Below are positions 1-64,000 of a stretch of 64,000 nt of DNA, piece by piece; position 1 is the first letter of the stretch; the number at the start of each line of letters is the position of its first letter. Origin of the DNA: an uncultured Bacilli bacterium (GTDB lineage: Bacteria > Bacillota_I > Bacilli_A > RF39 > UBA660). Below the pieces are notes generated by a model. It worked only from the letters and a program-made list of their open reading frames with translations, made no database searches and had not been told where the DNA came from. Both the position numbers and the translations under genes were made by a program. The DNA lies in the NCBI GenBank assembly GCA_910585915.1, contig CAJUGF010000001.1, forward strand, positions 4,622 through 68,621. The letters run 5' to 3'.

Positions 1-63
1 ATGATATGTTGATATTATAAATAATAAAATCAAGTAAAATAGTTGATTATAAGGAAGTATTGT

Positions 64-1548
64 ATGGAAAAGAAAAAAGTGTGGTTGTTAGTAAGTATTA
101 TGGGAGTATTTTTAGTAGCAGTGGGAGTGAGTTTTGCTCTTTGGTATATGAGGGCAGAACAAACAAGTACGAATGAAGTAATGAGTGATTGTTTTAAAAT
201 TGAATTTGAAAGTGGTATTGGTATTACTTTGAATCAAGCATATCCGATGATTGATAAAGAGGGGTTAAAAAATGATCCATATACTTTTACTTTGAAGAAT
301 ATATGTAATAGTAGTGCTAGGTATCAAATTAATTTAGAAACCTTGAATGTAAGTGGAAAAGCATTACCAGATGGATATTTAAAAGTTAATCTAGAAGAAG
401 ATGGTGTTTCAGTCATTACAACGAAGTTAGAAGAAAGTATTCAAGTGGATGTAACAATAGAAGGGGCTATGAAAGCCTATAAATTATTAACTGAAGTACT
501 GGGTCCAAACGAAGAAAAAGAATTTAATTTAAGACTATGGATGCATGAAGATGTTGGAGTAAGTGATGATAGTATGAATGCTAGTTTTGCTGGAAAAATT
601 AGTGTGACTACAAGTTATAAGAAAACGGAGCCAACCATAGCAGATGCAATAAAAAGTATGCCTATTGTAACAAGTGGGACTGGATTGTATGAAGTGAATC
701 ATCCAGAAAGTGAGTTTATTGAAGAACTTTCTCAGGAATTATCTGAAAAACAAAAAGCTAATTTAAAGATGACAGAATATCGTTATGCTGGAAGGAATCC
801 CAATAATTATGTTAGTTTTAATAATGAGTTATGGCGCATTATAGGTTTAGTAAATACCCCAGAAGGGCAACGCGTTAAAATTAGATCCACTGGTTCGGCT
901 ATCACAGCAGCGTGGAACACAAATGGATCTACTACAGAGCACGATGCGAATGAATGGGGAAATTCTACTTTGATGACCTATTTCAATCATGGGAATTATT
1001 TTAATAATAGTCTTACAAGTGAAGCTAAAGAAATGATTGATACAATTACATGGAATACAGGAAGCACAGGGGATTATAGTAATATTAATGTTATGTCTTT
1101 TTATAACTTAGAGAGAAGTAATCAAAAGAATTGTAGTACAGGAGATTCCTGTAATGACATTATAGTGAAACCTACTATTTGGAAAGGTAATGTAGCATTA
1201 ATGTATCCAAGTGATTATGGCTATTCTACAAGTGGTAATGATGCAGATCATAGGCTTACTTGTTTAAATACATCTTTAGATAGTGGATGGTTATATAATT
1301 GGAGTTGCATGAACAATTCTTGGATTTTTTATACTGCTTACATATGGACACTTACAGCAGCTGCGAGAACAAGTAGTGCCTCAGGAGTATTTGGCATGGA
1401 TCAAGGGGGACATGTATATGATTCGACTGCTTCAAGAGAAACATGGAGTTATCCAGTTGTTTATCTAAAATTAAATATCGATATTACATCGGGTGATGGG
1501 ACAGTGGGAGCGCCTTATGAGCTAACTTATAGAAATGAAGAATTATAA
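64..1548 (+). CDS. Secreted/surface-anchored protein, mosaic paralog family member (N-domain A + C-domain B)
   Basis: RBS AAGGAAG then ATG at 64. Lys-rich N-terminus then a hydrophobic segment (signal peptide or signal anchor). Residues about 30-200 resemble the N-terminus of the 49767 protein. Residues about 215-500 resemble the C-terminus of the 43215 protein (YRYAG.NPNNYV.FNNELWR.IGLVNTPEGQR.KI). Confidence 0.6.
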   Translation: MEKKKVWLLVSIMGVFLVAVGVSFALWYMRAEQTSTNEVMSDCFKIEFESGIGITLNQAYPMIDKEGLKNDPYTFTLKNICNSSARYQINLETLNVSGKALPDGYLKVNLEEDGVSVITTKLEESIQVDVTIEGAMKAYKLLTEVLGPNEEKEFNLRLWMHEDVGVSDDSMNASFAGKISVTTSYKKTEPTIADAIKSMPIVTSGTGLYEVNHPESEFIEELSQELSEKQKANLKMTEYRYAGRNPNNYVSFNNELWRIIGLVNTPEGQRVKIRSTGSAITAAWNTNGSTTEHDANEWGNSTLMTYFNHGNYFNNSLTSEAKEMIDTITWNTGSTGDYSNINVMSFYNLERSNQKNCSTGDSCNDIIVKPTIWKGNVALMYPSDYGYSTSGNDADHRLTCLNTSLDSGWLYNWSCMNNSWIFYTAYIWTLTAAARTSSASGVFGMDQGGHVYDSTASRETWSYPVVYLKLNIDITSGDGTVGAPYELTYRNEEL

Positions 1549-1617
1549 ATCTTTTTATATTTCGGTGATAGGATTTTTAAGCTTGCTTTTTTAAAAATTT
1601 TCAGTTATTATAATCCA

Positions 1618-3231
1618 ATGAAATGGGTGGTAATTATGAATTTAAAGACAAGAAAGAGAATATTGGCTTCTATTTTGTCAATTACAGTACCTTTTGGGAT
1701 GAATGATATAGAATATGTTTCTAATGACATAGTGAATTCTAAAGAAAACGGGCAAAATTCAACATCGTCTGATTATCCTTTTTGTGAAAATAACACTTAT
1801 GGTGATTTCAATTTGTATGAAGCAAAGGCGTTAATGAAACAAAATTTGATTCAAGAATTTTTAGATTATTATGAAAATTTATCAATTTCTTATTATAATG
1901 CTAATATTCATTCTTCAAAAGAAGAAATATCTGCTTTTTTTCAAAATGTACAAAATAAACAGCAATGTGATTATGTTTTTGATGGTAAAGAAGAAGAATT
2001 AATTCAAACAATTCAAGCTAATTCTCGTGATGTTGCCAATGCCAATTCAAAGTATGTTTCAATTTTTGAGGGAGAAAACGAGGATCTTTCTAATTTTGTT
2101 TTTCAACGCATTCTTTCAAAAATCATTGCTCATTCCTTTAATAATGTTAATGAAGATCTTTGTCGATTTCAAGATTTAGGAATTGTATTTGGAAATGTAA
2201 ATGGCTCTACCCAGGAGCAAGGATTTAATATTTTTACTTTTATTTACAATCCAGAACAAAATATTTTGGTTTTGGATAAAGAAGCGATGGAAAAAGTTGC
2301 TTTCGCTGAAAATATTACTTATCCAGAGGAATTTGAGCATGTTTTGCTCCATGGATTAAATCGTGCACGAATGTTTTCTTGTTCTATCGATCAATTCTAT
2401 ATTCCTAGTGCCGTTCTTTTAGAAGCGGCTTCGGAAACAGAATTGTATTATTCTGAAAAGGATCAAACTGGCTATTTGAATCATTTTGGTAACTTATTAT
2501 ATTATCGAAAATTAAATCATGAAGCTCTTCTTTTGCTTCTTGGTGTGTTTCAAGAAAATTTTAGTATGGAGGAATATTATCGAGCTATTTGTGATAGTGA
2601 TGTTGCTTCATTTCAATCCTTGTTTGGATTAGAAACGAAAGAGGATGCAGTAGAGTTTTATCATATTTTAGAGTCAATGGATTTTGTTTTTCATGGTAAT
2701 GATTATTATAATCAACATTCTCAAGGATTGACTTTAAATGATACGATAAAGGAAGCGGGAATGGGATATCGTGCTAAAATATTTCAAAAATTTTTAATTT
2801 CGATGTTGCATTATAAAGAAAAGCATGTTGATTTTTCTTTGAATGACCAATTGCTATTCCTTGCTATTGCTAGAAATTTGATTATTCAAGATGTTAACTA
2901 CTATGAAAATGATAGAGCTTATTGTGATTTAGAGTTTGCAAAAATGATTTATGATATGGAAGAACAATATATTTCTTTTTTGAGTCAATATTATGAAAAA
3001 AGTATTGATGCAATTCGCTATTGCGATGGAGAGAATGATTCTTTTATTGAGGATCTTGGATTATTTTATAGAGAACATCGTCAAACATATAAAGTACGAA
3101 AATTGTTTGAACAATATCCTGTTTTAAGTGTTATTTGCTATGAAAGTGAATGTAAGGTAAGAGATTATCGAAGATTTTTAGAAGAAAATGATTTTGCGAT
3201 GAAGCGAACTATTTATCAAGGAGATTTGTGA
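1618..3231 (+). CDS. Hypothetical protein, probable secreted/lipoprotein (signal-peptide-like N-terminus); start may be the ATG at 1636
   Basis: Long ORF with AT-rich codon usage matching neighbours. N-terminus KTRKRILASILSITVPFG is signal-like. No recognisable catalytic motifs. Confidence 0.45.
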   Translation: MKWVVIMNLKTRKRILASILSITVPFGMNDIEYVSNDIVNSKENGQNSTSSDYPFCENNTYGDFNLYEAKALMKQNLIQEFLDYYENLSISYYNANIHSSKEEISAFFQNVQNKQQCDYVFDGKEEELIQTIQANSRDVANANSKYVSIFEGENEDLSNFVFQRILSKIIAHSFNNVNEDLCRFQDLGIVFGNVNGSTQEQGFNIFTFIYNPEQNILVLDKEAMEKVAFAENITYPEEFEHVLLHGLNRARMFSCSIDQFYIPSAVLLEAASETELYYSEKDQTGYLNHFGNLLYYRKLNHEALLLLLGVFQENFSMEEYYRAICDSDVASFQSLFGLETKEDAVEFYHILESMDFVFHGNDYYNQHSQGLTLNDTIKEAGMGYRAKIFQKFLISMLHYKEKHVDFSLNDQLLFLAIARNLIIQDVNYYENDRAYCDLEFAKMIYDMEEQYISFLSQYYEKSIDAIRYCDGENDSFIEDLGLFYREHRQTYKVRKLFEQYPVLSVICYESECKVRDYRRFLEENDFAMKRTIYQGDL

Positions 3232-3297
3232 TTTTTCTTTGAAATTCTAATATAATCTGTTATAATACATATGGATTTAAAAGGAGGCAAGAAAAGT

Positions 3298-3471
3298 ATG
3301 GCTAAAAATATAAATAGACAATATGTTGGTCTTAAATGTAGTAGATGTGGCAAACAAATTCGTCCTACTGTAAAAAATAAGAAAAATACGACTGATAAAT
3401 TAGAATTAAAAAAGTATTGCCCTAATTGTCGTAAAGCAGTAGTATTTAAAGAAACTAAATTAGGTAAATAA
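3298..3471 (+). CDS. rpmG: 50S ribosomal protein L33
   Basis: RBS AAAGGAGG upstream of ATG at 3298. Small basic protein with two CxxC pairs (CSRCGK ... CPNCRK) and KKYCPxC, typical of L33. Confidence 0.8.
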   Translation: MAKNINRQYVGLKCSRCGKQIRPTVKNKKNTTDKLELKKYCPNCRKAVVFKETKLGK

Positions 3472-3490
3472 TAGAAAAAGGTGAGTCATA

Positions 3491-4051
3491 ATGCTTATTA
3501 ATATTAATGATATTAAAAATGGAATGACAGTTATTGTTGATGGGAATTTGTGTTTAATTCAAGAGTTTCAACATGTTAAACCTGGTAAAGGAAGTCCATT
3601 TATTAAAATTAAATTGAAAAATTTAAGAACAGGAAGTATTGTAGAAAATACTTATAATACGAATATTAAAATTGAAAGAGCACATGTAGATAAGATGCCA
3701 ATGCAGTTTTTATATGCTGATGGATCTAATTATGTATTTATGAATACAGAAACATATGAGCAATTAGAAGTTCCTGCTACTAAATTAGAAAGTGAATCTA
3801 GATTTTTAAAAGAGGGTATGGAAATTCAGATTGATCAATATGAAGGTGAAATTTTGGGGGTAACTTTACCAGAAAAGATTGAATTTGAGATTGTAGAAAC
3901 AGAACCAGCTGTCAAAGGAAATACTACGAATAATGCAATGAAGGATGCTACAATCGAAACTGGCTATGTTGTTAAAGTACCTTTGTTTATTAATCAAGGA
4001 GAAAAGATTGTTATTTCTACTAGTGATGGAAAGTATTCTGGAAGAGCTTAA
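3491..4051 (+). CDS. efp: Elongation factor P
   Basis: RBS AAGGTGA. Motif EFQHVKPGKGSPFIKIKLKNLRTGS, with the conserved KPGKG loop, and overall EF-P length and domain order. Confidence 0.93.
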   Translation: MLININDIKNGMTVIVDGNLCLIQEFQHVKPGKGSPFIKIKLKNLRTGSIVENTYNTNIKIERAHVDKMPMQFLYADGSNYVFMNTETYEQLEVPATKLESESRFLKEGMEIQIDQYEGEILGVTLPEKIEFEIVETEPAVKGNTTNNAMKDATIETGYVVKVPLFINQGEKIVISTSDGKYSGRA

Positions 4052-4065
4052 AGCTCTTTTTTTTC
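4043..4065 (+). terminator. Intrinsic terminator after efp
   Basis: Hairpin AGAGCT-taa-AGCTCT followed by a T8 run; the efp stop codon lies in the loop. Confidence 0.6.
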
Positions 4066-4100
4066 GTCATTTTTTTTGTTATACTATTTAAAATAGGGAA

Positions 4101-5774
4101 GTGTTGAGTGTGAAAGAAAATATACGCATGTTTCAAGAGTGGTATCGTCTTTGTAAGCCAAATAAAGCTTATTGGTTTTTTCAGTTTGCTACAGTAATTG
4201 TTATTAGTATTTGTTTGGTTTGTGAATCGATGTATGTAGCTAAGGTTACTACTAGTTTGGCTGAGGGAAATATTAGAATGGCAATATTTTGCTTGACACT
4301 TGGACTTTTATTTGTTTTGTTGCGTCAATTTTCTTGGATACTTAATTATAAAAATATGTATCATTTGATTGGTGATATTTATAAACGCTTGGAAATGAAA
4401 ATATTTCACAAAATAATTCATGGTAAAGAGAAAAATTTTGAAGCAATATCGAAAGAAAAATTAATTAATATTTTTCATAGTGATGCTTATGAAACCGCTA
4501 AATTTAGTGATCATATCTGTTCTAGATTTCGTTATTTGCTTTCTACATTATTAACTTTGGGTTACGTTTGTACAGTTTCTCTTCCAATTGCATTTGTTAT
4601 TCTTTTGATTATTATGGTTAATTACAAAATTCTTAATTGGATTAATGGGCGTATTAGTTTAGCAACAAAAGAAACAAAAGAAGCTGTCGATGCAGAATTT
4701 GAAACATTTTCTGAAATAATTTTATCTAAAAATATGATTGATTCTTATGATTTAACAAAGAAGATGGAACGAGAATTTCGAAAGAAAAATGATAATTTTA
4801 TGGTTCTTCAACAAAAGAAGAATATGGCTACTTCTATGTTAGAAAATAACTTTTTTGGTTATTATAAAACTGTTATTTACGGTATTACTTTGCTTTTAAT
4901 ATATTTGTTATCTTCTGGCAATCTTTCTTTAACTGTATATTTAATTGTAGTGTCTTATTTGACAGATAGTATTACAAATAGTAAAGATTTTATGGGAATT
5001 TTAACGGAATTAAAAAATGCTTATGTTACTTGTAATCGAGTTAATATTATTTTGAATTTTGATGAAAAAGAGGAGTTCTCTTTTGGTAATATTAAAGTGA
5101 ATGATATTTTGGGAGAAATAGATTTTATGAATGTTTCAGTGAATGCTTCTGAGATATTTGATTTTGAAGTGAATGATTTAAAAAATGTAAGTTTCCATAT
5201 TTCTTCCAATCAAACTGTTTTATTTCATGGAGCAAGGAGTAGTGGAAAACGAACGATATTTTATTTGCTTCGTCGGGTGATTATGCCAATGGAAGGTGAG
5301 ATATACGTTGATAAATATAAAATACAAGATTATCAGGAAAAAGTATATCGTAGAAATGTAAATTATTTAACAACTAAACCATTTTTTTATCATGGTTCTA
5401 TTCTCAGTAATTTAAAGTTAGTTCAATCAAATAATGAAAAAATAATTGATAGTTTGAAGGAAGTGGAACTATATGATTATATTATGGGTCTTCCGATGGG
5501 ATTAAAGTCAGAGGCGAATGCTTTACCACCTCGTGAGCAATATTTATTGGGGTTGGCCAGACTTTTACTTATGAATAGTGAAATTCTAGTTTTATATGAA
5601 TTTCCTAATTATTTAAGCAGTAAAGATAAGATGTTTATTAAAAATATTTTAATGAATATGCATGGTAAAAAAACCATTCTAGTGTTTTCGGCTAATGTAG
5701 ATATTGCTGATATTGCCGATCAGGTTTATGAGGTTGAACGTGGACGAGTTAATCTACATACTAAAAGAAGTTAA
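4101..5774 (+). CDS. ABC exporter-like half transporter (TMD+NBD) with degenerate ATPase motifs; start ambiguous (GTG at 4101/4110 or ATG at 4128)
   Basis: N-terminal 6-TM exporter-type domain. C-terminal NBD-like region with Walker A GARSSGKRT (K-R instead of K-S/T), signature LPPREQ instead of LSGGQ, Walker B ILVLYE (D to Y), and the H-loop His missing (TILVFSANV). Confidence 0.6.
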   Translation: MLSVKENIRMFQEWYRLCKPNKAYWFFQFATVIVISICLVCESMYVAKVTTSLAEGNIRMAIFCLTLGLLFVLLRQFSWILNYKNMYHLIGDIYKRLEMKIFHKIIHGKEKNFEAISKEKLINIFHSDAYETAKFSDHICSRFRYLLSTLLTLGYVCTVSLPIAFVILLIIMVNYKILNWINGRISLATKETKEAVDAEFETFSEIILSKNMIDSYDLTKKMEREFRKKNDNFMVLQQKKNMATSMLENNFFGYYKTVIYGITLLLIYLLSSGNLSLTVYLIVVSYLTDSITNSKDFMGILTELKNAYVTCNRVNIILNFDEKEEFSFGNIKVNDILGEIDFMNVSVNASEIFDFEVNDLKNVSFHISSNQTVLFHGARSSGKRTIFYLLRRVIMPMEGEIYVDKYKIQDYQEKVYRRNVNYLTTKPFFYHGSILSNLKLVQSNNEKIIDSLKEVELYDYIMGLPMGLKSEANALPPREQYLLGLARLLLMNSEILVLYEFPNYLSSKDKMFIKNILMNMHGKKTILVFSANVDIADIADQVYEVERGRVNLHTKRS

Positions 5775-5775
5775 A

Positions 5776-5816
5776 AATAAAAAACAAGCTTAGTTCATCT
5801 GAGCTTGTTTTTCATC
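5776..5816. terminator. Bidirectional intrinsic terminator between convergent ABC-like gene and murC
   Basis: Stem AAACAAGCT / AGCTTGTTT with an 11-nt loop, flanked by an A-run upstream and a T-run downstream. Confidence 0.6.
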
Positions 5817-7187
5817 TTTTAATGTATAACCAATTTGGTTTATTGTCCCTGCACCAATGGTGATGATGATATCATTTTCTTTAATGTTATCTTTTAGGTA
5901 ATTTAATATTTTTTCATAACTATTTAGAAAGATACAGTTTGTATTTTTCTTTTTTATTATAGTTTCCAAATCTTTGGAAGAGATATTATTTTCATTGGTT
6001 TCTCTGGCTGCATAGATCTCAGAAAGAATAATATGATCAAATTGTGATAAAATTTCAGCAAATTCATTTAAATGAGCTGTAGTTCTAGAGTAAGTGTGGG
6101 GTTCAAATATAGCCCAAGTTTCATGATGAGGTATGTCTTGACTACATTTATAAGTTGCTTCAATTTCAGTTGGATGGTGAGCATAATCATCAAAAATAGG
6201 AATATTTTTATATGTTCCAATTTTTTCAAATCGGCGATTTGCTCCTGTAAATTGTAATAGGCCATTTTGAATATTCTTTAAGTTTATTTTATATAAATCA
6301 CAGGTAGCAATTGTAGCTAGAGCATTTTGTATGTTATGAGTACCTAACACATTTAATTCAAAGGTTCCATAAAAATTTTGTTCTTTTAAAACATCAAATT
6401 TCGGAAATCCAAATTTATTTTTTTGAATGTTGATGGCTGTAAATGTAGCTTTGGGATTTTCTATTCCATAAGAAATCAAATTATGTGTTGTGTTTTTGAT
6501 AATATCGTAAGTGTTTTCATCATCAAGATTAGCAATAATTGTACCTGTTTCATTTAATCTTTCTGTAAATTTTTGAAATGATTTTTTGATGTTATCAATG
6601 TTTTGAAAATAATCTAAATGATCGTTATCTATATTTAGGATTATCTCTGTGTGAGGATGAAATTTAAGAAAAGAATCTACATATTCACAAGCTTCTAAAA
6701 TAAAGTATTCACTTTTTCCAGTTTTATTATTTCCTTTTATTTGTTTTAAATAAGCTCCTACTTCAATCGTAGGGTCTAGATTGGCTTCTAAAAAACAGGT
6801 GGCAATCATAGACGTAGTTGTCGTTTTTCCATGTGTTCCACTGATACATATACATTCTTGATAGCACTTGGTAAGTTCCCCTAAAAATTCACTGCGTTCC
6901 ATCATTGGTTTTCCCACTTGTTTTGCATACATGTATTCTTCATCGTTTGCTGGAATAGCAGCTGTATAAACTACTAAATCTGCTTGATCAATTATTTTAT
7001 TCTGATGACCAATCGTGATATTAATTCCTATCTTTTGAAGATGTTTTGTATTCTCGCTTTCTTTCGCATCGCTTCCTGTAATTATAAAGCCGAAATGGGT
7101 TAGGTGTTCTGCAAGACCACTCATACTTACACCACCAATTCCAATCATATGAATTTTATTCCATTGTTTTAAATTGTCTAATGTCAT
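5790..7187 (-). CDS. murC: UDP-N-acetylmuramate--L-alanine ligase
   Basis: N-terminus IHMIGIGGVSMSGLA (Mur ligase Rossmann), GTHGKTTTTSMIA P-loop, overall MurC length. ATG at 7187 is preceded by AAAAGAGGT. Confidence 0.9.
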   Translation of the reverse strand: MTLDNLKQWNKIHMIGIGGVSMSGLAEHLTHFGFIITGSDAKESENTKHLQKIGINITIGHQNKIIDQADLVVYTAAIPANDEEYMYAKQVGKPMMERSEFLGELTKCYQECICISGTHGKTTTTSMIATCFLEANLDPTIEVGAYLKQIKGNNKTGKSEYFILEACEYVDSFLKFHPHTEIILNIDNDHLDYFQNIDNIKKSFQKFTERLNETGTIIANLDDENTYDIIKNTTHNLISYGIENPKATFTAINIQKNKFGFPKFDVLKEQNFYGTFELNVLGTHNIQNALATIATCDLYKINLKNIQNGLLQFTGANRRFEKIGTYKNIPIFDDYAHHPTEIEATYKCSQDIPHHETWAIFEPHTYSRTTAHLNEFAEILSQFDHIILSEIYAARETNENNISSKDLETIIKKKNTNCIFLNSYEKILNYLKDNIKENDIIITIGAGTINQIGYTLKDEKQAQMN

Positions 7188-7335
7188 AAAAAAACCTCTT
7201 TTCACTCATTATTATATCGTATGTCTTGATAATGTAAAAGGCACAATTTTTGTTTTTCTTGGAAGATTGTTTAGAGTTTTAAGATTTAAGCTTTGTGTTT
7301 TTTCTGTCAAATTTGGTATTTTTGTTTTTCTATAC

Positions 7336-7364
7336 TTTACAATCATATTAAAATCATGTACTAT
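7336..7364 (+). promoter_or_regulatory. Candidate sigma-A promoter of the mraZ/dcw operon
   Basis: TTTACA (-35), 17-bp spacer, TACTAT (-10), immediately upstream of the MraZ box array. Confidence 0.45.
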
Positions 7365-7365
7365 A

Positions 7366-7401
7366 GTGGTAGATAGTGGCACAAGGTGGAAGAAAGTGGG
7401 G
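7366..7401 (+). promoter_or_regulatory. MraZ operator: four direct GTGG(G) repeats at exact 10-bp periodicity
   Basis: GTGG at 7366, 7376, 7386 and 7396 (the last is GTGGGG), 9 bp before the mraZ start. This matches the known MraZ binding architecture of direct TGGG-type repeats on a 10-bp period upstream of mraZ. Confidence 0.7.
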
Positions 7402-7408
7402 CAAAGAA

Positions 7409-7843
7409 ATGTTCTTAGGGGAATATCATCATAATATTGATGAGAAAGGGCGTATTGTATTGCCTTCTAAATTTCGTACAGAACTTAAGGATAAATTTAT
7501 CATTGCCCGTGGTCTTGAAAAGTGCTTGTATGTTTATTCTTTAGATGATTGGAATGAACTAGTAAGTAAATTAAATTCTCTACCTTTTACTAAAAAAGAT
7601 GCCAGGGCCTTTGTCCGTTCTTTTTTCTCTGGTGCTACTTTCTGCGAGTTCGATAGTCAAGGAAGAACTTGCATAACCTCCCCACTTGTTAGTTATGCCG
7701 GTTTAACGAAAGAATGTGTTATAATCGGCGCTAACAATCGTATTGAAATATGGGATAAAAGTGCTTGGGAGGAAGTACTTCAATATAGTGAAGATCATTT
7801 ATCTGATATTGCAGAAAACTTATTTATGGATGTGAATGTATGA
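7409..7843 (+). CDS. mraZ: Transcriptional regulator MraZ
   Basis: MFLGEYHHNIDEKGRIVLPSKFR with the duplicated MraZ/SpoVT-AbrB fold; first gene of the dcw cluster. Confidence 0.93.
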   Translation: MFLGEYHHNIDEKGRIVLPSKFRTELKDKFIIARGLEKCLYVYSLDDWNELVSKLNSLPFTKKDARAFVRSFFSGATFCEFDSQGRTCITSPLVSYAGLTKECVIIGANNRIEIWDKSAWEEVLQYSEDHLSDIAENLFMDVNV

Positions 7844-8784
7844 AACATTATTCAGTGTTGAAGATGGAATCATTAGAATACTTAAATATTAAAGAAGATG
7901 GTATTTATGTTGATGCAACGCTTGGATATGCAGGTCATTCTAGTGAAATTTTGAAACGAATTCCAAATGGATATTTATATGCTTTTGATGCGGATATGGA
8001 AGCAATACGATATTCCGATTCTGTATTGAAAGAGATTGGAACAAATTATGAAATTATTCATGCAAATTATGAGGATATGAAAGAGGAACTTTTGAAACGG
8101 GGAGTACAAGTGGTTGATGGAATACTGTTTGATCTTGGTGTATCAAGTCCACAGATTGATTCTATGACAAGAGGTTTTTCTTTTATGAGAGAAGAAATTT
8201 TGGATATGCGGATGGATCAAACACAAGATTTTGATGCAAAGATTCTTTTAAATACGTATTCTTATGAGGCATTACGTGATATTTTCTTTCAATTTGGAGA
8301 AGAAAAGAAGAGCGCTTTGATTGCTAAAAAAATAGTGGATGTAAGAAATAAAAAACGATTTGAAACAACGATAGAGCTTGTAGAAGTAATTAAAGAAGCA
8401 GTTGGAGCAAATTATTTTTATAAAAATCATCCAGAGCGAAAAATTTTTCAAGCAATTCGTATTGAAGTGAATCATGAACTTTCTAGTTTAGAGTGTGTAT
8501 TACCAGATGCAATATCATTACTTAAACAAGGGGGAAGAATTAGTGTTATTACATTTCATTCATTAGAAGATCGTATTACCAAAAAAGTTTTTAAACAATT
8601 TAGTGAAGTAGATGACATGGTAAAAGGGTTACCTGAAATACCATATGAGTATCAACCAATGATTCAGTTGGTTCTTCGTAAACCGCTTTTGCCTAGTGAT
8701 AAAGAAGTTAATGAAAATAGTCGAAGTAAGAGTGCAAAGCTTCGAGTTATTGAAAGGATAAAAGAAAATGAAAAAGAGAAATAA
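7840..8784 (+). CDS. rsmH: 16S rRNA (cytosine1402-N4)-methyltransferase RsmH (MraW)
   Basis: HYSVL ... YVDATLGYAGHS SAM-binding motif; position after mraZ; 4-nt overlap. Confidence 0.93.
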   Translation: MKHYSVLKMESLEYLNIKEDGIYVDATLGYAGHSSEILKRIPNGYLYAFDADMEAIRYSDSVLKEIGTNYEIIHANYEDMKEELLKRGVQVVDGILFDLGVSSPQIDSMTRGFSFMREEILDMRMDQTQDFDAKILLNTYSYEALRDIFFQFGEEKKSALIAKKIVDVRNKKRFETTIELVEVIKEAVGANYFYKNHPERKIFQAIRIEVNHELSSLECVLPDAISLLKQGGRISVITFHSLEDRITKKVFKQFSEVDDMVKGLPEIPYEYQPMIQLVLRKPLLPSDKEVNENSRSKSAKLRVIERIKENEKEK

Positions 8785-9061
8785 TACAGTAAAAATTTTA
8801 AGAGGAGAAAAAATTATTTATGGAATGATTTTTTTATTAATTATTTCTATGCCTATTTGTACAGTACTTACAAAAGCCTTTTTGTCTGAAAGTAATATTC
8901 AAGTAGAACAAATGAAGTCCAAAATTGAAACCCAGACAGATAAAAATGAATCTCTAAGTATGCAGATTGATGAGTTAGCAAGTCTTGATAAAGTACAAGA
9001 AGTTGCAAGTGAAAAAGGATTGAGTTATAATAATGATAATGTTAAAGTAATTACAGAATAG
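8768..9061 (+). CDS. ftsL: Cell division protein FtsL
   Basis: 97 aa, single TM (IIYGMIFLLIISMPICTVL) followed by a coiled-coil; located between rsmH and a PBP. Confidence 0.75.
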   Translation: MKKRNNTVKILRGEKIIYGMIFLLIISMPICTVLTKAFLSESNIQVEQMKSKIETQTDKNESLSMQIDELASLDKVQEVASEKGLSYNNDNVKVITE

Positions 9062-9071
9062 GATCATTTTT

Positions 9072-11192
9072 ATGAAGAAGAGAAAAGGCAGATTTAAAAT
9101 TACAATGAATATCAATTTAAAGATAACATTGCTTGTCTTTTCTTTTTTGTTTTTGTTCATCATTATTAAACTTGCTTATGTTGTTTTAAGTGATAATGTT
9201 GATGGTATTAATTTGACTGAGTTTGCTAATAATCGAAATACTACTAAACAGACTTTGTATGCTTCGCGAGGATCAATTTATGACGTTAACGGAGATGAAC
9301 TTGCTAAAAATGTGAAGTCTTATACGGTCATTGCTTATTTGTCTTCTAGTAGAACAACGAACGAAAAGAAGCCAGAACATGTGGTGGATCCTGAGGGAAC
9401 GGCAAAGGCTTTAGCACCAATTATTCATATGAGTGAAGAAGCCATTTTGAAGTTATTAAGCCAAAAGTTATATCAAGTAGAACTTGGCCCTGGAGGAAGA
9501 GGTATTACTGAAGATACTAAAAAACAAATTGAAGATTTAGAACTTCCAGGGATTAGTTTTATTACTAGTATGAAGCGCTTTTATAAAAATAAGAGTTATG
9601 CTTCTTATTTAGTTGGTTATGCTCGAAGTGATGATAGTGGTGAGATTAAAGGTCAGATGGGGGTTGAATCTTACTATGATGATCTTTTAAAAGGAACAGA
9701 TGGTTATACAGAGTATCAACAAGATGCTGCTGGATATCCAATGCCTAATACACAGATTACAAAAGAAGCAGAAAGTGGAGCAGACATTTATTTGACAATC
9801 AATAATAATATTCAATTAATTTTGGAGAATGTATTAACCAAACTAAAAAATGAGCATAGTTTGGAGTGGGCACAGTTTTCAGTGATGGATGCTAAAACTG
9901 GAGCAATTGTAGGAAGTGCTACCGTTCCTAATTTTGATCTAAATACTTTAAAAGGGATTACTTCTTATTTGAATCCTTTAACAAGTTATCAATATGAACC
10001 TGGTTCAACGATGAAAATATTTTCTTTTATGGCAGCGATTGAAAATGGAATTTATAAGGGCGATGATACTTTTCAGTCAGGGCATATTATTTTGAATGAT
10101 GGAACACGTATTAATGATTTTAATAATGTTGGATGGGGAACTATTAATTATGATACTGGTTTTTCTTACTCTTCTAATGTAGCTGCTACTAAACTTGCTC
10201 TTAATTTAGGTGTTTCAAAGTTAAAAGATTTTTATGAAACTTGTGGTTTTGGAAAGAAAACTGGAATTACTTTACCAAGTGAAAGTATAGGATCTATTAA
10301 TTTTAATTATGAAAGTGAATTAGCTAACGCGAGTTTTGGGCAAGGGATGAGTGTTACACCAATTCAAATGCTACAGGCATTGTCAAGTCTTGTAAATGAT
10401 GGAATTATGATTAAGCCTTATATTGTTTCTAAGGTGGTTAATTCTAAAGGGGAGATCATTCAAAGTGGTCAACGAGAAGAAGTTGGACGAGTTGCTAGTG
10501 TAACTACTATTTCGCGCATGAAGAAAATGATGTATGATGTTGTTTATAATGGTTTTTCTTATAATAAAGGGTATGCTCCTAGCAATGTGACGATTGCTGG
10601 TAAAACAGGTACAGCACAGATTGCTAGTCCAAAAGGTGGCTATTTAACTGGGGAATACGATTATATTAAGAGTTTTGCTGGATTTTTTCCTTATGAAGAT
10701 CCCCAATATGTTTTATATTTTTCAACGAAACAGTTAGTTAGTAGTAGTGCAGATATTATGCAAGTTGTTTCTTCCACAATTGGAGAAATTGCAAAAGTCA
10801 TGAGTATTCAAGATAATAGTAGCGATGAGACTGTTCAAAAAGTGGTTATTATGAATAATTATATTTCTCAACAATTGGATAGTAGTCTTGAGGATTTGAA
10901 AAAATTACAATTAAACCCTATTGTATTAGGAGAAGGTAGTCATGTTATTTCACAGTATCCTAAAGTTGGAAGTAGTGTTTTACAAAAATCTAAGGTGTTT
11001 TTGCTTACTAATGATACAACTTATAAAATGCCAGATGTAATTGGTTGGAGTACGAATGATTTAATTCGTTTTTGTAATATGATTGGTCTTTCTTATCATA
11101 TGAATGGATATGGAAAAGTTGTTAGTACTAATATAGAAGCAGGTAGTATCATTGATTTGAATGTCCCTTTAGAAATTCAACTTGGAATTTAA
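9072..11192 (+). CDS. Class B penicillin-binding protein (FtsI/PBP2B-like transpeptidase) with C-terminal PASTA domains
   Basis: N-terminal TM, PBP dimerisation region, transpeptidase motifs STMK (SxxK) and SSN, KTGT(A) box, and two C-terminal PASTA-like repeats. Confidence 0.88.
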   Translation: MKKRKGRFKITMNINLKITLLVFSFLFLFIIIKLAYVVLSDNVDGINLTEFANNRNTTKQTLYASRGSIYDVNGDELAKNVKSYTVIAYLSSSRTTNEKKPEHVVDPEGTAKALAPIIHMSEEAILKLLSQKLYQVELGPGGRGITEDTKKQIEDLELPGISFITSMKRFYKNKSYASYLVGYARSDDSGEIKGQMGVESYYDDLLKGTDGYTEYQQDAAGYPMPNTQITKEAESGADIYLTINNNIQLILENVLTKLKNEHSLEWAQFSVMDAKTGAIVGSATVPNFDLNTLKGITSYLNPLTSYQYEPGSTMKIFSFMAAIENGIYKGDDTFQSGHIILNDGTRINDFNNVGWGTINYDTGFSYSSNVAATKLALNLGVSKLKDFYETCGFGKKTGITLPSESIGSINFNYESELANASFGQGMSVTPIQMLQALSSLVNDGIMIKPYIVSKVVNSKGEIIQSGQREEVGRVASVTTISRMKKMMYDVVYNGFSYNKGYAPSNVTIAGKTGTAQIASPKGGYLTGEYDYIKSFAGFFPYEDPQYVLYFSTKQLVSSSADIMQVVSSTIGEIAKVMSIQDNSSDETVQKVVIMNNYISQQLDSSLEDLKKLQLNPIVLGEGSHVISQYPKVGSSVLQKSKVFLLTNDTTYKMPDVIGWSTNDLIRFCNMIGLSYHMNGYGKVVSTNIEAGSIIDLNVPLEIQLGI

Positions 11193-11259
11193 GGAATTAT
11201 AATTCTCATCCTAAGAAAAAATAAAATTATACGAATTGGGAAGGAGAAAAGTGATTCTT

Positions 11260-12009
11260 ATGGTAAAACATTTTATTATTATGGGAAGTTCTTATGAAAC
11301 AAAACGAAAAATTGCATTAGATGTAGTTGGAGAAGAACGAGTTTGTGAAAAGGAAGTTCGTTCTATTATGGATTATTTGAAAGAAAATTGTCTTTTAAGT
11401 TCTATTTCTACACATATGATTATTACCGATTCTCCAACTTTTCAATCTGTACAAAATCATGATCATTTTTTTTCTAATGTTAGTCTAATTTCAACAAAAG
11501 AAGAATTTGTTAATCTAATTAATAAAGATCGATATTTAAAAGGAATTGATGTAGCTAATTATATAAAAACACGTATTTCTTGTACTCATTTAAAAATTGA
11601 AAAATTAACTTATCTTTGTTATGCTGATTATCTTTGTGCTTATCATAAGCCTTTATTTCAAGATAAAATATTCGCTTATGCTAAGGGACCAGTGGTACAA
11701 TCCGTTTATCGAAAGTTTAAAGGCATAAAATCTTTATTAAATGTGAGTGAGGATGATAAGAAGGAATATTCTAATAAAAGTGCTTATATGTCTGTACGTA
11801 GTAGAATTATGGTTTCAGAAGATGGATTATATAAATTGGATAGTATTAATAAAACTTTAGAGAAGTATGGCCATTTGAAAGGTCAAGAATTAGTAGAATT
11901 GACACATAGAGTGGATAGTCCATGGGTTTATTCGGGAAGTGGAAAGAAAAAATATCAAAAAATTACAGATGATATTATTTTGAAATATCATTGTAATGAG
12001 ATTCTTTGA
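11260..12009 (+). CDS. Panacea/GepA-like (DUF4065) domain protein, solo; ORF track starts at 11236 (TTG)
   Basis: Core LKIEKLTYLCYADYLCAYHKPLFQDKIFAYAKGPVVQSVYRKFKG closely matches the Panacea/SocA-GepA domain consensus (KLQKLLYyaq ... PLF.d.i.AW.yGPVvpsvY). Flanked by novel N- and C-terminal extensions. RBS GGAAGGAG. Confidence 0.75.
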   Translation: MVKHFIIMGSSYETKRKIALDVVGEERVCEKEVRSIMDYLKENCLLSSISTHMIITDSPTFQSVQNHDHFFSNVSLISTKEEFVNLINKDRYLKGIDVANYIKTRISCTHLKIEKLTYLCYADYLCAYHKPLFQDKIFAYAKGPVVQSVYRKFKGIKSLLNVSEDDKKEYSNKSAYMSVRSRIMVSEDGLYKLDSINKTLEKYGHLKGQELVELTHRVDSPWVYSGSGKKKYQKITDDIILKYHCNEIL

Positions 12010-12104
12010 TATTGTGATGTTGTGTATTTTGAAACTGGAAAAATTATCGCTTAAAGATAATTTTTTTTCTTTTAGTAATAAAAATGTTATAAATTCCATA
12101 ATTT

Positions 12105-12215
12105 GGGCTCGACAAATTTAAAAAATGTGATAAAATAACAACTTAATTAATCATTTTATGGGGGTTGTGATGTATTTTCGACAAATTGCGACAAATGTGG
12201 TGACAAATGTGTGTT
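12105..12215 (+). promoter_or_regulatory. Array of four GACAAAT direct repeats upstream of the polysaccharide locus (candidate transcription-factor binding sites)
   Basis: (C/T)GACAAAT at 12111, 12180, 12190 and 12202; the last three are on a 10-12 bp (helical) period and followed by GTG. They sit in the 290-bp intergenic region before the initiating sugar transferase gene. Confidence 0.5.
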
Positions 12216-12301
12216 AAGTTAATGTTATGATCTGTGAAGTAAAGTAGATTAATGTTATACTTTTATTAAGTTAAAGGGGATTTAAAAGGAGAGGTTGGTT
12301 T

Positions 12302-12979
12302 ATGAATCAAGAAAAGGTTTTAATTGAAAGTACGCATAGTGGAATTGCTACTTTTAAGAAGATTTGTTATGTTTGTAGTAAAAGAACATTTGATGTTTTA
12401 GTGAGTCTGATTGGAATGTTATGGTTACTTCCACTTGCTATTATTATTAAAGTAATTTATGTGTGTACAGGGGATTTTCATAGTATTTTTTATAAGCAAG
12501 AGAGAATTGGCCTTCATGGAAAAACTTTTATGCTTTATAAGTTTCGTACAATGAAACCACATGCAGATGAGTTACTTAAAATTATTCTTGCAAATAATGA
12601 AGATTTGCGTAATGAATATGAAGAAAATAAAAAAATGAAAAATGATCCTCGTATTACGAAAGCTGGTAAAATAATTCGTAAACTTTCTTTGGATGAATTT
12701 CCTCAATTTATTAATATTTTTAAGGGAGATATGAGTTTGGTTGGAAATCGTCCTTATTTACCACGTGAGAAAGAAGATATGGGAAGTTATTATAAATATA
12801 TTATTAAAACAAAACCCGGTCTTACTGGATATTGGCAAGTGAATGGTAGAAGTAATACAACGTTTATTGATCGACTTAGAATGGAGAAAAAGTATAGTAA
12901 TATTCAAAGTTTTGGTTTAGATGTCAAGATCATTTTTAAAACAATGGAACAATTTATTAAACATAATGGAGCTATGTAA
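12302..12979 (+). CDS. Polyprenyl-phosphate sugar phosphotransferase (bacterial sugar transferase, WbaP/CpsE C-terminal domain type)
   Basis: Single N-terminal TM then the Bac_transf domain motifs (KFRTM, DELPQ-like DEFPQFINIFKGDMSLVGNRP, YWQV). RBS AAAGGAGAGG. Confidence 0.88.
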   Translation: MNQEKVLIESTHSGIATFKKICYVCSKRTFDVLVSLIGMLWLLPLAIIIKVIYVCTGDFHSIFYKQERIGLHGKTFMLYKFRTMKPHADELLKIILANNEDLRNEYEENKKMKNDPRITKAGKIIRKLSLDEFPQFINIFKGDMSLVGNRPYLPREKEDMGSYYKYIIKTKPGLTGYWQVNGRSNTTFIDRLRMEKKYSNIQSFGLDVKIIFKTMEQFIKHNGAM

Positions 12980-13054
12980 TTTTATAGCTTTTTTTATTGA
13001 AAAGTTTTGAAAATTTTGGATAGTATGTTAAAATTATATTGGAAGGTAAGTTTT

Positions 13055-14233
13055 ATGAAACACGTTTTTATTATTGGATCTAAAGGTATTCCAGCTAATT
13101 ATGGAGGATATGAAACTTTTGTACATAAATTAACTGAATACCAAAAGAATAAACATCTTAAATTTCATGTAGCATGTGCAGTGGATGATTTGTCTAAACA
13201 TTCAATTGAGTTTGAATTTAATGGAGCGCATTGTTTTAATATTGAATGGCGCAGGCTTGGATCTGCACGAGCTATTTTTTATGATGTGGATGCATTAAAA
13301 TGGGCTATTCAATATGTTAAAGCCAATAAAATAGAAAAACCAATTTTTTATATTTTGGCATGTCGAATGGGGCCATTTATTCATAAATATAAGAAAATTA
13401 TTTCTAGTTTAGGTGGAAAACTTTATGTTAATCCAGATGGTCATGAATGGTTACGAAGTAAATGGAGTTTGCCAGTTAGAAAATATTGGAAGATTTCAGA
13501 AAGTTTAATGATAAAACATGCTGATTTAGTAATATGTGATAGTAAAAATATTGAAGAATATATTCATAAAGAATATAAAAAATATCATCCTAATACAACT
13601 TATATTGCTTATGGTGCAGAAACTTCTCCATCTACTTTATCTGATGATGATAATAAATGGAAGGAATGGCTTAGTAAAAATCAAGTAAAATCTAATCAAT
13701 ATTATTTGATTGTGGGAAGATTTGTACCAGAGAATAATTATGAAACTATGATTAGAGAATTTTGTAATTCAAATATTTCAAAGGATTTGGTTATTATAAC
13801 TGGGGTAAAATCTAATGATAAATTTTTTGATTATTTGAGTCAAACTACAAATTTTCAAAAGGATAAGCGTGTAAAGTTTGTTGGAACAGTTTATGATCAA
13901 GATCTTTTAAAAAAAATTCGTGAAGAAGCTTATGGATATTTGCATGGACATGAGGTTGGAGGTACCAATCCAAGTTTATTAGAAGCTTTAGGTTTAACAA
14001 AGCTAAATCTTTTATTCGATGTCGGTTTTAATCGAGAAGTGGCACTTGATACTGCTTATTATTGGACCAAAGAAAAAAATAATTTATCTAAACTTTTAGA
14101 AAAGTGCGAAAATTTGAGTGCAGCAGAGATCAATGATATTTCTAAATCTGCGAAAAAGATTATTCGGGAAAAATATAGTTGTGAGTACATTAACGAACGA
14201 TATGAAAGGTTGTTTTATGATGGAGAAAAATGA
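13055..14233 (+). CDS. Glycosyltransferase family 4 with DUF1972-type N-terminus (WchF/Cps2T-like rhamnosyl/glycosyl transferase)
   Basis: N-terminus MKHVFIIGSKGIPANYGGYETFV is typical of DUF1972-GT4 enzymes. C-terminal GT4 E..GG..P..LEA-type region (HGHEVGGTNPSLLEA). Confidence 0.75.
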   Translation: MKHVFIIGSKGIPANYGGYETFVHKLTEYQKNKHLKFHVACAVDDLSKHSIEFEFNGAHCFNIEWRRLGSARAIFYDVDALKWAIQYVKANKIEKPIFYILACRMGPFIHKYKKIISSLGGKLYVNPDGHEWLRSKWSLPVRKYWKISESLMIKHADLVICDSKNIEEYIHKEYKKYHPNTTYIAYGAETSPSTLSDDDNKWKEWLSKNQVKSNQYYLIVGRFVPENNYETMIREFCNSNISKDLVIITGVKSNDKFFDYLSQTTNFQKDKRVKFVGTVYDQDLLKKIREEAYGYLHGHEVGGTNPSLLEALGLTKLNLLFDVGFNREVALDTAYYWTKEKNNLSKLLEKCENLSAAEINDISKSAKKIIREKYSCEYINERYERLFYDGEK

Positions 14234-15047
14234 TTTTTTGTTGCAGATTCAGTCTTTAGAACTGGAAGCTTTAAAAGAATTAAAATCGTTTTGTGATAAG
14301 CATCAAATAAAGTTCTTTTTACGTGGTGGTAGTGTTATGGGAGCAATTAAGTATTCAGGATTTGTTCCTTGGGATGATGATGCAGATATTGCTATTCCTA
14401 GAGATCAGTATGATAAGTTAATAAGTCTTTGTCAGACAGAAGAATGGTCCGAAAAATTCTATATTGCCAGTTATCATTATAATTCAGAAATACATTGTTA
14501 TTTCCCAAGAGTTTTAGTTAAAAATGAGGTTTTAGAACAATTGCAATTACCAAAGAATAATCATTTAGGTTTAACCATTATTGATATTTTGCCATTAGAT
14601 GGTGCTCCAAAAAGTCGCTTTGCTCGGGAATTATATTTTTTCAAAGTTTATGTTTTAAGAGCGTTAGCAGGGGTTCATACTCTTAGTATTAAAGAAACTG
14701 TTGATATGCATGATAGCAAAAAAAGACTTGTTTTAAAATTATTAAAATTTTTTCATGTTGATTCTTTGTATTCTCAAGATCAAATATATCATGCTCTTGA
14801 TCGCTTATATAAAAGATATGACTATAAAACTTGCAAACATATAGGTACTCTTACTGGATCTTTGTATAAGAAAGAAATTTTTCCAAGAGATTATTGGGGG
14901 GAAGGCGTTTATCATAAATTTTGTGATACTGAATTTTTAGTTCCAGATGAATATGATAAATATTTGCAACAATTATATGGAAAGGATTATATGACTACTA
15001 TACCAACAGAAGAGAAGATTGCAGCAAAAAAACATATAAAAGAGTAG
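14217..15047 (+). CDS. LicD-family phosphotransferase (phosphocholine/polyol-phosphate transfer to glycopolymers)
   Basis: LRGGSVMGAIKYSGFVPWDDDADIAIPR matches the LicD nucleotidyltransferase-fold DxD motif; overlaps the upstream gene by 17 nt. Confidence 0.8.
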   Translation: MMEKNDFLLQIQSLELEALKELKSFCDKHQIKFFLRGGSVMGAIKYSGFVPWDDDADIAIPRDQYDKLISLCQTEEWSEKFYIASYHYNSEIHCYFPRVLVKNEVLEQLQLPKNNHLGLTIIDILPLDGAPKSRFARELYFFKVYVLRALAGVHTLSIKETVDMHDSKKRLVLKLLKFFHVDSLYSQDQIYHALDRLYKRYDYKTCKHIGTLTGSLYKKEIFPRDYWGEGVYHKFCDTEFLVPDEYDKYLQQLYGKDYMTTIPTEEKIAAKKHIKE

Positions 15048-15059
15048 TATGAGAAATTT

Positions 15060-15935
15060 ATGATAGGGTTTGTTATTTTACATTATATGGCTTATGATGA
15101 AACCATAAAATGTACAGAGAAAATTTTAGAAAATGTGAGAGAAGAAAAAAAAATTGTAATTGTTGATAATGCGTCTAGTAATGGTTCAGGGCAAAAGTTA
15201 AAAGAATATTTTGCTAATAATGATGATGTTATTGTAATTTTACAATCATCTAATTTAGGATTTGCTAAAGGAAATAATATTGGATTTCAATATATAAAGA
15301 GTAATTTTAATTGTGATTATTTAGTGATACTTAATAACGATGTAGAGATATCTGATCAATGTTTTAAAGAAAAATTGGATGATGCTTATCAAAAATATGA
15401 TTTTGATGTTTTGGGACCTGATATTTATTGTACCACTTTAGATGTTCATCAAAGTCCTAAAAGGTTATCTTCTTATACTTACAATGAAGTTGTAAGTGAA
15501 TTAGATAAATATAGAAAAAAATCTCAAAGCAAGTATGTTACTGCATTTAAATGTTATTTGAAGAAAATTCCTTTTTTAAAGAAAATGGTACATGGGAAAA
15601 GACGTGGAAGACAGCAGATTGATTATAATAAAACTTATTTTAATGTTCCATTACATGGCTCTTGTGTTGTTTATTCAAAAAAATTTATAGAAAAAAGATC
15701 CTATGCTTTTTTTGATCAAACTTTTATGTATTTTGAGTTAGAAATATTGGATTATGAATGTCATAGAGATTCTATGAAAACGGTGTATTATCCAGCTATT
15801 AAAGTTTTACATCATCATAATGTTTCAACTAATCTGGCATATAAATCTGAACTTCAAAAAGTTCATTTTATGAATCAATGTATATGTGAATCATTAGAAA
15901 AATTTGTAGAACTAATGGAAAAGGATAGAAATTAA
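15060..15935 (+). CDS. Glycosyltransferase family 2
   Basis: VIVDNASSNGS, LNNDVE (DxD-like) and the GT-A architecture. Confidence 0.8.
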   Translation: MIGFVILHYMAYDETIKCTEKILENVREEKKIVIVDNASSNGSGQKLKEYFANNDDVIVILQSSNLGFAKGNNIGFQYIKSNFNCDYLVILNNDVEISDQCFKEKLDDAYQKYDFDVLGPDIYCTTLDVHQSPKRLSSYTYNEVVSELDKYRKKSQSKYVTAFKCYLKKIPFLKKMVHGKRRGRQQIDYNKTYFNVPLHGSCVVYSKKFIEKRSYAFFDQTFMYFELEILDYECHRDSMKTVYYPAIKVLHHHNVSTNLAYKSELQKVHFMNQCICESLEKFVELMEKDRN

Positions 15936-15949
15936 AAGAGGGTGAATTA

Positions 15950-17293
15950 ATGGAATACTTAGTATTACTGTTTATTACAGAAATTTTCTTTTTAATGATT
16001 TCTTATTTTTCGACTGGGAGAGATATTTTAAGACCTATAAATGTTATGCTTGGAATGTTTTGTTTAAGTACTTTCATTGCGCTTTTGAATGTATTTAATT
16101 GGAATATTGTTTATTCATGGCGCTCTTATTTTATTCTTTCCACAGGGTTATTAGTAGCTTTAATGGCAGATGTTTTTGCTTATAAAAAAAATGATAAGAA
16201 GGCTATTGTTTCAAAAAGAGAGTTAAAAAAAATTGACATTTCTACTTATAAAATTTATTTTATTATTTTGGTTGAATTGGTGATTCTTTTCTTGTATTAT
16301 CGAGAAATAAGACGGCTTGCTATTTTAGATGGTTATGTGGATGGTGCAAACTTATTATGGCATTTTCGAAATATTACTTCTTATACAAGTGAGGAGAGCT
16401 TACGAGGAATTATTAGTTTATTAATTAAATTCATTGATGCTGTTGCTTATGTTTTATCATTTGTTTTGATTAATAATTTATTTTCTAAAAAAATTAAAAA
16501 AAGTGAAGTAGTGCTTTTCTCAATTCCTATTTTATTGTTTGCAGGTAAGGTGTTAATGAGTTCTGCTAGAATGGAATTATTACGTTGGGGAGCTTATTCT
16601 TTTGTTGTAAGTTATATATTGTATAAATATAAAGTTGGATGGGATAAAAATACTACTAAGAGATATGTTACTAAAGGTCTAATTTTAATTCCTGTTGTTT
16701 TATTATTATTTTATTATGCTTCTAGTATTATTGGACGTTCAACAACACGTTCTATGTTTGATTATATATCTACTTATGCAGGTGGTTCTATTCAACATTT
16801 TAATCAATATATTGATTCACCTACCACGACTGAACATTTTGGAGAGGAGACTTTCCCTGCCGTTTATACTATGTTTAAAAGAATCGGATTAACTGATTAT
16901 AGTCGTCCTGTGCATTTGGAAATGCGTCAATTGGGAGTAACTCAGGGCAATGTTTATACTTTTTTTCGCAGACCTTATAATGATTTTGGATATTTTGGAA
17001 TGTTGATTTTTACTTTTATTTTGATTTTTTTCTTTTCTAATGTGTATTCAAAATTTAAGTATAAACACAATAGTTATAGAAATGATTGCGTAATAATTTT
17101 TTACAGTTATTTATTTTATTGGATTGTTCTTTCTTCAGTAGAGCAATATTCAATTGGTTTTGTATCAATGGGTACTGTTTTAACTCTTATTTATTTTCGA
17201 TTATTATATTTCTTTTTTATTCAACTAAAAATACAAAAGTCGAAAATTATTATATATAAAAGCAAAGAGGGGATTTTGAATGAAGGAGAGTAA
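15950..17293 (+). CDS. Polytopic membrane protein, probable Wzy-type polysaccharide polymerase
   Basis: About 10-12 predicted TM helices with one larger loop; its position between the glycosyltransferases and the flippase suggests Wzy. Functional call by context only. Confidence 0.5.
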   Translation: MEYLVLLFITEIFFLMISYFSTGRDILRPINVMLGMFCLSTFIALLNVFNWNIVYSWRSYFILSTGLLVALMADVFAYKKNDKKAIVSKRELKKIDISTYKIYFIILVELVILFLYYREIRRLAILDGYVDGANLLWHFRNITSYTSEESLRGIISLLIKFIDAVAYVLSFVLINNLFSKKIKKSEVVLFSIPILLFAGKVLMSSARMELLRWGAYSFVVSYILYKYKVGWDKNTTKRYVTKGLILIPVVLLLFYYASSIIGRSTTRSMFDYISTYAGGSIQHFNQYIDSPTTTEHFGEETFPAVYTMFKRIGLTDYSRPVHLEMRQLGVTQGNVYTFFRRPYNDFGYFGMLIFTFILIFFFSNVYSKFKYKHNSYRNDCVIIFYSYLFYWIVLSSVEQYSIGFVSMGTVLTLIYFRLLYFFFIQLKIQKSKIIIYKSKEGILNEGE

Positions 17294-18671
17294 ATTAACT
17301 AAAGGTATGCTATATGTTTTAATGGCAAATATTGTGAATTTAATTTTTACATTGGCTACTAATTTTTTACTTCCGAAATATTTGTCTGTTGATACTTATG
17401 CTGCTATTAAAACTTTTCAATTATATGTTACTTATATTGGCTTTTTTCATTTTGGTTTTGTAGATGGAGTTTATTTGAAATTTGGTGGAAAGAATTTAGG
17501 AGCTTTGGATAAAAAAGAAACTATGCGTTCTTTGGCTACTTTGCGTATTTTCCAATTTTTACTTTCATTGTTTTTCATTCTTTTTGCTTTGGTTATTGAT
17601 GATATGATTTTGTTAATGTTTTCATTAGCCATTCTTCCTTTAAATGTAACTTCTTATTTTAAAATGCTTTATCAGTCAGTGGGGGAATTCCAAAAATATA
17701 GTAAGATTACTAATTATGTTGCAGTTTTAACTTTTGTAGTAAATATGATTTTATTATTCTTTTTCCGTAGTGCATCGTTTATGGCTTATTTATTTTGGTA
17801 TGTTTTAATAGATTTGTTTGTTTGGTTTCTTTTAGAATTTAGTTTTTGTAAAGTTTTAAATGAAAAAATTCGTCTATTTTATTTTTCTTTTCAAGAATTC
17901 TTTTCTAATATAAAATCTGGTTTTTCTTTGATGCTTGGAAATTTTGCTTCATTTATTTTAACAGGGCTTGACCGTTGGTTTGTAAAAATATTGATGTCTA
18001 CTATATCATTTGCTCAATATTCGTTTGCTGTGAGTGTCGAAAATATGCTTAACGTGGCTTTGACACCTATCTCTATACCTTTATATAATTATTTTTGTAA
18101 TGAAGATTCCTCTAAAAAAATAAATTTTGTATATCAAGGTATGGTTTTATTTGGGGTAGTTATTGTTTCATCAGCTTTTGTTGTTAAATTTATTCTGGAA
18201 GTATTTTTGACTAATTATTTAGATTCATCTGTCATTATATTTTATTTATTTGCTGCTCAAATATTTCAAATTTTAATTAAGTCTGTGTATGTCAATTTAT
18301 ATAAGGCTAGGAAGCAACAAAAGAAGTATTTTCATCGTTTGTTGTTCGTTGTTTTTTCAGGAATTGTTTTTAATATTGTTTTTTATCTTTTATTAAAAAA
18401 TATTTCAGCTTTTGCCATTGGAACTTTATTTTCTTCTATTTTGTGGTTTCTTTTTTCAAGATGGGATTTTAAAGATATTGGAAATCAATTTCAACTTTTT
18501 CTATTTTTAATTTTAGAAACATTGTTATTTTTATCTTGTGGAATTTTGTTAAATTCTATATGGGGATTTTTATGTTATGTGATAGGTTCTCTTTTCTTTA
18601 GTTTTATTTTTATGGGGGATTATATTATTAACTTATTTAAAATGCTTAAAAGTAAAATTTTGTCAAAATGA
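17280..18671 (+). CDS. Polysaccharide flippase (Wzx / MOP superfamily)
   Basis: 463 aa with about 12-14 TM helices and the Lys-rich N-terminus typical of Wzx; locus context. Confidence 0.6.
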   Translation: MKESKLTKGMLYVLMANIVNLIFTLATNFLLPKYLSVDTYAAIKTFQLYVTYIGFFHFGFVDGVYLKFGGKNLGALDKKETMRSLATLRIFQFLLSLFFILFALVIDDMILLMFSLAILPLNVTSYFKMLYQSVGEFQKYSKITNYVAVLTFVVNMILLFFFRSASFMAYLFWYVLIDLFVWFLLEFSFCKVLNEKIRLFYFSFQEFFSNIKSGFSLMLGNFASFILTGLDRWFVKILMSTISFAQYSFAVSVENMLNVALTPISIPLYNYFCNEDSSKKINFVYQGMVLFGVVIVSSAFVVKFILEVFLTNYLDSSVIIFYLFAAQIFQILIKSVYVNLYKARKQQKKYFHRLLFVVFSGIVFNIVFYLLLKNISAFAIGTLFSSILWFLFSRWDFKDIGNQFQLFLFLILETLLFLSCGILLNSIWGFLCYVIGSLFFSFIFMGDYIINLFKMLKSKILSK

Positions 18672-18758
18672 TTTACATAAAATGTTAATTTTTTATGTAA
18701 TTTTATTTGAAATAGATTATAATCATGATATATTCAATATAGTGTGGAGGGATTTTTA

Positions 18759-19460
18759 ATGGAAGAAATTAATATTGGAGAATTTTTCTCATTTGTTAAG
18801 AAACATTTAATCTTTTTTGTTTCTATGATTTTAATGATTTTAGTTATTTGTATTTTGTATTTTATAGTAATTAAAAAGCCAATATATTCATCTGATGTAT
18901 CTTTAACTTTAACTGGAGTTAATGATTCTCAAGGTAGAGTTACAACCAATGATATTACTTTAAATACAAAAATGTTACCTACCTATCAAGAGGTAATTAC
19001 AAGTCGTAAGGTACTTGATCAAGTAATTAATAATTTAAAGCTTAATAAAACCGTTTCCGAGCTTGTTGGACATATTAAAATTCAAGCTAATACGGATTCG
19101 ATGGTTTTAAATATTACGGTTACGGATGAGAATCGAGTGATTGCTAAAGATATTGCTAATGAAGTGGCTAGTATTTTTGGGGAAGAAATTAAAATTTATG
19201 GTATTACGAGTGTTACTATTTTAGATAAGGCTATTGTAAATGATACACCTATAAATATTAATTATACTAAATCAATTTTGATTAGTTTGTTGGCTGGAAT
19301 ATTTATTTCTTTGGTTTGTTTGTTTATTGTCTTTTATTTAGATACTACGGTAAAAGGTATGGAACAAGTTAATACAAAGTTAGGTCTTGTTGTCTTGGGT
19401 GGAGTTCCACTTCATACAGAAAATACCAAGGGAGTTAGAAAGGGGTTAAAACGTAAATGA
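18759..19460 (+). CDS. Chain-length determinant / BY-kinase modulator (CpsC/YwqC-like Wzz domain)
   Basis: N-terminal TM, periplasmic Wzz-like region, second TM near the C-terminus, basic tail (KGVRKGLKRK); the stop overlaps the start of the kinase gene. Confidence 0.75.
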   Translation: MEEINIGEFFSFVKKHLIFFVSMILMILVICILYFIVIKKPIYSSDVSLTLTGVNDSQGRVTTNDITLNTKMLPTYQEVITSRKVLDQVINNLKLNKTVSELVGHIKIQANTDSMVLNITVTDENRVIAKDIANEVASIFGEEIKIYGITSVTILDKAIVNDTPININYTKSILISLLAGIFISLVCLFIVFYLDTTVKGMEQVNTKLGLVVLGGVPLHTENTKGVRKGLKRK

Positions 19461-20131
19461 AAAATGAATTAATTGTTGATCAAAATCCTAAATCTTCAGT
19501 AGCAGAAGCAATTCGTATTGTTCGTACTAATCTTCAATTTTCTTCAGCAGATAAAGAAGTTAAAACAATTTTAGTAACTTCGTCGATCGCAGGAGAAGGA
19601 AAAAGTTTTATTAGTTCTAATTTGGCTATTGCTTTTGCTCAAAATGGAAAAAAAGTATTATTAATTGATTGTGATTTACGAAGAGGCCGTTTACATCGAA
19701 TTTTTAATCTTGAAAATGATAAAGGGCTTTCTAATCTTTTGATTTCTGATATTCAAGCAAATTTTTCAGGATATTTACAGAAGACTAGAATTAAAAATTT
19801 ATTTTTATTGTCTAGTGGTAGTGTTCCTCCAAATCCTAGTGAACTTTTGGATTCTAAGAAAAATGAAACTCTTATTGAACTTTTAAGTAAAAAGTTTGAT
19901 TATATTATTTTTGATGGAACTCCAGTTGGAGGATTAACTGATTCGGTTATTATGGCTAAATATGTAGATAAGGTAGCTATTGTATGTGCTGTTAATTATA
20001 CAAAGGTTGATCAACTTGTTAATACACAAAAGACTTTAGAGAATATTGAAGCAGATATTGCAGGTGTTATTGTTAATAAGATTCCTGATATGCATAGTAG
20101 TTATTATGGCAATTATTATGTAGAAGATTAA
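19457..20131 (+). CDS. Tyrosine-protein kinase (CpsD/YwqD BY-kinase, P-loop ATPase)
   Basis: Walker A SSIAGEGKSF, Walker A' LLIDCDLRR, and a C-terminal Tyr cluster YYGNYYVED. Confidence 0.88.
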   Translation: MKNELIVDQNPKSSVAEAIRIVRTNLQFSSADKEVKTILVTSSIAGEGKSFISSNLAIAFAQNGKKVLLIDCDLRRGRLHRIFNLENDKGLSNLLISDIQANFSGYLQKTRIKNLFLLSSGSVPPNPSELLDSKKNETLIELLSKKFDYIIFDGTPVGGLTDSVIMAKYVDKVAIVCAVNYTKVDQLVNTQKTLENIEADIAGVIVNKIPDMHSSYYGNYYVED

Positions 20132-20176
20132 TTGAAACTGGATTATAATTTTCAGTTTTTTCTTTTGGAGGATTGT

Positions 20177-20611
20177 ATGAAATATAAACGTGTATTAAAA
20201 TGGATATTTTTATTATTTTGGATGATTCTTATTTTTTCTTTTTCTTCTCAAAATGGTAGTACAAGTTCTTCTGTTTCTAATTTTTTTGTTTCTTTTTTTG
20301 AAAATCATTGTTTTTTGGCAGTTGATTTAGTATTTTTAATACGAAAGGGTGCTCATTTTTTTGAATATTTTATTTTAGGTGTTTTAGTTCTTTTTTTAAT
20401 TCGAGAATATGTTCTACAGGAATGGAGAGCATTATTGTATTCTTTTTGTTGTTGTCTTTTTTATGCTATTAGTGATGAGATTCATCAGCTTTTTGTTGTT
20501 GGAAGAAGTGGAAGAGTTATGGATGTTATTATTGATGGTTGTGGAGCACTTTTAGGAATTTTAATTTTTAGTTTTCTTCTGCTATTGAAAAAAAAGTCAA
20601 GAAAAAATTGA
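20177..20611 (+). CDS. VanZ-family membrane protein
   Basis: 4 TM; GAHFFEY ... DEIHQLFVVGRSGRVMDVIIDGCGALLG matches the VanZ-like signature. Confidence 0.7.
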   Translation: MKYKRVLKWIFLLFWMILIFSFSSQNGSTSSSVSNFFVSFFENHCFLAVDLVFLIRKGAHFFEYFILGVLVLFLIREYVLQEWRALLYSFCCCLFYAISDEIHQLFVVGRSGRVMDVIIDGCGALLGILIFSFLLLLKKKSRKN

Positions 20612-20875
20612 TATTTTGTCATTTTTGGTGTAAACTATGTAGTATAGTAGAGGGATTTGTCGAATGCCTTTTGTTGCATTGTCCTCTTTGCTTTTTATAA
20701 TAGTTTTTTTGAGGTGACTGGTATGATTTTTTTTCTTATAGGTAGTTTCTTTTTTTGTTATTCTTTTTGCGTTTCAGCATCTAAAGAAACTGTTGAGTTG
20801 GAGGAATGTTAATCTAAAGTTTGCATTCTGAGTGCTTTTTTGATATAGTTGTTCAGAAAGATAGTAGGGATGTTT

Positions 20876-22330
20876 ATGGCAAAAAGTAAGGGAAACAATA
20901 GATTAAGTACTAATACTTTTCGTATTTTTCGTATTGGTGGTTATGTAAGTTTTTTGCTCCTTATGATTTTTGATTATTTTTTATATCAGTTGGATGTATT
21001 GCCAAGCAAATATTTATTTTTGCTTTTGATTGTGACTTTATTAGTGGAGTTATTTGCTATTGGAGCAATTTTATTTTTTAAGAAGCCTCTTAAGATTGCA
21101 GGATTTGTTGTTGTTATAATTTTTGGCCTATTTAGTGGAATCGGTATTTATTATGGATATCATGCAAATTCTTTTTTAAATGATTCTTTTCGAAATAGTA
21201 AGCTTAATTCTTCTGCTACTTATTATATAATTGTTCCAAATGATAGTAATATCTCTTCAATAAACGATATTGATTCAACCTTTTCTTATTTGTCTGGAAC
21301 TTATTTAATTGATCAAGCTCTTATTAGTTTTCAGGAGAAAAAAAATATTCAAATGACTTCTTATGATGATGCACTTACTATGTTTCAGGATTTAAAAAGT
21401 CATTTGATTTTAGGTGCTTTAGTAGATCAGACTTCTTATCAATTGATTTTAGAAATGAAAAATGAATTTGTAGAAAGTGATTTTAAAGTAATTGATTCTT
21501 TTGAGGTTCAAATGGAAGTAGAAAATGATACGATTAGTAATAGTTCTGATAAGTTTCAAGTTTATATTGGGGGAAATGATTTTACGAATAGTTTAATGGA
21601 CTTTAATATGATTGTGACTATTAATACGAAGAGTCATCGAATTTTATTTACGAGTATTCCTCGTGATTATTATATTCCAGTTTTTGGATATGATGGAAGA
21701 CGTGATACATTAAGTTTTATGGGTGCCCGAGGTATTGAAGTTAATCGTAGGTCTTTGGCTGATTTTTTAGGAATGGATTTAAATTATTTTATGAAGCTTG
21801 AAACGAAGAGTTTGGTAGGTATTGTAGATCAAGTGGGGGGAATTACTTATTGTTCTGATCGAAGTTTTACTACTACGCATGCAACAATATTGGATACTTA
21901 TGATGATTCTAAGGGGAATAAGTTAGATGTTAAAAAAGGATGCCAGAAATTAAATGGGATTGAAGCTTTGACTGTTGCTCGTGAACGCCTTGCATTTCCA
22001 GGTGGAGATCGTCAACGTCAAAAGAATTGTCAACAAATTATTATGGCAATTTTCAAACAACTGATTAGCACTAATACTATTACTAATTATAATAATATTT
22101 TAAGTTCTTTAAGTGATTTATATCAAACTAATATTCCAAGAGAGATCATTACTGATTTAATTAAAGAAACCATTGCTGGAGCAGAGTGGGATATAGAGAA
22201 TCAATCTATGGATGGAAGTGATTCTAATAATTTTGTTCATTTGTCTAATTTAAGAAGCTATGTTATGATTCCTAACCCTGATTCTGTGGAAGAAGCAAAA
22301 ATAAAAATGAAGGATATTTTAGATTCTTAG
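20876..22330 (+). CDS. LytR-CpsA-Psr (LCP) family glycopolymer-peptidoglycan ligase
   Basis: N-terminal TM segments then the LCP core (ILFTSIPRDYYIPVFGYDGRRDTLSF ... LVGIVDQVGGI). Confidence 0.85.
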   Translation: MAKSKGNNRLSTNTFRIFRIGGYVSFLLLMIFDYFLYQLDVLPSKYLFLLLIVTLLVELFAIGAILFFKKPLKIAGFVVVIIFGLFSGIGIYYGYHANSFLNDSFRNSKLNSSATYYIIVPNDSNISSINDIDSTFSYLSGTYLIDQALISFQEKKNIQMTSYDDALTMFQDLKSHLILGALVDQTSYQLILEMKNEFVESDFKVIDSFEVQMEVENDTISNSSDKFQVYIGGNDFTNSLMDFNMIVTINTKSHRILFTSIPRDYYIPVFGYDGRRDTLSFMGARGIEVNRRSLADFLGMDLNYFMKLETKSLVGIVDQVGGITYCSDRSFTTTHATILDTYDDSKGNKLDVKKGCQKLNGIEALTVARERLAFPGGDRQRQKNCQQIIMAIFKQLISTNTITNYNNILSSLSDLYQTNIPREIITDLIKETIAGAEWDIENQSMDGSDSNNFVHLSNLRSYVMIPNPDSVEEAKIKMKDILDS

Positions 22331-22404
22331 GAATTTATATATCTTTTTTTCTTGGTAATTGGAAGCATACGTGTTATAATATTTCCACTTTTGGTGGGGT
22401 GCAT

Positions 22405-22950
22405 ATGAATATTTTAAACGATAAACATATTTCAAAAATGGATGCGATTACTTTGGATTATACTTATAAGTATCCTAGAGAGTATCCAGGGAAAACTATG
22501 TGTGGGGTTTCTTCTGATAGTCTTCAATATCATTATGAAATTTTACTTCAAATGATGTTAAAAGAGCAAATTCCAGATATTTTTTCTATTTTTAAATTAC
22601 TTCAAGGGTACGAAGTATTTAAGGCACAAGAAGAACTTGCTAGTCTTGGAGATATGTCATTGCATAGAGTTATAGGTGATGAAAATTTTAGTGGTTTCTT
22701 TTGCTTTTTTTGCCCATTAAAATTATCAGATAGTCAATTATTAAGATTACGAATGTGGTATGAATATACTAAAATTAGATCGTGTTGTTTGAATTTTCAT
22801 GTCTTATCTTATCAAGGATTTGTTGATTATGAAGCTACTTCTGATGTTCAATCTTATTTTCAACAACAACAAATTATGGATGATGAATTTGTGTTATCTC
22901 TTGTTAAAAAATATCCTAATTATTGTGATTTTTATGATATAGCATCTTAA
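22405..22950 (+). CDS. Hypothetical protein
   Basis: ORF with RBS GGTGGGGTG; Cys-rich; no recognisable domain. Confidence 0.4.
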   Translation: MNILNDKHISKMDAITLDYTYKYPREYPGKTMCGVSSDSLQYHYEILLQMMLKEQIPDIFSIFKLLQGYEVFKAQEELASLGDMSLHRVIGDENFSGFFCFFCPLKLSDSQLLRLRMWYEYTKIRSCCLNFHVLSYQGFVDYEATSDVQSYFQQQQIMDDEFVLSLVKKYPNYCDFYDIAS

Positions 22951-23014
22951 ATATTAAATATGGGTGTTTGTTCTAAAACATGATATTTTCTATATATTTT
23001 ATATAGGTGATACC

Positions 23015-24922
23015 ATGTTTTTTAATGATGTTCATACTAGAATTCGTTTTGTTTTTTTAGTGGTTTTATGTATTTTACTTGCGATTGTGATTCGGGTATT
23101 TTATATTCAAGTATTTCAATATGAAAAACTTCATGATTTAGCATCTTCATTATGGAGTAGGGAACTTCCTATTACAGCCGATCGAGGAGAAATTGTGGAT
23201 CGTAATGGAAAAGTCTTAGCAACTAATATTACGACGACTTCTTTGGTTATTATTCCTAATCAGGTTGTTAATCCAGAAGAGGTCTCCAAAAAGCTTTCTG
23301 ATATTTTAAAGTGTGATTATGAAGCAATGCTTCGTCATGTTACAAAGAAGACAAGTATTGAACGAGTTCATCCAGAGGGACGTCAGCTTTCTTATGATAT
23401 TGCTTCACAAATTGATGATTTGAATTTGGATGGGGTTTATTTGGTTAAGGAAAGTAAACGATATTATCCTTATGGAAATGTTCTTTCACATGTTTTAGGT
23501 TATGTAGGAATTGATAATCAAGGTTTATCAGGTCTTGAAATGACTTATGATCAATATTTAACAGGAGAAAATGGAGCAATTAAGTATTTTTCAGATGGTA
23601 AGGGAAATCGTTTGGAAATGACAGAGGTATATGAGGAGCCTCAAAATGGAATTAATTTGCAATTAACAATTGATTTAGATATTCAGCTTGCGGTTGAACG
23701 TGAACTTGATAATATTATGACTAAGTATACACCAGAACATGCTCTTATTATGGCAATGAATCCAAAAACTGGTGAAATTTTAGCAATGGGTAGTCGTCCT
23801 AGTTTTGATTCAAATGATTATCAATCTTATTCTACTGAGGTTATTAATCGAAATTTACCTATTTGGATGACTTATGAACCAGGATCAACTTTTAAAATCA
23901 TGACGCTTGCTGCTTCGATGGAAGAAAAAACGATTAATTTGTTTGAGGATCAATATTTTGATGGAGGAGCAATTACAGTTGAAGGTGCCACCATTCATTG
24001 TTGGAAACATGGTGGACATGGAGCACAAACATTTTTAAATGTAGTTGAAAATTCTTGCAACCCTGGGTTCGTTGTAATGGGACAGAAACTAGGGACAGAA
24101 ACACTTATGAAGTATATTCGAAATTTTGGTTTTGGGTCTAAAACTGGTATTGATTTAAATGGAGAAAGTAATGGTATTTTATTTAAAAATGAAAATATGG
24201 GGCCCGTAGAGCTTGCAACAACTAGTTTTGGGCAAGGTATTTCGGTTACTCCGATTCAACAAGTTACAGCAGTATCTGCAGTAGTAAATGGTGGAACTCT
24301 TTATCAGCCTTATATTGTTGGAAGTATGTTAGAGCCAGAAACTAATTCCATAATCCAAAAAAATGAACCAAAGGTAGTTCGTCAGGTGATTAGCGAAGAA
24401 TCTAGTAAGATGGTGCGTTATGCTCTTGAAAGTGTTGTGGCTCATGGAAGTGGAAGAAATGCTTATATTGAAAATTATCGTGTTGGGGGAAAAACGGGAA
24501 CGGCGCAAAAGGTTTTAAATGGAGCATATCAAGCGGGAAATTATATTTTATCTTTTATTGGATTTATGCCAGCAGATGATCCTGAAATTGTGGTTTATGT
24601 AGCTGTAGATCATCCTGTTGGAGTTGTGCAATATGGAGGAACTGTATCTGCACCTATTGCTAAAAGTGTCTTACAAACGGCCATTGAAGTACTCGATATT
24701 GATCCAAGTAGTGAAGGTATGGAAAAAGAGTATAATTGGATGGACACAAAATATGTGACTTTACCTGATGTTACAGGGATGACTTTGGATGAAGCTAAGA
24801 AAGTTTTAAAAGGATTTAATTTGGAATATTCTGGAGATGGAGAAACTGTTTTGTATCAAAGTCCAAGTGCAGGGTATTATGTTCGAGAGGGAGGAACAGT
24901 TAAATTAATGCTTCAATCATAA
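23015..24922 (+). CDS. Class B penicillin-binding protein (second FtsI/PBP2x/SpoVD-like transpeptidase) with C-terminal PASTA domain
   Basis: TM anchor, STFK (SxxK), SCN, KTGTA, and a C-terminal PASTA-like segment (VTLPDVTGMTLDEAKKVLKG). Confidence 0.88.
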   Translation: MFFNDVHTRIRFVFLVVLCILLAIVIRVFYIQVFQYEKLHDLASSLWSRELPITADRGEIVDRNGKVLATNITTTSLVIIPNQVVNPEEVSKKLSDILKCDYEAMLRHVTKKTSIERVHPEGRQLSYDIASQIDDLNLDGVYLVKESKRYYPYGNVLSHVLGYVGIDNQGLSGLEMTYDQYLTGENGAIKYFSDGKGNRLEMTEVYEEPQNGINLQLTIDLDIQLAVERELDNIMTKYTPEHALIMAMNPKTGEILAMGSRPSFDSNDYQSYSTEVINRNLPIWMTYEPGSTFKIMTLAASMEEKTINLFEDQYFDGGAITVEGATIHCWKHGGHGAQTFLNVVENSCNPGFVVMGQKLGTETLMKYIRNFGFGSKTGIDLNGESNGILFKNENMGPVELATTSFGQGISVTPIQQVTAVSAVVNGGTLYQPYIVGSMLEPETNSIIQKNEPKVVRQVISEESSKMVRYALESVVAHGSGRNAYIENYRVGGKTGTAQKVLNGAYQAGNYILSFIGFMPADDPEIVVYVAVDHPVGVVQYGGTVSAPIAKSVLQTAIEVLDIDPSSEGMEKEYNWMDTKYVTLPDVTGMTLDEAKKVLKGFNLEYSGDGETVLYQSPSAGYYVREGGTVKLMLQS

Positions 24923-25031
24923 TTTAGTGATTTTTCTATATAATAAAATAGGTGTAAAATTGTGTCAAAAAGTAAAGCAGATCAAAGGTTTGTCACAAGA
25001 GCATGTTATAATAAGATATGAGGTGAGCGTT

Positions 25032-26024
25032 ATGCTAATTCTTGCCAAAGCAGCCATGGCGATGATGCTTGGATTTATTTTTTCAATTTTGTGTGCATTA
25101 ATTTTAATTCCACTTCTTCGGAAATTGCATGTTGGACAAAGTGTTAGTAAAACGCTTGGTGAGCGTCATTTGAAAAAAGATGGTGTCCCTACAATGGGAG
25201 GGCTCATTTTTATTATTCCAGTGATCGTTTCGTTAGTTTTTTTATATTTTAATAAAAGCATTCAAATAAATCATAATTTGATTATTTTGGTTTTGGTCTT
25301 TTTAGCATATGCTGGACTGGGATTTATTGATGATTTTTTAAAAATTCATTTTCGAAATAATACTGGACTTAAAATAACTAGTAAGTTATTAATTCAAATG
25401 GTGATTGCTCTTGTATTTTTTTATATTTTTATGAAAAATGGTGGAGAACCTATTCTTCGAATTACATCACTCCGTTTGGTTATTCCAATGGGGTGGATGT
25501 TTGGTTTATTTATTTTATTCTTGTTAGTTGGTACTAGTAATGCTGTTAATATTACTGATGGATTGGATGGATTAGCTGGGGGACTTTGTGTTATTGCTTT
25601 CTTTGCATTTGGAGTCATTTCTTGGAATACTGGATGGATGGAAGGATACCAAGAGATTGCCATTTTCTGCTTTATTTTAGTAGGAAGTTTGCTTGGATTT
25701 TTACTTTTTAATACACATCCTGCAAAAATTTTTATGGGTGATTTAGGGAGCCTTGCGTTAGGAGGAGCTCTTGCTACTATTGCTATTTTAACACGACATG
25801 AATTGTCTTTGGGCCTTGTTGGAGGGGTATTTGTAGTGGAGACGATTTCTTCATTTATTCAAATTGTTTCCATTCGCAAATTTCATAAAAAAATATTTAA
25901 AATGGCACCTTTGCATCATCATTTTGAACAACTTGGATGGGCAGAAACAGATATTGTTAAATTGTTTTGGGTTATTGGTCTTATTTTGGCAATGGCAGCG
26001 ATTACGTATGGAGTGTGGATTTAA
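25032..26024 (+). CDS. mraY: Phospho-N-acetylmuramoyl-pentapeptide-transferase
   Basis: RBS GAGGTGA; 10-TM MraY fold, with DD motif region (NAVNITDGLDGLA) and HHHFE. Confidence 0.92.
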   Translation: MLILAKAAMAMMLGFIFSILCALILIPLLRKLHVGQSVSKTLGERHLKKDGVPTMGGLIFIIPVIVSLVFLYFNKSIQINHNLIILVLVFLAYAGLGFIDDFLKIHFRNNTGLKITSKLLIQMVIALVFFYIFMKNGGEPILRITSLRLVIPMGWMFGLFILFLLVGTSNAVNITDGLDGLAGGLCVIAFFAFGVISWNTGWMEGYQEIAIFCFILVGSLLGFLLFNTHPAKIFMGDLGSLALGGALATIAILTRHELSLGLVGGVFVVETISSFIQIVSIRKFHKKIFKMAPLHHHFEQLGWAETDIVKLFWVIGLILAMAAITYGVWI

Positions 26025-26047
26025 CAGATAGTTTATCTGTTTTTTGT
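26025..26047 (+). terminator. Intrinsic terminator after mraY
   Basis: ACAGATA-gtt-TATCTGT hairpin plus a T6 run. Confidence 0.55.
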
Positions 26048-26098
26048 TGTAAATTTTTACTTTTTGTTTTATTATAATCCCAATTTGGGAGGATTAAG

Positions 26099-27004
26099 AT
26101 GAGTGACCAATTTAATGAAGCAGTAACGCAAAATATGGAAAAATCTTATGAGCGTGAGGATCAATTTTTTTTAGAATATTATAATTATTTAAAACAGTAT
26201 CCCACTGTTATTTCACGATTTCACCGACTTTGTCGAAATCTTTCAAGAGATTTAAGGATTATTTTAAAAGCTGAAATTTTGCCAACTCTTTCTTTTTATG
26301 ATCAACAGAAATACTATGATATGTTATCAGATTTTGATATGCGTATTTTGGACGAAGCTTTAGATTGTATTCGTGAAATTGCAACTTCAAAAGATTCACA
26401 AAAGGAATTAAGAAAATGGGCAAAACTTCCTTGGTTTGATATTCAAAATTATGATGATGAATATTATACTGTAACTTTTTTAGGGCATCAATATTCTTTT
26501 CAATCACTTCGATTTCTTTATGGTAGTGATGTAGAGAAAATTTGTGATTTTCATCGAATGGAACATTACTCTGTTCATGATGAAGTAGGGTATGATGCAT
26601 ATGCACCTGGAAATTTGGATTATGCTTGTCATTTTTCTAGTTATCATTTTGCATTGATGCATCCAAATCTTTATGCTATGACTAGTTTATGTCCTCATAC
26701 AGTAAATGATGGTGTCTGGTATCATAGTTATAATCTGTCTGGTAATGAAAAGACAGTGTATGATGTTGCGAATGGATTTATTATGGATTATGATTGTTTT
26801 CAAAAACTTTTGGAACCAATTAATTTGGATCAAACTTTAGGTGCAAGCATTTTAGAAAGAGAAAAGGAATTACTTCAGGCAGATAATTTTTTTTACCAGA
26901 TGTATGGCGATTATTGCCCATTAAAAGGGTTTGCTTTCCAAAATTTCGATCGAATGGAACAAGCTGAACAGGCAAAACTTTTAAAAAATATTTCCAGATT
27001 TTAA
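26099..27004 (+). CDS. Hypothetical protein (Cys/His/Tyr-rich, no TM)
   Basis: RBS GGGAGGA; no recognisable domain. It occupies the slot where murD is commonly found between mraY and ftsW. Confidence 0.45.
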   Translation: MSDQFNEAVTQNMEKSYEREDQFFLEYYNYLKQYPTVISRFHRLCRNLSRDLRIILKAEILPTLSFYDQQKYYDMLSDFDMRILDEALDCIREIATSKDSQKELRKWAKLPWFDIQNYDDEYYTVTFLGHQYSFQSLRFLYGSDVEKICDFHRMEHYSVHDEVGYDAYAPGNLDYACHFSSYHFALMHPNLYAMTSLCPHTVNDGVWYHSYNLSGNEKTVYDVANGFIMDYDCFQKLLEPINLDQTLGASILEREKELLQADNFFYQMYGDYCPLKGFAFQNFDRMEQAEQAKLLKNISRF

Positions 27005-27021
27005 AAAGGGGAGGATTTTCT

Positions 27022-27837
27022 ATGACGCAGTATTCTGTGCTACCAAAAAAATATCAATTTGACCTATTACCTCAAATTGATAGCTATTCTCATTGTCGTA
27101 TTTATGACAATGAACTTATTATTAAAGAATATGAATCATGTTGTTATAATTTGTCAGTGCTTGATCAAATTATTCATTTGGATTTGCCTGGATATTCTTT
27201 TGCAGAAAGAATTTATTGTAATGAGGATTTATCTAAATTTTATCTTGTTGGTCCATTTTATAAAGATTATTGTAGTATAAGCGATGCTAATTTTATTATA
27301 TCTGATAAGGTTAATGGATTAATTGTTATGAAAAAAATGTTACTTCATTTAAAAGAGGCACATAAAAAAGGTTTTAATCCTTATGATAATCATGGAGGAA
27401 ATTATATAGTAAATTCTTTTTTGAATGTTTTAGGAATTGACTGTGATTATTCTTGTTTTCGAAAGCAATTTACTTTTGTTATTGATTCTATTCCAGCATA
27501 TTTTGAAGATTTTTTTGATAATGATATGTTTATAGATTTTCAATTTTCATCTTATTATTTGAACCTATTTGATAAGTTTCAGATGTTAGATATGTTCTTT
27601 TATTATCTTCGATTTAATGAATTTAGAAGGTATAATATTTTTGGAATTGAGGTTTTGAATCAAATTAAACCTATTTTAAGAGATATTCCTTTACCCAATA
27701 ATGTTCAAAATTATTTACAAAAGTTATTTTGTGGAATGATACCAAATTTCGATGATTATTTTATTGAAGAACTTATTGATCCTTTGATTTGTTACTATGC
27801 TAATCAAAATGTGAGAAAGAGAAAAGGAGAAGAATAA
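27022..27837 (+). CDS. Hypothetical protein with possible protein-kinase-like (PKL) fold
   Basis: RBS GGGGAGGA. HLKEAHKKGFNPYDNHGGNYIVN resembles the catalytic-loop pattern of APH/Kdo/RIO-type kinases (H..D....N.hv). The following LGIDCDYS resembles the DFG-equivalent IDxD. Tentative. Confidence 0.35.
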   Translation: MTQYSVLPKKYQFDLLPQIDSYSHCRIYDNELIIKEYESCCYNLSVLDQIIHLDLPGYSFAERIYCNEDLSKFYLVGPFYKDYCSISDANFIISDKVNGLIVMKKMLLHLKEAHKKGFNPYDNHGGNYIVNSFLNVLGIDCDYSCFRKQFTFVIDSIPAYFEDFFDNDMFIDFQFSSYYLNLFDKFQMLDMFFYYLRFNEFRRYNIFGIEVLNQIKPILRDIPLPNNVQNYLQKLFCGMIPNFDDYFIEELIDPLICYYANQNVRKRKGEE

Positions 27838-27886
27838 TCTTCTTTTTTTTTCATAATATTTTATAGGCGTCAAAAGGAGGAGAAAA

Positions 27887-28972
27887 ATGAAAAATAAGAA
27901 AATGGATTATTTTTTGTTTTTTGCTGTTCTTTTGATTGGAGTCTTTGGAATGATTATGATTTATTCTGCAAGTAGTATTTGGGCAGAATATAGGTTTCAT
28001 GATGCATTTAAATTTGTGAAAGCACAAGCCGTTTTCTTTCTTGTAGGGATTATACTTATCAATGTGATATCAAAGATTGATTATCATTTGTATCTTAAAT
28101 ATTCAAATAAAATTTTAGCCATTTGTTTTCTTTTACTAGTGTTAGTATTAATTCCTGGCATCGGAACAATTCGAAATGGATCTCGAAGTTGGTTTGGGCT
28201 TGGTGGTTTTGGTATTCAACCTTCTGAGTTTGCTAAGATTGGTTTAATTATTTATACTGCTAAGTATTTATCAAAGCACCAAAGAGAGATGCGAGATATT
28301 AAGAAGGGTGTTTTACCAATTTTGATGGTTATTGGCGTTTTTTTCTTACTTATTATGTTGGAACCTGATTTTGGAACAGCTATGGTTATTGTTTTAACAT
28401 TAGTGTGTATGATTTTTGTAAGTGGCGTTAAGATTTCCTTCTTTGTAAAAATGGGCCTTTTAGGGATTTTAGGAATTGTTGCACTTATTATTGTTGCACC
28501 ATATCGAATGGCAAGAATTGTTTCATTTTTAAATCCATGGACAGATCCTTTAGGAAGTGGATTTCAAATTATTCAATCGCTTTATGCAATTGGACCTGGG
28601 GGATTACTTGGGCAAGGATTTTTGAATAGTCATCAAAAGCATTTTTATTTGCCAGAGCCACAAACAGATTTTATTTTTTCAATTATTAGTGAAGAATTCG
28701 GCTTTCTTGGTGTTTTGATTGTGGTTAGTTTTTTCTTTTTCATTTTTTATCGTACTTTAAAGATTAGCATGAGTACAAATGATGCTTTTGGAAAATATTT
28801 ATCTTTTGGTCTTTCTTTTGGTATTATTATTCAAGCTGTTTTGAATTTATGTGTTGTTATTGGATTAATTCCTGTCACAGGAGTTACTTTGCCATTTTTA
28901 TCTTATGGAGGAAGTAGTTTACTCGTAAGTATGGCGAGTATTGGAATTATTTTAAATATTAGCAAAAATTAA
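27887..28972 (+). CDS. ftsW: SEDS-family peptidoglycan glycosyltransferase FtsW/RodA
   Basis: RBS AAAGGAGG; 10-TM SEDS protein with PFLSYGGSSLL-type C-terminal motif. Confidence 0.9.
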   Translation: MKNKKMDYFLFFAVLLIGVFGMIMIYSASSIWAEYRFHDAFKFVKAQAVFFLVGIILINVISKIDYHLYLKYSNKILAICFLLLVLVLIPGIGTIRNGSRSWFGLGGFGIQPSEFAKIGLIIYTAKYLSKHQREMRDIKKGVLPILMVIGVFFLLIMLEPDFGTAMVIVLTLVCMIFVSGVKISFFVKMGLLGILGIVALIIVAPYRMARIVSFLNPWTDPLGSGFQIIQSLYAIGPGGLLGQGFLNSHQKHFYLPEPQTDFIFSIISEEFGFLGVLIVVSFFFFIFYRTLKISMSTNDAFGKYLSFGLSFGIIIQAVLNLCVVIGLIPVTGVTLPFLSYGGSSLLVSMASIGIILNISKN

Positions 28973-29072
28973 CTATAGTTATAATGATTAGATTTTTATG
29001 AGTTTTTTGAAATTTTAGTGTTGCCAAACTAACTGTTCAATGTCATAATAATTTTCGAAGGTGATTTTTAAC

Positions 29073-32000
29073 ATGAAATTAACAAAGGAACAACAAAAAT
29101 TGTGGAATGTATATCATTATGCTTTTCCCTCTATAGATCAATTTTTAGATTTTTATAATCATGCTTTTAATGATTCGAAGCAAAATGTGAAGATAAGTTT
29201 TCAACAGTTGATGCAGCAGTATTTAAAAAAACATATGAATGTTGATTTAATGATGAATTATCTTAATCAGTTGAATATCAATTATAATTCTTCTAGTCAA
29301 GAAATTCGTATTAAATTACGTCCTTTTTATCAATTATTAGATCAATTGGATTATTGTTTAGCAATGGATGATGCAGCAGTATTAATTGAGTATCCTTTGT
29401 TTCAAACTTTATTTTCTAAACTTTTTGGTCAAAATAAAATAATAGCTGAGGATCAATTTCAAAAATTGGCGAATGATAGTATTTATTTTGAAATTTTATG
29501 TCGTGTTTATTTAGATTGTCATGATATTGAAGTAGATGAATCTTTAAATAATAAAGATGATAGAACTTTATCTAAGACAAAGATTTTGACTCATGAGGAG
29601 GAAATTGAATTAGCGAAAAGAATTGAAGCTGGTGATATAAAGGCTCAAGAAACTTTTATTTTAGCAAATCAACAATTAGTTAAGTATGTTGCAAAGAGTT
29701 ATATTGGAAATGGTCTTGAATTTGATGATTTGTTTCAAGAAGGAATCATAGGACTTATGACAGCTATTCAAAAGTTTGATTATCAAAAAGGTTATAAATT
29801 TTCTACTTATGCTGTTTGGTGGATTCGTCACGCAATATATCATGCTATAAGAAAGGCTAGAGCGATTCCAGTACCAACTTATCGCGAACAAGAATATAAT
29901 CATATTATGAAGGTGCATGCTCAACTGGTGAATGAGCTTCAACGGAAACCATCTTTAGATGAATGGGCAAATCATTTAGGAATGGAGAAAGAAAGCTTGC
30001 AAGAAATAGTCAACTCTATTCCTAATGTAGTATCATTCGAAAGCAAAGTATCGAGTGAAGATGATAAAGAACTTGGGGATTTTTATGAAGATTCAAAGGC
30101 ACGTTTTGAGGAAGATGTCGTTCAAAGACAATATGTTTCGGAAATATTAAAATTGAGTAAAGAAATATTAAGTGAAAAAGAATATCAAGTTTTATTACTT
30201 CGATTTGGATTAGCTGATGGAACCAGTTATACTTTAGAAGAAGTTGGAAGAAAATTTAATGTAACAAGAGAAAGAATTCGTCAAATTGAAGCTAAGGCAT
30301 TAATAAAATTGAAGCATAGTTTGAAATATGAAAAGAATAAAACATTACATTTAGCTGAGAATGAACCTAACTTAGAAGAAGTTGGAAAAAAATTTAATGT
30401 AACGAGAGAGAGAACTCGTCAAATTGAGAACGCTATGAATGAACCTAGCTTAGAAGAAGTTGGAAATAAATTTAATGTAACAAGTGAGAGAACTTGTCAA
30501 ATTGAGAACACTATGAATGAACCTAACTTAGAAGAAGCTGAGAAAAAAATTAATGTAACAAGAGAGAGAACTTGTCAAATTGAGAACGTTATGAATGAAC
30601 CTAACTTAGAAGAAGCTGGGAAAAAAATTAATGTAACAAGAGAGAGAACTTGTCAAATTGAGAACACTATGAATGAACCTAGTTTAGAAGCGAAAAAAAA
30701 ATATACAAAGTTTGATATTCATCTTCTTCATTCTTCCCTTTCTATATCTTTACTTGTGGATTTTATTAAACTTTTTCCAAAACATGATCAAAAACTGTAT
30801 TGCTGTTTGAGAGGAATTCAGTTGTCTCAAAAAGATATCGTTCCAATAGAAGATGATTCATTTAATGATAAACAAAAGAAATATATCACTATTATTGAAA
30901 ACGATCTGAAGGCTATGGCATGTGAATATTTTTATTATATTAAAAAACGAAAATGTGATAAGGAAGTTGCTTTAAAGCATCTTGCAAAAGTTATGGTAAT
31001 AAAATTTCTTCGTTTTCGATATCCTAATTCTACACTATCTATGATTATGGATGCAGTGAAAAAACTTCCGTTAGAACAACGTCAGGCTATATATCGAGTG
31101 CATGGTGAAGATTTGTGTTCTTATTTGTTAGGTGTAGGTGTCAGACAAAAAAAATCAAGTTTGTTAAATCTTGCCTATAAAGATATTGCTGCTATTTTAA
31201 ATGAACATGAAGTGGTTCATATCAAGACAAGAAGTAATACTTTGTTTTTACTTATGGAGAAATATCCAGAGATTTCTTTAGAACAATGGATTTTAAATAT
31301 ACAATCTTTGCCAAAAAAACAAAGAGAAATTATGCAGTATGTTCATGGAGAGAGCCTCGATCAGAATCGATCTTTTTCAAGTCAAGACAAAGTGAGGCAA
31401 TATGCTAACTATCAAAATGGACTTCGAAGTTTAGAACAATTGGCAAATGGAACTAGAAGAGTTATTACACTAAAGGAACAAAAGAAAAATATGCTGTTTT
31501 TACTTATGGAGAAATATCCAGAGATTTCTTTAGAACAATGGATTTTAAATATACAATCTTTGCCAAAAAAACAAAGAGAAATTATGCAGTATGTTCATGG
31601 AGAGAGCCTCGATCAGAATCGATCTTTTTCAAGTCAAGACAAAGTGAGGCAATATGCTAACTATCAAAATGGACTTCGAAGTTTAGAACAATTGGCAAAT
31701 GGAACTAGAAAAGTTATTACACCAAAAGAAAAATTGTTCAAAATATTGAAAGTTGATAATGTTCAGATTTTAAATGAAGCATTAGAGCAACTTGAACTTT
31801 TTGAAAGGGATGTATTTTATTCTGTACATGGACAAACATTTGAAGAGTATCATGAGATTTCTAATTTTCAAGAGTATGAAAGAGTGTTTGAAAAACTAAG
31901 TGGAATAATGTTAGAAATACAAAAAGGGAAAAAGGATACCTTACTATCTTTACTTATGAAGAAGTATCCTGATATTACGAAAAAGCACTGGCATGTTTTT

Positions 32001-33080
32001 ATTAATGCTTTATCACCCAAGCAAAAGGAAGTTATTTATGAGGTAAATGGTGTAGATCTTGATGAAAGTAATTGGATTTCTAGGAATTTACCTTCCAAAA
32101 TTTATGAACGTTATTATTATGCAATTCAAAATTTGGAAGCACTAGCACAAAAAGCCTTTAATAAAACGGAGGAAAGAGATAAAAACATTATTGATGTTTA
32201 TGGAACTGAAAGAGTACGTTTTATTTTTCAATTTTTGAATAAAGAAGAATTATCTGTCTTTTTGTATCGTCATGGTGCTGATTTGAATGAATGCAATGAA
32301 TTTCCAGAACATTTAAATCATTTAAGAAATATGTATATTTGTACTATTGAAAAAATGAAAAATTTGTTAGAAATTTATACTGATTTATTGCAAGAATTTT
32401 TAGATTGTGTAGGACTTGCTTCTTTTGAAGAGGCACAGCATTTTATTTCGCTTTTAAGCATTGAAGAACAAGCAATTATTTATCAGCGGAGAGGAGAAAA
32501 ATTAAATACATTAAATTCTTTTATCTATGGTAAATCATTTGCTTATTATAAACGGCAGTATGATGATGCAGTGCAACATTTAAAAAAATTAAAGAAAGAA
32601 GATAATCAAAGAAAAGAATATAATCAAAGAAAAGAAGAAATTATTAATAGAGAAATTTTAGAATCTCAAAAGAAAATATTACTTGATGCAAAATTAAGTC
32701 AATATCAACAAAGTCTTTATTGTGAGTTTTTCCAATTATATGGAACTTTGATAAATGAATATGATTTAATGCGTGTTATTAATAAATCTCTTCTTTCTTA
32801 TACTTCTAGTGAGGGACTTTCTGTTGAAGTGTCAAGTCATTTTAAAGTTGAGACAGCGGTTTTAGAAATGTTAGTTTGTCAATATCAAATGGTGCAGAGT
32901 CAAGAATTGTTTGAGGCAATTAATAGTATTTTAAGTGTAAACTTAGCAGAAAAGTATTCATTTGTTAAAAAGAATATTATGTCTCCAGTGATTTATGCAG
33001 TGTTTCAAAAATATGTTGATCAACAGTTAATTTTTGAGGGGCTTGAAAAACCAGTTATTAAAGCTTATCAGATGAATTAA
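29073..33080 (+). CDS. Giant sigma-70-family protein: N-terminal unknown domain + complete sigma regions 2-4 + tandem region-4 repeats + ~900-aa C-terminal extension
   Basis: Residues about 175-420 carry canonical sigma regions 2.1-2.4 (DLFQEGIIGLMTAIQKFDYQKGYKFSTYAVWWIRHAI), region 3 and region 4 (LLLRFGLADGTSYTLEEVGRKFNVTRERIRQIEAKALIKLK). After that come ~4.3 in-frame 26-aa repeats (about four copies) re-copying the 4.2 helix, then multiple LPxxQRxxxxxxHGEDL-type modules. Confidence 0.8.
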   Translation: MKLTKEQQKLWNVYHYAFPSIDQFLDFYNHAFNDSKQNVKISFQQLMQQYLKKHMNVDLMMNYLNQLNINYNSSSQEIRIKLRPFYQLLDQLDYCLAMDDAAVLIEYPLFQTLFSKLFGQNKIIAEDQFQKLANDSIYFEILCRVYLDCHDIEVDESLNNKDDRTLSKTKILTHEEEIELAKRIEAGDIKAQETFILANQQLVKYVAKSYIGNGLEFDDLFQEGIIGLMTAIQKFDYQKGYKFSTYAVWWIRHAIYHAIRKARAIPVPTYREQEYNHIMKVHAQLVNELQRKPSLDEWANHLGMEKESLQEIVNSIPNVVSFESKVSSEDDKELGDFYEDSKARFEEDVVQRQYVSEILKLSKEILSEKEYQVLLLRFGLADGTSYTLEEVGRKFNVTRERIRQIEAKALIKLKHSLKYEKNKTLHLAENEPNLEEVGKKFNVTRERTRQIENAMNEPSLEEVGNKFNVTSERTCQIENTMNEPNLEEAEKKINVTRERTCQIENVMNEPNLEEAGKKINVTRERTCQIENTMNEPSLEAKKKYTKFDIHLLHSSLSISLLVDFIKLFPKHDQKLYCCLRGIQLSQKDIVPIEDDSFNDKQKKYITIIENDLKAMACEYFYYIKKRKCDKEVALKHLAKVMVIKFLRFRYPNSTLSMIMDAVKKLPLEQRQAIYRVHGEDLCSYLLGVGVRQKKSSLLNLAYKDIAAILNEHEVVHIKTRSNTLFLLMEKYPEISLEQWILNIQSLPKKQREIMQYVHGESLDQNRSFSSQDKVRQYANYQNGLRSLEQLANGTRRVITLKEQKKNMLFLLMEKYPEISLEQWILNIQSLPKKQREIMQYVHGESLDQNRSFSSQDKVRQYANYQNGLRSLEQLANGTRKVITPKEKLFKILKVDNVQILNEALEQLELFERDVFYSVHGQTFEEYHEISNFQEYERVFEKLSGIMLEIQKGKKDTLLSLLMKKYPDITKKHWHVFINALSPKQKEVIYEVNGVDLDESNWISRNLPSKIYERYYYAIQNLEALAQKAFNKTEERDKNIIDVYGTERVRFIFQFLNKEELSVFLYRHGADLNECNEFPEHLNHLRNMYICTIEKMKNLLEIYTDLLQEFLDCVGLASFEEAQHFISLLSIEEQAIIYQRRGEKLNTLNSFIYGKSFAYYKRQYDDAVQHLKKLKKEDNQRKEYNQRKEEIINREILESQKKILLDAKLSQYQQSLYCEFFQLYGTLINEYDLMRVINKSLLSYTSSEGLSVEVSSHFKVETAVLEMLVCQYQMVQSQELFEAINSILSVNLAEKYSFVKKNIMSPVIYAVFQKYVDQQLIFEGLEKPVIKAYQMN
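30358..30695 (+). repeat. In-frame tandem repeat, 78-bp unit x ~4.3, inside the giant sigma gene
   Basis: ATGAATGAACCTA(A/G)(C/T)TTAGAAGAAG ... recurs at 30435, 30513, 30591 and 30669, with a partial first copy at about 30358. It encodes NEP(N/S)LEE(V/A)GKK(F/I)NVTRERT(R/C)QIEN.M, a fragment of the region-4.2 HTH. Confidence 0.9.
31240..31745 (+). repeat. Near-perfect 252-bp tandem duplication (2 copies) inside the giant sigma gene
   Basis: A block of about 200 identical bases (AAATATCCAGAGATTTCTTTAGAACAATGG ... GGCAAATGGAACTAGAA) occurs at about 31257 and again at about 31509. It encodes LLMEKYPEISLEQWILNIQSLPKKQREIMQYVHGESLDQNRSF ... twice. Confidence 0.9.
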
Positions 33081-33201
33081 GTTATTTTTTGATCTTGTTT
33101 GTGATATAATTTTATTAGATTTATTCATACCTTTTACTTTTAATTTATTAATAGTCATTCGTGTACGGTTTAAATCAATATGTTTTGAAGGAGGTACTTG
33201 A

Positions 33202-33390
33202 GTGGCTGATAAGAATATAACTTGTAAGATGTGTGGACAAGAATTTACTTTTACTGTTGGAGAACAAGAATGGTATTCAGAGCGTAATTTGAATGAACCA
33301 AAGTATTGTAAGACTTGTCGTGCAGAAAGAAGAAAACAAAAAGAAAAACAAAATAATATTCATAATGATTCGGTAAAGAAAGCTGCATAG
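33202..33390 (+). CDS. Small zinc-ribbon protein (zf-trcl-like, CxxC ... CxxC)
   Basis: RBS GAAGGAGG then GTG. CKMCGQEFTFTVGEQEWY ... CKTCR matches the probable zinc-ribbon small-protein family. Confidence 0.6.
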   Translation: MADKNITCKMCGQEFTFTVGEQEWYSERNLNEPKYCKTCRAERRKQKEKQNNIHNDSVKKAA

Positions 33391-33455
33391 CTTTTTTTCT
33401 TTTTGATAAACAAATGAATATAATTATAGTATAATGTATAAAAGGAGTCGTTAAT

Positions 33456-34532
33456 ATGAAAATCATAGTATCGGCAGGTGGTAGTTTTGGACATATTAAT
33501 CCTGCTTTAGCGATTATAAAAAAATTTCAAGAAAAGGAAAAAGATTTGGAAGTTTTATATATTGGTACCCATAATCGAATGGAAAAGGAGATTGTTCCAA
33601 AGGAGGGTATTCCTTATGAAGAAATTGAGATTTATGGTTTTACTAAGAATATGAAGCGCAACTTTAAAAATATCGGTTGTATTTATCATGCTACTAAAAA
33701 AGTTGAAAAGATTATAGATAAGTTTCAGCCAGATGTTGTAATTGGAGTAGGCGGCTATGTTACTTATCCAGTTTTGAAAGCTGCTCATAAAAAACATGTT
33801 AAGACTTTTATTCATGAGCAAAATAGTATTCCAGGAAAGAGTAATAAGATGATTGCTCGTTATGCCGATTTGATTGGTGTTACTTTTCAGACTTCGAAGT
33901 CGTATTTTAAAACAAAAGGCAAAATTGTTTATACTGGACACCCTTGTGGAGCGCAGGCTTTGTTAGAACCTAAACTTAATAAAAGTGATTTTGGTCTTTC
34001 AAAAACAAAGAAACTTGTTATTGTTATGGCAGGAAGTCTTGGAAGTTCTTCTTTGAATCGAAAGATGAAAGAAATGTTATACCAAGTAGGTCGTGAAAAT
34101 TTTGAAGTTTTATATGTGACAGGAAAAGCAAATTATGAGGAGTTTATGGAGGGGAAAAAGTTTCCCGATAATGTTTTTGTAAGACCCTATATTGATCATT
34201 TAGTTGGACTATTGAAATCTGCTGATGTTGTTATTTCAAGAGCTGGAGCTGCGTCTTTGTATGAACTTATTGCACTTCACATTCCAAGTATTATTGTTCC
34301 AAGTCCGAATGTAGCAAATAATCATCAGTATTATAATGCGAAAGAGATGAGTGAAAAGGGAGCTTTTGTGATGATTGAAGAAAAAAATTTGAATGCGGCT
34401 TTGATACTTCAAAAAATAAAAGAAATGTTAGATGATAGTGCGAAACGCATAGAATTAATTCAAAATATGAAGAAGTTGTCTATATTGGATAGTTCAGAAA
34501 TCATCTATCGTGAAATAAAGGAAATGATCTGA
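33456..34532 (+). CDS. murG: UDP-N-acetylglucosamine--N-acetylmuramyl-(pentapeptide) pyrophosphoryl-undecaprenol N-acetylglucosamine transferase
   Basis: MKIIVSAGGSFGHINPALAI (GT28 N-domain G-loop) and the C-terminal GT28 domain. Confidence 0.92.
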   Translation: MKIIVSAGGSFGHINPALAIIKKFQEKEKDLEVLYIGTHNRMEKEIVPKEGIPYEEIEIYGFTKNMKRNFKNIGCIYHATKKVEKIIDKFQPDVVIGVGGYVTYPVLKAAHKKHVKTFIHEQNSIPGKSNKMIARYADLIGVTFQTSKSYFKTKGKIVYTGHPCGAQALLEPKLNKSDFGLSKTKKLVIVMAGSLGSSSLNRKMKEMLYQVGRENFEVLYVTGKANYEEFMEGKKFPDNVFVRPYIDHLVGLLKSADVVISRAGAASLYELIALHIPSIIVPSPNVANNHQYYNAKEMSEKGAFVMIEEKNLNAALILQKIKEMLDDSAKRIELIQNMKKLSILDSSEIIYREIKEMI

Positions 34533-35425
34533 TGAAAGAAACGCTTATGAATTTTGGAGAAGTATTAGAGAATGTTTCTCTAAAAAATTATAATACATTT
34601 CGAATTGGTGGAATGGCTTCTTTTATAATTTTTCCTAAAACGGTTTGTGATGTTCAAAATCTTATTTATTTTTTGAAAGAGAAAAACATTAAATATTTCG
34701 TTTTAGGAAATGGTTCTAATGTTATTTTTTCTGATCAACTATTTGATGGTGTGATTGTGAATTTAAAAAAAATGGATGCTATTATTTATCAGGGAACACA
34801 AGTTATTTGTGAATCGGGAGTTATGATGCCAAGGCTTGCGATGGATGTTATATCTCATGGGCTTAAGGGGTTTGAATGGGCAGCAGGTATTCCAGGCACT
34901 GTTGGAGGATGCGTTTATGGAAATGCCGAAGCCTACAAAGAATCAACGTTTGACTTTTTATTGGAAGTTCAAGTTTTAACTCCTGAAGGCGATTTAAAAA
35001 TTTTAAAAAAAGCAGATCTTTCTTATGGCTATCGTACTAGTTTTTTTAAAGAAAATCCAGGATATGTTTTATTAAGTGCTACTTTTTCTTTGGAATATGG
35101 TGACAAGGAAGAAAGTATGGAAAAAATATTATGCCGTAAGGAAAAGCGTATGGAGACTCAACCTTTGGACTATCCAAGTGCAGGAAGTGTTTTTCGAAAT
35201 CCATCTTCTGATAATCCAAGTGGAAAGATTATTGAGAGTATTGGGATGAAAGGATATATAATTGGTGGGGCAGAAGTGAGTAAAAAACATGCTAATTTTA
35301 TAGTTAATACAGGAAATGCTACTAGTAATGATGTTAGAAATTTGGTAGAATTAGTTCATCAGAGGGTTCAGAAAGAAACAAATATTGATTTAGTAATGGA
35401 ACAAGAATTCGTTGGGTGGGACTAA
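34532..35425 (+). CDS. murB: UDP-N-acetylenolpyruvoylglucosamine reductase
   Basis: FAD-binding NYNTFRIGG ... LGNGSNV and the C-terminal MurB domain; start overlaps the murG stop. Confidence 0.9.
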   Translation: MKETLMNFGEVLENVSLKNYNTFRIGGMASFIIFPKTVCDVQNLIYFLKEKNIKYFVLGNGSNVIFSDQLFDGVIVNLKKMDAIIYQGTQVICESGVMMPRLAMDVISHGLKGFEWAAGIPGTVGGCVYGNAEAYKESTFDFLLEVQVLTPEGDLKILKKADLSYGYRTSFFKENPGYVLLSATFSLEYGDKEESMEKILCRKEKRMETQPLDYPSAGSVFRNPSSDNPSGKIIESIGMKGYIIGGAEVSKKHANFIVNTGNATSNDVRNLVELVHQRVQKETNIDLVMEQEFVGWD

Positions 35426-35426
35426 G

Positions 35427-36134
35427 ATGAAAGAGAAAAAGACTAAAACAAAGCGTAAATTAAGACTTCATAATTTTTTTCGGATTTGTTTTGTTTTAGC
35501 TCTTTTTTTTGTTTTGGGTTGTTATTTTTATTTTCTTCCTATTAAAAATATTGTTATTACTGGAACAAATTACATTACTGACAATGAAATTATTGATGTA
35601 GCTGGGATCAAGAATTATCCTCCTTTATTTCAAACTAGTAGTCGTAAACTTATTCAGGATATTGAAACTTTGGATTTCGTATCATCTGTAAAAATTCATA
35701 AAAGTGTTTTTGGGCGATTGACTATTGAAGTTTTTGAGGAGAAGCCTTTATTTTATAGTAGAAATTCAGAAAAGCTGATTTTTGCTAGTGGTAAAGAGAT
35801 TATTTCACAGGAATTAAAGGGAGTAGCAGTACTTGTTAACTATGTTCCAAATGAAATTTATGAGAGATTACTTAAAGAGATGGATGCAACGAATTCAGAT
35901 GTTTTAAAAATGATTAGTGAGATTGAGTATCAGCCGTGGATGAGCGATGATGTAGTGATAGATGATACACGCTTTTTCCTTCGAATGAATGATGGAAATG
36001 TTGTCTATGTTAATCTTATTAATTTTGAAAAGTTAAATAATTATATGACCATTTATTCGACTCTAGGAGAAAATAGTGGTATATTACAATTGGATTCATC
36101 ATTAGGAAATGGCATTACATTTGCACCATTTTAA
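35427..36134 (+). CDS. divIB: Cell division protein DivIB/FtsQ
   Basis: Basic N-terminus, single TM, POTRA-like segment; position after murB. Confidence 0.75.
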   Translation: MKEKKTKTKRKLRLHNFFRICFVLALFFVLGCYFYFLPIKNIVITGTNYITDNEIIDVAGIKNYPPLFQTSSRKLIQDIETLDFVSSVKIHKSVFGRLTIEVFEEKPLFYSRNSEKLIFASGKEIISQELKGVAVLVNYVPNEIYERLLKEMDATNSDVLKMISEIEYQPWMSDDVVIDDTRFFLRMNDGNVVYVNLINFEKLNNYMTIYSTLGENSGILQLDSSLGNGITFAPF

Positions 36135-36143
36135 GGGGGATTT

Positions 36144-36752
36144 ATGAAAGAGAATTATCATAAAAAAATGCTAGAAATTATTTCAGAAAATCAAAAGAAG
36201 CAAATTATACCAACATTACTTTTACATACGTGTTGTGCACCATGTTCTACAACGGTTATTGCAAGATTGTCTTCTCATTTTAATATTACGGTATTTTATT
36301 ATAATCCTAATATTGAACCTTATGAGGAATATTTAAAGAGAAAGAGTGAACAGATTCGCTTTTTAGAGGAATTTGAATCTGTAAATCCAATCAATTTTTT
36401 AGATTGCGATTGGGATAATGATTCTTTTTTAGAAATGGCTGTTGGCTTAGAAGATGAGCCCGAAGGCGGAAAACGATGTCATAAATGTTATTATCATCGT
36501 CTTTTGAAAACAGCAGAGATTGCTAAAGAACAAAATTTTGATTATTTTACTACTTCTTTAACAATCAGTCCCTATAAAAATAGTCAAGTTATTAATAAGA
36601 TAGGGGAGCAGTTACAAAAACAGTATGGTGCCAGTTATTTATTTTCTGACTTTAAAAAAGAGAATGGTTATTTGGAAAGTATCATGAATAGTAAAAAATA
36701 TGAATTGTATCGTCAAGATTATTGTGGATGTCATTACTCTCAGAATAATTAA
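36144..36752 (+). CDS. queH: Epoxyqueuosine reductase QueH (DUF208)
   Basis: LLLHTCCAPCS ... CHKCYYHRL ... YCGCHYS cysteine pattern and the length of the QueH family. Confidence 0.8.
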   Translation: MKENYHKKMLEIISENQKKQIIPTLLLHTCCAPCSTTVIARLSSHFNITVFYYNPNIEPYEEYLKRKSEQIRFLEEFESVNPINFLDCDWDNDSFLEMAVGLEDEPEGGKRCHKCYYHRLLKTAEIAKEQNFDYFTTSLTISPYKNSQVINKIGEQLQKQYGASYLFSDFKKENGYLESIMNSKKYELYRQDYCGCHYSQNN

Positions 36753-36878
36753 TTTTTTTGAATTTTACTATTATTTTATCGATGTTAGAATCAACATTTA
36801 TTCTAAGAAAATAGATGGTCTTAACTGTGCAAAGTTATAGTGCTGTTTTATATCCTCATGAGCGAGAATTCTTCATCA

Positions 36879-37586
36879 TTATTGTTTTCTTTTTCGGATC
36901 ATAATAGGGAATTTTTCTATGTGATTTGGATAGGATTCAATTTTGATTTCTTTACCATATTCTTCATGATAATATATACAGACATCTTCGCACCAATAGT
37001 CACCAATCCATTTAGGAATTCTGGAGTTAGAGTGATTGCATCCACAAAATGCTATTAATAAATTTTTATTTTCTTGAATTGCTTTATCAATTATTGTTGT
37101 TGTAGCTTTGCATGGGTGATGAGCGAAGAGAGTATCAATGTTCTCGATATTAGTATTTAATGTGAAGTTTTCTCTTATAAGATTAATATCTGGAAGAATA
37201 CTTGGAATGGTTTTGGGATCATAGATAGTTAAATTCTTTTTATTTTCTCTTAAAACTGGGAGAATTAGGGAAGATATTTGTGGGTATTTTCCTGCACCTA
37301 TTTCACAGCAGTTTCCGTTAAGGAATCCTAATTCTTTTAATCTATTAGCAAGATATTTGTATTGATCATATTTAGGATGTAAGATGTTAAATTTAGAAAG
37401 AATTTGTCTACAAGAGTCTGGAGTGTAACCATTTATTCCTATAAATTCTGGATTTTTTAAGATAAATAATATATCTTTTGTTAATTCTGGATCATAGAAT
37501 TCTTGATATTCTTTTAAGTAGTTTAAAATATTTTCTTTTTGCTCTAAAAGTAATTGGATATTAATTTTTTCTTTGATTGTGTTCAT
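36879..37586 (-). CDS. Hypothetical protein, possible class I SAM-dependent methyltransferase-like with Cys-rich C-terminus
   Basis: CCEIGAGKYPQIS resembles methyltransferase motif I. Acidic residue after a beta-strand (LTIYDP). C-terminal CGCNHSNS ... CEDVC may bind metal. Tentative. Confidence 0.35.
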   Translation of the reverse strand: MNTIKEKINIQLLLEQKENILNYLKEYQEFYDPELTKDILFILKNPEFIGINGYTPDSCRQILSKFNILHPKYDQYKYLANRLKELGFLNGNCCEIGAGKYPQISSLILPVLRENKKNLTIYDPKTIPSILPDINLIRENFTLNTNIENIDTLFAHHPCKATTTIIDKAIQENKNLLIAFCGCNHSNSRIPKWIGDYWCEDVCIYYHEEYGKEIKIESYPNHIEKFPIMIRKRKQ

Positions 37587-37725
37587 AATAAAGTTCTGTC
37601 TCCTTTTTTAACTTTTTTTATTCTAATCTTATTATTTTAAAAGTCAATATAAATTTTTTTGTTATCTTTTGTCAAAAGCATTTTTTGTTTTTTTGAAAAA
37701 TGCTACAGTATTTGTGGTGATTTTT

Positions 37726-37953
37726 ATGCGATTTTATTATAAGAATGAAACTTTGTATGTGGATGTGGAGATGAAGCTTGATGAGGAGAATAGAAAACGT
37801 TTTAAACGAAGAATTTTTCGGATTATTGATGATTATGATATTGACCATGTTGTAGTGAGAAATTATCAGATTAGTTTAGAGCAAAAAAAAATTCTCCAAG
37901 AAATTAAAGATGAATATCATCAAAAATTTGATGGAGAATTAGTAATTACTTAA
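37726..37953 (+). CDS. Small hypothetical protein
   Basis: Short ORF (ORF track 37669..37953); charged; no recognisable domain. Confidence 0.3.
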   Translation: MRFYYKNETLYVDVEMKLDEENRKRFKRRIFRIIDDYDIDHVVVRNYQISLEQKKILQEIKDEYHQKFDGELVIT

Positions 37954-37965
37954 TTGTTTTTTTTA

Positions 37966-39162
37966 TTATTCTTTCAATAGTTTTGTTATCATCATTGTTG
38001 ATGGGACGTCTCCTGTTGCATTTAAACATGTAGCTGGAGCATCGATTAACCAAGCAATGGTAGTCAGAATTAAGTAGGCTTCAGCTGGGAATCCAAAGAT
38101 GGATAGAATTAGCATTTCACTGATTAATCCTCCAGAAGGTATTCCTGACATAGCCATACATATAAATGTTGAAAGTAAAATAGTAATGATTATATTTGTT
38201 GGTGTAAAAAAGTTTCTTCCAAAAATGGCAAATAAGAACATTATTTTTAATACTGTTCCCATACTTGACCCTTCCATATGGGTAGCAGCACCAATTGATA
38301 AACTAACACTACTAATTTCTTCTTTAATTTTTAATTTTTTTGTTGTTTCAATGTTTACTGGAAGTGTTGCAATGGAAGAACAAGTAGCAAGAGAGGTTAG
38401 AGCAGGAGAAGAAATATTTTTCCATAGTGCTTTGACACCTTTTTTTCCTTTTGCAAAAAATGCATATAAACTATAGAATGCAACAAAATATATGAGACAT
38501 GCAATTAGATAAATAATCAAGTATGATGCATAGGATCCAATTAATTCAGGTCCCATCTCAGCAATTAAATTAGCGAAGAAAGCTAAAATTCCAATTGGAG
38601 CATAGTACATAATGATATCAATCATTTTTAATAAACTTTCTGTTCCAGCTTCTAAGATCTTTCGCATTGCTTCTCCTTTTTCTTTTGCTGCAGAGACGCC
38701 AAAACCAAATAAACTAGCAAAAATAATTAGTGGAATTAGATTTTTTCTTGATAATATTTCAGAAAAGTCTGAAACTGTAAAGGTGTCAACAATTTTTTCT
38801 GTAATATCTACTGAATCCATCTCTACTGTTTCAGTAGGAATGGTTGTTTCAATTTTGGGTTTTGTAATACTAAATGTTCCTAGCATAAAGATGGAACTAA
38901 TTAAACTGGTTGTTAAAAAGACAATGAGTGTTGTTTTTACAAGACGGCCAAATTTTTTGCCACTACCAAATTTGGCAATTGCACTTGCTATTAGAAAAAA
39001 TACTAAAGGAACAACAATTGTAAATAAAAGATTTACGAAAATGTCACCGAGTGGTTTAATATAATGTACATGATCTTTCCAGAATAACCCTAAGAGGGTT
39101 CCTAGAATCATGGCGATGATTAAGACATAGGATGATTTCCATTTGAATTTAAATTTTTTCAT
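37966..39162 (-). CDS. Dicarboxylate/amino acid:cation symporter (DAACS family; SstT/GltP-like)
   Basis: 398 aa polytopic protein with DAACS-like re-entrant-loop regions (SGGLISEMLIL, ATHMEGSSMGT). Confidence 0.7.
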   Translation of the reverse strand: MKKFKFKWKSSYVLIIAMILGTLLGLFWKDHVHYIKPLGDIFVNLLFTIVVPLVFFLIASAIAKFGSGKKFGRLVKTTLIVFLTTSLISSIFMLGTFSITKPKIETTIPTETVEMDSVDITEKIVDTFTVSDFSEILSRKNLIPLIIFASLFGFGVSAAKEKGEAMRKILEAGTESLLKMIDIIMYYAPIGILAFFANLIAEMGPELIGSYASYLIIYLIACLIYFVAFYSLYAFFAKGKKGVKALWKNISSPALTSLATCSSIATLPVNIETTKKLKIKEEISSVSLSIGAATHMEGSSMGTVLKIMFLFAIFGRNFFTPTNIIITILLSTFICMAMSGIPSGGLISEMLILSIFGFPAEAYLILTTIAWLIDAPATCLNATGDVPSTMMITKLLKE

Positions 39163-39448
39163 AAATTCCCTCCTATCCTCATTATATCTATAGATTTAGC
39201 AAAATAGAAACAAAAATTTACAGAATTTGACACTTTTGGGTGTTTATTTCTTGAAAATTGCTATTTTTTGCGAATGAAACTTATACTTTGGACATAAAAA
39301 TGCTTGTAGATATGTAAAGTTTTTGATAAAATACAAGTGGCTTTTAGTAAGCAAATAGACATGTAGTTTGAAAATTATATTCGAGTGCCGAAGAGGTGTA
39401 TATAGTTTGGTGATAATTACAGATGTTTAAACAAAGGAGGATTTTATT

Positions 39449-40384
39449 ATGGCCGTAGTTTCTATGAGTAATCTTTTAGAAGCTGGAGTTCATTTTGGAC
39501 ATCAAACAAAAAGATGGAATCCAAAGATGAAACCTTATATCTTTGCAGCAAGAGAAGATATTTATATAATTGACTTGCAAAAGACAGCTGAAAAGCTTGA
39601 AGAAGCTTATCCAGTAGTGAAAACCATTGCTGAAAATGGTGGTACTTTTCTTTTTGTAGGTACTAAAAAACAAGCGAGTGAAGTAGCCAAAGAAGAAGCT
39701 TTAAGAAGTAATTCATTTTATGTTACTGAAAGATGGCTTGGTGGAACACTTACAAATTTCCGTACTATTCGTAGACGTGTAAAACGTTTAGAAGAAATTG
39801 AAGCAATGGAGAAAAATGGTACATTTGAAGTGTTACCAAAAAAAGAAGTTATTGGACTTAAGAAAGAATATGAAAAGTTAAATCGTTTACTTTCAGGTAT
39901 TCGTGGCATGGTTAAGATACCACAAGCTATGATTATTGTAGATCCTAAGAAGGAAATTAATGCAATTCGTGAAGCACGTAAACTTAATATTCCAGTATTT
40001 GGTTTAGTAGATACCAATTGTGATCCTGATGACGTTGATTATGTAATTCCTGGTAATGATGATGCAGTTCGTTCTGTTAAAGTTGTTTTAGGAGTTTTAA
40101 ATAATGCTATTTGTGAAGCCAATCATTTAGAAATGGTTGATTATGTTACAGAAGAGGATAAGAAAAAAGTAAAAGAAGTGAAGGATGAAGTAAAAACTTC
40201 TGATGTTATGGGGACTGCTTTGCAAGAAGAAAAGAAGGAAGTAAAGGAAGTAGCAAAAGAAGATAACAATGAAGATCTTTCTAAAAAAACTTTGACTGAG
40301 CTAAAAGCTATGGCGAAAGAAGCAAATGTTAAAGGGTATAGTACTATGAAAAAGGATGAACTTATTGCATCTTTAACAAAATAA
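39449..40384 (+). CDS. rpsB: 30S ribosomal protein S2 with Lys/Glu-rich C-terminal extension
   Basis: [32 protein letters not shown]; RBS AAAGGAGG; about 60 extra residues ([14 protein letters not shown] ...) relative to typical S2. Confidence 0.95.
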
Positions 40385-40404
40385 GATAATAGGAGGAATA
40401 ACTT

Positions 40405-41280
40405 ATGATTACCGCAGAAATGGTAAAAAATTTAAGAGAAGCAACTGGTGCTGGCATGATGGATTGTAAGAAAGCATTATCTGAGTGTAACGGAGATATG
40501 GATGCTGCAATTGATTTTTTAAGAGAAAAAGGAATTGCAAAAGCTAATAAAAAAGAATCTCGTATTGCAGCAGAAGGTCTTGCTAGTATTTTTATTGATG
40601 GAAATAAGGCTGTTATTTTAGAAGTGAATTCTGAAACTGATTTTGTTAGTAAAAATGAAGAATTCCAAGGTATGATTGAAGAAATTGGATCTGCTATTTT
40701 ATCAGGAACAGCAACTACAATGGAAGAGGCTTTAGCGCTTTCTTGTAATGGAGGGACTGTTCAAGATTTGATTGTATCTAAGACTGCAAAAATTGGAGAA
40801 AAATTATCTTTTCGTCGTTTCGTTGTTATGGAAAAGAGTGATGATGAAGTTTTTGGAGCTTATTTACATTTAGGTGGAAGAATTGCAGCTTTATCAAAAC
40901 TATCTAATACAAGTGAAGATGTGGCAAAAGATGTTTCAATGCAAGCAGCTGCTATGAGTCCTCGTTATGTATTTAGAACTGATGTACCAGAGGATGAAGT
41001 TGCACGTGAAAAAGAAGTGTTAAAAGAGCAAGCAATGAATGAAGGAAAAACTGAAGAAATCGCTGCTAAGATGGTTGATGGAAGACTTCATAAGTTCTTT
41101 AAAGAAATTTGTCTTGCAGAACAAGCTTTCATTAAAGATGGCGATGTTGATGTTCAAACATATGTAAAAAATAACGGTGGAGAAATTAAAGAAGTCGTTC
41201 GTTATGAAGTAGGAGAAGGCATTGAAAAAAAGCAAGAAGATTTTGCACAAGAAGTAATGAATCAAGTCAATGGAAATTAG
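40405..41280 (+). CDS. tsf: Elongation factor Ts
   Basis: MITAEMVKNLREATGAGMMDCKKAL UBA-like N-terminus and the EF-Ts dimerisation core. Confidence 0.93.
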   Translation: MITAEMVKNLREATGAGMMDCKKALSECNGDMDAAIDFLREKGIAKANKKESRIAAEGLASIFIDGNKAVILEVNSETDFVSKNEEFQGMIEEIGSAILSGTATTMEEALALSCNGGTVQDLIVSKTAKIGEKLSFRRFVVMEKSDDEVFGAYLHLGGRIAALSKLSNTSEDVAKDVSMQAAAMSPRYVFRTDVPEDEVAREKEVLKEQAMNEGKTEEIAAKMVDGRLHKFFKEICLAEQAFIKDGDVDVQTYVKNNGGEIKEVVRYEVGEGIEKKQEDFAQEVMNQVNGN

Positions 41281-41285
41281 TTTTT

Positions 41286-41318
41286 AAAGAAGTTTTATTG
41301 AAAAACTTCTTTTTTTTG
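41286..41318 (+). terminator. Intrinsic terminator after tsf
   Basis: AAAGAAGTTTT-attg-AAAACTTCTTT hairpin plus a T7 run. Confidence 0.65.
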
Positions 41319-41379
41319 ACACTATCTTTAAGAGATAGACTTTTTTTCACTTCTTCTTTTTGTTATACTAGTTTTAGAG

Positions 41380-41982
41380 ATGATATTTATGAATACAAAA
41401 AAGCCAATGTCTAGTTTGCAAAAGTGCTTTTATGCAGTAAGTTTTATAGTACTGATTGCAGCTTTTGTTTTTCTTGGTACAAAAAATTATAAAATTAAGG
41501 AATTGTCTGATGCAGAACAATTTTCGCGAGAATATCGGACAGTTTCTTCTGATAATTTGTTTCAGGTATTTGATTCTGCGGAAGCTTTGACATTTTTAGA
41601 AAAAGGAACAGGTATTCTATTTTTGGGATTTCCAGATAATAAGTGGAGTTCTAGTATTGCAGAAATGCTTGATCAAGTGAGTCACGAGTATAATTACCCA
41701 GTAAATTATTTTAATTTTTATGATGAACGTGAGAATAGACATGATAATTATTTGGGGATTTTAACTGAAGTAGATGAGTATTTGAATTTGGATGATAAAG
41801 GTAGACTTAACTTGTATGCTCCAACGATTATTGGTGTAGTAAAAGGGGATGTTATTTATTTTGATGATGAGACAACTTTTATGAATCAAAAAATGGAACC
41901 AAGTGATTATTGGACACCTTCTCAAAAAGAGAAGAAAATGTTGCGTTTACGCTCACTTTTTTTAGAAATGAAAGGAAAGTAG
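41380..41982 (+). CDS. Membrane-anchored hypothetical protein, possible thioredoxin-like fold with degenerate CxxC (WSSS)
   Basis: N-terminal TM. GILFLGFPDNKWSSSIAEMLDQ resembles the thioredoxin active-site region (FWA.WCGPC) with Cys replaced by Ser. Tentative. Confidence 0.35.
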   Translation: MIFMNTKKPMSSLQKCFYAVSFIVLIAAFVFLGTKNYKIKELSDAEQFSREYRTVSSDNLFQVFDSAEALTFLEKGTGILFLGFPDNKWSSSIAEMLDQVSHEYNYPVNYFNFYDERENRHDNYLGILTEVDEYLNLDDKGRLNLYAPTIIGVVKGDVIYFDDETTFMNQKMEPSDYWTPSQKEKKMLRLRSLFLEMKGK

Positions 41983-41985
41983 AAT

Positions 41986-42483
41986 ATGGATGAGAAAGTT
42001 GTAAAGGTTATATCTTGTTCGGTTGCGGTGGCAGTGATGATTTTATTGCTTAGTGGGGATATGATTATATCTCAGTTTATTCGAGTTAATCCTAATCAAG
42101 ATATGATAGTAGAGGAAACTAGTTTTTGTGAGCAAAGATTTTGTTTGCAAGCTTTATCTAATCAAATAAAATATCATGATACTGTTTTTGTGCTTATTGG
42201 TCAAAGCGAAGAAGAATCTTGTAGTCAAATTCTTTCTATATTTGAAGAGACCATTGCAGAATATCCAGCAGTTTATGGGTCTTATTTTGATTTTCAACAG
42301 TTTATTTTTGAAGAGGATGAGTATCAAGCTTTTTTGGCTTTGATTAATGATGAGTCTTTGTTATCACAATCTTTTTCTGTTTTGATTTTTCAAGGTGGTG
42401 AATTTAAGGAATTGATAGATATATCTTCTTTAGAAAGATTGAAAGAACAATTAATTGATAAAATTCAATTGTATTCGAATTAA
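41986..42483 (+). CDS. Membrane-anchored hypothetical protein, weak paralog of the preceding gene (SEEESCS instead of CxxC)
   Basis: N-terminal TM; DTVFVLIGQSEEESCSQILSIFEE aligns loosely with the corresponding segment of the upstream protein. Confidence 0.3.
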   Translation: MDEKVVKVISCSVAVAVMILLLSGDMIISQFIRVNPNQDMIVEETSFCEQRFCLQALSNQIKYHDTVFVLIGQSEEESCSQILSIFEETIAEYPAVYGSYFDFQQFIFEEDEYQAFLALINDESLLSQSFSVLIFQGGEFKELIDISSLERLKEQLIDKIQLYSN

Positions 42484-42603
42484 GGGGAGTTATCTTTTTC
42501 ATAATCTAGGTTTATTGGGGTAAGATAAGAATGGTTTTTGTTGATTATGTTTTCTTAGTTTTATATAATAACAATATAGAAAAAAATTAGAAAGAGAGTT
42601 TTT

Positions 42604-43137
42604 ATGATATCAGAAATTGAACAAAAAATGAAAAAAACAATTGATGCTCTGGAGGGAAGATTATTAAATATTCGAGCAGGGAGAGCAAATCCAGCAATGT
42701 TAAATGGCATTATGGTAGAGTATTATGGAGTTCCAAGCGCTATTACAGCACTAGCAAATGTTACAGTGCCAGAGGCTCGGCAACTTATGATTAAACCTTT
42801 TGATAAAAGTGTTTTAAAAGAAATTGAAAGAAGTATTAATGAAGCAAATATGGGAATTACTCCTATTAATAATGGAGAGGTTATCATTTTAACAATTCCT
42901 GAACTTACAGAGGAAAGACGAAAAGATTATGTAAAGCAAGCAAAAAGTATTTGTGAGGATGCGAAAGTAGCACTTAGAAATATTCGTCAAGATGCAAATA
43001 ACGAAATTAAAAAAGCAGAGTTTCCTGAAGATCAAGAAAAAGCTGAACTAAGTAATGTTCAAGATTTGATTCAAGAATATAACAAAGTAGTTGATGAAAA
43101 GTTAAGGGAAAAAGAGCAAGAGTTAATGAAATTTTAA
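42604..43137 (+). CDS. frr: Ribosome recycling factor
   Basis: MKKTIDALEGRLLNIRAGRANPAMLNGIMVEYYG and overall RRF length. Confidence 0.93.
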   Translation: MISEIEQKMKKTIDALEGRLLNIRAGRANPAMLNGIMVEYYGVPSAITALANVTVPEARQLMIKPFDKSVLKEIERSINEANMGITPINNGEVIILTIPELTEERRKDYVKQAKSICEDAKVALRNIRQDANNEIKKAEFPEDQEKAELSNVQDLIQEYNKVVDEKLREKEQELMKF

Positions 43138-43214
43138 AAGAATAAAAATACTTTTTACAAAGTGTGTTTTTTATGATAGACTATTGTTAGTATAGATGAT
43201 TTGGTGATGATGCT

Positions 43215-44849
43215 ATGAACTATAAAAATATGTTAAAGAGAGAAACTAAAGTTATTGCTTACGTTGTTATTTGTTTAACTCTCGTAGTAATTGGTGTTAG
43301 TTATGCCATGTTTTTGCAAGTTAATAAGAATACTGATAATCAAGTAGTGGAAACAGGTTCTTTAGTTATTACTTATAAAAATGGCAACGGGGAAATGATT
43401 CAAGATAATGCTTGTTTGGAACCAATGACAGATGAGGATGCTTCTATTATGATAGAATGTAGTTATCAGTTAAGCATTTTAAACAGTGGATCTTTGCCTG
43501 CTAATTATAAATTGAATATTTTTGATAATTTGGAAGGTTTAAGTGGAAATGAAGTTTTTGTTAGCCATGATATTTTACGTGTTGGATTGAAAAAAGGGGT
43601 TGAGACTTTAAATCCTTTTAAGATAGAAACATTGTCTAATTTGCCACATACTGATGAAACAGCGTCTGAAACGGCTCAGAATAATATTCGTTATATATTA
43701 GATACTGGGGTATTAGAGCCTGGTGAAAATATTACTTATAGTGTTCAGATTTGGCTGAATGATGATAAGGCTAGTACAGCACTTTCGAATCAATTTGTTT
43801 CTTTGAAAATTGAAGTTGATAGTGTTGTTGCTGAGAATGTTGATGTTGGCAATGATAATTCTAGTGAAATCAAAGGTTTTTTTGAAGAAAAAGTGGTCAC
43901 TAATGGAGAAGGAGTATACAAAGTAGAACATCCTGATAGTGAATTAACAGAAGCTTTTTCAAATGATTTGTCAGAAGCTCAAAAAAATAATTTAAAGCAA
44001 ATAGAGTATCGATATGCTGGGGCTAATCCAAATAATTATGTAACATTTAACAATGAGTTATGGCGGGTGATTGGCTTAGTAAATACCCCAGAAGGACAAA
44101 GAATTAAAATAATAAGAAATGAAAGTATTGGAGAGTATTCTTGGGATAGTAGTGACAGTAGTACTAATGATGGATATGGAATTAATGAATGGAGTCAAGC
44201 AGACATAATGCATTTATTAAATGATGGTCCATACTACAATCGTACTAGTGGAATTTGTTATAATGCTCAAAATAATGCTACTATAGATTGTGACTTTAGT
44301 AATTCTGGTTTAAGTGATCAAGCAAAGAATATGATCGAAACAATCACTTGGAATACTGGAAGTAATGACGTAGCAACACATACATATGAACATATTAATA
44401 CAACAGAATTTTATAGTTTTGAACGAAGTGGAAATACTGGAAAAGTTTGTAATAGTGGAACTTATTGTAATGATACATTAACAAGAACAACTACATGGAA
44501 AGGTATGATTGGGTTAATGTATTCAAGTGACTATGGATATGCTACGAGTGGTGGGACAACAATAAATAGGATATCTTGTTTAAATTCTGAATTGTATAAT
44601 TGGAATAATAGTGAAGATTGTTATCAAAATAATTGGTTAAATAATTCAAGCATTTCTCAATGGATTATATCTCCTATAGCTGATGCAGATCTTGCTCATA
44701 GTTCTTTTGTTGTAGGAGTTAATAAACGCGTTGGAAATGGTATTGTTGCTGGGGCACGTGGTGTTAAACCAACTTTATTTCTTAAATCTAATATAAAAAT
44801 AGTTGATGGATTAGGAACACAAGAAAATCCTTATCAATTAAAAGCTTAA
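43215..44849 (+). CDS. Secreted/surface protein, mosaic paralog family member (divergent N-domain A + C-domain B)
   Basis: N-terminal signal/anchor. C-terminal about 330 aa homologous to the C-terminal half of the 64..1548 protein (EYRYAGANPNNYVTFNNELWRVIGLVNTPEGQRIKI, ITWNTGS). Confidence 0.6.
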   Translation: MNYKNMLKRETKVIAYVVICLTLVVIGVSYAMFLQVNKNTDNQVVETGSLVITYKNGNGEMIQDNACLEPMTDEDASIMIECSYQLSILNSGSLPANYKLNIFDNLEGLSGNEVFVSHDILRVGLKKGVETLNPFKIETLSNLPHTDETASETAQNNIRYILDTGVLEPGENITYSVQIWLNDDKASTALSNQFVSLKIEVDSVVAENVDVGNDNSSEIKGFFEEKVVTNGEGVYKVEHPDSELTEAFSNDLSEAQKNNLKQIEYRYAGANPNNYVTFNNELWRVIGLVNTPEGQRIKIIRNESIGEYSWDSSDSSTNDGYGINEWSQADIMHLLNDGPYYNRTSGICYNAQNNATIDCDFSNSGLSDQAKNMIETITWNTGSNDVATHTYEHINTTEFYSFERSGNTGKVCNSGTYCNDTLTRTTTWKGMIGLMYSSDYGYATSGGTTINRISCLNSELYNWNNSEDCYQNNWLNNSSISQWIISPIADADLAHSSFVVGVNKRVGNGIVAGARGVKPTLFLKSNIKIVDGLGTQENPYQLKA

Positions 44850-44855
44850 TTTTGG

Positions 44856-44882
44856 AAAAAAGATCAAAATGATCTTTTTTCT
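44856..44882 (+). terminator. Intrinsic terminator
   Basis: AAGATC-aaaat-GATCTT hairpin plus a T6 run. Confidence 0.55.
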
Positions 44883-44964
44883 TTTGTTTTCTAGAAAAAA
44901 TTGTTGATTGGAAGAAAAACTGGTGATATAATTTATGGTAGAAATTGAAGGGAGGGTATAATTT

Positions 44965-45150
44965 ATGACTAAAGTTGTAGTAACTAATAATAATATTGAT
45001 GGAGCTTTAAAGAAATTTAAAGTAAAAGTTGCTAGAAGTGGTGTCCCTTCTGAATTAAAGAAAAGAAAACACTATGAAAAACCAGGCGTTAAGAGAAGAG
45101 AAGCGAAGAAAGAAATGATTCGTAATGCTAGAAAACATAGAAGTTATTAG
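44965..45150 (+). CDS. rpsU: 30S ribosomal protein S21
   Basis: 61 aa, basic, KRREAKKEMIRNARKHRSY C-terminus typical of S21; RBS GAAGGGAGGG. Confidence 0.85.
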   Translation: MTKVVVTNNNIDGALKKFKVKVARSGVPSELKKRKHYEKPGVKRREAKKEMIRNARKHRSY

Positions 45151-45158
45151 GTGATTTT

Positions 45159-45611
45159 ATGTCTTTAACAGAAATTATTTCCAATGATTTTAAAACATGT
45201 ATGAAAGAACAAGATAAATTCTCTCTAGGTGTTTTAAGAATGCTTAAAAGTGCATTACAAATGGAACAAATTAATAAGAAACATGATTTATGTGATGATG
45301 AAGTATTAGCTGTTATTAAAAAACAAGTGAAGGTTCGTAAAGATTCTATTTTAGAGTATCAAAAATATGATCGCAAGAATGAAATTGAAATGTTAGAAAA
45401 GGAAATTAATGTTTTATCAAAATATTTGCCAGAAGAATTGAGTGAAGAAGTTGTTTTGAATGAAATTGATTGTGTATTTTCAGAAATTCAGCCAACTAGT
45501 ATGAAAGATATGGGACGGGTGATGAAGCTTTTAACTGAGCGAATTGGTAGTCAAACAGATATGTCCCACGTTAGTTTTCTTGTTAAAGAACGAATTATGA
45601 AAGGTAGCTAA
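45159..45611 (+). CDS. GatB/YqeY-domain protein
   Basis: Conserved pairing with rpsU in Firmicutes; the N-terminal helical YqeY domain pattern. Confidence 0.7.
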   Translation: MSLTEIISNDFKTCMKEQDKFSLGVLRMLKSALQMEQINKKHDLCDDEVLAVIKKQVKVRKDSILEYQKYDRKNEIEMLEKEINVLSKYLPEELSEEVVLNEIDCVFSEIQPTSMKDMGRVMKLLTERIGSQTDMSHVSFLVKERIMKGS

Positions 45612-45695
45612 TTGCTATTTTTTCTTTTTATTTGAAAAAAATGAAATTTTATGTATAATATTGTTAGTATATTTTATTTAAAGGGGGAGTAATCC

Positions 45696-46265
45696 ATGAA
45701 AAAGAAACAGTTTTTGGCGGTTGCAATCGTTTTTTGTTTAATCGTTTTATCATTTTCTGTTAGGAGTACTTTTGCTAAGTATAAGTCTTCTGTTACTGTA
45801 ACAGATGATACTAGGGTTGCTAGATGGGGTATTAATATGTCAAATGAGATTAATTTGCTTGAGAATTCCTCTTTGGTTGGAGAGACTACTACTATTGCTC
45901 CAGGAAGTTCTGGCATCTATCGTTTTCGTGTTGATGGAACAACTGAAACGAGTCATAAGTTAAAAATAAATGTATCTGGGGAAGATCATGTAGGTCGGAT
46001 TGTGTATTATTTGGATGATCCAAATAAACAGATGGGAATGGATTTTGACACTTTAAAAGTTTTTTTACAGGGTATTGTAACTGATGAAGTTATTGAACCT
46101 AATGGAAAACCTATGTTTGATTTTGATCATACTATTACTTGGGAATGGCCTATGGGGGATGCTGATTCTACTGATTATAGTATTTTTAAAGATAAAGATG
46201 GAAATACTGTTCAACCTTTTGTAACTTTGAATGTTGAGGTTATTGCTGAACAAGTAACTAAGTAG
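45696..46265 (+). CDS. Small secreted protein (possible TasA/camelysin-like beta-sandwich; tentative)
   Basis: RBS AAGGGGGAG. Signal peptide MKKKQFLAVAIVFCLIVLSF followed by STFAKYKSS, reminiscent of the FAxFSD motif of TasA-family N-termini. Followed by a signal peptidase gene. Confidence 0.4.
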   Translation: MKKKQFLAVAIVFCLIVLSFSVRSTFAKYKSSVTVTDDTRVARWGINMSNEINLLENSSLVGETTTIAPGSSGIYRFRVDGTTETSHKLKINVSGEDHVGRIVYYLDDPNKQMGMDFDTLKVFLQGIVTDEVIEPNGKPMFDFDHTITWEWPMGDADSTDYSIFKDKDGNTVQPFVTLNVEVIAEQVTK

Positions 46266-46286
46266 GTTTCTGATGGGAGAATAAAA

Positions 46287-46817
46287 ATGGATTGGTTAGA
46301 GATTAAGGAATTTTTAAAAGATACTTTTAAAGTTGTCTTTTTTATTGTTATTGTGTTATTTTTTATTCAATATGTTTTTTCGGTTACAACGGTTGTAGGG
46401 GATTCTATGAATCCCACCTTACATAATGAAGAATATCTTTTTTTAAATAAATTGAAGTATCGTATTTCTGATATTAAAAGAGGAGATGTTATTTCATTAA
46501 AGTATGAAAATACAAAATATTTGATAAAGCGTGTTATTGGTTTGCCTGGAGATACAGTACTGATTCAAAATAATCACGTTTATATCAATGGAACGATGTA
46601 CGAAGAATCATATTTATCTAGTGATTTGGAATATGATGATTTCTCTTTATCTAGTTTAGGATATGATAAAATACCAGAAGATATGTATTTTGTTTTAGGT
46701 GATAATCGAAGTAATTCTATGGATAGTAGAGAAATTGGCTTAATATCTCGAGATGATGTTATAGGAGAAATAGTATTTCGCTTTTGGCCACTTAATCGAT
46801 TTAAATTCGTTTCTTAG
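46287..46817 (+). CDS. lepB: Signal peptidase I (S26, bacterial P-type)
   Basis: N-terminal TM, catalytic GDSMNPTL (Ser) and KRVIGLPGD (Lys) boxes, and GDNRSNSMDSR box E. Confidence 0.88.
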   Translation: MDWLEIKEFLKDTFKVVFFIVIVLFFIQYVFSVTTVVGDSMNPTLHNEEYLFLNKLKYRISDIKRGDVISLKYENTKYLIKRVIGLPGDTVLIQNNHVYINGTMYEESYLSSDLEYDDFSLSSLGYDKIPEDMYFVLGDNRSNSMDSREIGLISRDDVIGEIVFRFWPLNRFKFVS

Positions 46818-47020
46818 AACTTACATTTTTTTGTAAGTTTTTTACATATTTAGACATATTATATAAACATTTTAATAGTTTATTTTTTCTTTTGGGCATT
46901 TTCTTTCCCTTGTTTATTGCGTTTTTTTCTGTCAAGTGATTTTCTTTAAAAAAATGTAACTTTTTGTTGCAGTTTTTTTTGTTTCAACGTATAATTATTA
47001 TGATAGGAAGGGTAAGATAT

Positions 47021-49252
47021 ATGAATAAACGTAAAGGAACTATTATTGCAATTTTATTGATTCTTTTTTTAGGAACAGGATCATTTGTTTTCGCTAATCC
47101 TAGTGAGAAAGAACTTGATAAAGGAAATAGCAATAATAGAAATACTACCAATAGTAATAGTGAAAAGAAGGAAAATAAAAAGGAAAGTGGTATCACTATA
47201 GATAATGATTCTGAAATTAACGATGATGATCAAGATGATAGTGATAGTATGGGCGTTTTAGCTCCTGTTCTTGAAACAACTACTTATCAGGGAAATCGTA
47301 ATCATTATGGTAGTGGTAATATAACTTCTTCAAATAATGTTGTTGATTCTAATAAACCAGGAAATGATAATACGGTTTCAACTGATCATAATTATGACAA
47401 TGCGTATAAAGCAGTTGATGAAGCTAATGCTTCTATGACAGAAGAAAATTATCAAAAAGCTTTAGAAATTGTCAATCAATTGCCTGATGGCCCAAAGAAA
47501 GATGAATTGTTAGAACAATTGGATGTTATACATAAACTAATTCAAATTTCTTCTATGTTAAATGAATTAAAAGTTATGGTTCAAAGTGCTTCAGGAAAGA
47601 GTGACATCCAAAAAGCTCAAGAGTTTTTGGAGAAGAATGATTTAGAGAAAAAGATTCAATCTCTACCAAATAGTGAAAAAAAGCAAGCATTTATGAATGA
47701 ATTAAATCAAATTTTGAATATTTTAAATGATAACGATGCGCCATCTGTTACAGGTATTCGTAATGGTGAAGTGATTAATCATAATTTGAATGTTAAAGTT
47801 ACAGATAATCTTGAAACAAGTATTCTTTTAAATGATCAAGAGATGTCTTTAGAAGAATTAAATGGTGATTTAGCTGAGGGTGAATATGATCTTGTTGTTA
47901 TTGATCAATCATTTAATGAAACTAATCTTCATTTTATTGTAGATAAAACGGCACCTGTTATTTCTGGTATTTTAAATCAAGCGCTTTATAATGCATCAGA
48001 TATTGTTAAAATTCAAGTAGAGGATGCTCATGGATTTGTTTATCATTTTGAGAGAAATGGTAAAGCAGAGGAATATACTTTAGGGCAGAGTATTTTAGAA
48101 GATGGAGAGTATTCTTTCTATGCTTATGATGAGGCTGGTAATGTTAGTGAACTTTATGGTTTTACAATCGATAGAGTAGCACCAACAGCATCTGTTTCTT
48201 ATAATATTACAGATCGCACTAATCAGGATGTAATCGGAACTCTTATTAATCCTTCTGAGGAAATAACTGTATTAAATAATGGTGGAAGTTTATCTTATAC
48301 TTTTGCAGAAAATGGTGAATTTGTATTTGAGATTTCTGATAAAGCTGGAAATAAAACTGAAATAGTTGCCAATGTTAAAAATATTGATAAAGATGCACCA
48401 CTTGTTAAAGATTTTGGTATTTTGAATTATAGTCGAGTTGGTACTAATCAAAAACTATCAGTTGCTTCTTATAAAGATGTAATTTGGGCTTATACTGTAT
48501 TTGAAGAAAAATTAGGTACAGCTCCAACAATGAAATTTTATGATCAAGAGGTAAATAGCCAATTTAGTGAGGAATATTCTACTGATGGTAAATATGTTTA
48601 TATTGCTTCTTATGAAGTTCCTTTGGATGTAGAAGAAGGAGAAGTGTTGATTGCAGTTTCTAATTATGCAGATGATCTTGGTAATGTTGGAAGTGTGCTT
48701 TCTAATCAAAGTATCATTTCTTCAGAATATGCTTCTGTTTATGTTTTGAATACTCCTGGATTTATATTCCAAAATAAAGGATATTTTAATCAAAAAGAGA
48801 TCCTTATCAAAGATCCTGATTATGATTATATGATGGTACGTAGTATTACTCCACCTATGATGAAAAAGGTAGAGGAAAATCATTTTACTATTCCTGATGG
48901 AGCATCTGTGTTTATGTTTATTGTATATTACAAAGATGGCTCTTCTGTACCATTTACTATGACATATGATGGTTTCTCTCCTCAAATTAATGGTACAGGT
49001 GTACAAGAAAATGATACACTTAATATTACCGATGGTGGAAGTTATCAAGAGGTTAATTTATCTGTTTATGATCAATATTTAGATCACGTTATCGTATCAA
49101 AAACGGTAAATGGTGTAACAACAGAAGATAAATTTGAGTTTACTGATTTATATGCAACCAAGGATTTACATTATGATGAAAGTGGAGATTATAATATTGT
49201 TGCTTATGATCGAGCTGGTAATGAAACAAGTATTCAATTTACAATTCAATGA
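47021..49252 (+). CDS. Large secreted adhesin-like protein with Asn/Ser/Asp-rich linker and three Big_5-like Ig domains (DxAGN motifs)
   Basis: Signal peptide ending FVFA-NPSE; low-complexity N-region. Repeated modules end in YAYDEAGNVSE ... DRVAP, ISDKAGNKTE ... DKDAP and VAYDRAGNETS, the conserved motif of bacterial Ig-like Big_5-type domains. Confidence 0.65.
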   Translation: MNKRKGTIIAILLILFLGTGSFVFANPSEKELDKGNSNNRNTTNSNSEKKENKKESGITIDNDSEINDDDQDDSDSMGVLAPVLETTTYQGNRNHYGSGNITSSNNVVDSNKPGNDNTVSTDHNYDNAYKAVDEANASMTEENYQKALEIVNQLPDGPKKDELLEQLDVIHKLIQISSMLNELKVMVQSASGKSDIQKAQEFLEKNDLEKKIQSLPNSEKKQAFMNELNQILNILNDNDAPSVTGIRNGEVINHNLNVKVTDNLETSILLNDQEMSLEELNGDLAEGEYDLVVIDQSFNETNLHFIVDKTAPVISGILNQALYNASDIVKIQVEDAHGFVYHFERNGKAEEYTLGQSILEDGEYSFYAYDEAGNVSELYGFTIDRVAPTASVSYNITDRTNQDVIGTLINPSEEITVLNNGGSLSYTFAENGEFVFEISDKAGNKTEIVANVKNIDKDAPLVKDFGILNYSRVGTNQKLSVASYKDVIWAYTVFEEKLGTAPTMKFYDQEVNSQFSEEYSTDGKYVYIASYEVPLDVEEGEVLIAVSNYADDLGNVGSVLSNQSIISSEYASVYVLNTPGFIFQNKGYFNQKEILIKDPDYDYMMVRSITPPMMKKVEENHFTIPDGASVFMFIVYYKDGSSVPFTMTYDGFSPQINGTGVQENDTLNITDGGSYQEVNLSVYDQYLDHVIVSKTVNGVTTEDKFEFTDLYATKDLHYDESGDYNIVAYDRAGNETSIQFTIQ

Positions 49253-49263
49253 GGTAATTAACT

Positions 49264-49659
49264 ATGGCTTATATGAAGTTTAAAGAGCTGACAAAATATT
49301 TTGATTTTAAGGAGGAGATAACAAAACTTGATTTGTTACCTCCTTATACAAAAGAGTACGTAAATGACAAGGAACATGTTTTTTTGGCTTATAAAAATAG
49401 TAAAGATTATATTGTTTTTACTGATAAAAAATTGATTTTATTCGATCGTGATCCATTAGCAATGTATTATAAAAAGGTCCATATTGTTCCTTATAAATCT
49501 ATATCTACTAGTGCAATTAATTTTTTGCCTGGTAAAGTAGAACTTTTATTTAGTTTGGATAGTGGTTATCAATTGCATCTTAATTTTGTTTCAATGAATC
49601 ATGAAAAGAAGGAAAATCTAAAACAAATTTATAATGTGATGATGAATTATAATTTGTAA
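49264..49659 (+). CDS. Small hypothetical protein (possible bacterial PH-like domain)
   Basis: 131 aa, no TM. The KKLILFDRD ... VPYKSIS pattern is compatible with bPH-type beta-sandwiches. Tentative. Confidence 0.3.
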   Translation: MAYMKFKELTKYFDFKEEITKLDLLPPYTKEYVNDKEHVFLAYKNSKDYIVFTDKKLILFDRDPLAMYYKKVHIVPYKSISTSAINFLPGKVELLFSLDSGYQLHLNFVSMNHEKKENLKQIYNVMMNYNL

Positions 49660-49686
49660 AGAAGCAAAAATTGCTTCTTTTTTTTA
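49660..49686 (+). terminator. Intrinsic terminator
   Basis: GAAGCAA-aaatt-TTGCTTC hairpin plus a T9 run. Confidence 0.65.
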
Positions 49687-49766
49687 CAGTTTTTTAATTA
49701 TTACTGGATATTTTTGTATCAGTGTGATATATTCATTTTAGGATAGAGATGGATCAAGGTGAGATT

Positions 49767-51389
49767 ATGAATAAGAAGAAGGTATGGTTATTTTCTGGAA
49801 TTATAGGGATATTATTATTATCAATGGGAATTAGTTTTGCATTATGGTTTCAAGTTTTTGAACAACAGGATACCAATGTTGTTCAATCTGCATGTTTTAA
49901 AGTAGAATTTACAGAAGGAAATGGAATTTCTTTAAGTAATGAGTTTCCAGTTTCTGATTCAGAAGGTTTACTTAAGACTCCTTATACTTTTTCTATAAAG
50001 AATATTTGTGATGATAGTGCAAGTTATCAAATTAATTTAGAATCGTTGATTCCTGAAGGAACGAGATTACCAGATCAATATTTAAAAGTTAATTTACAAG
50101 AAAATAATATATCAAGGGTAACAACAAAATTAGACAAGGAAGTTAATGTAGAAATGGAAACCGCAGTAACTATTAGTGGTGCTACTGATGCTTATAAATT
50201 ATATACAGGAATTTTAAATCCAAACGAAACCATAGAATTTAGTTTGAGATTATGGATGGATCATACGGTTACACAGCATGATGAAAATAGTATGAATGCT
50301 AATTTTTCAGCAAAGATTAATGTAATTACTGGATATTATCAGGATAGACGTGGTACTATGATGGCTGTTGTTTATAATCAACCTGTTGCTTATTTTTCAT
50401 ATCGAGAAGATATTACTAAAGTTATTATAGAAGATGTAATGGAACCAAAAGAAACTGAATTATTTTGGGATGTATCTGAGAATCAAGATGGTAGTGTTAT
50501 GAGTTATTTAATACCAAATGATGATAGTACAACTTACACTTTGTATTTGCAATCGGATGGTGGTATTAAGGCTAATCCTAAATCATCCCATTTGTTTTAT
50601 CGTTTTTCTAAGTTAGAGACTATTGAGGGATTGGAGCATTTAGATACTAGTAATGTTACAAGGATGAATGCTATGTTTTATGAGTGCTATAATCTACAAG
50701 AACTTGATTTAAAAACTTTTGATACTAGTAAAGTTATCGATATGTCTTTACTTTTTGCTGATTGTCAAAAGTTAACAAAGCTAGAAGTGGGATATTTAGA
50801 TACTAGTAATGTTACTAGTATGAAATCAATGTTTTATGGTTGCAGAGTTTTAACCAGTTTAGATTTAAGTCATTTTGATACCAGTAAGGTAACTGATATG
50901 CTTGGAATGTTTTCATATTGTTCTAAATTAAAATCTCTTGATTTAAGTCATTTTGATACAAGTAATGTTACTAGTATGGAATCAATGTTTTATTCTTGTG
51001 TCGAGTTAGTATCTTTAACTTTTGGAGATTCCTTTTTCACTAACAATGTTTTGAATATGAGTAAAATGTTTTATAGCTGTTCTAGTATTACTGATTTAAA
51101 CTTATCTGGTTTTGACACAAGTAAAGTTACTACTATGGGGGGAATGTTTGTATATTGTATTTCATTAGAGAAATTAGATTTAAGTTCTTTTAATACACAA
51201 AATGTTTCAAGTTATAATTCATATCATTTAGATTCAAATTATGGAATGTTTTATGGATGTTCTAAATTATCTAATATTATTTATGGAGATAATTTTGTTT
51301 ATAAGGAAGGTGCTCATGTTGATTCTATGTTTGATCGATGCCCTGCTAATCATCCATCACATGAATCATGGAATGGAGTGTCTTTCTAG
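49767..51389 (+). CDS. Surface protein: paralog-family N-domain A fused to BspA-type leucine-rich repeats
   Basis: N-terminus closely parallels the 64..1548 protein (CFK.EF..G.GI.L ... YQINLE.L ... YLKVNL). The C-terminal half has about 8 repeats of the LD(L/T)S.FDTSNVT.M..MFY.C pattern, the BspA/LRR_5 signature. Confidence 0.75.
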   Translation: MNKKKVWLFSGIIGILLLSMGISFALWFQVFEQQDTNVVQSACFKVEFTEGNGISLSNEFPVSDSEGLLKTPYTFSIKNICDDSASYQINLESLIPEGTRLPDQYLKVNLQENNISRVTTKLDKEVNVEMETAVTISGATDAYKLYTGILNPNETIEFSLRLWMDHTVTQHDENSMNANFSAKINVITGYYQDRRGTMMAVVYNQPVAYFSYREDITKVIIEDVMEPKETELFWDVSENQDGSVMSYLIPNDDSTTYTLYLQSDGGIKANPKSSHLFYRFSKLETIEGLEHLDTSNVTRMNAMFYECYNLQELDLKTFDTSKVIDMSLLFADCQKLTKLEVGYLDTSNVTSMKSMFYGCRVLTSLDLSHFDTSKVTDMLGMFSYCSKLKSLDLSHFDTSNVTSMESMFYSCVELVSLTFGDSFFTNNVLNMSKMFYSCSSITDLNLSGFDTSKVTTMGGMFVYCISLEKLDLSSFNTQNVSSYNSYHLDSNYGMFYGCSKLSNIIYGDNFVYKEGAHVDSMFDRCPANHPSHESWNGVSF

Positions 51390-51467
51390 TAAAGAGTAAA
51401 TATATTTTTATATTTGCTTTTTTTTAATGAAATTTCATTTTTTTCATATACTTTAGTGGTGAAGAAT

Positions 51468-51710
51468 ATGCAATTGATTAATCGAGTGCGCAATTTTTTA
51501 GTTGATCAAAATTATTATATTGATATTTATGAAAATAAAGTTCATATTTTTCATTATGTTGATATTATTAAATTACAGGATGAAGAGATTGTGCTACAAA
51601 TGGATGGCTTTCAAATTGTTTTAACAGGAGCAAATTTTCGGGTGGGGCGTTTAGAAAATCGTGAAATTTTAATTTCTGGTATTATAGAAAATTTGAAATT
51701 TGTGAGATGA
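51468..51710 (+). CDS. yqfC: YqfC/YabP-family sporulation protein
   Basis: About 80 aa. QDEEIVLQMDGFQIVLTGANFRVGRLENREILISGIIENLKF matches the YabP/YqfC beta-barrel family; followed by yqfD. Confidence 0.7.
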   Translation: MQLINRVRNFLVDQNYYIDIYENKVHIFHYVDIIKLQDEEIVLQMDGFQIVLTGANFRVGRLENREILISGIIENLKFVR

Positions 51711-52849
51711 AACATTATATTTGGATGGAAGTAAAAACAACGAATGAAAGTCGTTTGTTAGTAAAACTATTTAAAGCTGGCATTAATGTGTATGGTATTA
51801 CTTATGGAAATGGTGTTATTCGGTTTCAAATATGTGTAGAGGATCGAAAGTTATTAAAAAAAATTCCGGGATATGCGTTTCACAAAGTTCGAGATAGTGG
51901 TTTGTTTGCATTACTTGCTTATTTTAAAAAAAGAATTTTAGTATTATTGGGGATTATTTTGTTTGTTCTTTTTCTTTTTTTGGTTTCTCATGTGATGGTA
52001 TCTGTTCAAGTCATTCATTCTAATAAAGAAATTCGAGATTTGGTAACAAAATCTTTAGAGGATTATGGTATTCATCGACTTACATGGAAGAAAAATTTTC
52101 AGGAAATTGAAAATATTAAACAGCAAATTTTAAATGATTATCCTAATCAATTAGAATGGTTGGAAATAGAAGTAAGTGGGATGAAGTATATTGTCAGGAT
52201 TGAAGAACGTATTATTACGAATCCAGATGAAAAGAAGAAGCAATGTCATTTGATTGCAACAAAGTCTGCTATTGTTAAAAAAATGTTGTTTTCAAGTGGG
52301 GAAGCTAAGGTTTTAGTGAATGACTTTGTAAAAGATGGAGACATTTTAATTAGTGGAGAGCTAATTCATAATGAAGAGGTGAAAGGATTTGTTTGTGCAA
52401 CGGGGGATGTTTATGGGGAAGTTTGGTATACAGTGAAGGTAAGTTTACCACTTATTTATGAGGAAACAGAAGAAACTGGTAAAGTACGATGGAACTTTGG
52501 ATGGTCTAAAGGAGATCTTGATCATATTGTTTTTCGACCACGAGTTCAAAGTTATATAACCGAGAAAAAGCCATTGTTTACTCTTTTTGGAATTCAGTTT
52601 TCCTTTTTGAAGCAAAAGGAGGTTACCATTACACAGAAGACTTATACTGAAGAAGAAGCCATTAATAAAGCCCTTTTACTTGTTGATGAGAAAATGAAAC
52701 AGCAAATTGATCAAAATGATGAAATAACTACAAAAAAAGTTTTGAAAAAACAGCTGAATGATAGTACAATGGATATAGAAGTTTTTGTGTCTGTTGTTGA
52801 AAAAATTAGTAGACAGGAAGAATTTCAAGAGATCAAAGAAGAGGGTTAA
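51707..52849 (+). CDS. yqfD: Sporulation protein YqfD-like (stage IV sporulation family)
   Basis: About 380 aa with a single central TM; conserved pairing with yqfC upstream of ybeY/era, as in Bacillus. Confidence 0.65.
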   Translation: MKHYIWMEVKTTNESRLLVKLFKAGINVYGITYGNGVIRFQICVEDRKLLKKIPGYAFHKVRDSGLFALLAYFKKRILVLLGIILFVLFLFLVSHVMVSVQVIHSNKEIRDLVTKSLEDYGIHRLTWKKNFQEIENIKQQILNDYPNQLEWLEIEVSGMKYIVRIEERIITNPDEKKKQCHLIATKSAIVKKMLFSSGEAKVLVNDFVKDGDILISGELIHNEEVKGFVCATGDVYGEVWYTVKVSLPLIYEETEETGKVRWNFGWSKGDLDHIVFRPRVQSYITEKKPLFTLFGIQFSFLKQKEVTITQKTYTEEEAINKALLLVDEKMKQQIDQNDEITTKKVLKKQLNDSTMDIEVFVSVVEKISRQEEFQEIKEEG

Positions 52850-52852
52850 ATT

Positions 52853-53470
52853 ATGATACTAAATTTACTAACGAATGCAATTGCTAAGGTATGGCCGATG
52901 ATGACTATTTTTTTAGTAGTGTTGATTGCTATTCGTATTTCTTATATTCGTATTAATCATGAACGTTTTTGTTTTTATCGAGAGTTTTGGAATTTAATTT
53001 TTGTGGTTTATGCTATGATTTTATTCCAGCTTTTAACTGACTCTGAGATTAATACTAGTGGAGGATTAAATTTAGTTCCTTTTACTGAAATGTTTCGTTA
53101 TAAATTTGGTAGCACTTTGTTTTATTCTAATGTGGTAGGAAACATTTTGATTTTTTTGCCTTTTGGTTATTTTGTATCTGGCTATGTAAAGGCTACTAAA
53201 ATTAGTCATATATTGTTTTTGAGTGCAATTAGTAGTTTGACAGTTGAATTGGTACAATTACAAATTGGAAGAAGTTTTGACATTGATGATATCATATTAA
53301 ACGTAGTAGGGGCTATTCTTGGTTTTTTACTTTATGTTGCTTTGAATGCAATCAAGAAGCATATGCCTAAAATTCTTCAGAGTGATCTTTTTTATAATAT
53401 TATTTGTATTGTTTTATGTGTTATTTTTGTATTATATTTTATAAAGATTATTGGACTTGGGTGGTTATGA
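52853..53470 (+). CDS. VanZ-like family membrane protein
   Basis: Polytopic; C-terminal GRSFDIDDIILNVVGAILGF is the VanZ-like signature. Confidence 0.65.
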   Translation: MILNLLTNAIAKVWPMMTIFLVVLIAIRISYIRINHERFCFYREFWNLIFVVYAMILFQLLTDSEINTSGGLNLVPFTEMFRYKFGSTLFYSNVVGNILIFLPFGYFVSGYVKATKISHILFLSAISSLTVELVQLQIGRSFDIDDIILNVVGAILGFLLYVALNAIKKHMPKILQSDLFYNIICIVLCVIFVLYFIKIIGLGWL

Positions 53471-53910
53471 TGAAAAATGTTATCATTAATGATAGTTATG
53501 GTTATGAAGATTATGATTATTTAAATGAAGTATTAGAAGAAACTTTAAAGCATGAAGGGGCTACTGGGTCTATTCTATCCATTGTTTTTGTTGATGAAGA
53601 GGAGATACAAGATCTTAATCGTGAGTATCGTGGACGAGATGCAGTTACTGATGTTATTAGTTTTGCTTTTGAAGATAATGAGAATCACTTGCCAAATGAT
53701 GTACGTGTTTTAGGAGATATTTATATTTGTATTCCAAGAATGAAAGAACAGGCGAAGGAGTATGGCCATAGTGAAAAGCGGGAGTTATCTTTTTTAGTAG
53801 TGCATGGAATGCTTCATTTACTTGGATATGATCATATGGATGCTTTAGAAGAAAAAAGGATGTTTGCTTTGCAAGATGAAATTTTAGAAAGTCTTGACAT
53901 TCTTCGGTAG
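53467..53910 (+). CDS. ybeY: Endoribonuclease YbeY (rRNA maturation factor)
   Basis: HGMLHLLGYDH zinc-binding motif; about 148 aa; precedes era. Confidence 0.9.
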   Translation: MMKNVIINDSYGYEDYDYLNEVLEETLKHEGATGSILSIVFVDEEEIQDLNREYRGRDAVTDVISFAFEDNENHLPNDVRVLGDIYICIPRMKEQAKEYGHSEKRELSFLVVHGMLHLLGYDHMDALEEKRMFALQDEILESLDILR

Positions 53911-53929
53911 TTTGTAGTAGGAGGGTTTT

Positions 53930-54817
53930 ATGAAAAGTGGTTTTGTAAGTTTAATTGGTCGCCCTAATGTTGGAAAAAGTACACTTTTAAATACATTAAT
54001 TAATGAAAAGATTGCGATTACTTCTAATAAAGCACAAACAACAAGAAATATTATTCAAGGGATTTATAATGAGCCAGGATATCAGATTGTTTTCATGGAT
54101 ACTCCAGGTATTCATAAACCACAAGGAAAACTTGGAAAAATTTTGAATAAAGAGTCTTATTCTTTGACGAAAGATGTTGATGTGGTGCTTTTTGTGATTG
54201 ATGCTTCTACAGGGATTGGTCCTGGGGATAAGTTTATTATGGAAAGTTTAAAAACTAGCAAAGTTCCTGTTATTTTGGTAATGAATAAGATTGATAAAAT
54301 TTCTGATGAACAATTGATTTTGATGATTAATGAGTACAAAGACTATTTTAATTTTTCTGATATTGTACCAATTAGTGCGATTAAAAATGATAATGTAGAT
54401 CGTTTGGTCAATGTAATTAAAAAGTATTTAAAAGATGATGTCATGTATTTTGATGAAAAGACAAAAACGAGTAATAGTATTTATTTTATGGTTAGTGAAC
54501 TGGTTCGAGAGAAGCTTTTGCATGTTACGATTGAAGAAGTTCCTCATAGTTTGACTTGTATTACTACAAATTATGAAGAGGAAAAAGATTTGGTACGTAT
54601 TGCGGTTGATATTATTGTGGATCGTGATTCGATTAAGAAAATTGTTATTGGTCGTCATGGAGAACGTTTAAAAAAAGTAGGTACTCTTGCACGAAAAGAA
54701 ATGGAAGCGATGGTTCATAAAAAAGTGTATTTGGAGCTTTATGTAAAGACGGTTAAGAATTGGCGAGAAAAGGAAAAATATTTAAAGGAATTGGGTTTTC
54801 AAGATTTTGAAGCATAA
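53930..54817 (+). CDS. era: GTPase Era
   Basis: G1 GRPNVGKST, G3 DTPG, G4 NKID, and the C-terminal KH domain. Confidence 0.93.
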   Translation: MKSGFVSLIGRPNVGKSTLLNTLINEKIAITSNKAQTTRNIIQGIYNEPGYQIVFMDTPGIHKPQGKLGKILNKESYSLTKDVDVVLFVIDASTGIGPGDKFIMESLKTSKVPVILVMNKIDKISDEQLILMINEYKDYFNFSDIVPISAIKNDNVDRLVNVIKKYLKDDVMYFDEKTKTSNSIYFMVSELVREKLLHVTIEEVPHSLTCITTNYEEEKDLVRIAVDIIVDRDSIKKIVIGRHGERLKKVGTLARKEMEAMVHKKVYLELYVKTVKNWREKEKYLKELGFQDFEA

Positions 54818-54972
54818 AATATAAAACTTATGAATAGAATTCTATCATGGGAAGCATAATAATATTAGAAAAGGTGATAGAATGAATGCAAAAGAATTGT
54901 GGAATATGTTTCGAAAAACGGGGAAAATTGAATATTATTTAGCATATAAAAAAGCAGAAAAGAAGTGAGAGA

Positions 54973-55704
54973 ATGATTACAAAGGTGGAAGGTTTTATCC
55001 TAAGTGAAGTAAGTTATGGAGAAACTTCTAAGGTAATCAATATCTTAACAAAAGAATATGGCCTGGTAGGCGTCATGTGTAAGGGTGCGAAAAGTATGAA
55101 AAGTAAATTACGTGCTCTTACGATGCGTTTTACTTATGGCTTTTTTTATCTTTATAAAAAAGAAGGAAAACTATCTTTACTAAAAGATGTTGATATAATT
55201 GATTCTTTTGATCATCTTCATACTGATATTTTTCTAATTGGATATCTAAATTACTTATCAGAACTTACAGGACAAGTTTATAAAGAAAGCCATGATTTGT
55301 CACTGTTTTCTCTTTTTTTGGAAACTATTCGAAAAATTGATTCAGGATTAGATCCAATGGTACTTACTAATATTTTAGAAGTAAAGTATTTGGATTATTT
55401 GGGTGTAGGTCTTAATTTAGATGGTTGTAATAAGTGTGGCAGAACGAATGGGATTGTGACAATTGATCCTGATATTGGTGGGTATTTATGTGATCATTGT
55501 TTAAAGGATGAAAGGGTTGTTTCATTAAAGACAGTTAAGATGTTACGCATGTATTATTATGTGGATATTAAAAGTATTACTGAACTTAAAATTAGTGATG
55601 AAGTGAAACAGGACATTAATCTTTTTTTGAATCGTTATTATGACCGATATACAGGAATTTATTTAAAAAGTAAGGATTTTTTGTTTAAATTAAAAAATTT
55701 ATGA
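54973..55704 (+). CDS. recO: DNA repair protein RecO
   Basis: N-terminal OB fold (GFILSEVSYGETSKVINILTKEYGLV) and C-terminal zinc finger CNKCG ... CDHC. Confidence 0.85.
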   Translation: MITKVEGFILSEVSYGETSKVINILTKEYGLVGVMCKGAKSMKSKLRALTMRFTYGFFYLYKKEGKLSLLKDVDIIDSFDHLHTDIFLIGYLNYLSELTGQVYKESHDLSLFSLFLETIRKIDSGLDPMVLTNILEVKYLDYLGVGLNLDGCNKCGRTNGIVTIDPDIGGYLCDHCLKDERVVSLKTVKMLRMYYYVDIKSITELKISDEVKQDINLFLNRYYDRYTGIYLKSKDFLFKLKNL

Positions 55705-55753
55705 TTCCCTTTTTCAAAAAAGTATGGTACTATCTTGTTTACGGGTGATTTTT

Positions 55754-56443
55754 ATGACATTGAATGATTTTAAGCAAGAAGCAATATTAGAGGTAAAAAA
55801 ACAAGCTTTAAACCATGTTTTTTATGCAGAGGATATTAAAAATAACTTTTCTAATGTACGAAAGTTTGAAGAAAAATATCAAATATCATTGTTAGAAGCT
55901 GAACAAGTTTTAGAATATTGGAATCAATTAGTGAGAGAACAAAAGTATTCTTCAATGGTGGCTTTGAATGCAAAAGAATATCTTAATTTAATAACAGAAG
56001 AGCAAGGAAGAAATTTTTTGATGAATGCTTTAAGAATAATGGTTCCTATTTCTGGGAATGAAGATTTTTGGATTGCGCGATTGTATCAATGTAATGGTTT
56101 ATTTGAAATTATCAAGGCAATGATAGAACCAAGTATGGTAGCATCTGAAAAAGCTTATCAATTTATTACGTCTCATTTTTCTTTTACATCTCAAGTAATG
56201 GATCAAATGGATGAATCCATTAGCCCATTATTGTTAAATGAAGAGTTTTTAAAGTATTGTAGTTATTTGTTAAAAAGTAATTCTCCTTTGTTACAAGAGG
56301 ATGGTTTTGTAAGGCAACTGTTGCTTTTAATGCGTGTAAACGGAATGCATGAGGGATATTGTTATAATGATTTATCATCTTTAAAAGCTAATTTCTTTCA
56401 TATGAATCGAAATTTAGCAAGAAGAATTACTGATAATTTTTAG
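55754..56443 (+). CDS. Hypothetical protein, tandem paralog A
   Basis: Shares motifs with the next gene (QEAILEVKKQALNHVFYAEDIKNNF vs NQAIDAVGQQALHHIFYAKNFRENL; EEFLKYCSYLLKSNSPLLQEDGF vs DQFLSYCNYLINHRSALMLENEY). Confidence 0.45.
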   Translation: MTLNDFKQEAILEVKKQALNHVFYAEDIKNNFSNVRKFEEKYQISLLEAEQVLEYWNQLVREQKYSSMVALNAKEYLNLITEEQGRNFLMNALRIMVPISGNEDFWIARLYQCNGLFEIIKAMIEPSMVASEKAYQFITSHFSFTSQVMDQMDESISPLLLNEEFLKYCSYLLKSNSPLLQEDGFVRQLLLLMRVNGMHEGYCYNDLSSLKANFFHMNRNLARRITDNF

Positions 56444-56462
56444 AATAATTAGGAGGTAGATT

Positions 56463-57197
56463 ATGGAGTTAAGATCTTTTTCTAATCAGGCAATTGATGC
56501 GGTAGGGCAGCAAGCATTACATCATATATTTTATGCAAAGAATTTTCGCGAAAATTTAGAGGAAGTTATTAATTTTGAACAAGAGCAAGGTGTTTATCTT
56601 CATCATTTGATTGATATTTGGTATTATTTGCTTGGAATTAGTGAAGATAATTTGTATATGCCAATCGTTCGTCAAAATGTAGAACAGTATATTCGATATT
56701 ATTGGCTTAAGCATCGTGTGGTACCATTAGAGAAGTTTTACATGACAGATAAAATATTAAAGGGTAATCGTGAAATATTTCTAAAAGATTTTCCAAGTTT
56801 TGCAATTTGGAAGGAAAAAGCGTGTTTCGAAAGTTTAAGAAGTCGTAAGTTTTTGTATTTTTTTGCTAGTCACAAAAAAATAACACAAGAAGTTTTAGAT
56901 TTTTATTTTTCAATGTTTGGAATTACAACAGCTATTATGAGTGAGGAAAAAAAAGAATTTTTACGTTTGATTTGTGATGATCAGTTTTTGTCATATTGTA
57001 ATTATTTGATTAATCATCGTTCTGCTTTGATGTTGGAAAATGAGTATTTTTTTAAGGTGAGAGAAGTTTTAGAAGCCAATATGGATTATACTTTTACTAG
57101 TGCTCCTCATGCTATTTCTGGAACTTTTTTTGAGGAAAATGAACGTGTATTAAAACGTGTAAATGAATTAAATCCAACAGATGATATTTACAGATGA
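56463..57197 (+). CDS. Hypothetical protein, tandem paralog B
   Basis: RBS AGGAGG; paralogous to 55754..56443. Confidence 0.45.
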   Translation: MELRSFSNQAIDAVGQQALHHIFYAKNFRENLEEVINFEQEQGVYLHHLIDIWYYLLGISEDNLYMPIVRQNVEQYIRYYWLKHRVVPLEKFYMTDKILKGNREIFLKDFPSFAIWKEKACFESLRSRKFLYFFASHKKITQEVLDFYFSMFGITTAIMSEEKKEFLRLICDDQFLSYCNYLINHRSALMLENEYFFKVREVLEANMDYTFTSAPHAISGTFFEENERVLKRVNELNPTDDIYR

Positions 57198-57209
57198 TGA
57201 TTCTGTTTC

Positions 57210-57239
57210 TTGACTTTTTTCGTTTTTTTATTTTATAAT
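57210..57239 (+). promoter_or_regulatory. Sigma-A-type promoter for the T-box leader
   Basis: TTGACT (-35), 18-bp spacer, TATAAT (-10). Confidence 0.6.
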
Positions 57240-57245
57240 TTGGTT

Positions 57246-57385
57246 ATACAAGCGTTGAAGGCCTTGGAAAGCTAGAGCTATATAATTTAAGAGAGATTCT
57301 TCCAATGAATAAGTAGGGTGGAACCGCGGCTGAAACCGTCCCTATGAATTTTTTGGAGTTTTTTTATTTAGAGAGGGAGATGTTT
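57246..57385 (+). promoter_or_regulatory. T-box riboswitch leader (candidate Gly specifier GGC) upstream of the LOG-GNAT-glyQS operon
   Basis: Conserved T-box sequence AATGAATAAGTAGGGTGGAACCGCGG at 57305-57329. An AGAGA element at about 57290. A GGC codon in the upstream stem region (about 57260). U-runs (GAATTTTTTGGAGTTTTTTT) before the first ORF. Confidence 0.65.
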
Positions 57386-57386
57386 T

Positions 57387-57902
57387 TTGAATATTTTTGT
57401 TGGATGTTCTTCTAGAGAAGAAATTGCAAAAGATTATTTAGATCTTGCTACAGAAGTAGGAGATCGTTTAAAAGGAGTTCATTTCATTATTGGTGGATCT
57501 TTACATGGTATGATGGGTAGTGTAGTTAAACATATTCCTAAACCAGATATTACACAAATTATTTTAAAAGATTATGTGAATGAAGGAGAATCTTATTCAT
57601 CAAGTTATCAAATTTGTGAAACTTCTTTTGAAAGAATGGAACACATTTGGAATGCTACTGATATTTTTTTAATTTTACCAGGTGGAACAGGAACACTTGG
57701 AGAAATTATTACTTTTTTAGAAGAAAATCGAATGAAGAAAGAAAAGAAAAAAATTATAGTATTTAATTATCAAGGATTTTATGATGATATTATAGCATTT
57801 GTAGAAAAAACTAAGGAAAAGAAATTTTGTAATGATGATATTTTGGCTGGACTTTCTTTTGCAAATTGTTTGGATGAAGTTGTAGAATTGATGAAAGGAT
57901 AA
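57387..57902 (+). CDS. LOG-family (TIGR00730) nucleotide-binding protein / putative nucleotide 5-prime-monophosphate nucleosidase
   Basis: IIGGSLHGMMGSV and PGGTGTLGEI motifs characteristic of LOG/YvdD Rossmann proteins; TTG start in the ORF track. Confidence 0.7.
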   Translation: MNIFVGCSSREEIAKDYLDLATEVGDRLKGVHFIIGGSLHGMMGSVVKHIPKPDITQIILKDYVNEGESYSSSYQICETSFERMEHIWNATDIFLILPGGTGTLGEIITFLEENRMKKEKKKIIVFNYQGFYDDIIAFVEKTKEKKFCNDDILAGLSFANCLDEVVELMKG

Positions 57903-57906
57903 GCAT

Positions 57907-58437
57907 ATGAAATATTTTAAAAAAATTGATGGTGAACGTATTTATTTGTCACCAGTATCTATAGATGATGCAGAGATTTATACAAAATGGATGAATGATG
58001 AAACGATTTGTAAGAATACAAATGCTCTTGCAAGGATTGTGCCACTTCAAAAGGAACAAGAATTTCTTAATCAAGCGAATGATATTTTAGCAATTGTTCG
58101 AAAAGAAGATGATGAACTTTTAGGAAATATTAGTTTTGGGCGAGTTGATTATCATAATCGTAATGCCGAAATTGGTTTGTTTATAGGAGAGATGGAAAAT
58201 CGTCATAAAGGATATGGCACAGAAGCTTTGAAATTAATGTTAGATTATGGTTTTAATCAATTAAATTTTCATGCCATAACATTAAGCGTTTTATCTTTTA
58301 ATGAAGAAGCTATTCAATGTTATGAAAAATTAGGATTTCAAGTTGTTGGTAGGATTAAAGAGGTAATGTATTATCATAATGTTTATTATGATCGAATTAT
58401 TATGGAAATATTAGAAAGTGATTGGAGGAATTTATGA
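57907..58437 (+). CDS. GNAT-family N-acetyltransferase
   Basis: HKGYGTEALKLMLDYGF (acetyl-CoA binding Q/RxxGxG/A-like) and the RimJ/RimL-like architecture. Confidence 0.7.
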   Translation: MKYFKKIDGERIYLSPVSIDDAEIYTKWMNDETICKNTNALARIVPLQKEQEFLNQANDILAIVRKEDDELLGNISFGRVDYHNRNAEIGLFIGEMENRHKGYGTEALKLMLDYGFNQLNFHAITLSVLSFNEEAIQCYEKLGFQVVGRIKEVMYYHNVYYDRIIMEILESDWRNL

Positions 58438-59822
58438 TGCGTGCGCAAACAATGGAAGAATTGGTTAATTATTGTAAACAATATGGTTTTATATTTCAAG
58501 GAAGTGAAATTTATGGGGGGTTATCTAATACTTGGGATTATGGTCCATTGGGAATTGAGCTTAAGGAGAATGTAAGAAGAGCTTGGTGGAAGAAATTTAT
58601 ACAAGAAAATCCATATAATTATGGAATTCAAAGTGCAATTTTGATGAATCCTAAGGTTTGGGAAGCGACTGGACATGTTCAAAATTTTCATGATCCTTTA
58701 ATGGATTGTAAAAAATGTAAGATGCGTCATCGTGCTGATAAGATTGTTGATGCTTATTTACATGAACAAGGTTTAGAGGAAAGTAGTGATGGTTGGAGTA
58801 ATGAAAAATTAGAAAGTTTTATTAAAGAAGCTGGTATTACTTGTCCTAATTGTGGAGCTTGTGATTTTACAGAAATTCGTCAATTTCAAATGATGTTTAA
58901 AACTTTTATGGGAGTTACAGAAGATGCGACATCTACTATTTATTTAAGACCAGAAACAGCACAAGGAATGTTTGTTAATTTTTTGAATGTTCAAAGGAGT
59001 ATGAGGCTTAAACTTCCTTTTGGAATTGGGCAGACTGGTAAGAGTTTTCGTAATGAAATAACCCCAGGAAATTTTACGATTCGTACTCGTGAATTTGAAC
59101 AAATGGAATTAGAATTCTTTTGTAAACCTGGAGAGGATTTGGAATGGTTTGGATATTATAAAAGTTTTTGTATGGATTTTTTGACTAGTCTTGGGCTTAG
59201 TAAAGAGAATTTAAGATATCGTGATCATAAGAAAGAGGAGTTATCTTTTTATTCTGTAGCTACGACAGATATTGAATACCGCTATACTCATGGCTTTGAT
59301 GAATTGTGGGGAATAGCGGATCGAACAGATTATGATTTGTCTGTTCATCAGGACTATTCTAATAATGATTTACGTTATTTAGATCCTGAAACAAATGAAA
59401 AATATTTACCTTATGTTATTGAACCAGCTGTGGGCCTTGATCGAATGATTTTAGCTTTTTTAACGGAAGGTTATCAAAAGGAAATGCTAGAAGGAGAGGA
59501 ACGGACCGTTTTAAAAATTCATCCTTTTTTAGCACCAATTAAGGTGACAGTTCTTCCATTGATTAAGAAGATACATGGAAATAAAGCACGAGAGATTTAT
59601 GGGGATCTTGCAAAGTATTTTCAAGTATCTTATGATGAAGCTGGAAGTATTGGTAAGAGATATCGTAGAAGTGATGCTATTGGTACTCCTTTTTGCATTA
59701 CTATTGATGATGAAACGTTAAATAATAAAACGGTTACAGTCAGGGATCGAGATACAATGGAGCAAATTACTTTACCGATTTCTGAGTTAAATGATTATAT
59801 TTTGGAGCGAATTCAATTTTAA
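58434..59822 (+). CDS. glyQS: Glycine--tRNA ligase (alpha2 dimeric class II type)
   Basis: N-terminus MEELVNYCKQYGFIFQGSEIYGGLSNTWDYGPLG, class II motifs (FRNEITPGNFTIRTREFEQMELEFF), and a zinc-knuckle C..C ... C..C insertion; ATGA overlap with the GNAT gene. Confidence 0.93.
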   Translation: MMRAQTMEELVNYCKQYGFIFQGSEIYGGLSNTWDYGPLGIELKENVRRAWWKKFIQENPYNYGIQSAILMNPKVWEATGHVQNFHDPLMDCKKCKMRHRADKIVDAYLHEQGLEESSDGWSNEKLESFIKEAGITCPNCGACDFTEIRQFQMMFKTFMGVTEDATSTIYLRPETAQGMFVNFLNVQRSMRLKLPFGIGQTGKSFRNEITPGNFTIRTREFEQMELEFFCKPGEDLEWFGYYKSFCMDFLTSLGLSKENLRYRDHKKEELSFYSVATTDIEYRYTHGFDELWGIADRTDYDLSVHQDYSNNDLRYLDPETNEKYLPYVIEPAVGLDRMILAFLTEGYQKEMLEGEERTVLKIHPFLAPIKVTVLPLIKKIHGNKAREIYGDLAKYFQVSYDEAGSIGKRYRRSDAIGTPFCITIDDETLNNKTVTVRDRDTMEQITLPISELNDYILERIQF

Positions 59823-59846
59823 ATAAAATATATGATAAAATGATTG

Positions 59847-59888
59847 AAATCCTATTTCTTGTTTGAGTAAGAAATAGGATTTTATTTT
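59847..59888 (+). terminator. Intrinsic terminator after glyQS
   Basis: AATCCTATTTCT / AGAAATAGGATT 12-bp stem followed by a T-rich run. Confidence 0.7.
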
Positions 59889-59911
59889 CAATTTGTTAAA
59901 AATGAGGAGAT

Positions 59912-60622
59912 ATGGTAAGATATGGTAAGGATTTTGGGGTGTACTGTATGAATCAAAAAAGATTTGCTGAAGGTATTTGTTTTACAAAATTATTTTGGAT
60001 TTTTTTACTTGGCTCAATTTTTGGTGCATATTATGAACAAATCTTAAATTTATTTATTCATTATCATTACCATCACGAGTTTGTTTGGCAATTACGTCGT
60101 GGCGTTATTTATGGTCCTATCAGCCCAATTTACGGTGTAGGAGCGGTTTTGTTTACTATTTTATTACTTCGTAAGGAAAAAAGTAATTTTAGTATCTTTT
60201 TAAAAGGGGCTTTGATTGGTGGATCTTTTGAATATTTGATTAGTTTTTTTCAGGAAACTTTTTTTGGTACTATTTCGTGGGATTATAGTCAGGATTTTTT
60301 AAATATTAATGGAAGGACTACGATTCCGTATATGATTGTGTGGGGACTTTTAGCGCTTTTATTTGCTAAAGTTATATATCCTACGATTTCTAATATTATT
60401 GAATCTTTTCCGCAAAAATTTGGAGATGTTTTTACTGGTATTTTGGTAGTGTTGTTAGTTTTAGATTTTTTTGTTTCTTGGGGATCTTTAATTCGACAAA
60501 CATTACGTCATAAGGGATATGAACCAATTACATTTGTGGGAACATTTTTTGACAAACATTATAATGACGAAGTATTACGACAATATTATGCAAATATGAA
60601 GGTTATTAAAGTGAATAAGTGA
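59912..60622 (+). CDS. Polytopic membrane protein (possibly DUF1113 / putative ABC-transporter type IV family)
   Basis: 5-6 TM; YGPISPIYGVGA segment. Family assignment tentative. Start may be the ATG at 59948. Confidence 0.45.
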   Translation: MVRYGKDFGVYCMNQKRFAEGICFTKLFWIFLLGSIFGAYYEQILNLFIHYHYHHEFVWQLRRGVIYGPISPIYGVGAVLFTILLLRKEKSNFSIFLKGALIGGSFEYLISFFQETFFGTISWDYSQDFLNINGRTTIPYMIVWGLLALLFAKVIYPTISNIIESFPQKFGDVFTGILVVLLVLDFFVSWGSLIRQTLRHKGYEPITFVGTFFDKHYNDEVLRQYYANMKVIKVNK

Positions 60623-60717
60623 TGTTCCTTGTTCTAATTCAACATAGGCTTTTCCTTAAAGTTTAAGTAAGGATTTATGTTTTTTTTATGAAAGGCTGAG
60701 TGATAGGTGAAGTATTT

Positions 60718-61521
60718 ATGATGATTAAAAATGTGGAGTTAACCAGTGATATTCAAAGGGATTATGTACAAATGGTACATAAAATTCCGAAACTTACTGT
60801 CAAGGAAGAAAAATCTTTATTTGAGGGATATTATAATAGTAAAGATTCTCATCTTAAAGATGAAAATTCAATGTTGGAATTTAGTTATGAAGGAAAATCT
60901 TTTCATTTTGATAAAAATGATATTTCATCTTATGAATTTATGGCAGTATGTAAAGAAATTTTGAAACCTTCTTACTATCTTGTTTTATATTATCGTTATT
61001 TTTGTCTTGATCCAAAGTCTTTAAGTTTTATTGCTCATATGTTTTTTTCAACAAGACAGAATATTTCGGTTTTAATTGAGCGTGCTTTTTATGTGTTGAA
61101 ACCTTATTTAAATTGTTCAAAGGAGTATTTAAGAGTCCTTGAATGCTTAATGTCTAAGGAAGGGGATAATTTTAAATATTTGAATGTGCATCCGATTGAT
61201 CCAAAGGATATTGTTCGGTTTTGGTATGCATATCCTTATTTGAATTTGAAAGAACGAGAAGTTTTAAGAGAACACTTGCTTGGAAAGTATGATGTGTTAA
61301 CTTTTCCACTTTATCAATTGCTTGAAATGTCTAAAAAAGAATATAGTGTATGTTTGAATTCTTTACAAGAAAAGTTGGAAGTAATATTTTCTGATTATCA
61401 AAAATATTATAAGCAAGAAGAGTTATGTATTCGTGCATACAAAACAAAGATTTATAATATGGATTTGAATAGTAAGTTTTGTTTTTTTGATGATGATATT
61501 AAACGACGTTTAACTATATAA
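60718..61521 (+). CDS. Sigma-factor-like protein lacking region 2 (paralog of the C-terminal part of the next gene)
   Basis: Region-1.2-like N-terminus (DYVQMVHKIPKLTVKEEKSLFEGY), a region-4-like HTH (STRQNISVLIERAFYVLK), and a shared C-terminal module (DIVRFWYAYPYLNLKEREVLREHLLGKYD). No region 2 core. Confidence 0.55.
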   Translation: MMIKNVELTSDIQRDYVQMVHKIPKLTVKEEKSLFEGYYNSKDSHLKDENSMLEFSYEGKSFHFDKNDISSYEFMAVCKEILKPSYYLVLYYRYFCLDPKSLSFIAHMFFSTRQNISVLIERAFYVLKPYLNCSKEYLRVLECLMSKEGDNFKYLNVHPIDPKDIVRFWYAYPYLNLKEREVLREHLLGKYDVLTFPLYQLLEMSKKEYSVCLNSLQEKLEVIFSDYQKYYKQEELCIRAYKTKIYNMDLNSKFCFFDDDIKRRLTI

Positions 61522-61601
61522 AGAGAGTAAGATAATATTTTTTAGAAGAACTCTTGTTATTCAAATCTTTTTCTTTTATAATACTTTTCGAGGTGGGGGG
61601 A

Positions 61602-62831
61602 ATGGTTTCTAATAATAGCATGTTTTCTTTTTCTAATTTAGAAACTGATTATTTAACGATGATACACGGTATTCCGCTTCTTTCTTCTAATCAACTACTT
61701 GCATTGTTTTCTGAATATAAAAGTACATTAAATGAAGATATTTTGAAGCAAATTGTGGAGCATAACTTGCGATTAGTACCTGGAATCGCGAAATTGTATT
61801 TGAATAAATGTAATCATTTGAAATTCATGGATCTTATTCAAGAGGGAAATTATGGTCTTATGAAAGCAGCACGATCCTTTGATCCAAATTATGGTACTGC
61901 TTTTTCCACATTTGCTACTTCTTATATTCATGGATATATTAAGAATGCAATTGCAATGCAAGAGCGTTTGATTAAAGAAGATCCACGCTTTGTTAGTCAA
62001 TTGATGCGATATCAAAAACTAAAAAGGAAATATCAAAATTGTGAAGAGGAAGCACCTTCTGATGAAGAATTATGTTCTATATTAGGTGTTTCTTTTGATA
62101 CTTTACGATTGTTTGAAGAAGTTAATGTTAGAAAAATTACAAGTCTTGATGCCAAACTTAAAGAAGATGCTGATGATTGTTTGCTTGATGTCATTTCAAG
62201 TGCGGAAGATGTGTCTACTGAGATGGTTGATAATTATATGGATCAAGAAATTATGGTTTTATGTAAATGGCTTTTAAAATCTGTTTCATATTTTGTGTTA
62301 TATTATCAATATTTTTCGAAGAAAGTAATACTTTTAAGTGATCTTGGAAATCTTATGGGGAGTAGACGTCAGAATGCTTCTCAATATCTTAAAAAAGCAA
62401 TTCAACAACTAAAACCTTATTTTACGTCTTCTTCACTTTATTCTGAAACTTTACAAGCTATTAAAACGAGGGAAGGTAAGAATTATAGTTTTTTATCTTT
62501 GAAACCAATTTCTCCTCAAGATATTACTAAATATCTTTATGCTTATCCTTTTTTGATGCCTATAGAACAGAAAGTGCTTTATTGGGAATTGTTTGGAAAG
62601 TATGAAAGAGAATGTCCTTTTGTTTATGATTTACTTTGTATGAGTAAAGGTGAATATTATTCAACTTTGTCTTCTTTACAGTTTAGATTAAAAGAAATAT
62701 TCCAGAATTATAAAATGTATAAAGACTATGAAAAACAATGTATTGAAACTCATAAAGCGAAAATTTATAAACTTGATTTGCATTATGAGTTAGTAGATAA
62801 TAAGCTTGTTAAATCTTTTAATTCAAAGTAA
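61602..62831 (+). CDS. Atypical sigma-70-family factor with ~150-aa C-terminal extension
   Basis: RBS GAGGTGGGGGG. Region 2 (LRLVPGIAKLYLNKCNHLKFMDLIQEGNYGLMKAARSFDPNYGTAFSTFATSYIHGYI). Region-4-like HTH (SRRQNASQYLKKAIQQLK). The C-terminal module (DITKYLYAYPFLMPIEQKVLYWELFGKYE) is shared with the 60718 protein. Confidence 0.7.
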   Translation: MVSNNSMFSFSNLETDYLTMIHGIPLLSSNQLLALFSEYKSTLNEDILKQIVEHNLRLVPGIAKLYLNKCNHLKFMDLIQEGNYGLMKAARSFDPNYGTAFSTFATSYIHGYIKNAIAMQERLIKEDPRFVSQLMRYQKLKRKYQNCEEEAPSDEELCSILGVSFDTLRLFEEVNVRKITSLDAKLKEDADDCLLDVISSAEDVSTEMVDNYMDQEIMVLCKWLLKSVSYFVLYYQYFSKKVILLSDLGNLMGSRRQNASQYLKKAIQQLKPYFTSSSLYSETLQAIKTREGKNYSFLSLKPISPQDITKYLYAYPFLMPIEQKVLYWELFGKYERECPFVYDLLCMSKGEYYSTLSSLQFRLKEIFQNYKMYKDYEKQCIETHKAKIYKLDLHYELVDNKLVKSFNSK

Positions 62832-62902
62832 TTAGTTTGCGAGGGAGTTTTTAGCGTGTTATAATAAGTGTATCGAATTTCTATTTTGGAAAGAGGATTA
62901 TT

Positions 62903-64000
62903 ATGAGAGATGTAGAAATAAAAAATGTAAAAGGTACCTTTGATTATTTACCCAAAGAACAAAAAATGAGAGATTATGTTACCAGAACTTTATCTGATGT
63001 TTTTGAAATGTTTGGGTATTTGCCAGTTGTTACTCCTACACTTTGTTATTATGATGTTTTAGCTAGTAAGTATGGTGGAGGAGCAGAAATATTAAAAGAG
63101 GTTTATAAGTTGTCTGATCAAGGTAAAAGGGATCTTGCTCTTCGCTATGATTTAACAGTTCCGTTTGCTAAGCTAATTGCTTTGACAAAAGATTTATCTA
63201 TGCCATTTAAACGATATGAAATTGGGAAAGTTTTTAGAGATGGTCCAGTAAAAATAGGAAGAAATCGTGAGTTTATTCAATGTGATGTTGATGTAGTAGG
63301 AATTAAAGATGTTTTGGTAGATGCAGAACTTATTAGTCTTTATGTTTTTGCATTTGATTCGTTTGGTATTGATTATGTGGTTGACTATAATAATCGGAAG
63401 TTAATGACAGGTATTTTAGAAGAATGTGGAGTTTGTCATGAAAAAATGACAGAAGTTATTACAATTATAGATAAGTTTAAGAAATTAACTAAAGAAGATA
63501 TTCAAAAGGAATTCCAAAATGTTGGAATGAGTCATGAGCAAATTGAAAGTTTGTATGAGTATTTTAATTTAGGCTTTGATGGTATTTTAGAACGTTTTCG
63601 AAATACATCAAATGAAATGGTTCAAATGGGTATTCAAGAACTTCAAGAAGTTCAAAATTATTTGAAAGCTTTAGGAATTCAAGAACACACCAATATTGAT
63701 TTGACGCTTGCTCGAGGGCTTAATATTTATACAGGAACTGTTTTTGAAGTATTTGCAAAAAATAGTAAAGTAACTTCCGCTATTGGTGGTGGGGGAAGAT
63801 ATGATAATATTATTACTAATTTTGTGGATGATGGGAATGAATATCCAGCGATTGGATGTAGTTTTGGATTAGATGCTATAGTGGAAGTGTTGAAAGAACA
63901 AGATGAAAATCGTTTCCGTAATAATTTGGATTTATTTATTGTTCCTTTAAATACTAAAAAAGAATCTTTGAAATTGGCTAATGAGTTACGAAAGTTTGGA
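62903..64000 (+). CDS. hisS: Histidine--tRNA ligase (5-prime partial in window; continues beyond 64000)
   Basis: RBS AAGAGGA. MRDVEIKNVKGTFDYLP ... LRYDLTVPFAKLIA (class II motif 1/2, HisRS-specific), ... GGGGRYD. Confidence 0.9.
   Translation, partial: MRDVEIKNVKGTFDYLPKEQKMRDYVTRTLSDVFEMFGYLPVVTPTLCYYDVLASKYGGGAEILKEVYKLSDQGKRDLALRYDLTVPFAKLIALTKDLSMPFKRYEIGKVFRDGPVKIGRNREFIQCDVDVVGIKDVLVDAELISLYVFAFDSFGIDYVVDYNNRKLMTGILEECGVCHEKMTEVITIIDKFKKLTKEDIQKEFQNVGMSHEQIESLYEYFNLGFDGILERFRNTSNEMVQMGIQELQEVQNYLKALGIQEHTNIDLTLARGLNIYTGTVFEVFAKNSKVTSAIGGGGRYDNIITNFVDDGNEYPAIGCSFGLDAIVEVLKEQDENRFRNNLDLFIVPLNTKKESLKLANELRKFG

What the first reader, a model, noticed from the sequence alone, without database searches (positions are those of the whole stretch)
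4101..5774. ABC exporter half-transporter with every catalytic ATPase motif degenerate
The TMD looks like a type-I exporter. In the NBD, Walker A is GARSSGKRT, the signature is LPPREQ, the Walker B Asp is replaced (ILVLYE) and the H-loop His is absent. Such dead NBD halves normally function only as the non-catalytic partner of a heterodimeric ABC exporter. No partner gene is adjacent, since the gene is flanked by efp and a convergent murC. Either a partner is encoded elsewhere, or the protein has lost transport function and acts as a scaffold or sensor, as some Bce- or bacteriocin-type ABC relics do.
Basis: seen in the sequence. Interest (0 to 1): 0.5.

Follow-up and report, generated by a model that had tools for sequence, protein, structure and literature searches.

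The report
Conserved ABC exporter with dead ATPase
This gene encodes an MsbA/Sav1866-type ABC exporter whose ATP-burning domain has lost every catalytic residue, yet it belongs to a large, strongly conserved and undescribed family in uncultured gut Firmicutes, so it appears to be a working membrane protein that no longer runs on ATP hydrolysis.

Summary
ORF 4101-5774 (the real start is probably GTG 4110, giving 554 aa) has the type IV ABC half-transporter fold. Its A-loop, Walker A Ser, Q-loop, signature, Walker B Asp, D-loop and H-loop are all non-consensus.

This is not decay. The protein belongs to a single clade of about 50-60 clusters at 50% identity, all from uncultured Bacilli/Firmicutes MAGs. 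Every member has G-x4-G-K-R in place of GK[ST] and Y-E-x-P in place of D-E-x-T. The other former motifs drift freely.

The gene is under purifying selection (dN/dS about 0.1). It is as conserved as the neighbouring murC, rsmH and pbp genes. In 8 distinct genomic contexts it is always alone, with no second PF00664 gene nearby.

Both the P-loop side and the signature side are degenerate, so both composite ATP sites would be non-consensus in any dimer. The "silent half of a heterodimer" reading therefore fits poorly.

My best reading is a homodimeric pseudo-ATPase exporter-fold protein that works without ATP hydrolysis. Repeated neighbours (plsX, plsC-like, uppS/cdsA, O-antigen ligase, the dcw cluster) hint at an envelope or lipid role. 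That function is inferred, not shown.

The parts
4110..5774 (+). Coding sequence of the dead-NBD ABC half-transporter homologue (554 aa plus stop). The mechanical ORF starts at GTG 4101, but GTG 4110 is the likely start.
   Evidence: ORF list. Orthologues start with ATG at the equivalent of 4110, and AGGGA at 4095-4099 serves as RBS. Pfam ABC_membrane and ABC_tran both pass their cutoffs.
4110..5069 (+). Elbow helix plus six long transmembrane helices (residues 1-320) with two coupling helices. ICL1 is at 4428-4490 (EKNFEAISKEKLINIFHSDAY) and ICL2 at 4722-4751.
   Evidence: AF2 secondary structure. Foldseek TM-score 0.78-0.85 to TM287/288, TmrAB and MsbA. ICL1 is among the most conserved stretches, 0.79.
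4938..4958 (+). TM6 outer end, YLIVVSY. Tyr277 and Tyr283 are invariant across the whole dead-NBD family. Tyr277 is family-specific (canonical relatives have Leu).
5115..5771 (+). Pseudo-NBD (residues 336-554). The RecA-like and helical subdomains are retained. The C-terminal helix of canonical exporters is absent.
   Evidence: ABC_tran scores 45.6 bits against 100-123 for canonical relatives.
5229..5255 (+). Former Walker A, GARSSGKRT. Gly374, Gly379, Lys380 and Arg381 are 100% conserved in the family. Arg381 replaces the Mg2+-binding Ser/Thr.
5364..5381 (+). Former Q-loop, YLTTKP (Gln->Thr422). This position is variable across the broad family.
5523..5543 (+). Former signature, LPPREQY in place of LSGGQxQ, preceded by a 4-residue X-loop deletion. 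Residues 473-476 drift freely. Position 478 is always Tyr or Phe.
5583..5618 (+). Former Walker B and D-loop, ILVLYEFPNYLS. Tyr496 (was Asp), Glu497 (catalytic Glu kept) and Pro499 (was Thr) are 100% conserved. The D-loop Asp is lost.
5682..5699 (+). Former H-loop, VFSANV (His->Ala528). Phe526 is invariant. The His position varies across the family (Ala 29, His 8, Ser 6 of 52).
4040..4060 (+). Terminator-like hairpin plus T-run at the end of efp.
   Evidence: consensus scan only.
4077..4085 (+). TGtTATACT, an extended -10-like element upstream of the gene. It suggests the gene has its own promoter.
   Evidence: Read from the sequence. This is a consensus resemblance only.
5780..5812 (.). 14-bp inverted repeat between the gene and the convergent murC. 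It is a probable bidirectional terminator.

Best explanation
**Shown.**
- The gene encodes a type IV (Sav1866/MsbA-like) ABC half-transporter homologue.
- In its NBD the Mg2+ ligands are replaced (Walker A Ser->Arg, Walker B Asp->Tyr, Q-loop Gln lost).
- The residues that act in trans or in catalysis (signature, D-loop Asp, H-loop His, A-loop aromatic) are also lost.
- It belongs to one monophyletic, undescribed clade found only in uncultured low-GC Firmicutes/Bacilli MAGs.
- G-x4-G-K-R and Y-E-x-P are invariant in that clade, while the other former motifs drift.
- The gene is under purifying selection at housekeeping-like rates.
- It is always a singleton gene.

**Inferred.**
- P-loop side and signature side are both degenerate, so no dimer containing it can form a consensus ATP site. 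It is therefore a pseudo-ATPase, not the silent half of a classical heterodimer.
- It most likely forms a homodimer whose function does not depend on ATP hydrolysis.
- The NBD is kept as a cytoplasmic structural or regulatory module docked on the still highly conserved coupling helices.
- The fixed Lys-Arg / Tyr-Glu cluster either fills the old nucleotide pocket or binds a phosphate-bearing ligand without Mg2+.

**Most speculative step.** The TMD dimer provides facilitated, ATP-independent (equilibrative or PMF-coupled) movement or handling of a membrane lipid or lipid-linked envelope precursor. Envelope and lipid genes recur next to it.
For: **Fold and domains.**

**Motif positions against ABCB1, Sav1866 and MsbA.**

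**Family.**
- About 58 clusters at 90% identity, from 99% down to 36% identity, keep the same replacements.
- An exhaustive profile search finds about 50 representatives at 50% identity with the full GKR/YExP hallmark, plus 19 partial ones.
- An NJ tree with motif columns masked puts 42 hallmark and 15 partial sequences in one clade, with 0 of 51 canonical sequences inside.

**Constraint.**
- dN/dS is 0.08-0.15 overall, 0.04-0.11 in the TMD and 0.14-0.26 in the NBD.
- Mean conservation is 0.63 in the NBD and 0.62 in the TMD. The peaks are at the former Walker A (0.83), former Walker B (0.77), ICL1 (0.79) and the TM6-NBD linker (0.79).
- Window versus L001-L003 identity is 78-79% for this gene, against murC 68-69%, rsmH 70-74% and pbp 74-77%.

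**Invariant residues across the broad family.** G374, G379, K380, R381, G396, Y496, E497, P499, F526, Y277 and Y283.

**Composite-site logic.** One site is Walker A/B and the A-, Q- and H-loops of one NBD plus the signature and X-loop of the other (PMC7756269).

**Singleton status.** No PF00664 partner appears in any of the sampled contexts or in the 64 kb window.

**Envelope and lipid neighbours.**
- dcw cluster (window; L001-L003 and L008).
- O-antigen-ligase/GT/Wzm-Wzt cluster (L010).
- PlsC-like acyltransferase (L012, L017).
- rpmF-X-plsX, with the stop codon overlapping the plsX start by 8 nt (L016).
- uppS-cdsA-rseP-hyp-X-floA (L018).

**Precedent for an ABC-exporter-like TMD working without ATP.** SbmA/BacA, and LmrA lacking its NBD (PMC8442886; PMC13316013).
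Against: - No biochemical data exist. Homodimerisation, absence of ATP binding and any transport activity are all inferred.
- The P-loop glycines and Lys are conserved as strictly as in real ATPases. This could mean a nucleotide or phosphate ligand is still bound, so a binding-driven switch cannot be excluded.
- Whole genomes could not be searched, so a partner encoded elsewhere is not excluded.
- The neighbourhood signal for lipid or envelope function is anecdotal. Other contexts are lexA, smpB and an MFS gene, and X is often in housekeeping regions where such genes are common.
- No conserved acidic 'ladder' for proton coupling was found. E39 is conserved only in the narrow clade.
- dS is near saturation (about 1-1.5), so the dN/dS values are approximate.
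Confidence: 0.6

Rival explanations
1. It is the non-catalytic subunit of a heterodimeric ABC exporter whose canonical partner is encoded elsewhere in the genome. The partner would supply the only ATPase activity.
For: - Heterodimeric exporters with one degenerate site are common in Firmicutes (BmrCD, LmrCD, PatAB, EfrCD; review).
- The coupling helices are highly conserved, as expected if NBD-TMD communication still matters.
- Whole genomes could not be searched.
Against: - The signature motif of this protein would have to complete the partner's active site. It is LPPRE here and varies freely across the family, so the partner's site would also be non-consensus (site composition: PMC7756269).
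- No PF00664 gene is adjacent in 8 distinct contexts spanning 22-99% identity, nor within 64 kb here. By general knowledge, bacterial heterodimer genes are almost always adjacent.
- The D-loop that mediates cross-talk between sites is lost.
Confidence: 0.13
2. It is a nucleotide- or phosphate-sensing switch. The P-loop still binds ATP or another phosphorylated ligand without Mg2+, with Arg381 taking the place of the metal. Binding, not hydrolysis, gates or regulates the TMD, in the manner of the degenerate site of CFTR/SUR.
For: - Gly374, Gly379 and Lys380 are 100% conserved, and two extra basic residues (Arg/Lys376, Arg381) are fixed in the P-loop, while all three Mg2+ ligands are replaced.
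- Degenerate sites of ABCC proteins bind ATP stably without hydrolysis (PMC7756269).
Against: - The A-loop aromatic residue is lost and that position is variable, so there is no adenine stacking.
- The signature is lost, so there is no ATP sandwich to drive NBD closure.
- Seven sub-lineages nested inside the clade have lost the P-loop Gly/Lys altogether yet keep full-length proteins. This suggests the core function survives without a P-loop.
Confidence: 0.2
3. It is a decaying relic or pseudogene of an MsbA-like exporter with no remaining function.
For: Every catalytic motif is non-consensus and the ABC_tran score is low (45.6 bits).
Against: - The reading frame is intact in more than 100 clusters.
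- dN/dS is about 0.1.
- The gene is more conserved than the neighbouring murC and rsmH.
- The replacement residues are themselves invariant down to about 22% identity.
- Synteny is retained.
Confidence: 0.02
4. The motifs were mis-assigned, and intact Walker A/B motifs exist elsewhere in the NBD.
For: None found.
Against: - Two independent alignments (phmmer to PDB chains; MAFFT with five canonical exporters) place every motif at the same residues.
- A regex scan of all six frames finds no G..G.GK[ST] or LSGG in the window.
Confidence: 0.01

Closest known systems
Homodimeric type IV ABC exporters (MsbA, Sav1866, BmrA/LmrA)
   Same: - Same domain order (elbow helix, 6 TM helices with two coupling helices, C-terminal NBD).
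- Same fold, TM-score about 0.8-0.85.
- Single gene, so presumably a homodimer.
- The best NCBIfam hit is MsbA_lipidA.
   Different: - All ATP-site motifs are non-consensus.
- There is a 4-residue X-loop deletion and no C-terminal helix.
- The MsbA model scores 119 bits against a cutoff of 602.
- It cannot be an ATP-hydrolysing pump.
Heterodimeric ABC exporters with one degenerate site (TM287/288, TmrAB, BmrCD, LmrCD, PatAB)
   Same: - Best structural matches.
- They contain an NBD with non-catalytic substitutions in Walker B and the H-loop.
   Different: - In those systems the two genes are adjacent, only one composite site is degenerate, and the silent subunit keeps Walker A Ser/Thr, Walker B Asp and a consensus signature.
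- Here one polypeptide is degenerate on both faces, the Mg2+ ligands are gone, and no partner gene is nearby.
SbmA/BacA (SLiPT) proton-driven peptide transporters
   Same: An ABC-exporter-like TMD dimer that works without ATP. This shows the fold can run on another energy source (PMC8442886, PMC13316013).
   Different: - SbmA has no NBD and no coupling helices, and it carries a conserved glutamate ladder.
- This family keeps a full, constrained NBD and highly conserved coupling helices, and has no conserved acidic ladder.
- There is no Pfam SbmA_BacA hit.
- It would be an intermediate state, not a member.
Regulatory or channel ABC proteins (CFTR, SUR)
   Same: ABC exporter fold used for something other than pumping. 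They have degenerate sites that bind but do not hydrolyse ATP (PMC7756269).
   Different: They retain one consensus, hydrolysing site and are full-length eukaryotic proteins. Here no consensus site is possible.

Membership tests
ABC exporter superfamily, type IV fold (Pfam PF00664 + PF00005) | Six-helix ABC_membrane domain | tested here: met
   PF00664 scores 42.1 bits against a cutoff of 28, residues 26-288. The AF2 model has six long TM helices.
ABC exporter superfamily, type IV fold (Pfam PF00664 + PF00005) | ABC-type NBD fold fused C-terminally | tested here: met
   PF00005 scores 45.6 bits against a cutoff of 25. Foldseek gives TM-score 0.78-0.85 over 550-570 columns to TM287/288, TmrAB and MsbA.
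Catalytically competent ABC ATPase | Walker A GxxGxGK[ST] | tested here: not met
   The sequence is GARSSGKRT. The Ser/Thr is Arg, invariant in the family.
Catalytically competent ABC ATPase | Walker B hhhhD-E | tested here: not met
   The sequence is ILVLYE. Asp is replaced by Tyr, invariant in the family, and Glu is kept.
Catalytically competent ABC ATPase | Signature LSGGQ | tested here: not met
   The sequence is LPPRE, after a 4-residue deletion. These residues vary across the family.
Catalytically competent ABC ATPase | Q-loop Gln, H-loop His, D-loop Asp, A-loop aromatic | tested here: not met
   The residues are Thr, Ala, Ser and Ala respectively.
Heterodimeric ABC exporter with one degenerate site (TM287/288 type) | Two half-transporter genes in one operon | tested here: not met
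   There is no second PF00664 gene in the 64 kb window or in the 8 distinct contexts sampled.
Heterodimeric ABC exporter with one degenerate site (TM287/288 type) | The silent subunit retains a consensus signature to complete the partner's active site | tested here: not met
   The signature is LPPRE and varies across the family. Site composition is from PMC7756269.
Heterodimeric ABC exporter with one degenerate site (TM287/288 type) | Physical heterodimer with a canonical half | not testable with these tools
   This needs a whole-genome census and biochemistry.
MsbA lipid A flippase (TIGR02203 / NF008381) | Score at or above the equivalog cutoff | tested here: not met
   118.8 bits against 602, and 75.7 against 867.
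Peptidase-containing bacteriocin exporters (PCAT, TIGR01193) | N-terminal C39 peptidase domain and a score at or above the cutoff | tested here: not met
   There is no peptidase domain. The protein starts at the elbow helix. The score is 91.5 against 523.85.
Bce-type ABC sensor/transporters | FtsX-type permease with a separate ATPase subunit | tested here: not met
   Pfam finds only ABC_membrane and ABC_tran in one chain. The fold is type IV, not MacB/FtsX-like.
SbmA/BacA (SLiPT) | Exporter-like TMD without NBD or coupling helices, plus a glutamate ladder | tested here: not met
   The NBD and conserved coupling helices are present. There is no conserved acidic ladder and no PF05992 hit.

The most novel reading that the evidence does not exclude
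The family is an ATP-independent lipid or lipid-linked-precursor scramblase/flippase derived from an MsbA-like pump. It would be a living intermediate between ABC exporters and NBD-less secondary transporters such as SbmA. In these Firmicutes it could supply the long-sought 'biogenic membrane' flippase activity. The fossil NBD, held by a Lys-Arg/Tyr-Glu cluster instead of Mg-ATP, would serve as a permanent clamp or a regulatory platform.
Probability: 0.15. Interest if true: 0.85.

Novelty: new variant of a known kind. Interest (0 to 1): 0.6.

Why it matters
Current thinking holds that an ABC exporter needs at least one consensus ATP site. Degenerate sites are understood only as the partner of an active one.

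Here a large, ancient clade of single-gene exporters conserved at housekeeping rates has both faces of the NBD dead, yet the P-loop and Walker B positions are re-fixed to new residues (GKR, YExP). Three consequences would follow.

1. It would be a natural experiment on what the exporter fold and its NBD do without ATP hydrolysis.
2. It would be a possible evolutionary bridge to SbmA-type secondary transporters.
3. It would be a candidate for an unassigned envelope or lipid function in poorly known gut Bacilli lineages.

On the practical side, every database copy is annotated 'ABC transporter ATP-binding protein' or 'multidrug transport system ATPase/permease'. That annotation is misleading.

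Tried and rejected
**Rejected on evidence**
- Motif mis-assignment: two independent alignments agree.
- Pseudogene or decay: dN/dS, neighbour-rate comparison and invariant replacement residues all speak against it.
- Partner within the window: a regex for Walker A and signature in six frames, and phmmer of X, MsbA and P0061 against all window ORFs of at least 80 aa, found only the gene itself.
- Proton-coupling 'glutamate ladder' idea: TM1 Glu39 is conserved only in the narrow clade, and no conserved membrane acidic residues exist family-wide.

**Searches that led nowhere**
- Named or cultured organisms carrying the family: two cluster look-ups and a profile search returned only MAG or metagenome entries with generic names.
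- Literature precedent for an exporter family with both sites dead: four full-text searches found none. The absence is limited to the held library.
- Rfam on the window: no hits.

**Limited by the tools**
- Foldseek against AFDB50 was not available on the machine.
- The genome-contig scan returned only 3 close orthologous loci plus 2 canonical ABCs. Whole MAGs could not be fetched, so no genome-wide partner census was possible.
- A concatenated homodimer AF2 model was considered and not run.
Full report
**1. The observation**

The ORF 4101-5774 (+) exists and is 557 aa. Pfam finds ABC_membrane (residues 26-288, 42.1 bits) and ABC_tran (360-498, 45.6 bits), both above the gathering cutoffs. The ABC_tran score is less than half that of canonical relatives: 100.3 bits for P0061 and 122.8 for H. 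influenzae MsbA. Other family members score 45-46 bits.

phmmer against PDB sequences aligns the protein end to end with ABCB1, Sav1866, MsbA, TM287/288, TmrAB, BmrCD and PCAT1. A MAFFT alignment with five canonical exporters gives the same motif positions.

From here I number from the likely true start, GTG 4110 (554 aa). Add 3 to get the finding's numbering.
- A-loop: Tyr->Ala346.
- Walker A: G374-A-R-S-S-G379-K380-R381-T. Lys is kept and the Mg-binding Ser/Thr is Arg.
- Q-loop: Gln->Thr422.
- Signature: LSGGQ->LPPRE (472-476), after a 4-residue X-loop deletion.
- Walker B: Asp->Tyr496, with Glu497 kept.
- D-loop: SALD->NYLS, with Pro499 replacing the Thr after Walker B.
- H-loop: His->Ala528.
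- The C-terminal helix of about 25 residues is absent.

No canonical Walker A or LSGG occurs in any frame of the 64 kb window. No other window ORF resembles this protein, MsbA or P0061. The neighbours are rpmG, efp, X, a convergent murC, then mraZ-rsmH-ftsL-pbp(PASTA).

The gene looks like its own transcription unit:
- a terminator-like hairpin at 4040-4060;
- TGtTATACT at 4077-4085;
- AGGGA at 4095-4099;
- a 14-bp inverted repeat at 5780-5812 shared with murC.

Orthologues begin with ATG at the equivalent of 4110.

**2. Fold**

An AlphaFold2 model built on 30 family sequences is confident (pLDDT 86.4, pTM 0.75). It has an elbow helix, six long TM helices, two short coupling helices and an alpha/beta NBD. 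Foldseek against the PDB gives TM-scores of 0.78-0.85 to TM287/288, TmrAB, MsbA, PCAT1, TAP and ABCB10.

**3. It is a family, not decay**

The first protein search found about 58 clusters at 90% identity, ranging from 99% down to 36% identity to the window protein. All come from metagenomes or MAGs labelled Bacilli, Erysipelotrichaceae, 'Tenericutes', Firmicutes or Clostridia. All carry only generic names. All keep the same replacement residues: GKRT, NYLTTKP, YEFP and FSA[NS].

An exhaustive profile search of 1.84 billion representatives extends the family:
- About 50 representatives at 50% identity carry G-x4-G-K-R together with Y-E-x-P.
- 19 more carry partial or further-decayed versions.
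- The nearest canonical clade (GxSGSGKST / ISGGQKQ / LLFDEVTSSLD / ITHK) begins at about 287 bits.

An NJ tree was built with all motif columns masked. The 42 full-length hallmark sequences and 15 partial ones form one clade, and none of 51 canonical sequences falls inside it. The loss therefore happened once. It was followed by secondary loss of even the P-loop in a few sub-lineages (P0158, P0212, P0221, P0233, P0243, P0250, P0288).

Across the broad family the only 100%-conserved positions are G374, G379, K380, R381, G396, Y496, E497, P499 and F526 in the NBD, and Y277 and Y283 at the outer end of TM6. The A-loop, Q-loop, signature 473-476, D-loop and H-loop positions vary.

**4. Selection**

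Nei-Gojobori dN/dS between the window gene and orthologues in L001-L003 is 0.08-0.15 overall. It is 0.04-0.11 in the TMD and 0.14-0.26 in the NBD. dS is about 1-1.5, which is near saturation, so these values are approximate.

Mean column conservation is the same in the NBD (0.63) and the TMD (0.62). The peaks lie at the former Walker A (0.83), the signature helix and Walker B (0.77-0.78), the ICL1 coupling helix (0.79) and the TM6-NBD linker (0.79).

Identity between the window and L001-L003, compared with neighbouring genes:

| Gene | Identity to L001-L003 | Identity to L008 |
|---|---|---|
| X | 78-79% | 56% |
| murC | 68-69% | no match (absent from this locus in L008) |
| rsmH | 70-74% | 60% |
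| pbp | 74-77% | 57% |
| mraZ | 85-88% | 71% |
| efp | 91-96% | 67% |

The gene evolves like an essential housekeeping gene.

**5. Partner question**

The review PMC7756269 states that one nucleotide-binding site is formed by Walker A/B and the A-, Q- and H-loops of one NBD plus the signature and X-loop of the other. In known asymmetric exporters one composite site is degenerate, so each subunit is degenerate on one face only.

Here the same chain is degenerate on both faces, and its signature residues drift. In a homodimer, or in a heterodimer with any partner, both sites would be non-consensus.

Empirically, no second PF00664 gene is adjacent in any context sampled:
- rpmG-efp-X-(murC or metallophosphatase)-mraZ... 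(window; L001-L003 and L008/9);
- xerC-like-lexA-X-rnhA in spore-formers (L006/7/11);
- X-O-antigen-ligase-GT2-Wzt-Wzm-GTs (L010);
- PlsC-like acyltransferase next to X in two orientations (L012, L017);
- rnr-smpB-X (L013);
- hyp-X-MFS (L015);
- rpmF-X-plsX-rnc-smc-ftsY, with the X stop overlapping the plsX start (L016);
- frr-uppS-cdsA-rseP-hyp-X-floA (L018).

The closest canonical relative, P0061, is also a singleton, sitting next to an AraC/GyrI-type regulator.

**6. Mechanism**

Shown: the three Mg2+ ligands (Walker A Ser/Thr, Walker B Asp, Q-loop Gln) are all replaced. The adenine-stacking residue and the trans-acting signature are also gone. Conventional Mg-ATP binding, sandwich dimerisation and hydrolysis are therefore not expected.

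Inferred: two basic residues are fixed in the P-loop (Arg/Lys376 and Arg381) next to the retained Lys380. Tyr496 and Glu497 are also fixed. Two readings follow.
- (a) An internal Lys/Arg-Glu/Tyr network fills the former nucleotide pocket and stabilises the RecA-like core.
- (b) The site binds a phosphate-bearing ligand without Mg2+.

Reading (a) is favoured slightly, because some nested sub-lineages have lost the P-loop yet keep full-length proteins. Reading (b) is favoured by the strict conservation of the glycines.

Several former interface positions have become aromatic or hydrophobic (Tyr478, Tyr496, Phe498, Phe526). This is compatible with a nucleotide-independent NBD contact. It could not be tested without coordinates.

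The strongly conserved coupling helices indicate that the NBD is still docked on the TMD. This distinguishes the family from SbmA/BacA, which have an exporter-like TMD, are proton-driven and lack both NBDs and coupling helices (PMC8442886; PMC13316013). That paper also notes that LmrA without its NBD can be driven by the proton gradient, which is a precedent for exporter TMDs working without ATP.

No conserved acidic ladder was found here.

**7. Function**

Envelope and lipid genes recur as neighbours: the dcw cluster, an O-antigen ligase with glycosyltransferases, a PlsC-like acyltransferase, plsX (overlapping), uppS-cdsA-rseP and floA. MsbA is the best NCBIfam hit.

On that basis I propose, with low confidence (about 0.2), that the protein handles a membrane lipid or lipid-linked precursor without ATP hydrolysis. 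It could act as a scramblase-like or PMF-coupled translocator, or as a scaffold. The neighbourhood evidence is suggestive, not statistical. Three contexts (lexA, smpB, MFS) show no such link.

**8. Comparison and novelty**

The protein is a structural member of the type IV ABC exporter superfamily. It fails every test for a catalytically competent ABC ATPase. It also fails the tests for the degenerate-site heterodimer class, MsbA, PCAT, Bce-type systems and SbmA/BacA (see the membership table).

Four full-text searches found no description of an exporter family with both sites dead.

I classify it as a new variant of a known kind: a pseudo-ATPase clade of ABC exporters. Interest is moderate to high (0.6). 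The clade is surprising for ABC specialists and can be tested directly by expression and assay. Its function remains inferred, and it is confined to uncultured lineages.

Noticed in passing
window 11236-12009 (+): A 257-aa ORF with a SocA/Panacea antitoxin-like domain (PF13274, 53 bits) sits immediately after the pbp gene of the dcw cluster. This is an odd place for a toxin-antitoxin-type module. No obvious toxin partner was looked for.
   Followed up: no
window 43-1548 (+) and 1618-3231 (+): Two large ORFs (501 and 537 aa) upstream of rpmG have no Pfam hit at E<=0.001. The first has an N-terminal hydrophobic segment. The second has weak homologues (27-28% identity) at the same position in L002 and L003.
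   Followed up: partly
L015 8001-9698: The family member P0184 contains an in-frame TGA that the source translated as Trp at residue 561 (code 4). With table 11 the protein would end 5 residues early. The family may therefore extend into a UGA-recoding, Mollicutes-like lineage, or this may be a gene-calling artefact.
   Followed up: partly
L016 9685-9692: In a MAG with a 363-kb contig, the family member's stop codon overlaps the start of plsX by 8 nt (rpmF-X-plsX-rnc-smc-ftsY-ffh). This suggests translational coupling with phospholipid synthesis in that lineage.
   Followed up: partly
L001 11654-12607, L002 7127-8112, L003 11669-12817: The close orthologous loci have about 1 kb of extra sequence between X and murC. 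In the window only 15 bp separate the two genes. In L008 a metallophosphatase gene occupies the equivalent place and murC is absent from it.
   Followed up: no
proteins P0158, P0212, P0221, P0233, P0243, P0250, P0288: These sub-lineages are nested inside the dead-NBD clade and have lost even the P-loop Gly/Lys and the Tyr-Glu pair, while keeping full-length proteins. P0158 is still 41% identical to the window protein. This is a second step of NBD degeneration.
   Followed up: partly
window 1-64000: Nearly all ORFs of at least 120 aa are on the + strand and GC skew is positive throughout, consistent with a leading-strand region. GC content is about 29.5%. There are no Rfam hits at gathering threshold in 64 kb.
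   Followed up: no

What the first reader, a model, noticed from the sequence alone, without database searches (positions are those of the whole stretch)
7336..7408. Textbook MraZ operator: four GTGG boxes at exactly 10-bp spacing between the promoter and the mraZ start
GTGGTAGATA-GTGGCACAAG-GTGGAAGAAA-GTGGGG sits directly downstream of a TTTACA-17-TACTAT promoter and 9 bp upstream of the mraZ ATG. This matches the direct-repeat architecture that MraZ dodecamers bind for autorepression in E. coli, B. subtilis and mycoplasmas. It supports the gene start at 7409 rather than the longer ORF in the track. It also shows that Pmra here is MraZ-regulated, which is relevant because the operon now includes a polysaccharide locus and a giant sigma gene.
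Basis: partly seen in the sequence, partly recalled or inferred. Interest (0 to 1): 0.5.

Follow-up and report, generated by a model that had tools for sequence, protein, structure and literature searches.

The report
MraZ operator upstream of mraZ
Four GTGG boxes, one DNA turn apart, lie between a conserved promoter and the mraZ start codon; this is the well-known binding site through which the cell-division regulator MraZ controls its own operon, so the finding is correct but ordinary.

Summary
GTGG occurs at 7366, 7376, 7386 and 7396 (+ strand), 10 bp apart. It lies downstream of TTTACA-17-TACTAT (7336-7364), and 9 nt separate box 4 from the ATG at 7409. The four-box array is unique in the 64 kb window and appeared in none of 100 shuffles. 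The ORF from 7409 is MraZ (Pfam E 4e-43), followed by rsmH, an ftsL-like gene and pbp2B. In 80 related gut Bacilli MAGs (62-91% MraZ identity), boxes 2, 3 and 4 are GTGG in 78, 79 and 80 loci. Box 1 is GTGG in 21 and ATGG in 40. The -35-like TTTAC keeps a fixed distance in 73 of 80, while most spacer and all far-upstream positions drift. The window's MraZ keeps Lys13, Arg15 and Arg86, which contact GTG(G/T) in the M. genitalium cryo-EM complex. The architecture matches published operators, and four-box versions are known in M. genitalium and B. cenocepacia. The 7409 start is supported: the longer ORF begins at the GTG of box 2. That the operon extends through the polysaccharide locus and the giant sigma gene is not shown; a terminator-like hairpin and promoter-like sites lie between. 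This is a known element, correctly read, and of low interest.

The parts
7336..7341 (+). -35-like hexamer TTTACA of Pmra
   Evidence: Sequence and promoter scan. TTTAC(T/A) sits at the same distance, 60 nt before box 4, in 73 of 80 related loci.
7359..7364 (+). -10-like hexamer TACTAT with a 17-nt spacer. An overlapping alternative is TATAGT at 7362-7367 with a 20-nt spacer.
   Evidence: In relatives the hexamer at this position has A at position 2 and T at position 6 in 78 of 80 (commonest TAATAT). The TSS is not mapped. I infer it at about 7370-7375.
7366..7369 (+). MraZ box 1 (GTGG), immediately downstream of the -10-like hexamer and just before the inferred TSS
   Evidence: In relatives it is GTGG in 21 and ATGG in 40 of 80. 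It is GTGG in 6 of the 12 closest sequences (window included) and in 14 of 37 distant ones.
7376..7379 (+). MraZ box 2 (GTGG). Its GTG is the start codon of the 155-aa ORF call, which I consider spurious.
   Evidence: GTGG in 78 of 80 relatives. The ORF list gives 7376..7843 with a GTG start.
7386..7389 (+). MraZ box 3 (GTGG)
   Evidence: GTGG in 79 of 80 relatives.
7396..7401 (+). MraZ box 4 (GTGG), extended to GTGGGG. It probably doubles as the mraZ ribosome-binding site.
   Evidence: GTGG in 80 of 80 relatives; the 10-mer GAAAGTGGGG is identical in 62 of 80. AGAAAGTGGGGGAT resembles the complement of the Bacillota 16S 3' end, AGAAAGGAGGTGAT. That comparison is my inference from general knowledge, not a test.
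7409..7843 (+). mraZ coding sequence (144 aa), the cognate regulator
   Evidence: Pfam MraZ PF02381, E 4.1e-43, protein residues 1-70 matching profile positions 1-71. The alignment to M. genitalium MraZ 9qlr is gapless over the N-terminal ~125 residues (aligned span 1-138), with K13, R15 and R86 conserved. All 80 relatives begin M-[FLY]-[MLI]-G-E-[YF] at the equivalent ATG.
7840..11192 (+). rsmH (7840-8784), ftsL-like gene (8768-9061) and pbp2B (9072-11192): the genes most likely co-transcribed from Pmra
   Evidence: Pfam Methyltransf_5, DivIC (below the curated cut-off) and PBP_dimer/Transpeptidase/PASTA. The genes overlap or are tightly spaced. Co-transcription is inferred.
12037..12075 (+). 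AT-rich 12-bp hairpin followed by a U run: a candidate terminator that would close the mra transcription unit before the polysaccharide locus
   Evidence: RNA fold -18.4 kcal/mol, z = -3.4, 0 of 200 shuffles as stable. The G+C-based terminator scan did not detect it. Suggestive only.

Best explanation
This is the MraZ operator of the mra (dcw) promoter. Four direct GTGG boxes spaced one helical turn apart lie on one face of the DNA, running from just downstream of the -10 hexamer through the first ~30 nt of the transcribed leader. One MraZ subunit binds each box through its beta-strand 'cradle' motif, using Lys13 and Arg15 (first DxxxR motif) and Arg86 (second DxxxR motif). Neighbouring subunits of the MraZ ring cooperate. 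Occupancy over the -10/TSS/early-leader region hinders RNA polymerase, so MraZ represses its own transcription and that of the genes that follow: rsmH, ftsL, pbp2B and probably the SocA-like gene.

Shown here: the boxes, their phase, their conservation, the conserved promoter spacing, the identity of the gene and the conserved contact residues. Inferred from characterised homologues: actual binding, the direction of regulation (repression), the TSS position and the extent of the transcript.
For: - The array is exact and unique in the window.
- The downstream gene is MraZ.
- In 80 related loci, boxes 2, 3 and 4 are GTGG in 78, 79 and 80. Information content is 1.5-2.0 bits at box positions, against 0.4-1.0 across spacer 2 and 0-0.4 upstream of -62. 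Spacer 2 has 42 distinct hexamers. The distance to the -35-like TTTAC is fixed in 73 of 80.
- K13, R15 and R86 are retained in an alignment to the solved M. genitalium MraZ that is gapless over these positions.
- Most relatives keep both DxxxR motifs: the ten commonest motif pairs, covering 65 of 80 loci, all keep the first and 60 of those keep the second in register.
- Published operators have the same anatomy. Usually there are three GTG(G/T) boxes with 6-nt spacers. M. genitalium has four, with four subunits bound and the TSS inside box 1, and mutating the boxes stepwise reduces binding and repression (PMC12957436).
- In B. subtilis there are three GTGG[A/T]G boxes with 4-nt spacers. They are required for repression, and R15A or R86A abolishes it (bioRxiv 10.1101/2022.02.09.479790).
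- In Mollicutes the site is a series of AAAGTG[T/G] repeats, and an mraZ deletion in M. genitalium de-represses the cluster (PMC8475190).
- In B. cenocepacia there are four repeats downstream of the -10 that overlap the TSS (PMC7761207).
Against: - There is no binding or expression data for this organism, which is an uncultured MAG.
- The TSS is only predicted, and the promoter hexamers alone are at chance level.
- Box 1 abuts the -10 hexamer and box 4 overlaps the Shine-Dalgarno region, so part of their conservation may have other causes.
- Spacers 1 and 3 are also fairly conserved (15 and 10 distinct hexamers).
- MraZ was reported as an activator on overexpression in M. gallisepticum (cited), so the sign of regulation is not guaranteed.
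Confidence: 0.9

Rival explanations
1. The same boxes bind MraZ, but MraZ activates Pmra here, or acts in both directions depending on dose.
For: M. gallisepticum MraZ was reported to act as an activator on overexpression (summarised in PMC12957436).
Against: The boxes lie from the -10 hexamer into the leader, not upstream of the -35, which is a repressor position. Repression was shown in E. coli, B. subtilis and M. genitalium, whose boxes are similarly placed.
Confidence: 0.06
2. The conserved G-rich periodic sequence is constrained by core promoter, leader and ribosome-binding functions (discriminator/TSS region, Shine-Dalgarno) and not by a DNA-binding protein.
For: Box 1 abuts the conserved -10-like hexamer and overlaps an alternative one. 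Box 4 with its flanks, GAAAGTGGGGGAT, resembles a Shine-Dalgarno sequence and is the most conserved unit (62 of 80 identical 10-mers). Spacers 1 and 3 are also conserved.
Against: Boxes 2 and 3 overlap neither element, yet are GTGG in 78-79 of 80 with a variable spacer between them (42 distinct hexamers). The exact 10-bp register and the identity of the tetramer with the experimentally defined MraZ box are not predicted by this view.
Confidence: 0.03
3. The G-tracts form a G-quadruplex in DNA or in the leader RNA that modulates mraZ expression, as proposed for the G-rich region downstream of PmraZ in S. aureus.
For: A G4 in the S. aureus mraZ promoter region was reported, with conserved G4-forming motifs claimed in other species (PMC11796246). 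The best 25-nt G4Hunter window here scores 1.28.
Against: Three of the four tracts are only GG, and the loops are 8 nt long. The mean G4Hunter score over 7366-7401 is 0.97, and 68 other 25-nt windows in this AT-rich sequence reach 1.2 or more. What is conserved is the tetramer GTGG including the T, not just the G runs.
Confidence: 0.02
4. Chance occurrence of GTGG repeats in a purine-rich leader.
For: GTGG is 5-fold commoner on the + strand than on the - strand (186 against 37).
Against: None of 100 shuffles gave even three boxes in register. The array is conserved in 80 relatives.
Confidence: 0.001

Closest known systems
M. genitalium MraZ four-box operator (AAAGTGT-N3 x3 + AAAGTGG; cryo-EM complexes, PDB 9qlr and related; PMC12957436)
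   Same: Four direct GTG(G/T) boxes at a 10-bp period with A-rich 5' flanks (the window has ATAGTGG, ATAGTGG, AAGGTGG, AAAGTGG). They lie immediately upstream of mraZ. The TSS is at or next to box 1. The K13/R15/R86 contact residues are identical in number and position.
   Different: The boxes here are all GTGG, not mostly GTGT. The host is a walled organism with pbp, mur and ftsW genes in the cluster. The window MraZ matches the M. genitalium protein only at E 5.6e-24, so it is a distant orthologue. Binding has not been tested.
B. subtilis MraZ-binding repeats (three GTGG[A/T]G boxes with 4-nt spacers; Firmicutes consensus GTGGNNNNNAGTGGNGNNNNGTGG; White et al., bioRxiv 10.1101/2022.02.09.479790)
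   Same: GTGG core, 10-bp period, position in Pmra, a single site in the sequence examined, and the following gene order mraZ-rsmH(mraW)-ftsL-pbpB.
   Different: Four perfect boxes here against three. Positions 5-6 of the hexamer are not [A/T]G here, except in box 4 (GTGGGG).
B. cenocepacia PmraBc MraZ site (four 7-nt repeats with 3-nt spacers, downstream of the -10, overlapping the TSS; PMC7761207), and the E. coli Pmra boxes (Eraso et al. 2014, known to me only through citations)
   Same: Four repeats, 10-bp period, and a position downstream of the -10 box overlapping the TSS.
   Different: These are Proteobacteria with a long leader (TSS 100 bp upstream of mraZ in B. cenocepacia). Here the inferred leader is about 35-40 nt, and the last box overlaps the ribosome-binding site.

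Membership tests
MraZ operator (MraZ boxes / MraZ-binding repeats) | Three or more direct repeats with a GTG(G/T) core | tested here: met
   Four GTGG boxes at 7366, 7376, 7386 and 7396. Definition taken from PMC12957436 and White et al..
MraZ operator (MraZ boxes / MraZ-binding repeats) | Boxes separated by 6 nt (10-bp period, same face of the helix) | tested here: met
   The spacing is exactly 10 bp three times. With loci anchored on box 4, GTGG sits 10 bp upstream in 79 of 80 relatives and 20 bp upstream in 78 of 80.
MraZ operator (MraZ boxes / MraZ-binding repeats) | Located directly upstream of mraZ, at or downstream of the Pmra -10 and around the TSS | tested here: inconclusive
   The position relative to mraZ is met, with 9 nt between box 4 and the ATG. 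The promoter is predicted only, from TTTACA-17-TACTAT with hexamers and spacing conserved in relatives. The TSS is not mapped.
MraZ operator (MraZ boxes / MraZ-binding repeats) | A cognate MraZ with two DxxxR motifs and the base-contacting residues Lys13, Arg15 and Arg86 | tested here: met
   D11-E-K13-G-R15 and D82-S-Q-G-R86 in the window protein. The alignment to 9qlr is gapless over these positions. Pfam MraZ E 4e-43.
MraZ operator (MraZ boxes / MraZ-binding repeats) | Evolutionary conservation of the boxes against variable neighbouring sequence | tested here: met
   80 loci with 62-91% MraZ identity. Box positions carry 1.5-2.0 bits. Spacer 2 has 42 distinct hexamers. Sequence upstream of the -35 carries 0-0.4 bits.
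MraZ operator (MraZ boxes / MraZ-binding repeats) | Specific binding by MraZ, and box-dependent repression of Pmra | not testable with these tools
   Requires EMSA or footprinting and reporter assays.
Promoter G-quadruplex (as claimed for S. aureus PmraZ) | Four or more G-tracts able to stack at least two, and usually three, tetrads with short loops; G4Hunter above about 1.2-1.5 | tested here: inconclusive
   The tracts are GG, GG, GG and GGGG with 8-nt loops. Mean G4Hunter is 0.97 and the best 25-nt window scores 1.28. This is marginal, and folding was not tested.

The most novel reading that the evidence does not exclude
Transcription from the MraZ-controlled Pmra reads through the weak AT-rich hairpin at 12037-12075 into the capsule-like polysaccharide locus inserted in the dcw cluster, and on to the 1339-aa sigma-70-family gene. 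MraZ would then couple surface-polysaccharide synthesis and a sigma factor to cell division in this lineage. A smaller variant: the promoter-proximal box switches between ATGG and GTGG in different clades, as an evolutionary dial on the strength of autorepression.
Probability: 0.1. Interest if true: 0.4.

Novelty: already known. Interest (0 to 1): 0.12.

Why it matters
The main value is for annotation.

- It fixes the mraZ start at 7409. Public gene calls for this sequence use the 155-aa GTG start, which is simply the GTG of operator box 2. In 35 of the 81 sequences examined (80 loci plus the window), the farthest in-frame upstream start codon lies 11 codons upstream, as in the window, so the same miscall is likely in them.
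- It marks Pmra and its likely autoregulation in an uncultured gut Bacilli lineage.
- It adds 80 natural sequence variants of the operator, showing which positions tolerate change. Boxes 2-4 are invariant and box 1 is A/G at its first base. The last box is fused to the ribosome-binding site.
- It does not open a new question.

Tried and rejected
- I looked for further MraZ sites in the window that could tie the polysaccharide locus or the sigma gene to MraZ. There is no second GTGG-N6-GTGG pair and no further GTGK triple, even with one mismatch allowed.
- I looked up the 144-aa protein by exact sequence and it was not on record. The 155-aa form is on record in 6 contigs, including GCA_949518705.1. 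This shows the start miscall rather than an absence of the gene.
- I tried to read Eraso et al. 2014 (PMC4010979) for the E. coli box sequence, but the paper is not held. E. coli details are therefore cited only second-hand.
- I considered a G-quadruplex reading and found it marginal.
- I considered a leader RNA structure. The fold of 7366-7420 is not distinguishable from shuffles (z = -1.5).
- I checked whether the divergent murC is a conserved partner. Only 5 loci have it upstream, out of 56 with more than 1.5 kb of upstream sequence, so there is no evidence for shared regulation. The murC promoter-like site (7238 to 7211, - strand) lies more than 120 bp from the boxes.
- G+C-based terminator scans of 7400-40000 were not above shuffles and gave no intergenic hit.
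- I did not use the large protein-database searches or structure prediction. The match to solved MraZ structures made them unnecessary.

Full report
**Observation.** TTTACA is at 7336-7341, followed by a 17-nt spacer and TACTAT at 7359-7364. GTGG is at 7366, 7376, 7386 and 7396, and the last box continues as GTGGGG to 7401. The ATG is at 7409.

The four-box pattern occurs once in the 64 kb window on both strands, and in none of 100 dinucleotide-preserving shuffles. The same holds for three boxes in register. Even the two-box pattern GTGG-N6-GTGG occurs nowhere else in the window. GTGG occurs 186 times on the + strand, so I estimate about 1e-5 chance four-box arrays per window.

The promoter hexamers alone match 9 of 12 consensus positions. 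That is no better than chance for this AT-rich region, which held 6 sites against 5.4 in shuffles. The promoter call therefore has to rest on conservation.

**What surrounds it.** The ORF from 7409 is MraZ (Pfam PF02381, E 4.1e-43), and the profile starts at residue 1 of the protein. It is followed by:

- rsmH/mraW (7840-8784);
- a small DivIC/FtsL-like gene (8768-9061);
- a class B PBP with PASTA domains (9072-11192);
- a SocA/Panacea-domain gene (11236-12009).

Upstream and divergent is murC (5790-7205, - strand). It has its own strong promoter-like site, TTTACA-16-TATAAT at 7238 to 7211.

**Comparative evidence.** A scan of one genome per species returned 80 loci encoding MraZ at 62-91% identity. 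All are gut 'Bacilli', 'Tenericutes' or 'Erysipelotrichaceae' MAGs. I anchored the sequences upstream of mraZ on the last GTGG before the ATG. The results were:

- Box 4 is GTGG in 80 of 80, box 3 in 79 and box 2 in 78.
- Box 1 is GTGG in 21 and ATGG in 40.
- Information content is 1.5-2.0 bits at box positions and 0-0.4 bits upstream of the -35.
- Spacer 2 has 42 distinct hexamers. Spacers 1 and 3 are more constrained, with 15 and 10 distinct hexamers.
- A -35-like TTTAC(T/A) sits exactly 60 nt before box 4 in 73 of 80.
- The hexamer 17 nt downstream of it has the critical A2 and T6 in 78 of 80 (commonest TAATAT).

A second -10 reading is possible: TATAAT in relatives, TATAGT at 7362-7367 here. 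It would need a 20-nt spacer, so I prefer the 17-nt one. Either way, box 1 lies between the -10 and the inferred TSS (about 7370-7375), and boxes 2-4 lie in the first ~30 nt of a leader of about 35-40 nt.

**The regulator.** The window MraZ aligns with the solved M. genitalium MraZ (9qlr, E 5.6e-24) and M. pneumoniae MraZ (1n0e, E 6.6e-26) over residues 1-138, without gaps over the N-terminal ~125 residues. Lys13, Arg15 and Arg86 are present at identical positions, in D11-E-K-G-R15 and D82-S-Q-G-R86. Most relatives keep both DxxxR motifs: among the ten commonest motif pairs, which cover 65 of 80 loci, all keep the first and 60 keep the second in register.

**What is known.** The literature read here describes the same element in several organisms.

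- Sanchez-Alba et al. [quoted passage not shown]
- M. genitalium has four boxes (AAAGTGT-N3 three times, then AAAGTGG).
- Their cryo-EM structures show four subunits of an opened octamer ring, each inserting its beta-strand 'cradle' into the major groove of one box. Lys13, Arg15 and Arg86 contact the GTG(T/G) bases.
- In the same work the TSS lies inside box 1, and mutating the boxes stepwise reduces binding and repression.
- In B. subtilis three GTGG[A/T]G boxes with 4-nt spacers are required for repression of the mra operon. R15A or R86A abolishes it, and the triple repeat is unique in the genome (bioRxiv 10.1101/2022.02.09.479790).
- In Mollicutes the site is a series of AAAGTG[T/G] repeats, and deleting mraZ in M. 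genitalium de-represses the cluster (PMC8475190).
- In B. cenocepacia four 7-nt repeats with 3-nt spacers lie downstream of the -10 box, 'as in E. coli', and overlap the TSS (PMC7761207).

The window's element matches every sequence-level criterion of this family, including A-rich 5' flanks (ATAGTGG, ATAGTGG, AAGGTGG, AAAGTGG).

**Mechanism.** MraZ subunits most likely bind the four boxes cooperatively on one face of the DNA and block RNA polymerase at the -10/TSS/early-leader region. This would give negative autoregulation of mraZ-rsmH-ftsL-pbp2B. I put confidence in the element being an MraZ operator that works this way at about 0.9.

- Binding, the sign of regulation and the TSS are inferred from homologues. 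Everything else is shown by sequence.
- Activation, as reported for M. gallisepticum on overexpression, is the main functional rival. The position of the boxes argues against it.

**Two refinements to 'textbook four boxes'.**

1. The family-wide core is three boxes (2-4). The promoter-proximal box is a perfect GTGG only in part of the family: 6 of the 12 closest sequences (the window among them) and 14 of 37 distant ones. It is ATGG elsewhere. It may be a weaker site whose strength varies between clades.
2. Box 4 with its flanks, AGAAAGTGGGGGAT in the family consensus and AGAAAGTGGGGCAA here, resembles the complement of the Bacillota 16S 3' end. It sits 7-9 nt from the ATG, so it probably doubles as the Shine-Dalgarno sequence. 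This would explain why it is the most conserved unit, with 62 of 80 identical 10-mers. This second point is my inference.

**Gene start.** The 155-aa ORF begins at the GTG of box 2 (7376). Several lines favour the ATG at 7409:

- The Pfam profile and the solved homologues both begin at the corresponding methionine.
- All 80 relatives start M-[FLY]-[MLI]-G-E-[YF] there.
- The distance from box 4 to the ATG varies from 8 to 13 nt, so the upstream frame is not conserved.
- 22 of 81 sequences have no in-frame alternative start before a stop codon.
- The Shine-Dalgarno-like sequence serves 7409.
- GTG 7376 would lie only about 1-6 nt from the inferred TSS.

Public gene calls nevertheless use the 155-aa form. 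It is found on 6 contigs, including GCA_949518705.1, while the 144-aa form is not on record.

**Operon remark.** After pbp2B and the SocA-like gene comes a capsule-like locus (12302-22330) encoding:

- a Bac_transf sugar transferase;
- a DUF1972/GT1 glycosyltransferase;
- LicD;
- a GT2 glycosyltransferase;
- two proteins with no Pfam match;
- Wzz;
- a CpsD-like ATPase;
- VanZ;
- a LytR-CpsA-Psr protein.

Next come a second PBP, mraY, two unknown genes and ftsW. A 1339-aa protein with sigma-70 regions 1.2-4 follows, then murG, murB and ftsQ/divIB.

Co-transcription from Pmra is not shown, and three observations weigh against it:

- A 12-bp AT-rich hairpin followed by a U run sits just after the SocA-like gene (12037-12075; z = -3.4).
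- The 293-nt gap that follows carries a promoter-like site with a TG motif (12109-12136) and four (C/T)GACAAAT repeats.
- Promoter-like sites also precede the sigma gene (29021-29049) and murG (33403-33435).

There are no further MraZ boxes in the window.

**Rivals.**

- A G-quadruplex, as claimed for the G-rich region of S. aureus PmraZ (PMC11796246), is marginal here. Three tracts are only GG, the loops are 8 nt, and the mean G4Hunter score is 0.97. The conserved unit includes the T.
- A pure promoter/leader/ribosome-binding-site constraint cannot explain boxes 2 and 3.
- Chance is excluded.

**Verdict.** The element is a standard, already described regulatory site in an orthologous position. 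Interest is low (0.12). Its practical value is a corrected start codon and a set of natural operator variants.

Noticed in passing
window 12110-12215 (+): Four copies of (C/T)GACAAAT(T/G), at 12110, 12180, 12190 and 12202, lie in the 293-nt gap upstream of the polysaccharide locus. A promoter-like TCGACA-16-TAAAAT with a TG motif sits next to them (12109-12136). This may be a binding site for a regulator of that locus.
   Followed up: no
window 12037-12075 (+): An AT-rich 12-bp hairpin (GGAAAAAUUAUC / GAUAAUUUUUUU) followed by UCUUUU lies directly after the SocA/Panacea-like gene. Fold z = -3.4. The G+C-based terminator scan missed it. It is a candidate terminator that would separate the mra genes from the polysaccharide locus.
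   Followed up: partly
window 11236-22330 (+): The dcw cluster is interrupted between pbp2B and the second PBP/mraY. The insert is a SocA/Panacea-domain gene followed by a ~10-kb capsule-like locus (Bac_transf, DUF1972/GT1, LicD, GT2, two proteins with no Pfam match, Wzz, CpsD-like ATPase, VanZ, LytR-CpsA-Psr).
   Followed up: partly
window 29061-33080 (+): A 1339-aa ORF lies between ftsW and murG. It has sigma-70 regions 1.2, 2, 3 and 4 at residues 170-419, then a C-terminal extension of about 900 aa that has only a weak second region-4-like match at residues 661-683.
   Followed up: no
window 7376-7843 (+); loci L081-L084: Public gene calls for this sequence record MraZ as 155 aa starting at GTG 7376, which is the GTG of operator box 2. 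In 35 of the 81 sequences examined (80 loci plus the window), the farthest in-frame upstream start codon lies 11 codons upstream, as here, so the same start miscall is likely widespread.
   Followed up: yes
window 7211-7238 (-) and 7187-7205 (-): The divergent murC has a near-consensus promoter-like site (TTTACA-16-TATAAT, 11 of 12). Its real start is probably the ATG at 7187 (protein MTLDNL...), preceded by AAGAGG, not the GTG at 7205. Only 5 loci have murC divergently upstream of mraZ, out of 56 with more than 1.5 kb of upstream sequence.
   Followed up: partly
whole window: There is strong strand asymmetry. GTGG occurs 186 times on the + strand and 37 times on the - strand, and nearly all ORFs of at least 120 aa from 7376 to 36752 are on the + strand. 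G+C content is 29.5%.
   Followed up: no

Follow-up and report, generated by a model that had tools for sequence, protein, structure and literature searches.

SocA of Caulobacter is a type VI antitoxin that acts as a proteolytic adaptor. Antitoxins with a Panacea domain are partners of many toxin types, and those of the PanA group act by direct binding rather than by delivery to ClpXP as SocA does (Kurata et al., 2022, PMC8832971). One N-terminal domain found in PanA antitoxins, PAD1, has conserved histidines and is nearly always paired with a toxSAS, the gene of which always lies upstream (Kurata et al., 2022, PMC8832971). The same study reported that a GPV motif matters for neutralisation by Vibrio harveyi PanA and that, in cross-tests, PanA antitoxins protected against their cognate toxins only.

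The closest described system is PhRel2:ATphRel2, known from Bacillus subtilis Ia1a and from phage Lily (gp31/gp32), in which the antitoxin consists of PAD1 followed by Panacea. In the B. subtilis Ia1a PanA, PAD1 alone neutralises PhRel2, and the substitution H52P abolishes neutralisation (Ernits et al., 2023, PMC10440598). According to Dominguez-Molina et al. (2024, PMC11782079), PAD1 adopts the same pseudo-zinc-finger fold as ATfaRel2 and CapRel, and one example of a PAD1 antitoxin is in the PhRel2 pair of phage Lily. ATfaRel2 of Coprobacillus sp. D7 (PDB 8PU1-8PU4) is a single-domain protein of 74 residues without Panacea.

Here we describe a gene of this kind in a 64-kb window (the whole stretch of DNA that was analysed). 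The first-pass annotation had described a solo Panacea protein at a dcw site. Sequence comparisons identify the gene as a PAD1-Panacea antitoxin and demonstrate the deletion of its cognate toxSAS gene together with a predicted promoter. We therefore consider it highly probable that the gene is the antitoxin half of a PhRel2-type toxSAS/PAD1-Panacea module that has lost its toxin, most likely a recent relic.

The antitoxin gene and its domains

The gene and its two domains lie at the following positions:

11260..12009, + strand: PAD1-Panacea antitoxin gene (ATphRel2-type PanA), 249 aa, intact, stop codon included (from the ORF, profiles and homologs)
11260..11544, + strand: PAD1 domain, residues 1 to about 95, with a pseudo-zinc-finger-like fold; the toxSAS-neutralising part in characterised relatives
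11599..11925, + strand: Panacea (DUF4065) core, residues 114-222 (from Pfam); the fold reaches about residue 247

The ORF list and the sequence agree on 249 uninterrupted codons from the ATG at 11260 to the stop codon at 12007-12009. The original call of a Panacea domain was right, since Pfam SocA_Panacea (PF13274) matches residues 114-222 above its cut-off (E=3.7e-14, 54.1 bits against 25.7) and over nearly the whole profile (positions 2-112 of 113). The Panacea domain is shared with SocA of Caulobacter, but the protein scores under the cut-off of the NCBIfam SocA equivalog NF047745 (60.1 bits against 190, residues 104-243) and has no SocB partner. The phage-derived family phrog_10390 (PHROGs) spans almost its full length (residues 4-246, E=9e-35), and the PADLOC-DB defence-system models gave no family match at E<=1.

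Two extensions had been ascribed to the protein. The C-terminal one, of about 100 aa, is absent: the Pfam match runs to residue 222 and the NCBIfam match to 243, and the AlphaFold model (pLDDT 93) has helices up to residue 247. By the model and the NCBIfam match, the approximately 27 residues that follow the Pfam match are part of the folded Panacea domain. The N-terminal one, put at about 90 aa, does exist, with about 95 residues and a linker, but it is not unfamiliar, as it corresponds to the published PAD1. A Foldseek search with the model matched this domain to the ATfaRel2 fold, a pseudo-zinc-finger, and not to an enzyme. Fold comparison alone tied the antitoxin to ATfaRel2 (about 14% identity) and DarG, and neither single-sequence nor profile searches of PDB sequences returned a match. 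Within the 249-aa protein, Pfam gave no match to RelA_SpoT. Taken together, sequence, fold model and analogy with characterised relatives, in which this domain neutralises the toxin, identify the N-terminal extension as PAD1 and not as a toxin.

We found 50 full-length homologs of about 250 aa in a 90%-clustered collection and 214 homolog representatives at E<=1e-10 in a 50%-clustered one. Their conserved N-terminal residues are H4, Y12, R17, H52, D68, F71 and F83. Lily gp32, which unlike the B. subtilis Ia1a protein was compared directly, shares 34% identity with the antitoxin over its full length (E=4e-38, residues 1-244), with the first 60 residues ungapped. H52, conserved in 71 of 74 species, is present; it may correspond to the B. 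subtilis Ia1a residue, judging by equal numbering and the ungapped Lily gp32 alignment, not by a direct alignment. The GPV motif corresponds to G143-P144-V145, of which G143 and P144 do not vary across two sets of 60 and 74 family members. The locus has the two-domain, 249-aa antitoxin of PhRel2:ATphRel2, with a histidine at position 52 and the GPV motif, and differs from that system in that the toxin gene and its promoter are deleted. It also differs at PAD1 position 17 (window 11308-11310), which is K in this species and R in 74 of 74 other species; K17 is carried by toxin-bearing sister strains as well. PAD1-Panacea is an already described antitoxin architecture, and the gene is not a novel fusion with a toxin, nor has it been recruited to housekeeping.

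A deletion removed the toxin gene

Comparison with other assemblies placed two further features immediately upstream of the antitoxin gene:

11192..11193, no strand: deletion junction, where 591 bp (L012 9341-9931) are absent (from blastn blocks and the L012 sequence)
11193..11254, + strand: 3' remnant of a toxSAS (PhRel2-like) gene, with its original TGA at 11252-11254 (from the alignment with L012)

The window is 100% identical to contig L011 (GCA_949518705.1). The antitoxin protein of contig L012, which derives from a different sample, is identical, and both flanks match the window at 99.1-99.2% identity; 591 additional bases lie between the PBP and antitoxin genes of L012. The blastn blocks pair L012 1-9340 with window 1854-11192 and L012 9932-20750 with window 11191-22008. 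At this site L012 carries a 197-codon gene that ends 5 nt before the antitoxin ATG, and L013 and L014 have an upstream toxin gene arranged in the same way. Phage Lily shows the same gene order, with gp32 14 nt after the 'GTP pyrophosphokinase-like' gp31. Missing from the window are some 90% of the toxin gene, the ribosome-binding site and a promoter-like TTGCTT-18-TGTTATAAT; the promoter-like element (an extended -10) was read by eye in L012, the promoter scan having missed it.

Using the L012 toxin as a tblastn query, we recovered 19 codons of the toxin gene at window 11195-11251 (84% identity), a remnant that the first-pass annotation does not mention. Because the last 19 codons and the TGA stop of the toxin gene are retained, the window allele is the derived, deleted state. 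A toxSAS gene immediately upstream is a feature of ATphRel2-type systems; it is present in L012-L014 and in 51 of 74 species, and reduced to the remnant in the window. The earlier view of a PanA-type antitoxin protein standing without a toxin partner is borne out; deletion of the cognate toxin gene explains why the antitoxin gene is solo. A functional type II module needs intact genes for both partners, and the window has lost that of the toxin. As the 591-base deletion removed the neighbouring toxin gene, we regard the locus as an ordinary decaying module and not as a new system.

Relative to all three toxin-bearing alleles, five bases of the remnant have changed, one change producing a premature TAA at 11222-11224. 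All five fall within 29 nt of the junction (11194-11222), compared with 0-1 changes in the next 750 nt, and all deletion-allele contigs share them. Simple neutral decay does not explain this cluster. The C>T change at 11222 gave rise to a -10-like TAAAAT located 33 nt 5' of the antitoxin ATG.

The deleted toxin

Pfam RelA_SpoT (PF04607) matches four toxins of the family at E=1.3e-6 to 3.3e-4. The L012 toxin (E=6.6e-5) is below the cut-off, and the L003 homolog is the only one of the four above it (29.1 bits against 27). The L012 toxin shares 37% identity with Lily gp31 (E=2e-25). Searched against the PDB, the single toxin sequence gave chance-level matches only, and a profile of 28 family members matched FaRel2 (8pu4, E=3.5e-13), followed by small alarmone synthetases and CapRel (7ztb, 1.5e-3). 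Residues R79, K81, G114, R116, Y149, H153, E167 and Q169 are invariant across the toxin family. The profile alignment pairs the RVK, GxR and ExQ motifs (R79, R116, E167 and Q169) with their FaRel2 counterparts; the ATP-coordinating residues of FaRel2 are R64, R95, E145 and Q147 (PMC11782079). By these comparisons the deleted gene is identified as a PhRel2-like toxSAS with a RelA/SpoT synthetase domain.

Toxicity and neutralisation are predicted from relatives of these proteins. In the intact module, the upstream gene would make a small RelA/SpoT-like enzyme that, by homology, would pyrophosphorylate the 3'-CCA ends of tRNA and so halt translation. The antitoxin would bind the toxSAS through PAD1 and block its ATP-donor site, as described for relatives, and Panacea would play an accessory part, perhaps as a sensor. 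Comparison with the sister strains shows that a single 591-bp deletion took away the predicted module promoter and left just the final 19 codons of the toxin gene; the orphan antitoxin would now have nothing to neutralise in cis. Transcription of the orphan, if any, would come from dcw/PBP read-through or from a weak new promoter.

Surroundings of the gene

Two elements flank the antitoxin gene:

11238..11246, + strand: Shine-Dalgarno-like GGGAAGGAG, 13 nt 5' of the ATG (read directly); within the last codons of the toxin gene in the intact module
12039..12069, + strand: A/T-rich hairpin (an inverted repeat) lying 30 nt past the stop codon, with a 7-nt loop between 10-nt arms and a T run behind it

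The PBP gene ends at 11192, leaving a 67-nt gap to the antitoxin ATG. As first noted, no toxin ORF adjoins the gene: none of the neighbouring ORFs is toxin-sized. A promoter scan of 11193-11259 gave no convincing promoter, a terminator scan gave no G+C-rich terminator, and Rfam models had no match over 10900-12500. We consider GGGAAGGAG a putative ribosome-binding site of the antitoxin gene on the strength of its Shine-Dalgarno-like sequence. The hairpin (-11.7 kcal/mol, z=-1.9), which a G+C-dependent terminator scan did not detect, could have ended the former toxin-antitoxin operon as a weak, terminator-like element.

The interval 12010-12301 had been put forward as a place to look for small, unannotated ORFs. 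It yielded no toxin candidate: two small ORFs lie in or near it (41 aa on the + strand and 69 aa on the - strand), neither with a family match, and its content is limited to promoter-like and repeat elements for the polysaccharide operon. Upstream of that operon (12109-12211), the direct repeat TCGACAAATT occurs twice, at 12109 and 12178, and GACAAATGTG twice, at 12190 and 12202; the first repeat overlaps a promoter-like TCGACA-16-TAAAAT with TG. These repeats may be operator sites.

The antitoxin gene and the polysaccharide-synthesis locus together occupy about 11.7 kb (11193-22950) inside the dcw cluster, between PBP paralogs at 9072-11192 and 22964-24922. Genes of the polysaccharide locus encode Bac_transf, glycosyltransferases, LicD, Wzz, a tyrosine-kinase-like ATPase and LytR-CpsA-Psr. 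Further along the dcw cluster, a 1339-codon ORF (29061-33080) between ftsW and murG encodes sigma-70 regions 1.2 to 4 in residues 170-419, and the approximately 900 residues that follow had no Pfam match at E<=1e-5.

Alleles within the species

We found an identical junction and remnant in 14 loci examined, the window included; 12 of these loci encode two near-identical antitoxin variants (V2A; D219Y). In total, the deletion allele is present on about 21 contigs and the intact module on 3 (a count that includes places not shown). The identity of junction and remnant across deletion loci, together with these counts, points to a single deletion in an ancestor, which has become the common allele.

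Only one deletion-allele contig has an antitoxin gene that is not intact. In this contig, L108 (2302-3052), which shares the junction, a T8-to-T9 change shifts the antitoxin reading frame near codon 70, within PAD1 (window equivalent 11466-11473); this may be the first sign of orphan decay or a homopolymer sequencing error.

Solitary antitoxins from decayed type II loci are alike in that the toxin was lost first, the antitoxin is intact and the 3' end of the toxin gene persists as a remnant. Such loci are polymorphic within species, as here, and we see no difference in kind. Compared with other orphan antitoxins, the event at this locus is datable to one deletion with a defined junction in many strains. 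On the normal decay path of toxin-antitoxin modules, the toxin must go first. The orphan is most likely a recent relic on this path, and any residual benefit may be cross-immunity against related toxins.

A common deletion allele with an intact antitoxin fits selection-driven retention as well as it fits recency. The orphan could thus be kept as stand-alone immunity against PhRel2-type toxins from phages, plasmids or other strains, either as an anti-addiction function or as protection from the toxins of superinfecting or resident prophages. This is the best surviving alternative, and the deletion allele being the major one speaks for it. We nevertheless consider it unlikely: the deletion deprived the antitoxin gene of its promoter, PAD1 is frameshifted on one deletion-allele contig, and PanA antitoxins protected only against cognate toxins in the published cross-tests (PMC8832971). 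Relatives in other species bear on the same question.

Related loci in other species

We surveyed 80 loci from GTDB species representatives, 74 of them assessable, in a search seeded on conserved antitoxin peptides; the genome scan for related loci used an alignment of 13 close antitoxin sequences. In other species, a gene of 197-216 codons with weak RelA_SpoT matches precedes the homolog at 5-16 nt or with a short overlap. Directly upstream of the antitoxin we found an intact toxSAS in 51 of the 74 species loci, a degraded one in 18 and none in 5. The degraded genes had acquired nonsense codons or frameshifts, or had lost 5' sequence and, like the window, retained the 3' end.

In every toxin class the antitoxin ORF is full length, and the 25 most conserved residues are kept equally (95-97%). 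Pairwise dN/dS of the antitoxin is 0.06-0.25 in every class and 0.13-0.22 between two toxin-less loci. Three-taxon branch counts for orphan antitoxins are inconsistent, and their topologies are unverified.

These data lend the immunity explanation some of its appeal, since in 23 of 74 species a full-length antitoxin, with its conserved residues kept as well as in loci that have the toxin (96-97%), stands beside a degraded or absent toxin, dN/dS is low even for two toxin-less loci, and relatives of the module are borne by phages. They are not readable as selection on orphans, because the antitoxin-seeded search under-samples decayed antitoxins, pairwise dN/dS blends the periods before and after toxin loss, and the branch counts disagree. 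That orphan PAD1-Panacea genes have time and again been retained without their toxins, as stand-alone sensors or immunity factors against toxSAS, is accordingly a tentative proposal that we think improbable, and decay of the module with the toxin lost first is our preferred reading.

Several loci in the survey have features of their own. L079 and L080 (3383-3986) share the same single toxSAS frameshift, and both halves have a dN/dS of 0.07-0.09. Possibly the toxin is split and still works, the frameshift marks a recoding site, or both assemblies share an artefact. Because the dN/dS of these halves is below 0.1, some toxins classed as degraded may be artefacts or still active. An in-frame TGA in L039 might encode Trp. 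In L071 (188-1546), a Lachnospiraceae MAG, toxSAS and PAD1-Panacea antitoxin lie in a single 453-codon ORF; this fusion could be reminiscent of CapRel, and could equally reflect a lost stop codon or an assembly error. L016 (3692-5686) has a toxin-less PAD1-Panacea gene (4001-4735) amid four ORFs that are paralogs of one another, each about 80 aa long; one precedes the gene and a tandem array of three follows it. The closest homolog from another species (61% identity), in L001 (1143-5249), has a defence-island-like setting, where its neighbours encode a YobI-type ATPase of 1140 aa and another Panacea protein, shorter at 175 aa.

Other readings of the locus

A second alternative is that the antitoxin acts in trans on a toxin encoded elsewhere in the genome, either a paralogous toxSAS or a toxin of another type. 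Many toxin types pair with Panacea antitoxins (PMC8832971), and a genome may hold several modules, as illustrated by the second Panacea gene in L001 and by the two loci of Lentibacillus salinarum (L092 and L093). In the 64-kb window, however, there is no other toxSAS-like sequence, and in sister strains the cognate toxin was encoded at this very site, immediately upstream, where it is now deleted; the suggestion of a toxin encoded elsewhere is thus unsupported. The toxin gene is also directly upstream in all reported PAD1 cases (PMC8832971). The exact toxin protein is recorded from one contig, L012, with partial copies at the ends of L013 and L014, and it is not on record in this assembly, since the protein cluster lists no NCBI source. 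We judge action in trans to be quite improbable.

Recruitment of the Panacea protein to a housekeeping role in division or wall synthesis, as had been proposed from its dcw location, is very improbable. Its position alone is suggestive: the gene directly follows the PBP gene on the same strand, across the 67-nt gap and with no terminator found. In sister strains, however, the toxin gene and promoter separate the antitoxin gene from the PBP gene. The dcw cluster resumes 11 kb on, beyond the inserted polysaccharide locus, with a second PBP, MraY, FtsW, MurG and MurB. Nor is the gene conserved at this dcw position in relatives: across the 80 loci from other species, dcw genes were never beside the antitoxin gene in the arrangement seen in the window. 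A tblastn search of the related loci with RsmH, FtsL, PBP2B and the downstream transferases gave one unrelated PBP match, downstream in L045. The place of the module varies between species, and relatives also occur on phages and viral contigs. We rejected the housekeeping role on the grounds of the arrangement (0/80) and these varying sites.

Finally, toxSAS-antitoxin fusions exist (CapRel, PMC9712102; the 453-aa fusion in L071), but the idea that an extension of this protein is itself the fused toxin was rejected as scarcely credible, as the N-terminal domain has an antitoxin fold and not that of an enzyme, the protein has no RelA_SpoT match and there is no C-terminal extension.

Implications

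The result is mainly a correction: what looked like a solo Panacea gene at a dcw site is a described antitoxin architecture with a deleted toxSAS partner. The 23 of 74 species in which the toxin is degraded or absent beside an intact antitoxin suggest how frequent toxin-first decay is, a figure subject to ascertainment bias. If orphans are in fact kept, this would explain the dominance of the toxin-less allele in this species, as well as the approximately one third of related species that have an intact antitoxin and a broken or missing toxin. The locus also provides a natural experiment, in which strains of one gut species differ by the 591-bp loss of a predicted tRNA-targeting toxin with the antitoxin left in place. 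With such strains it should be possible to learn if an orphan antitoxin is expressed and if it confers protection from related toxins carried by phages.
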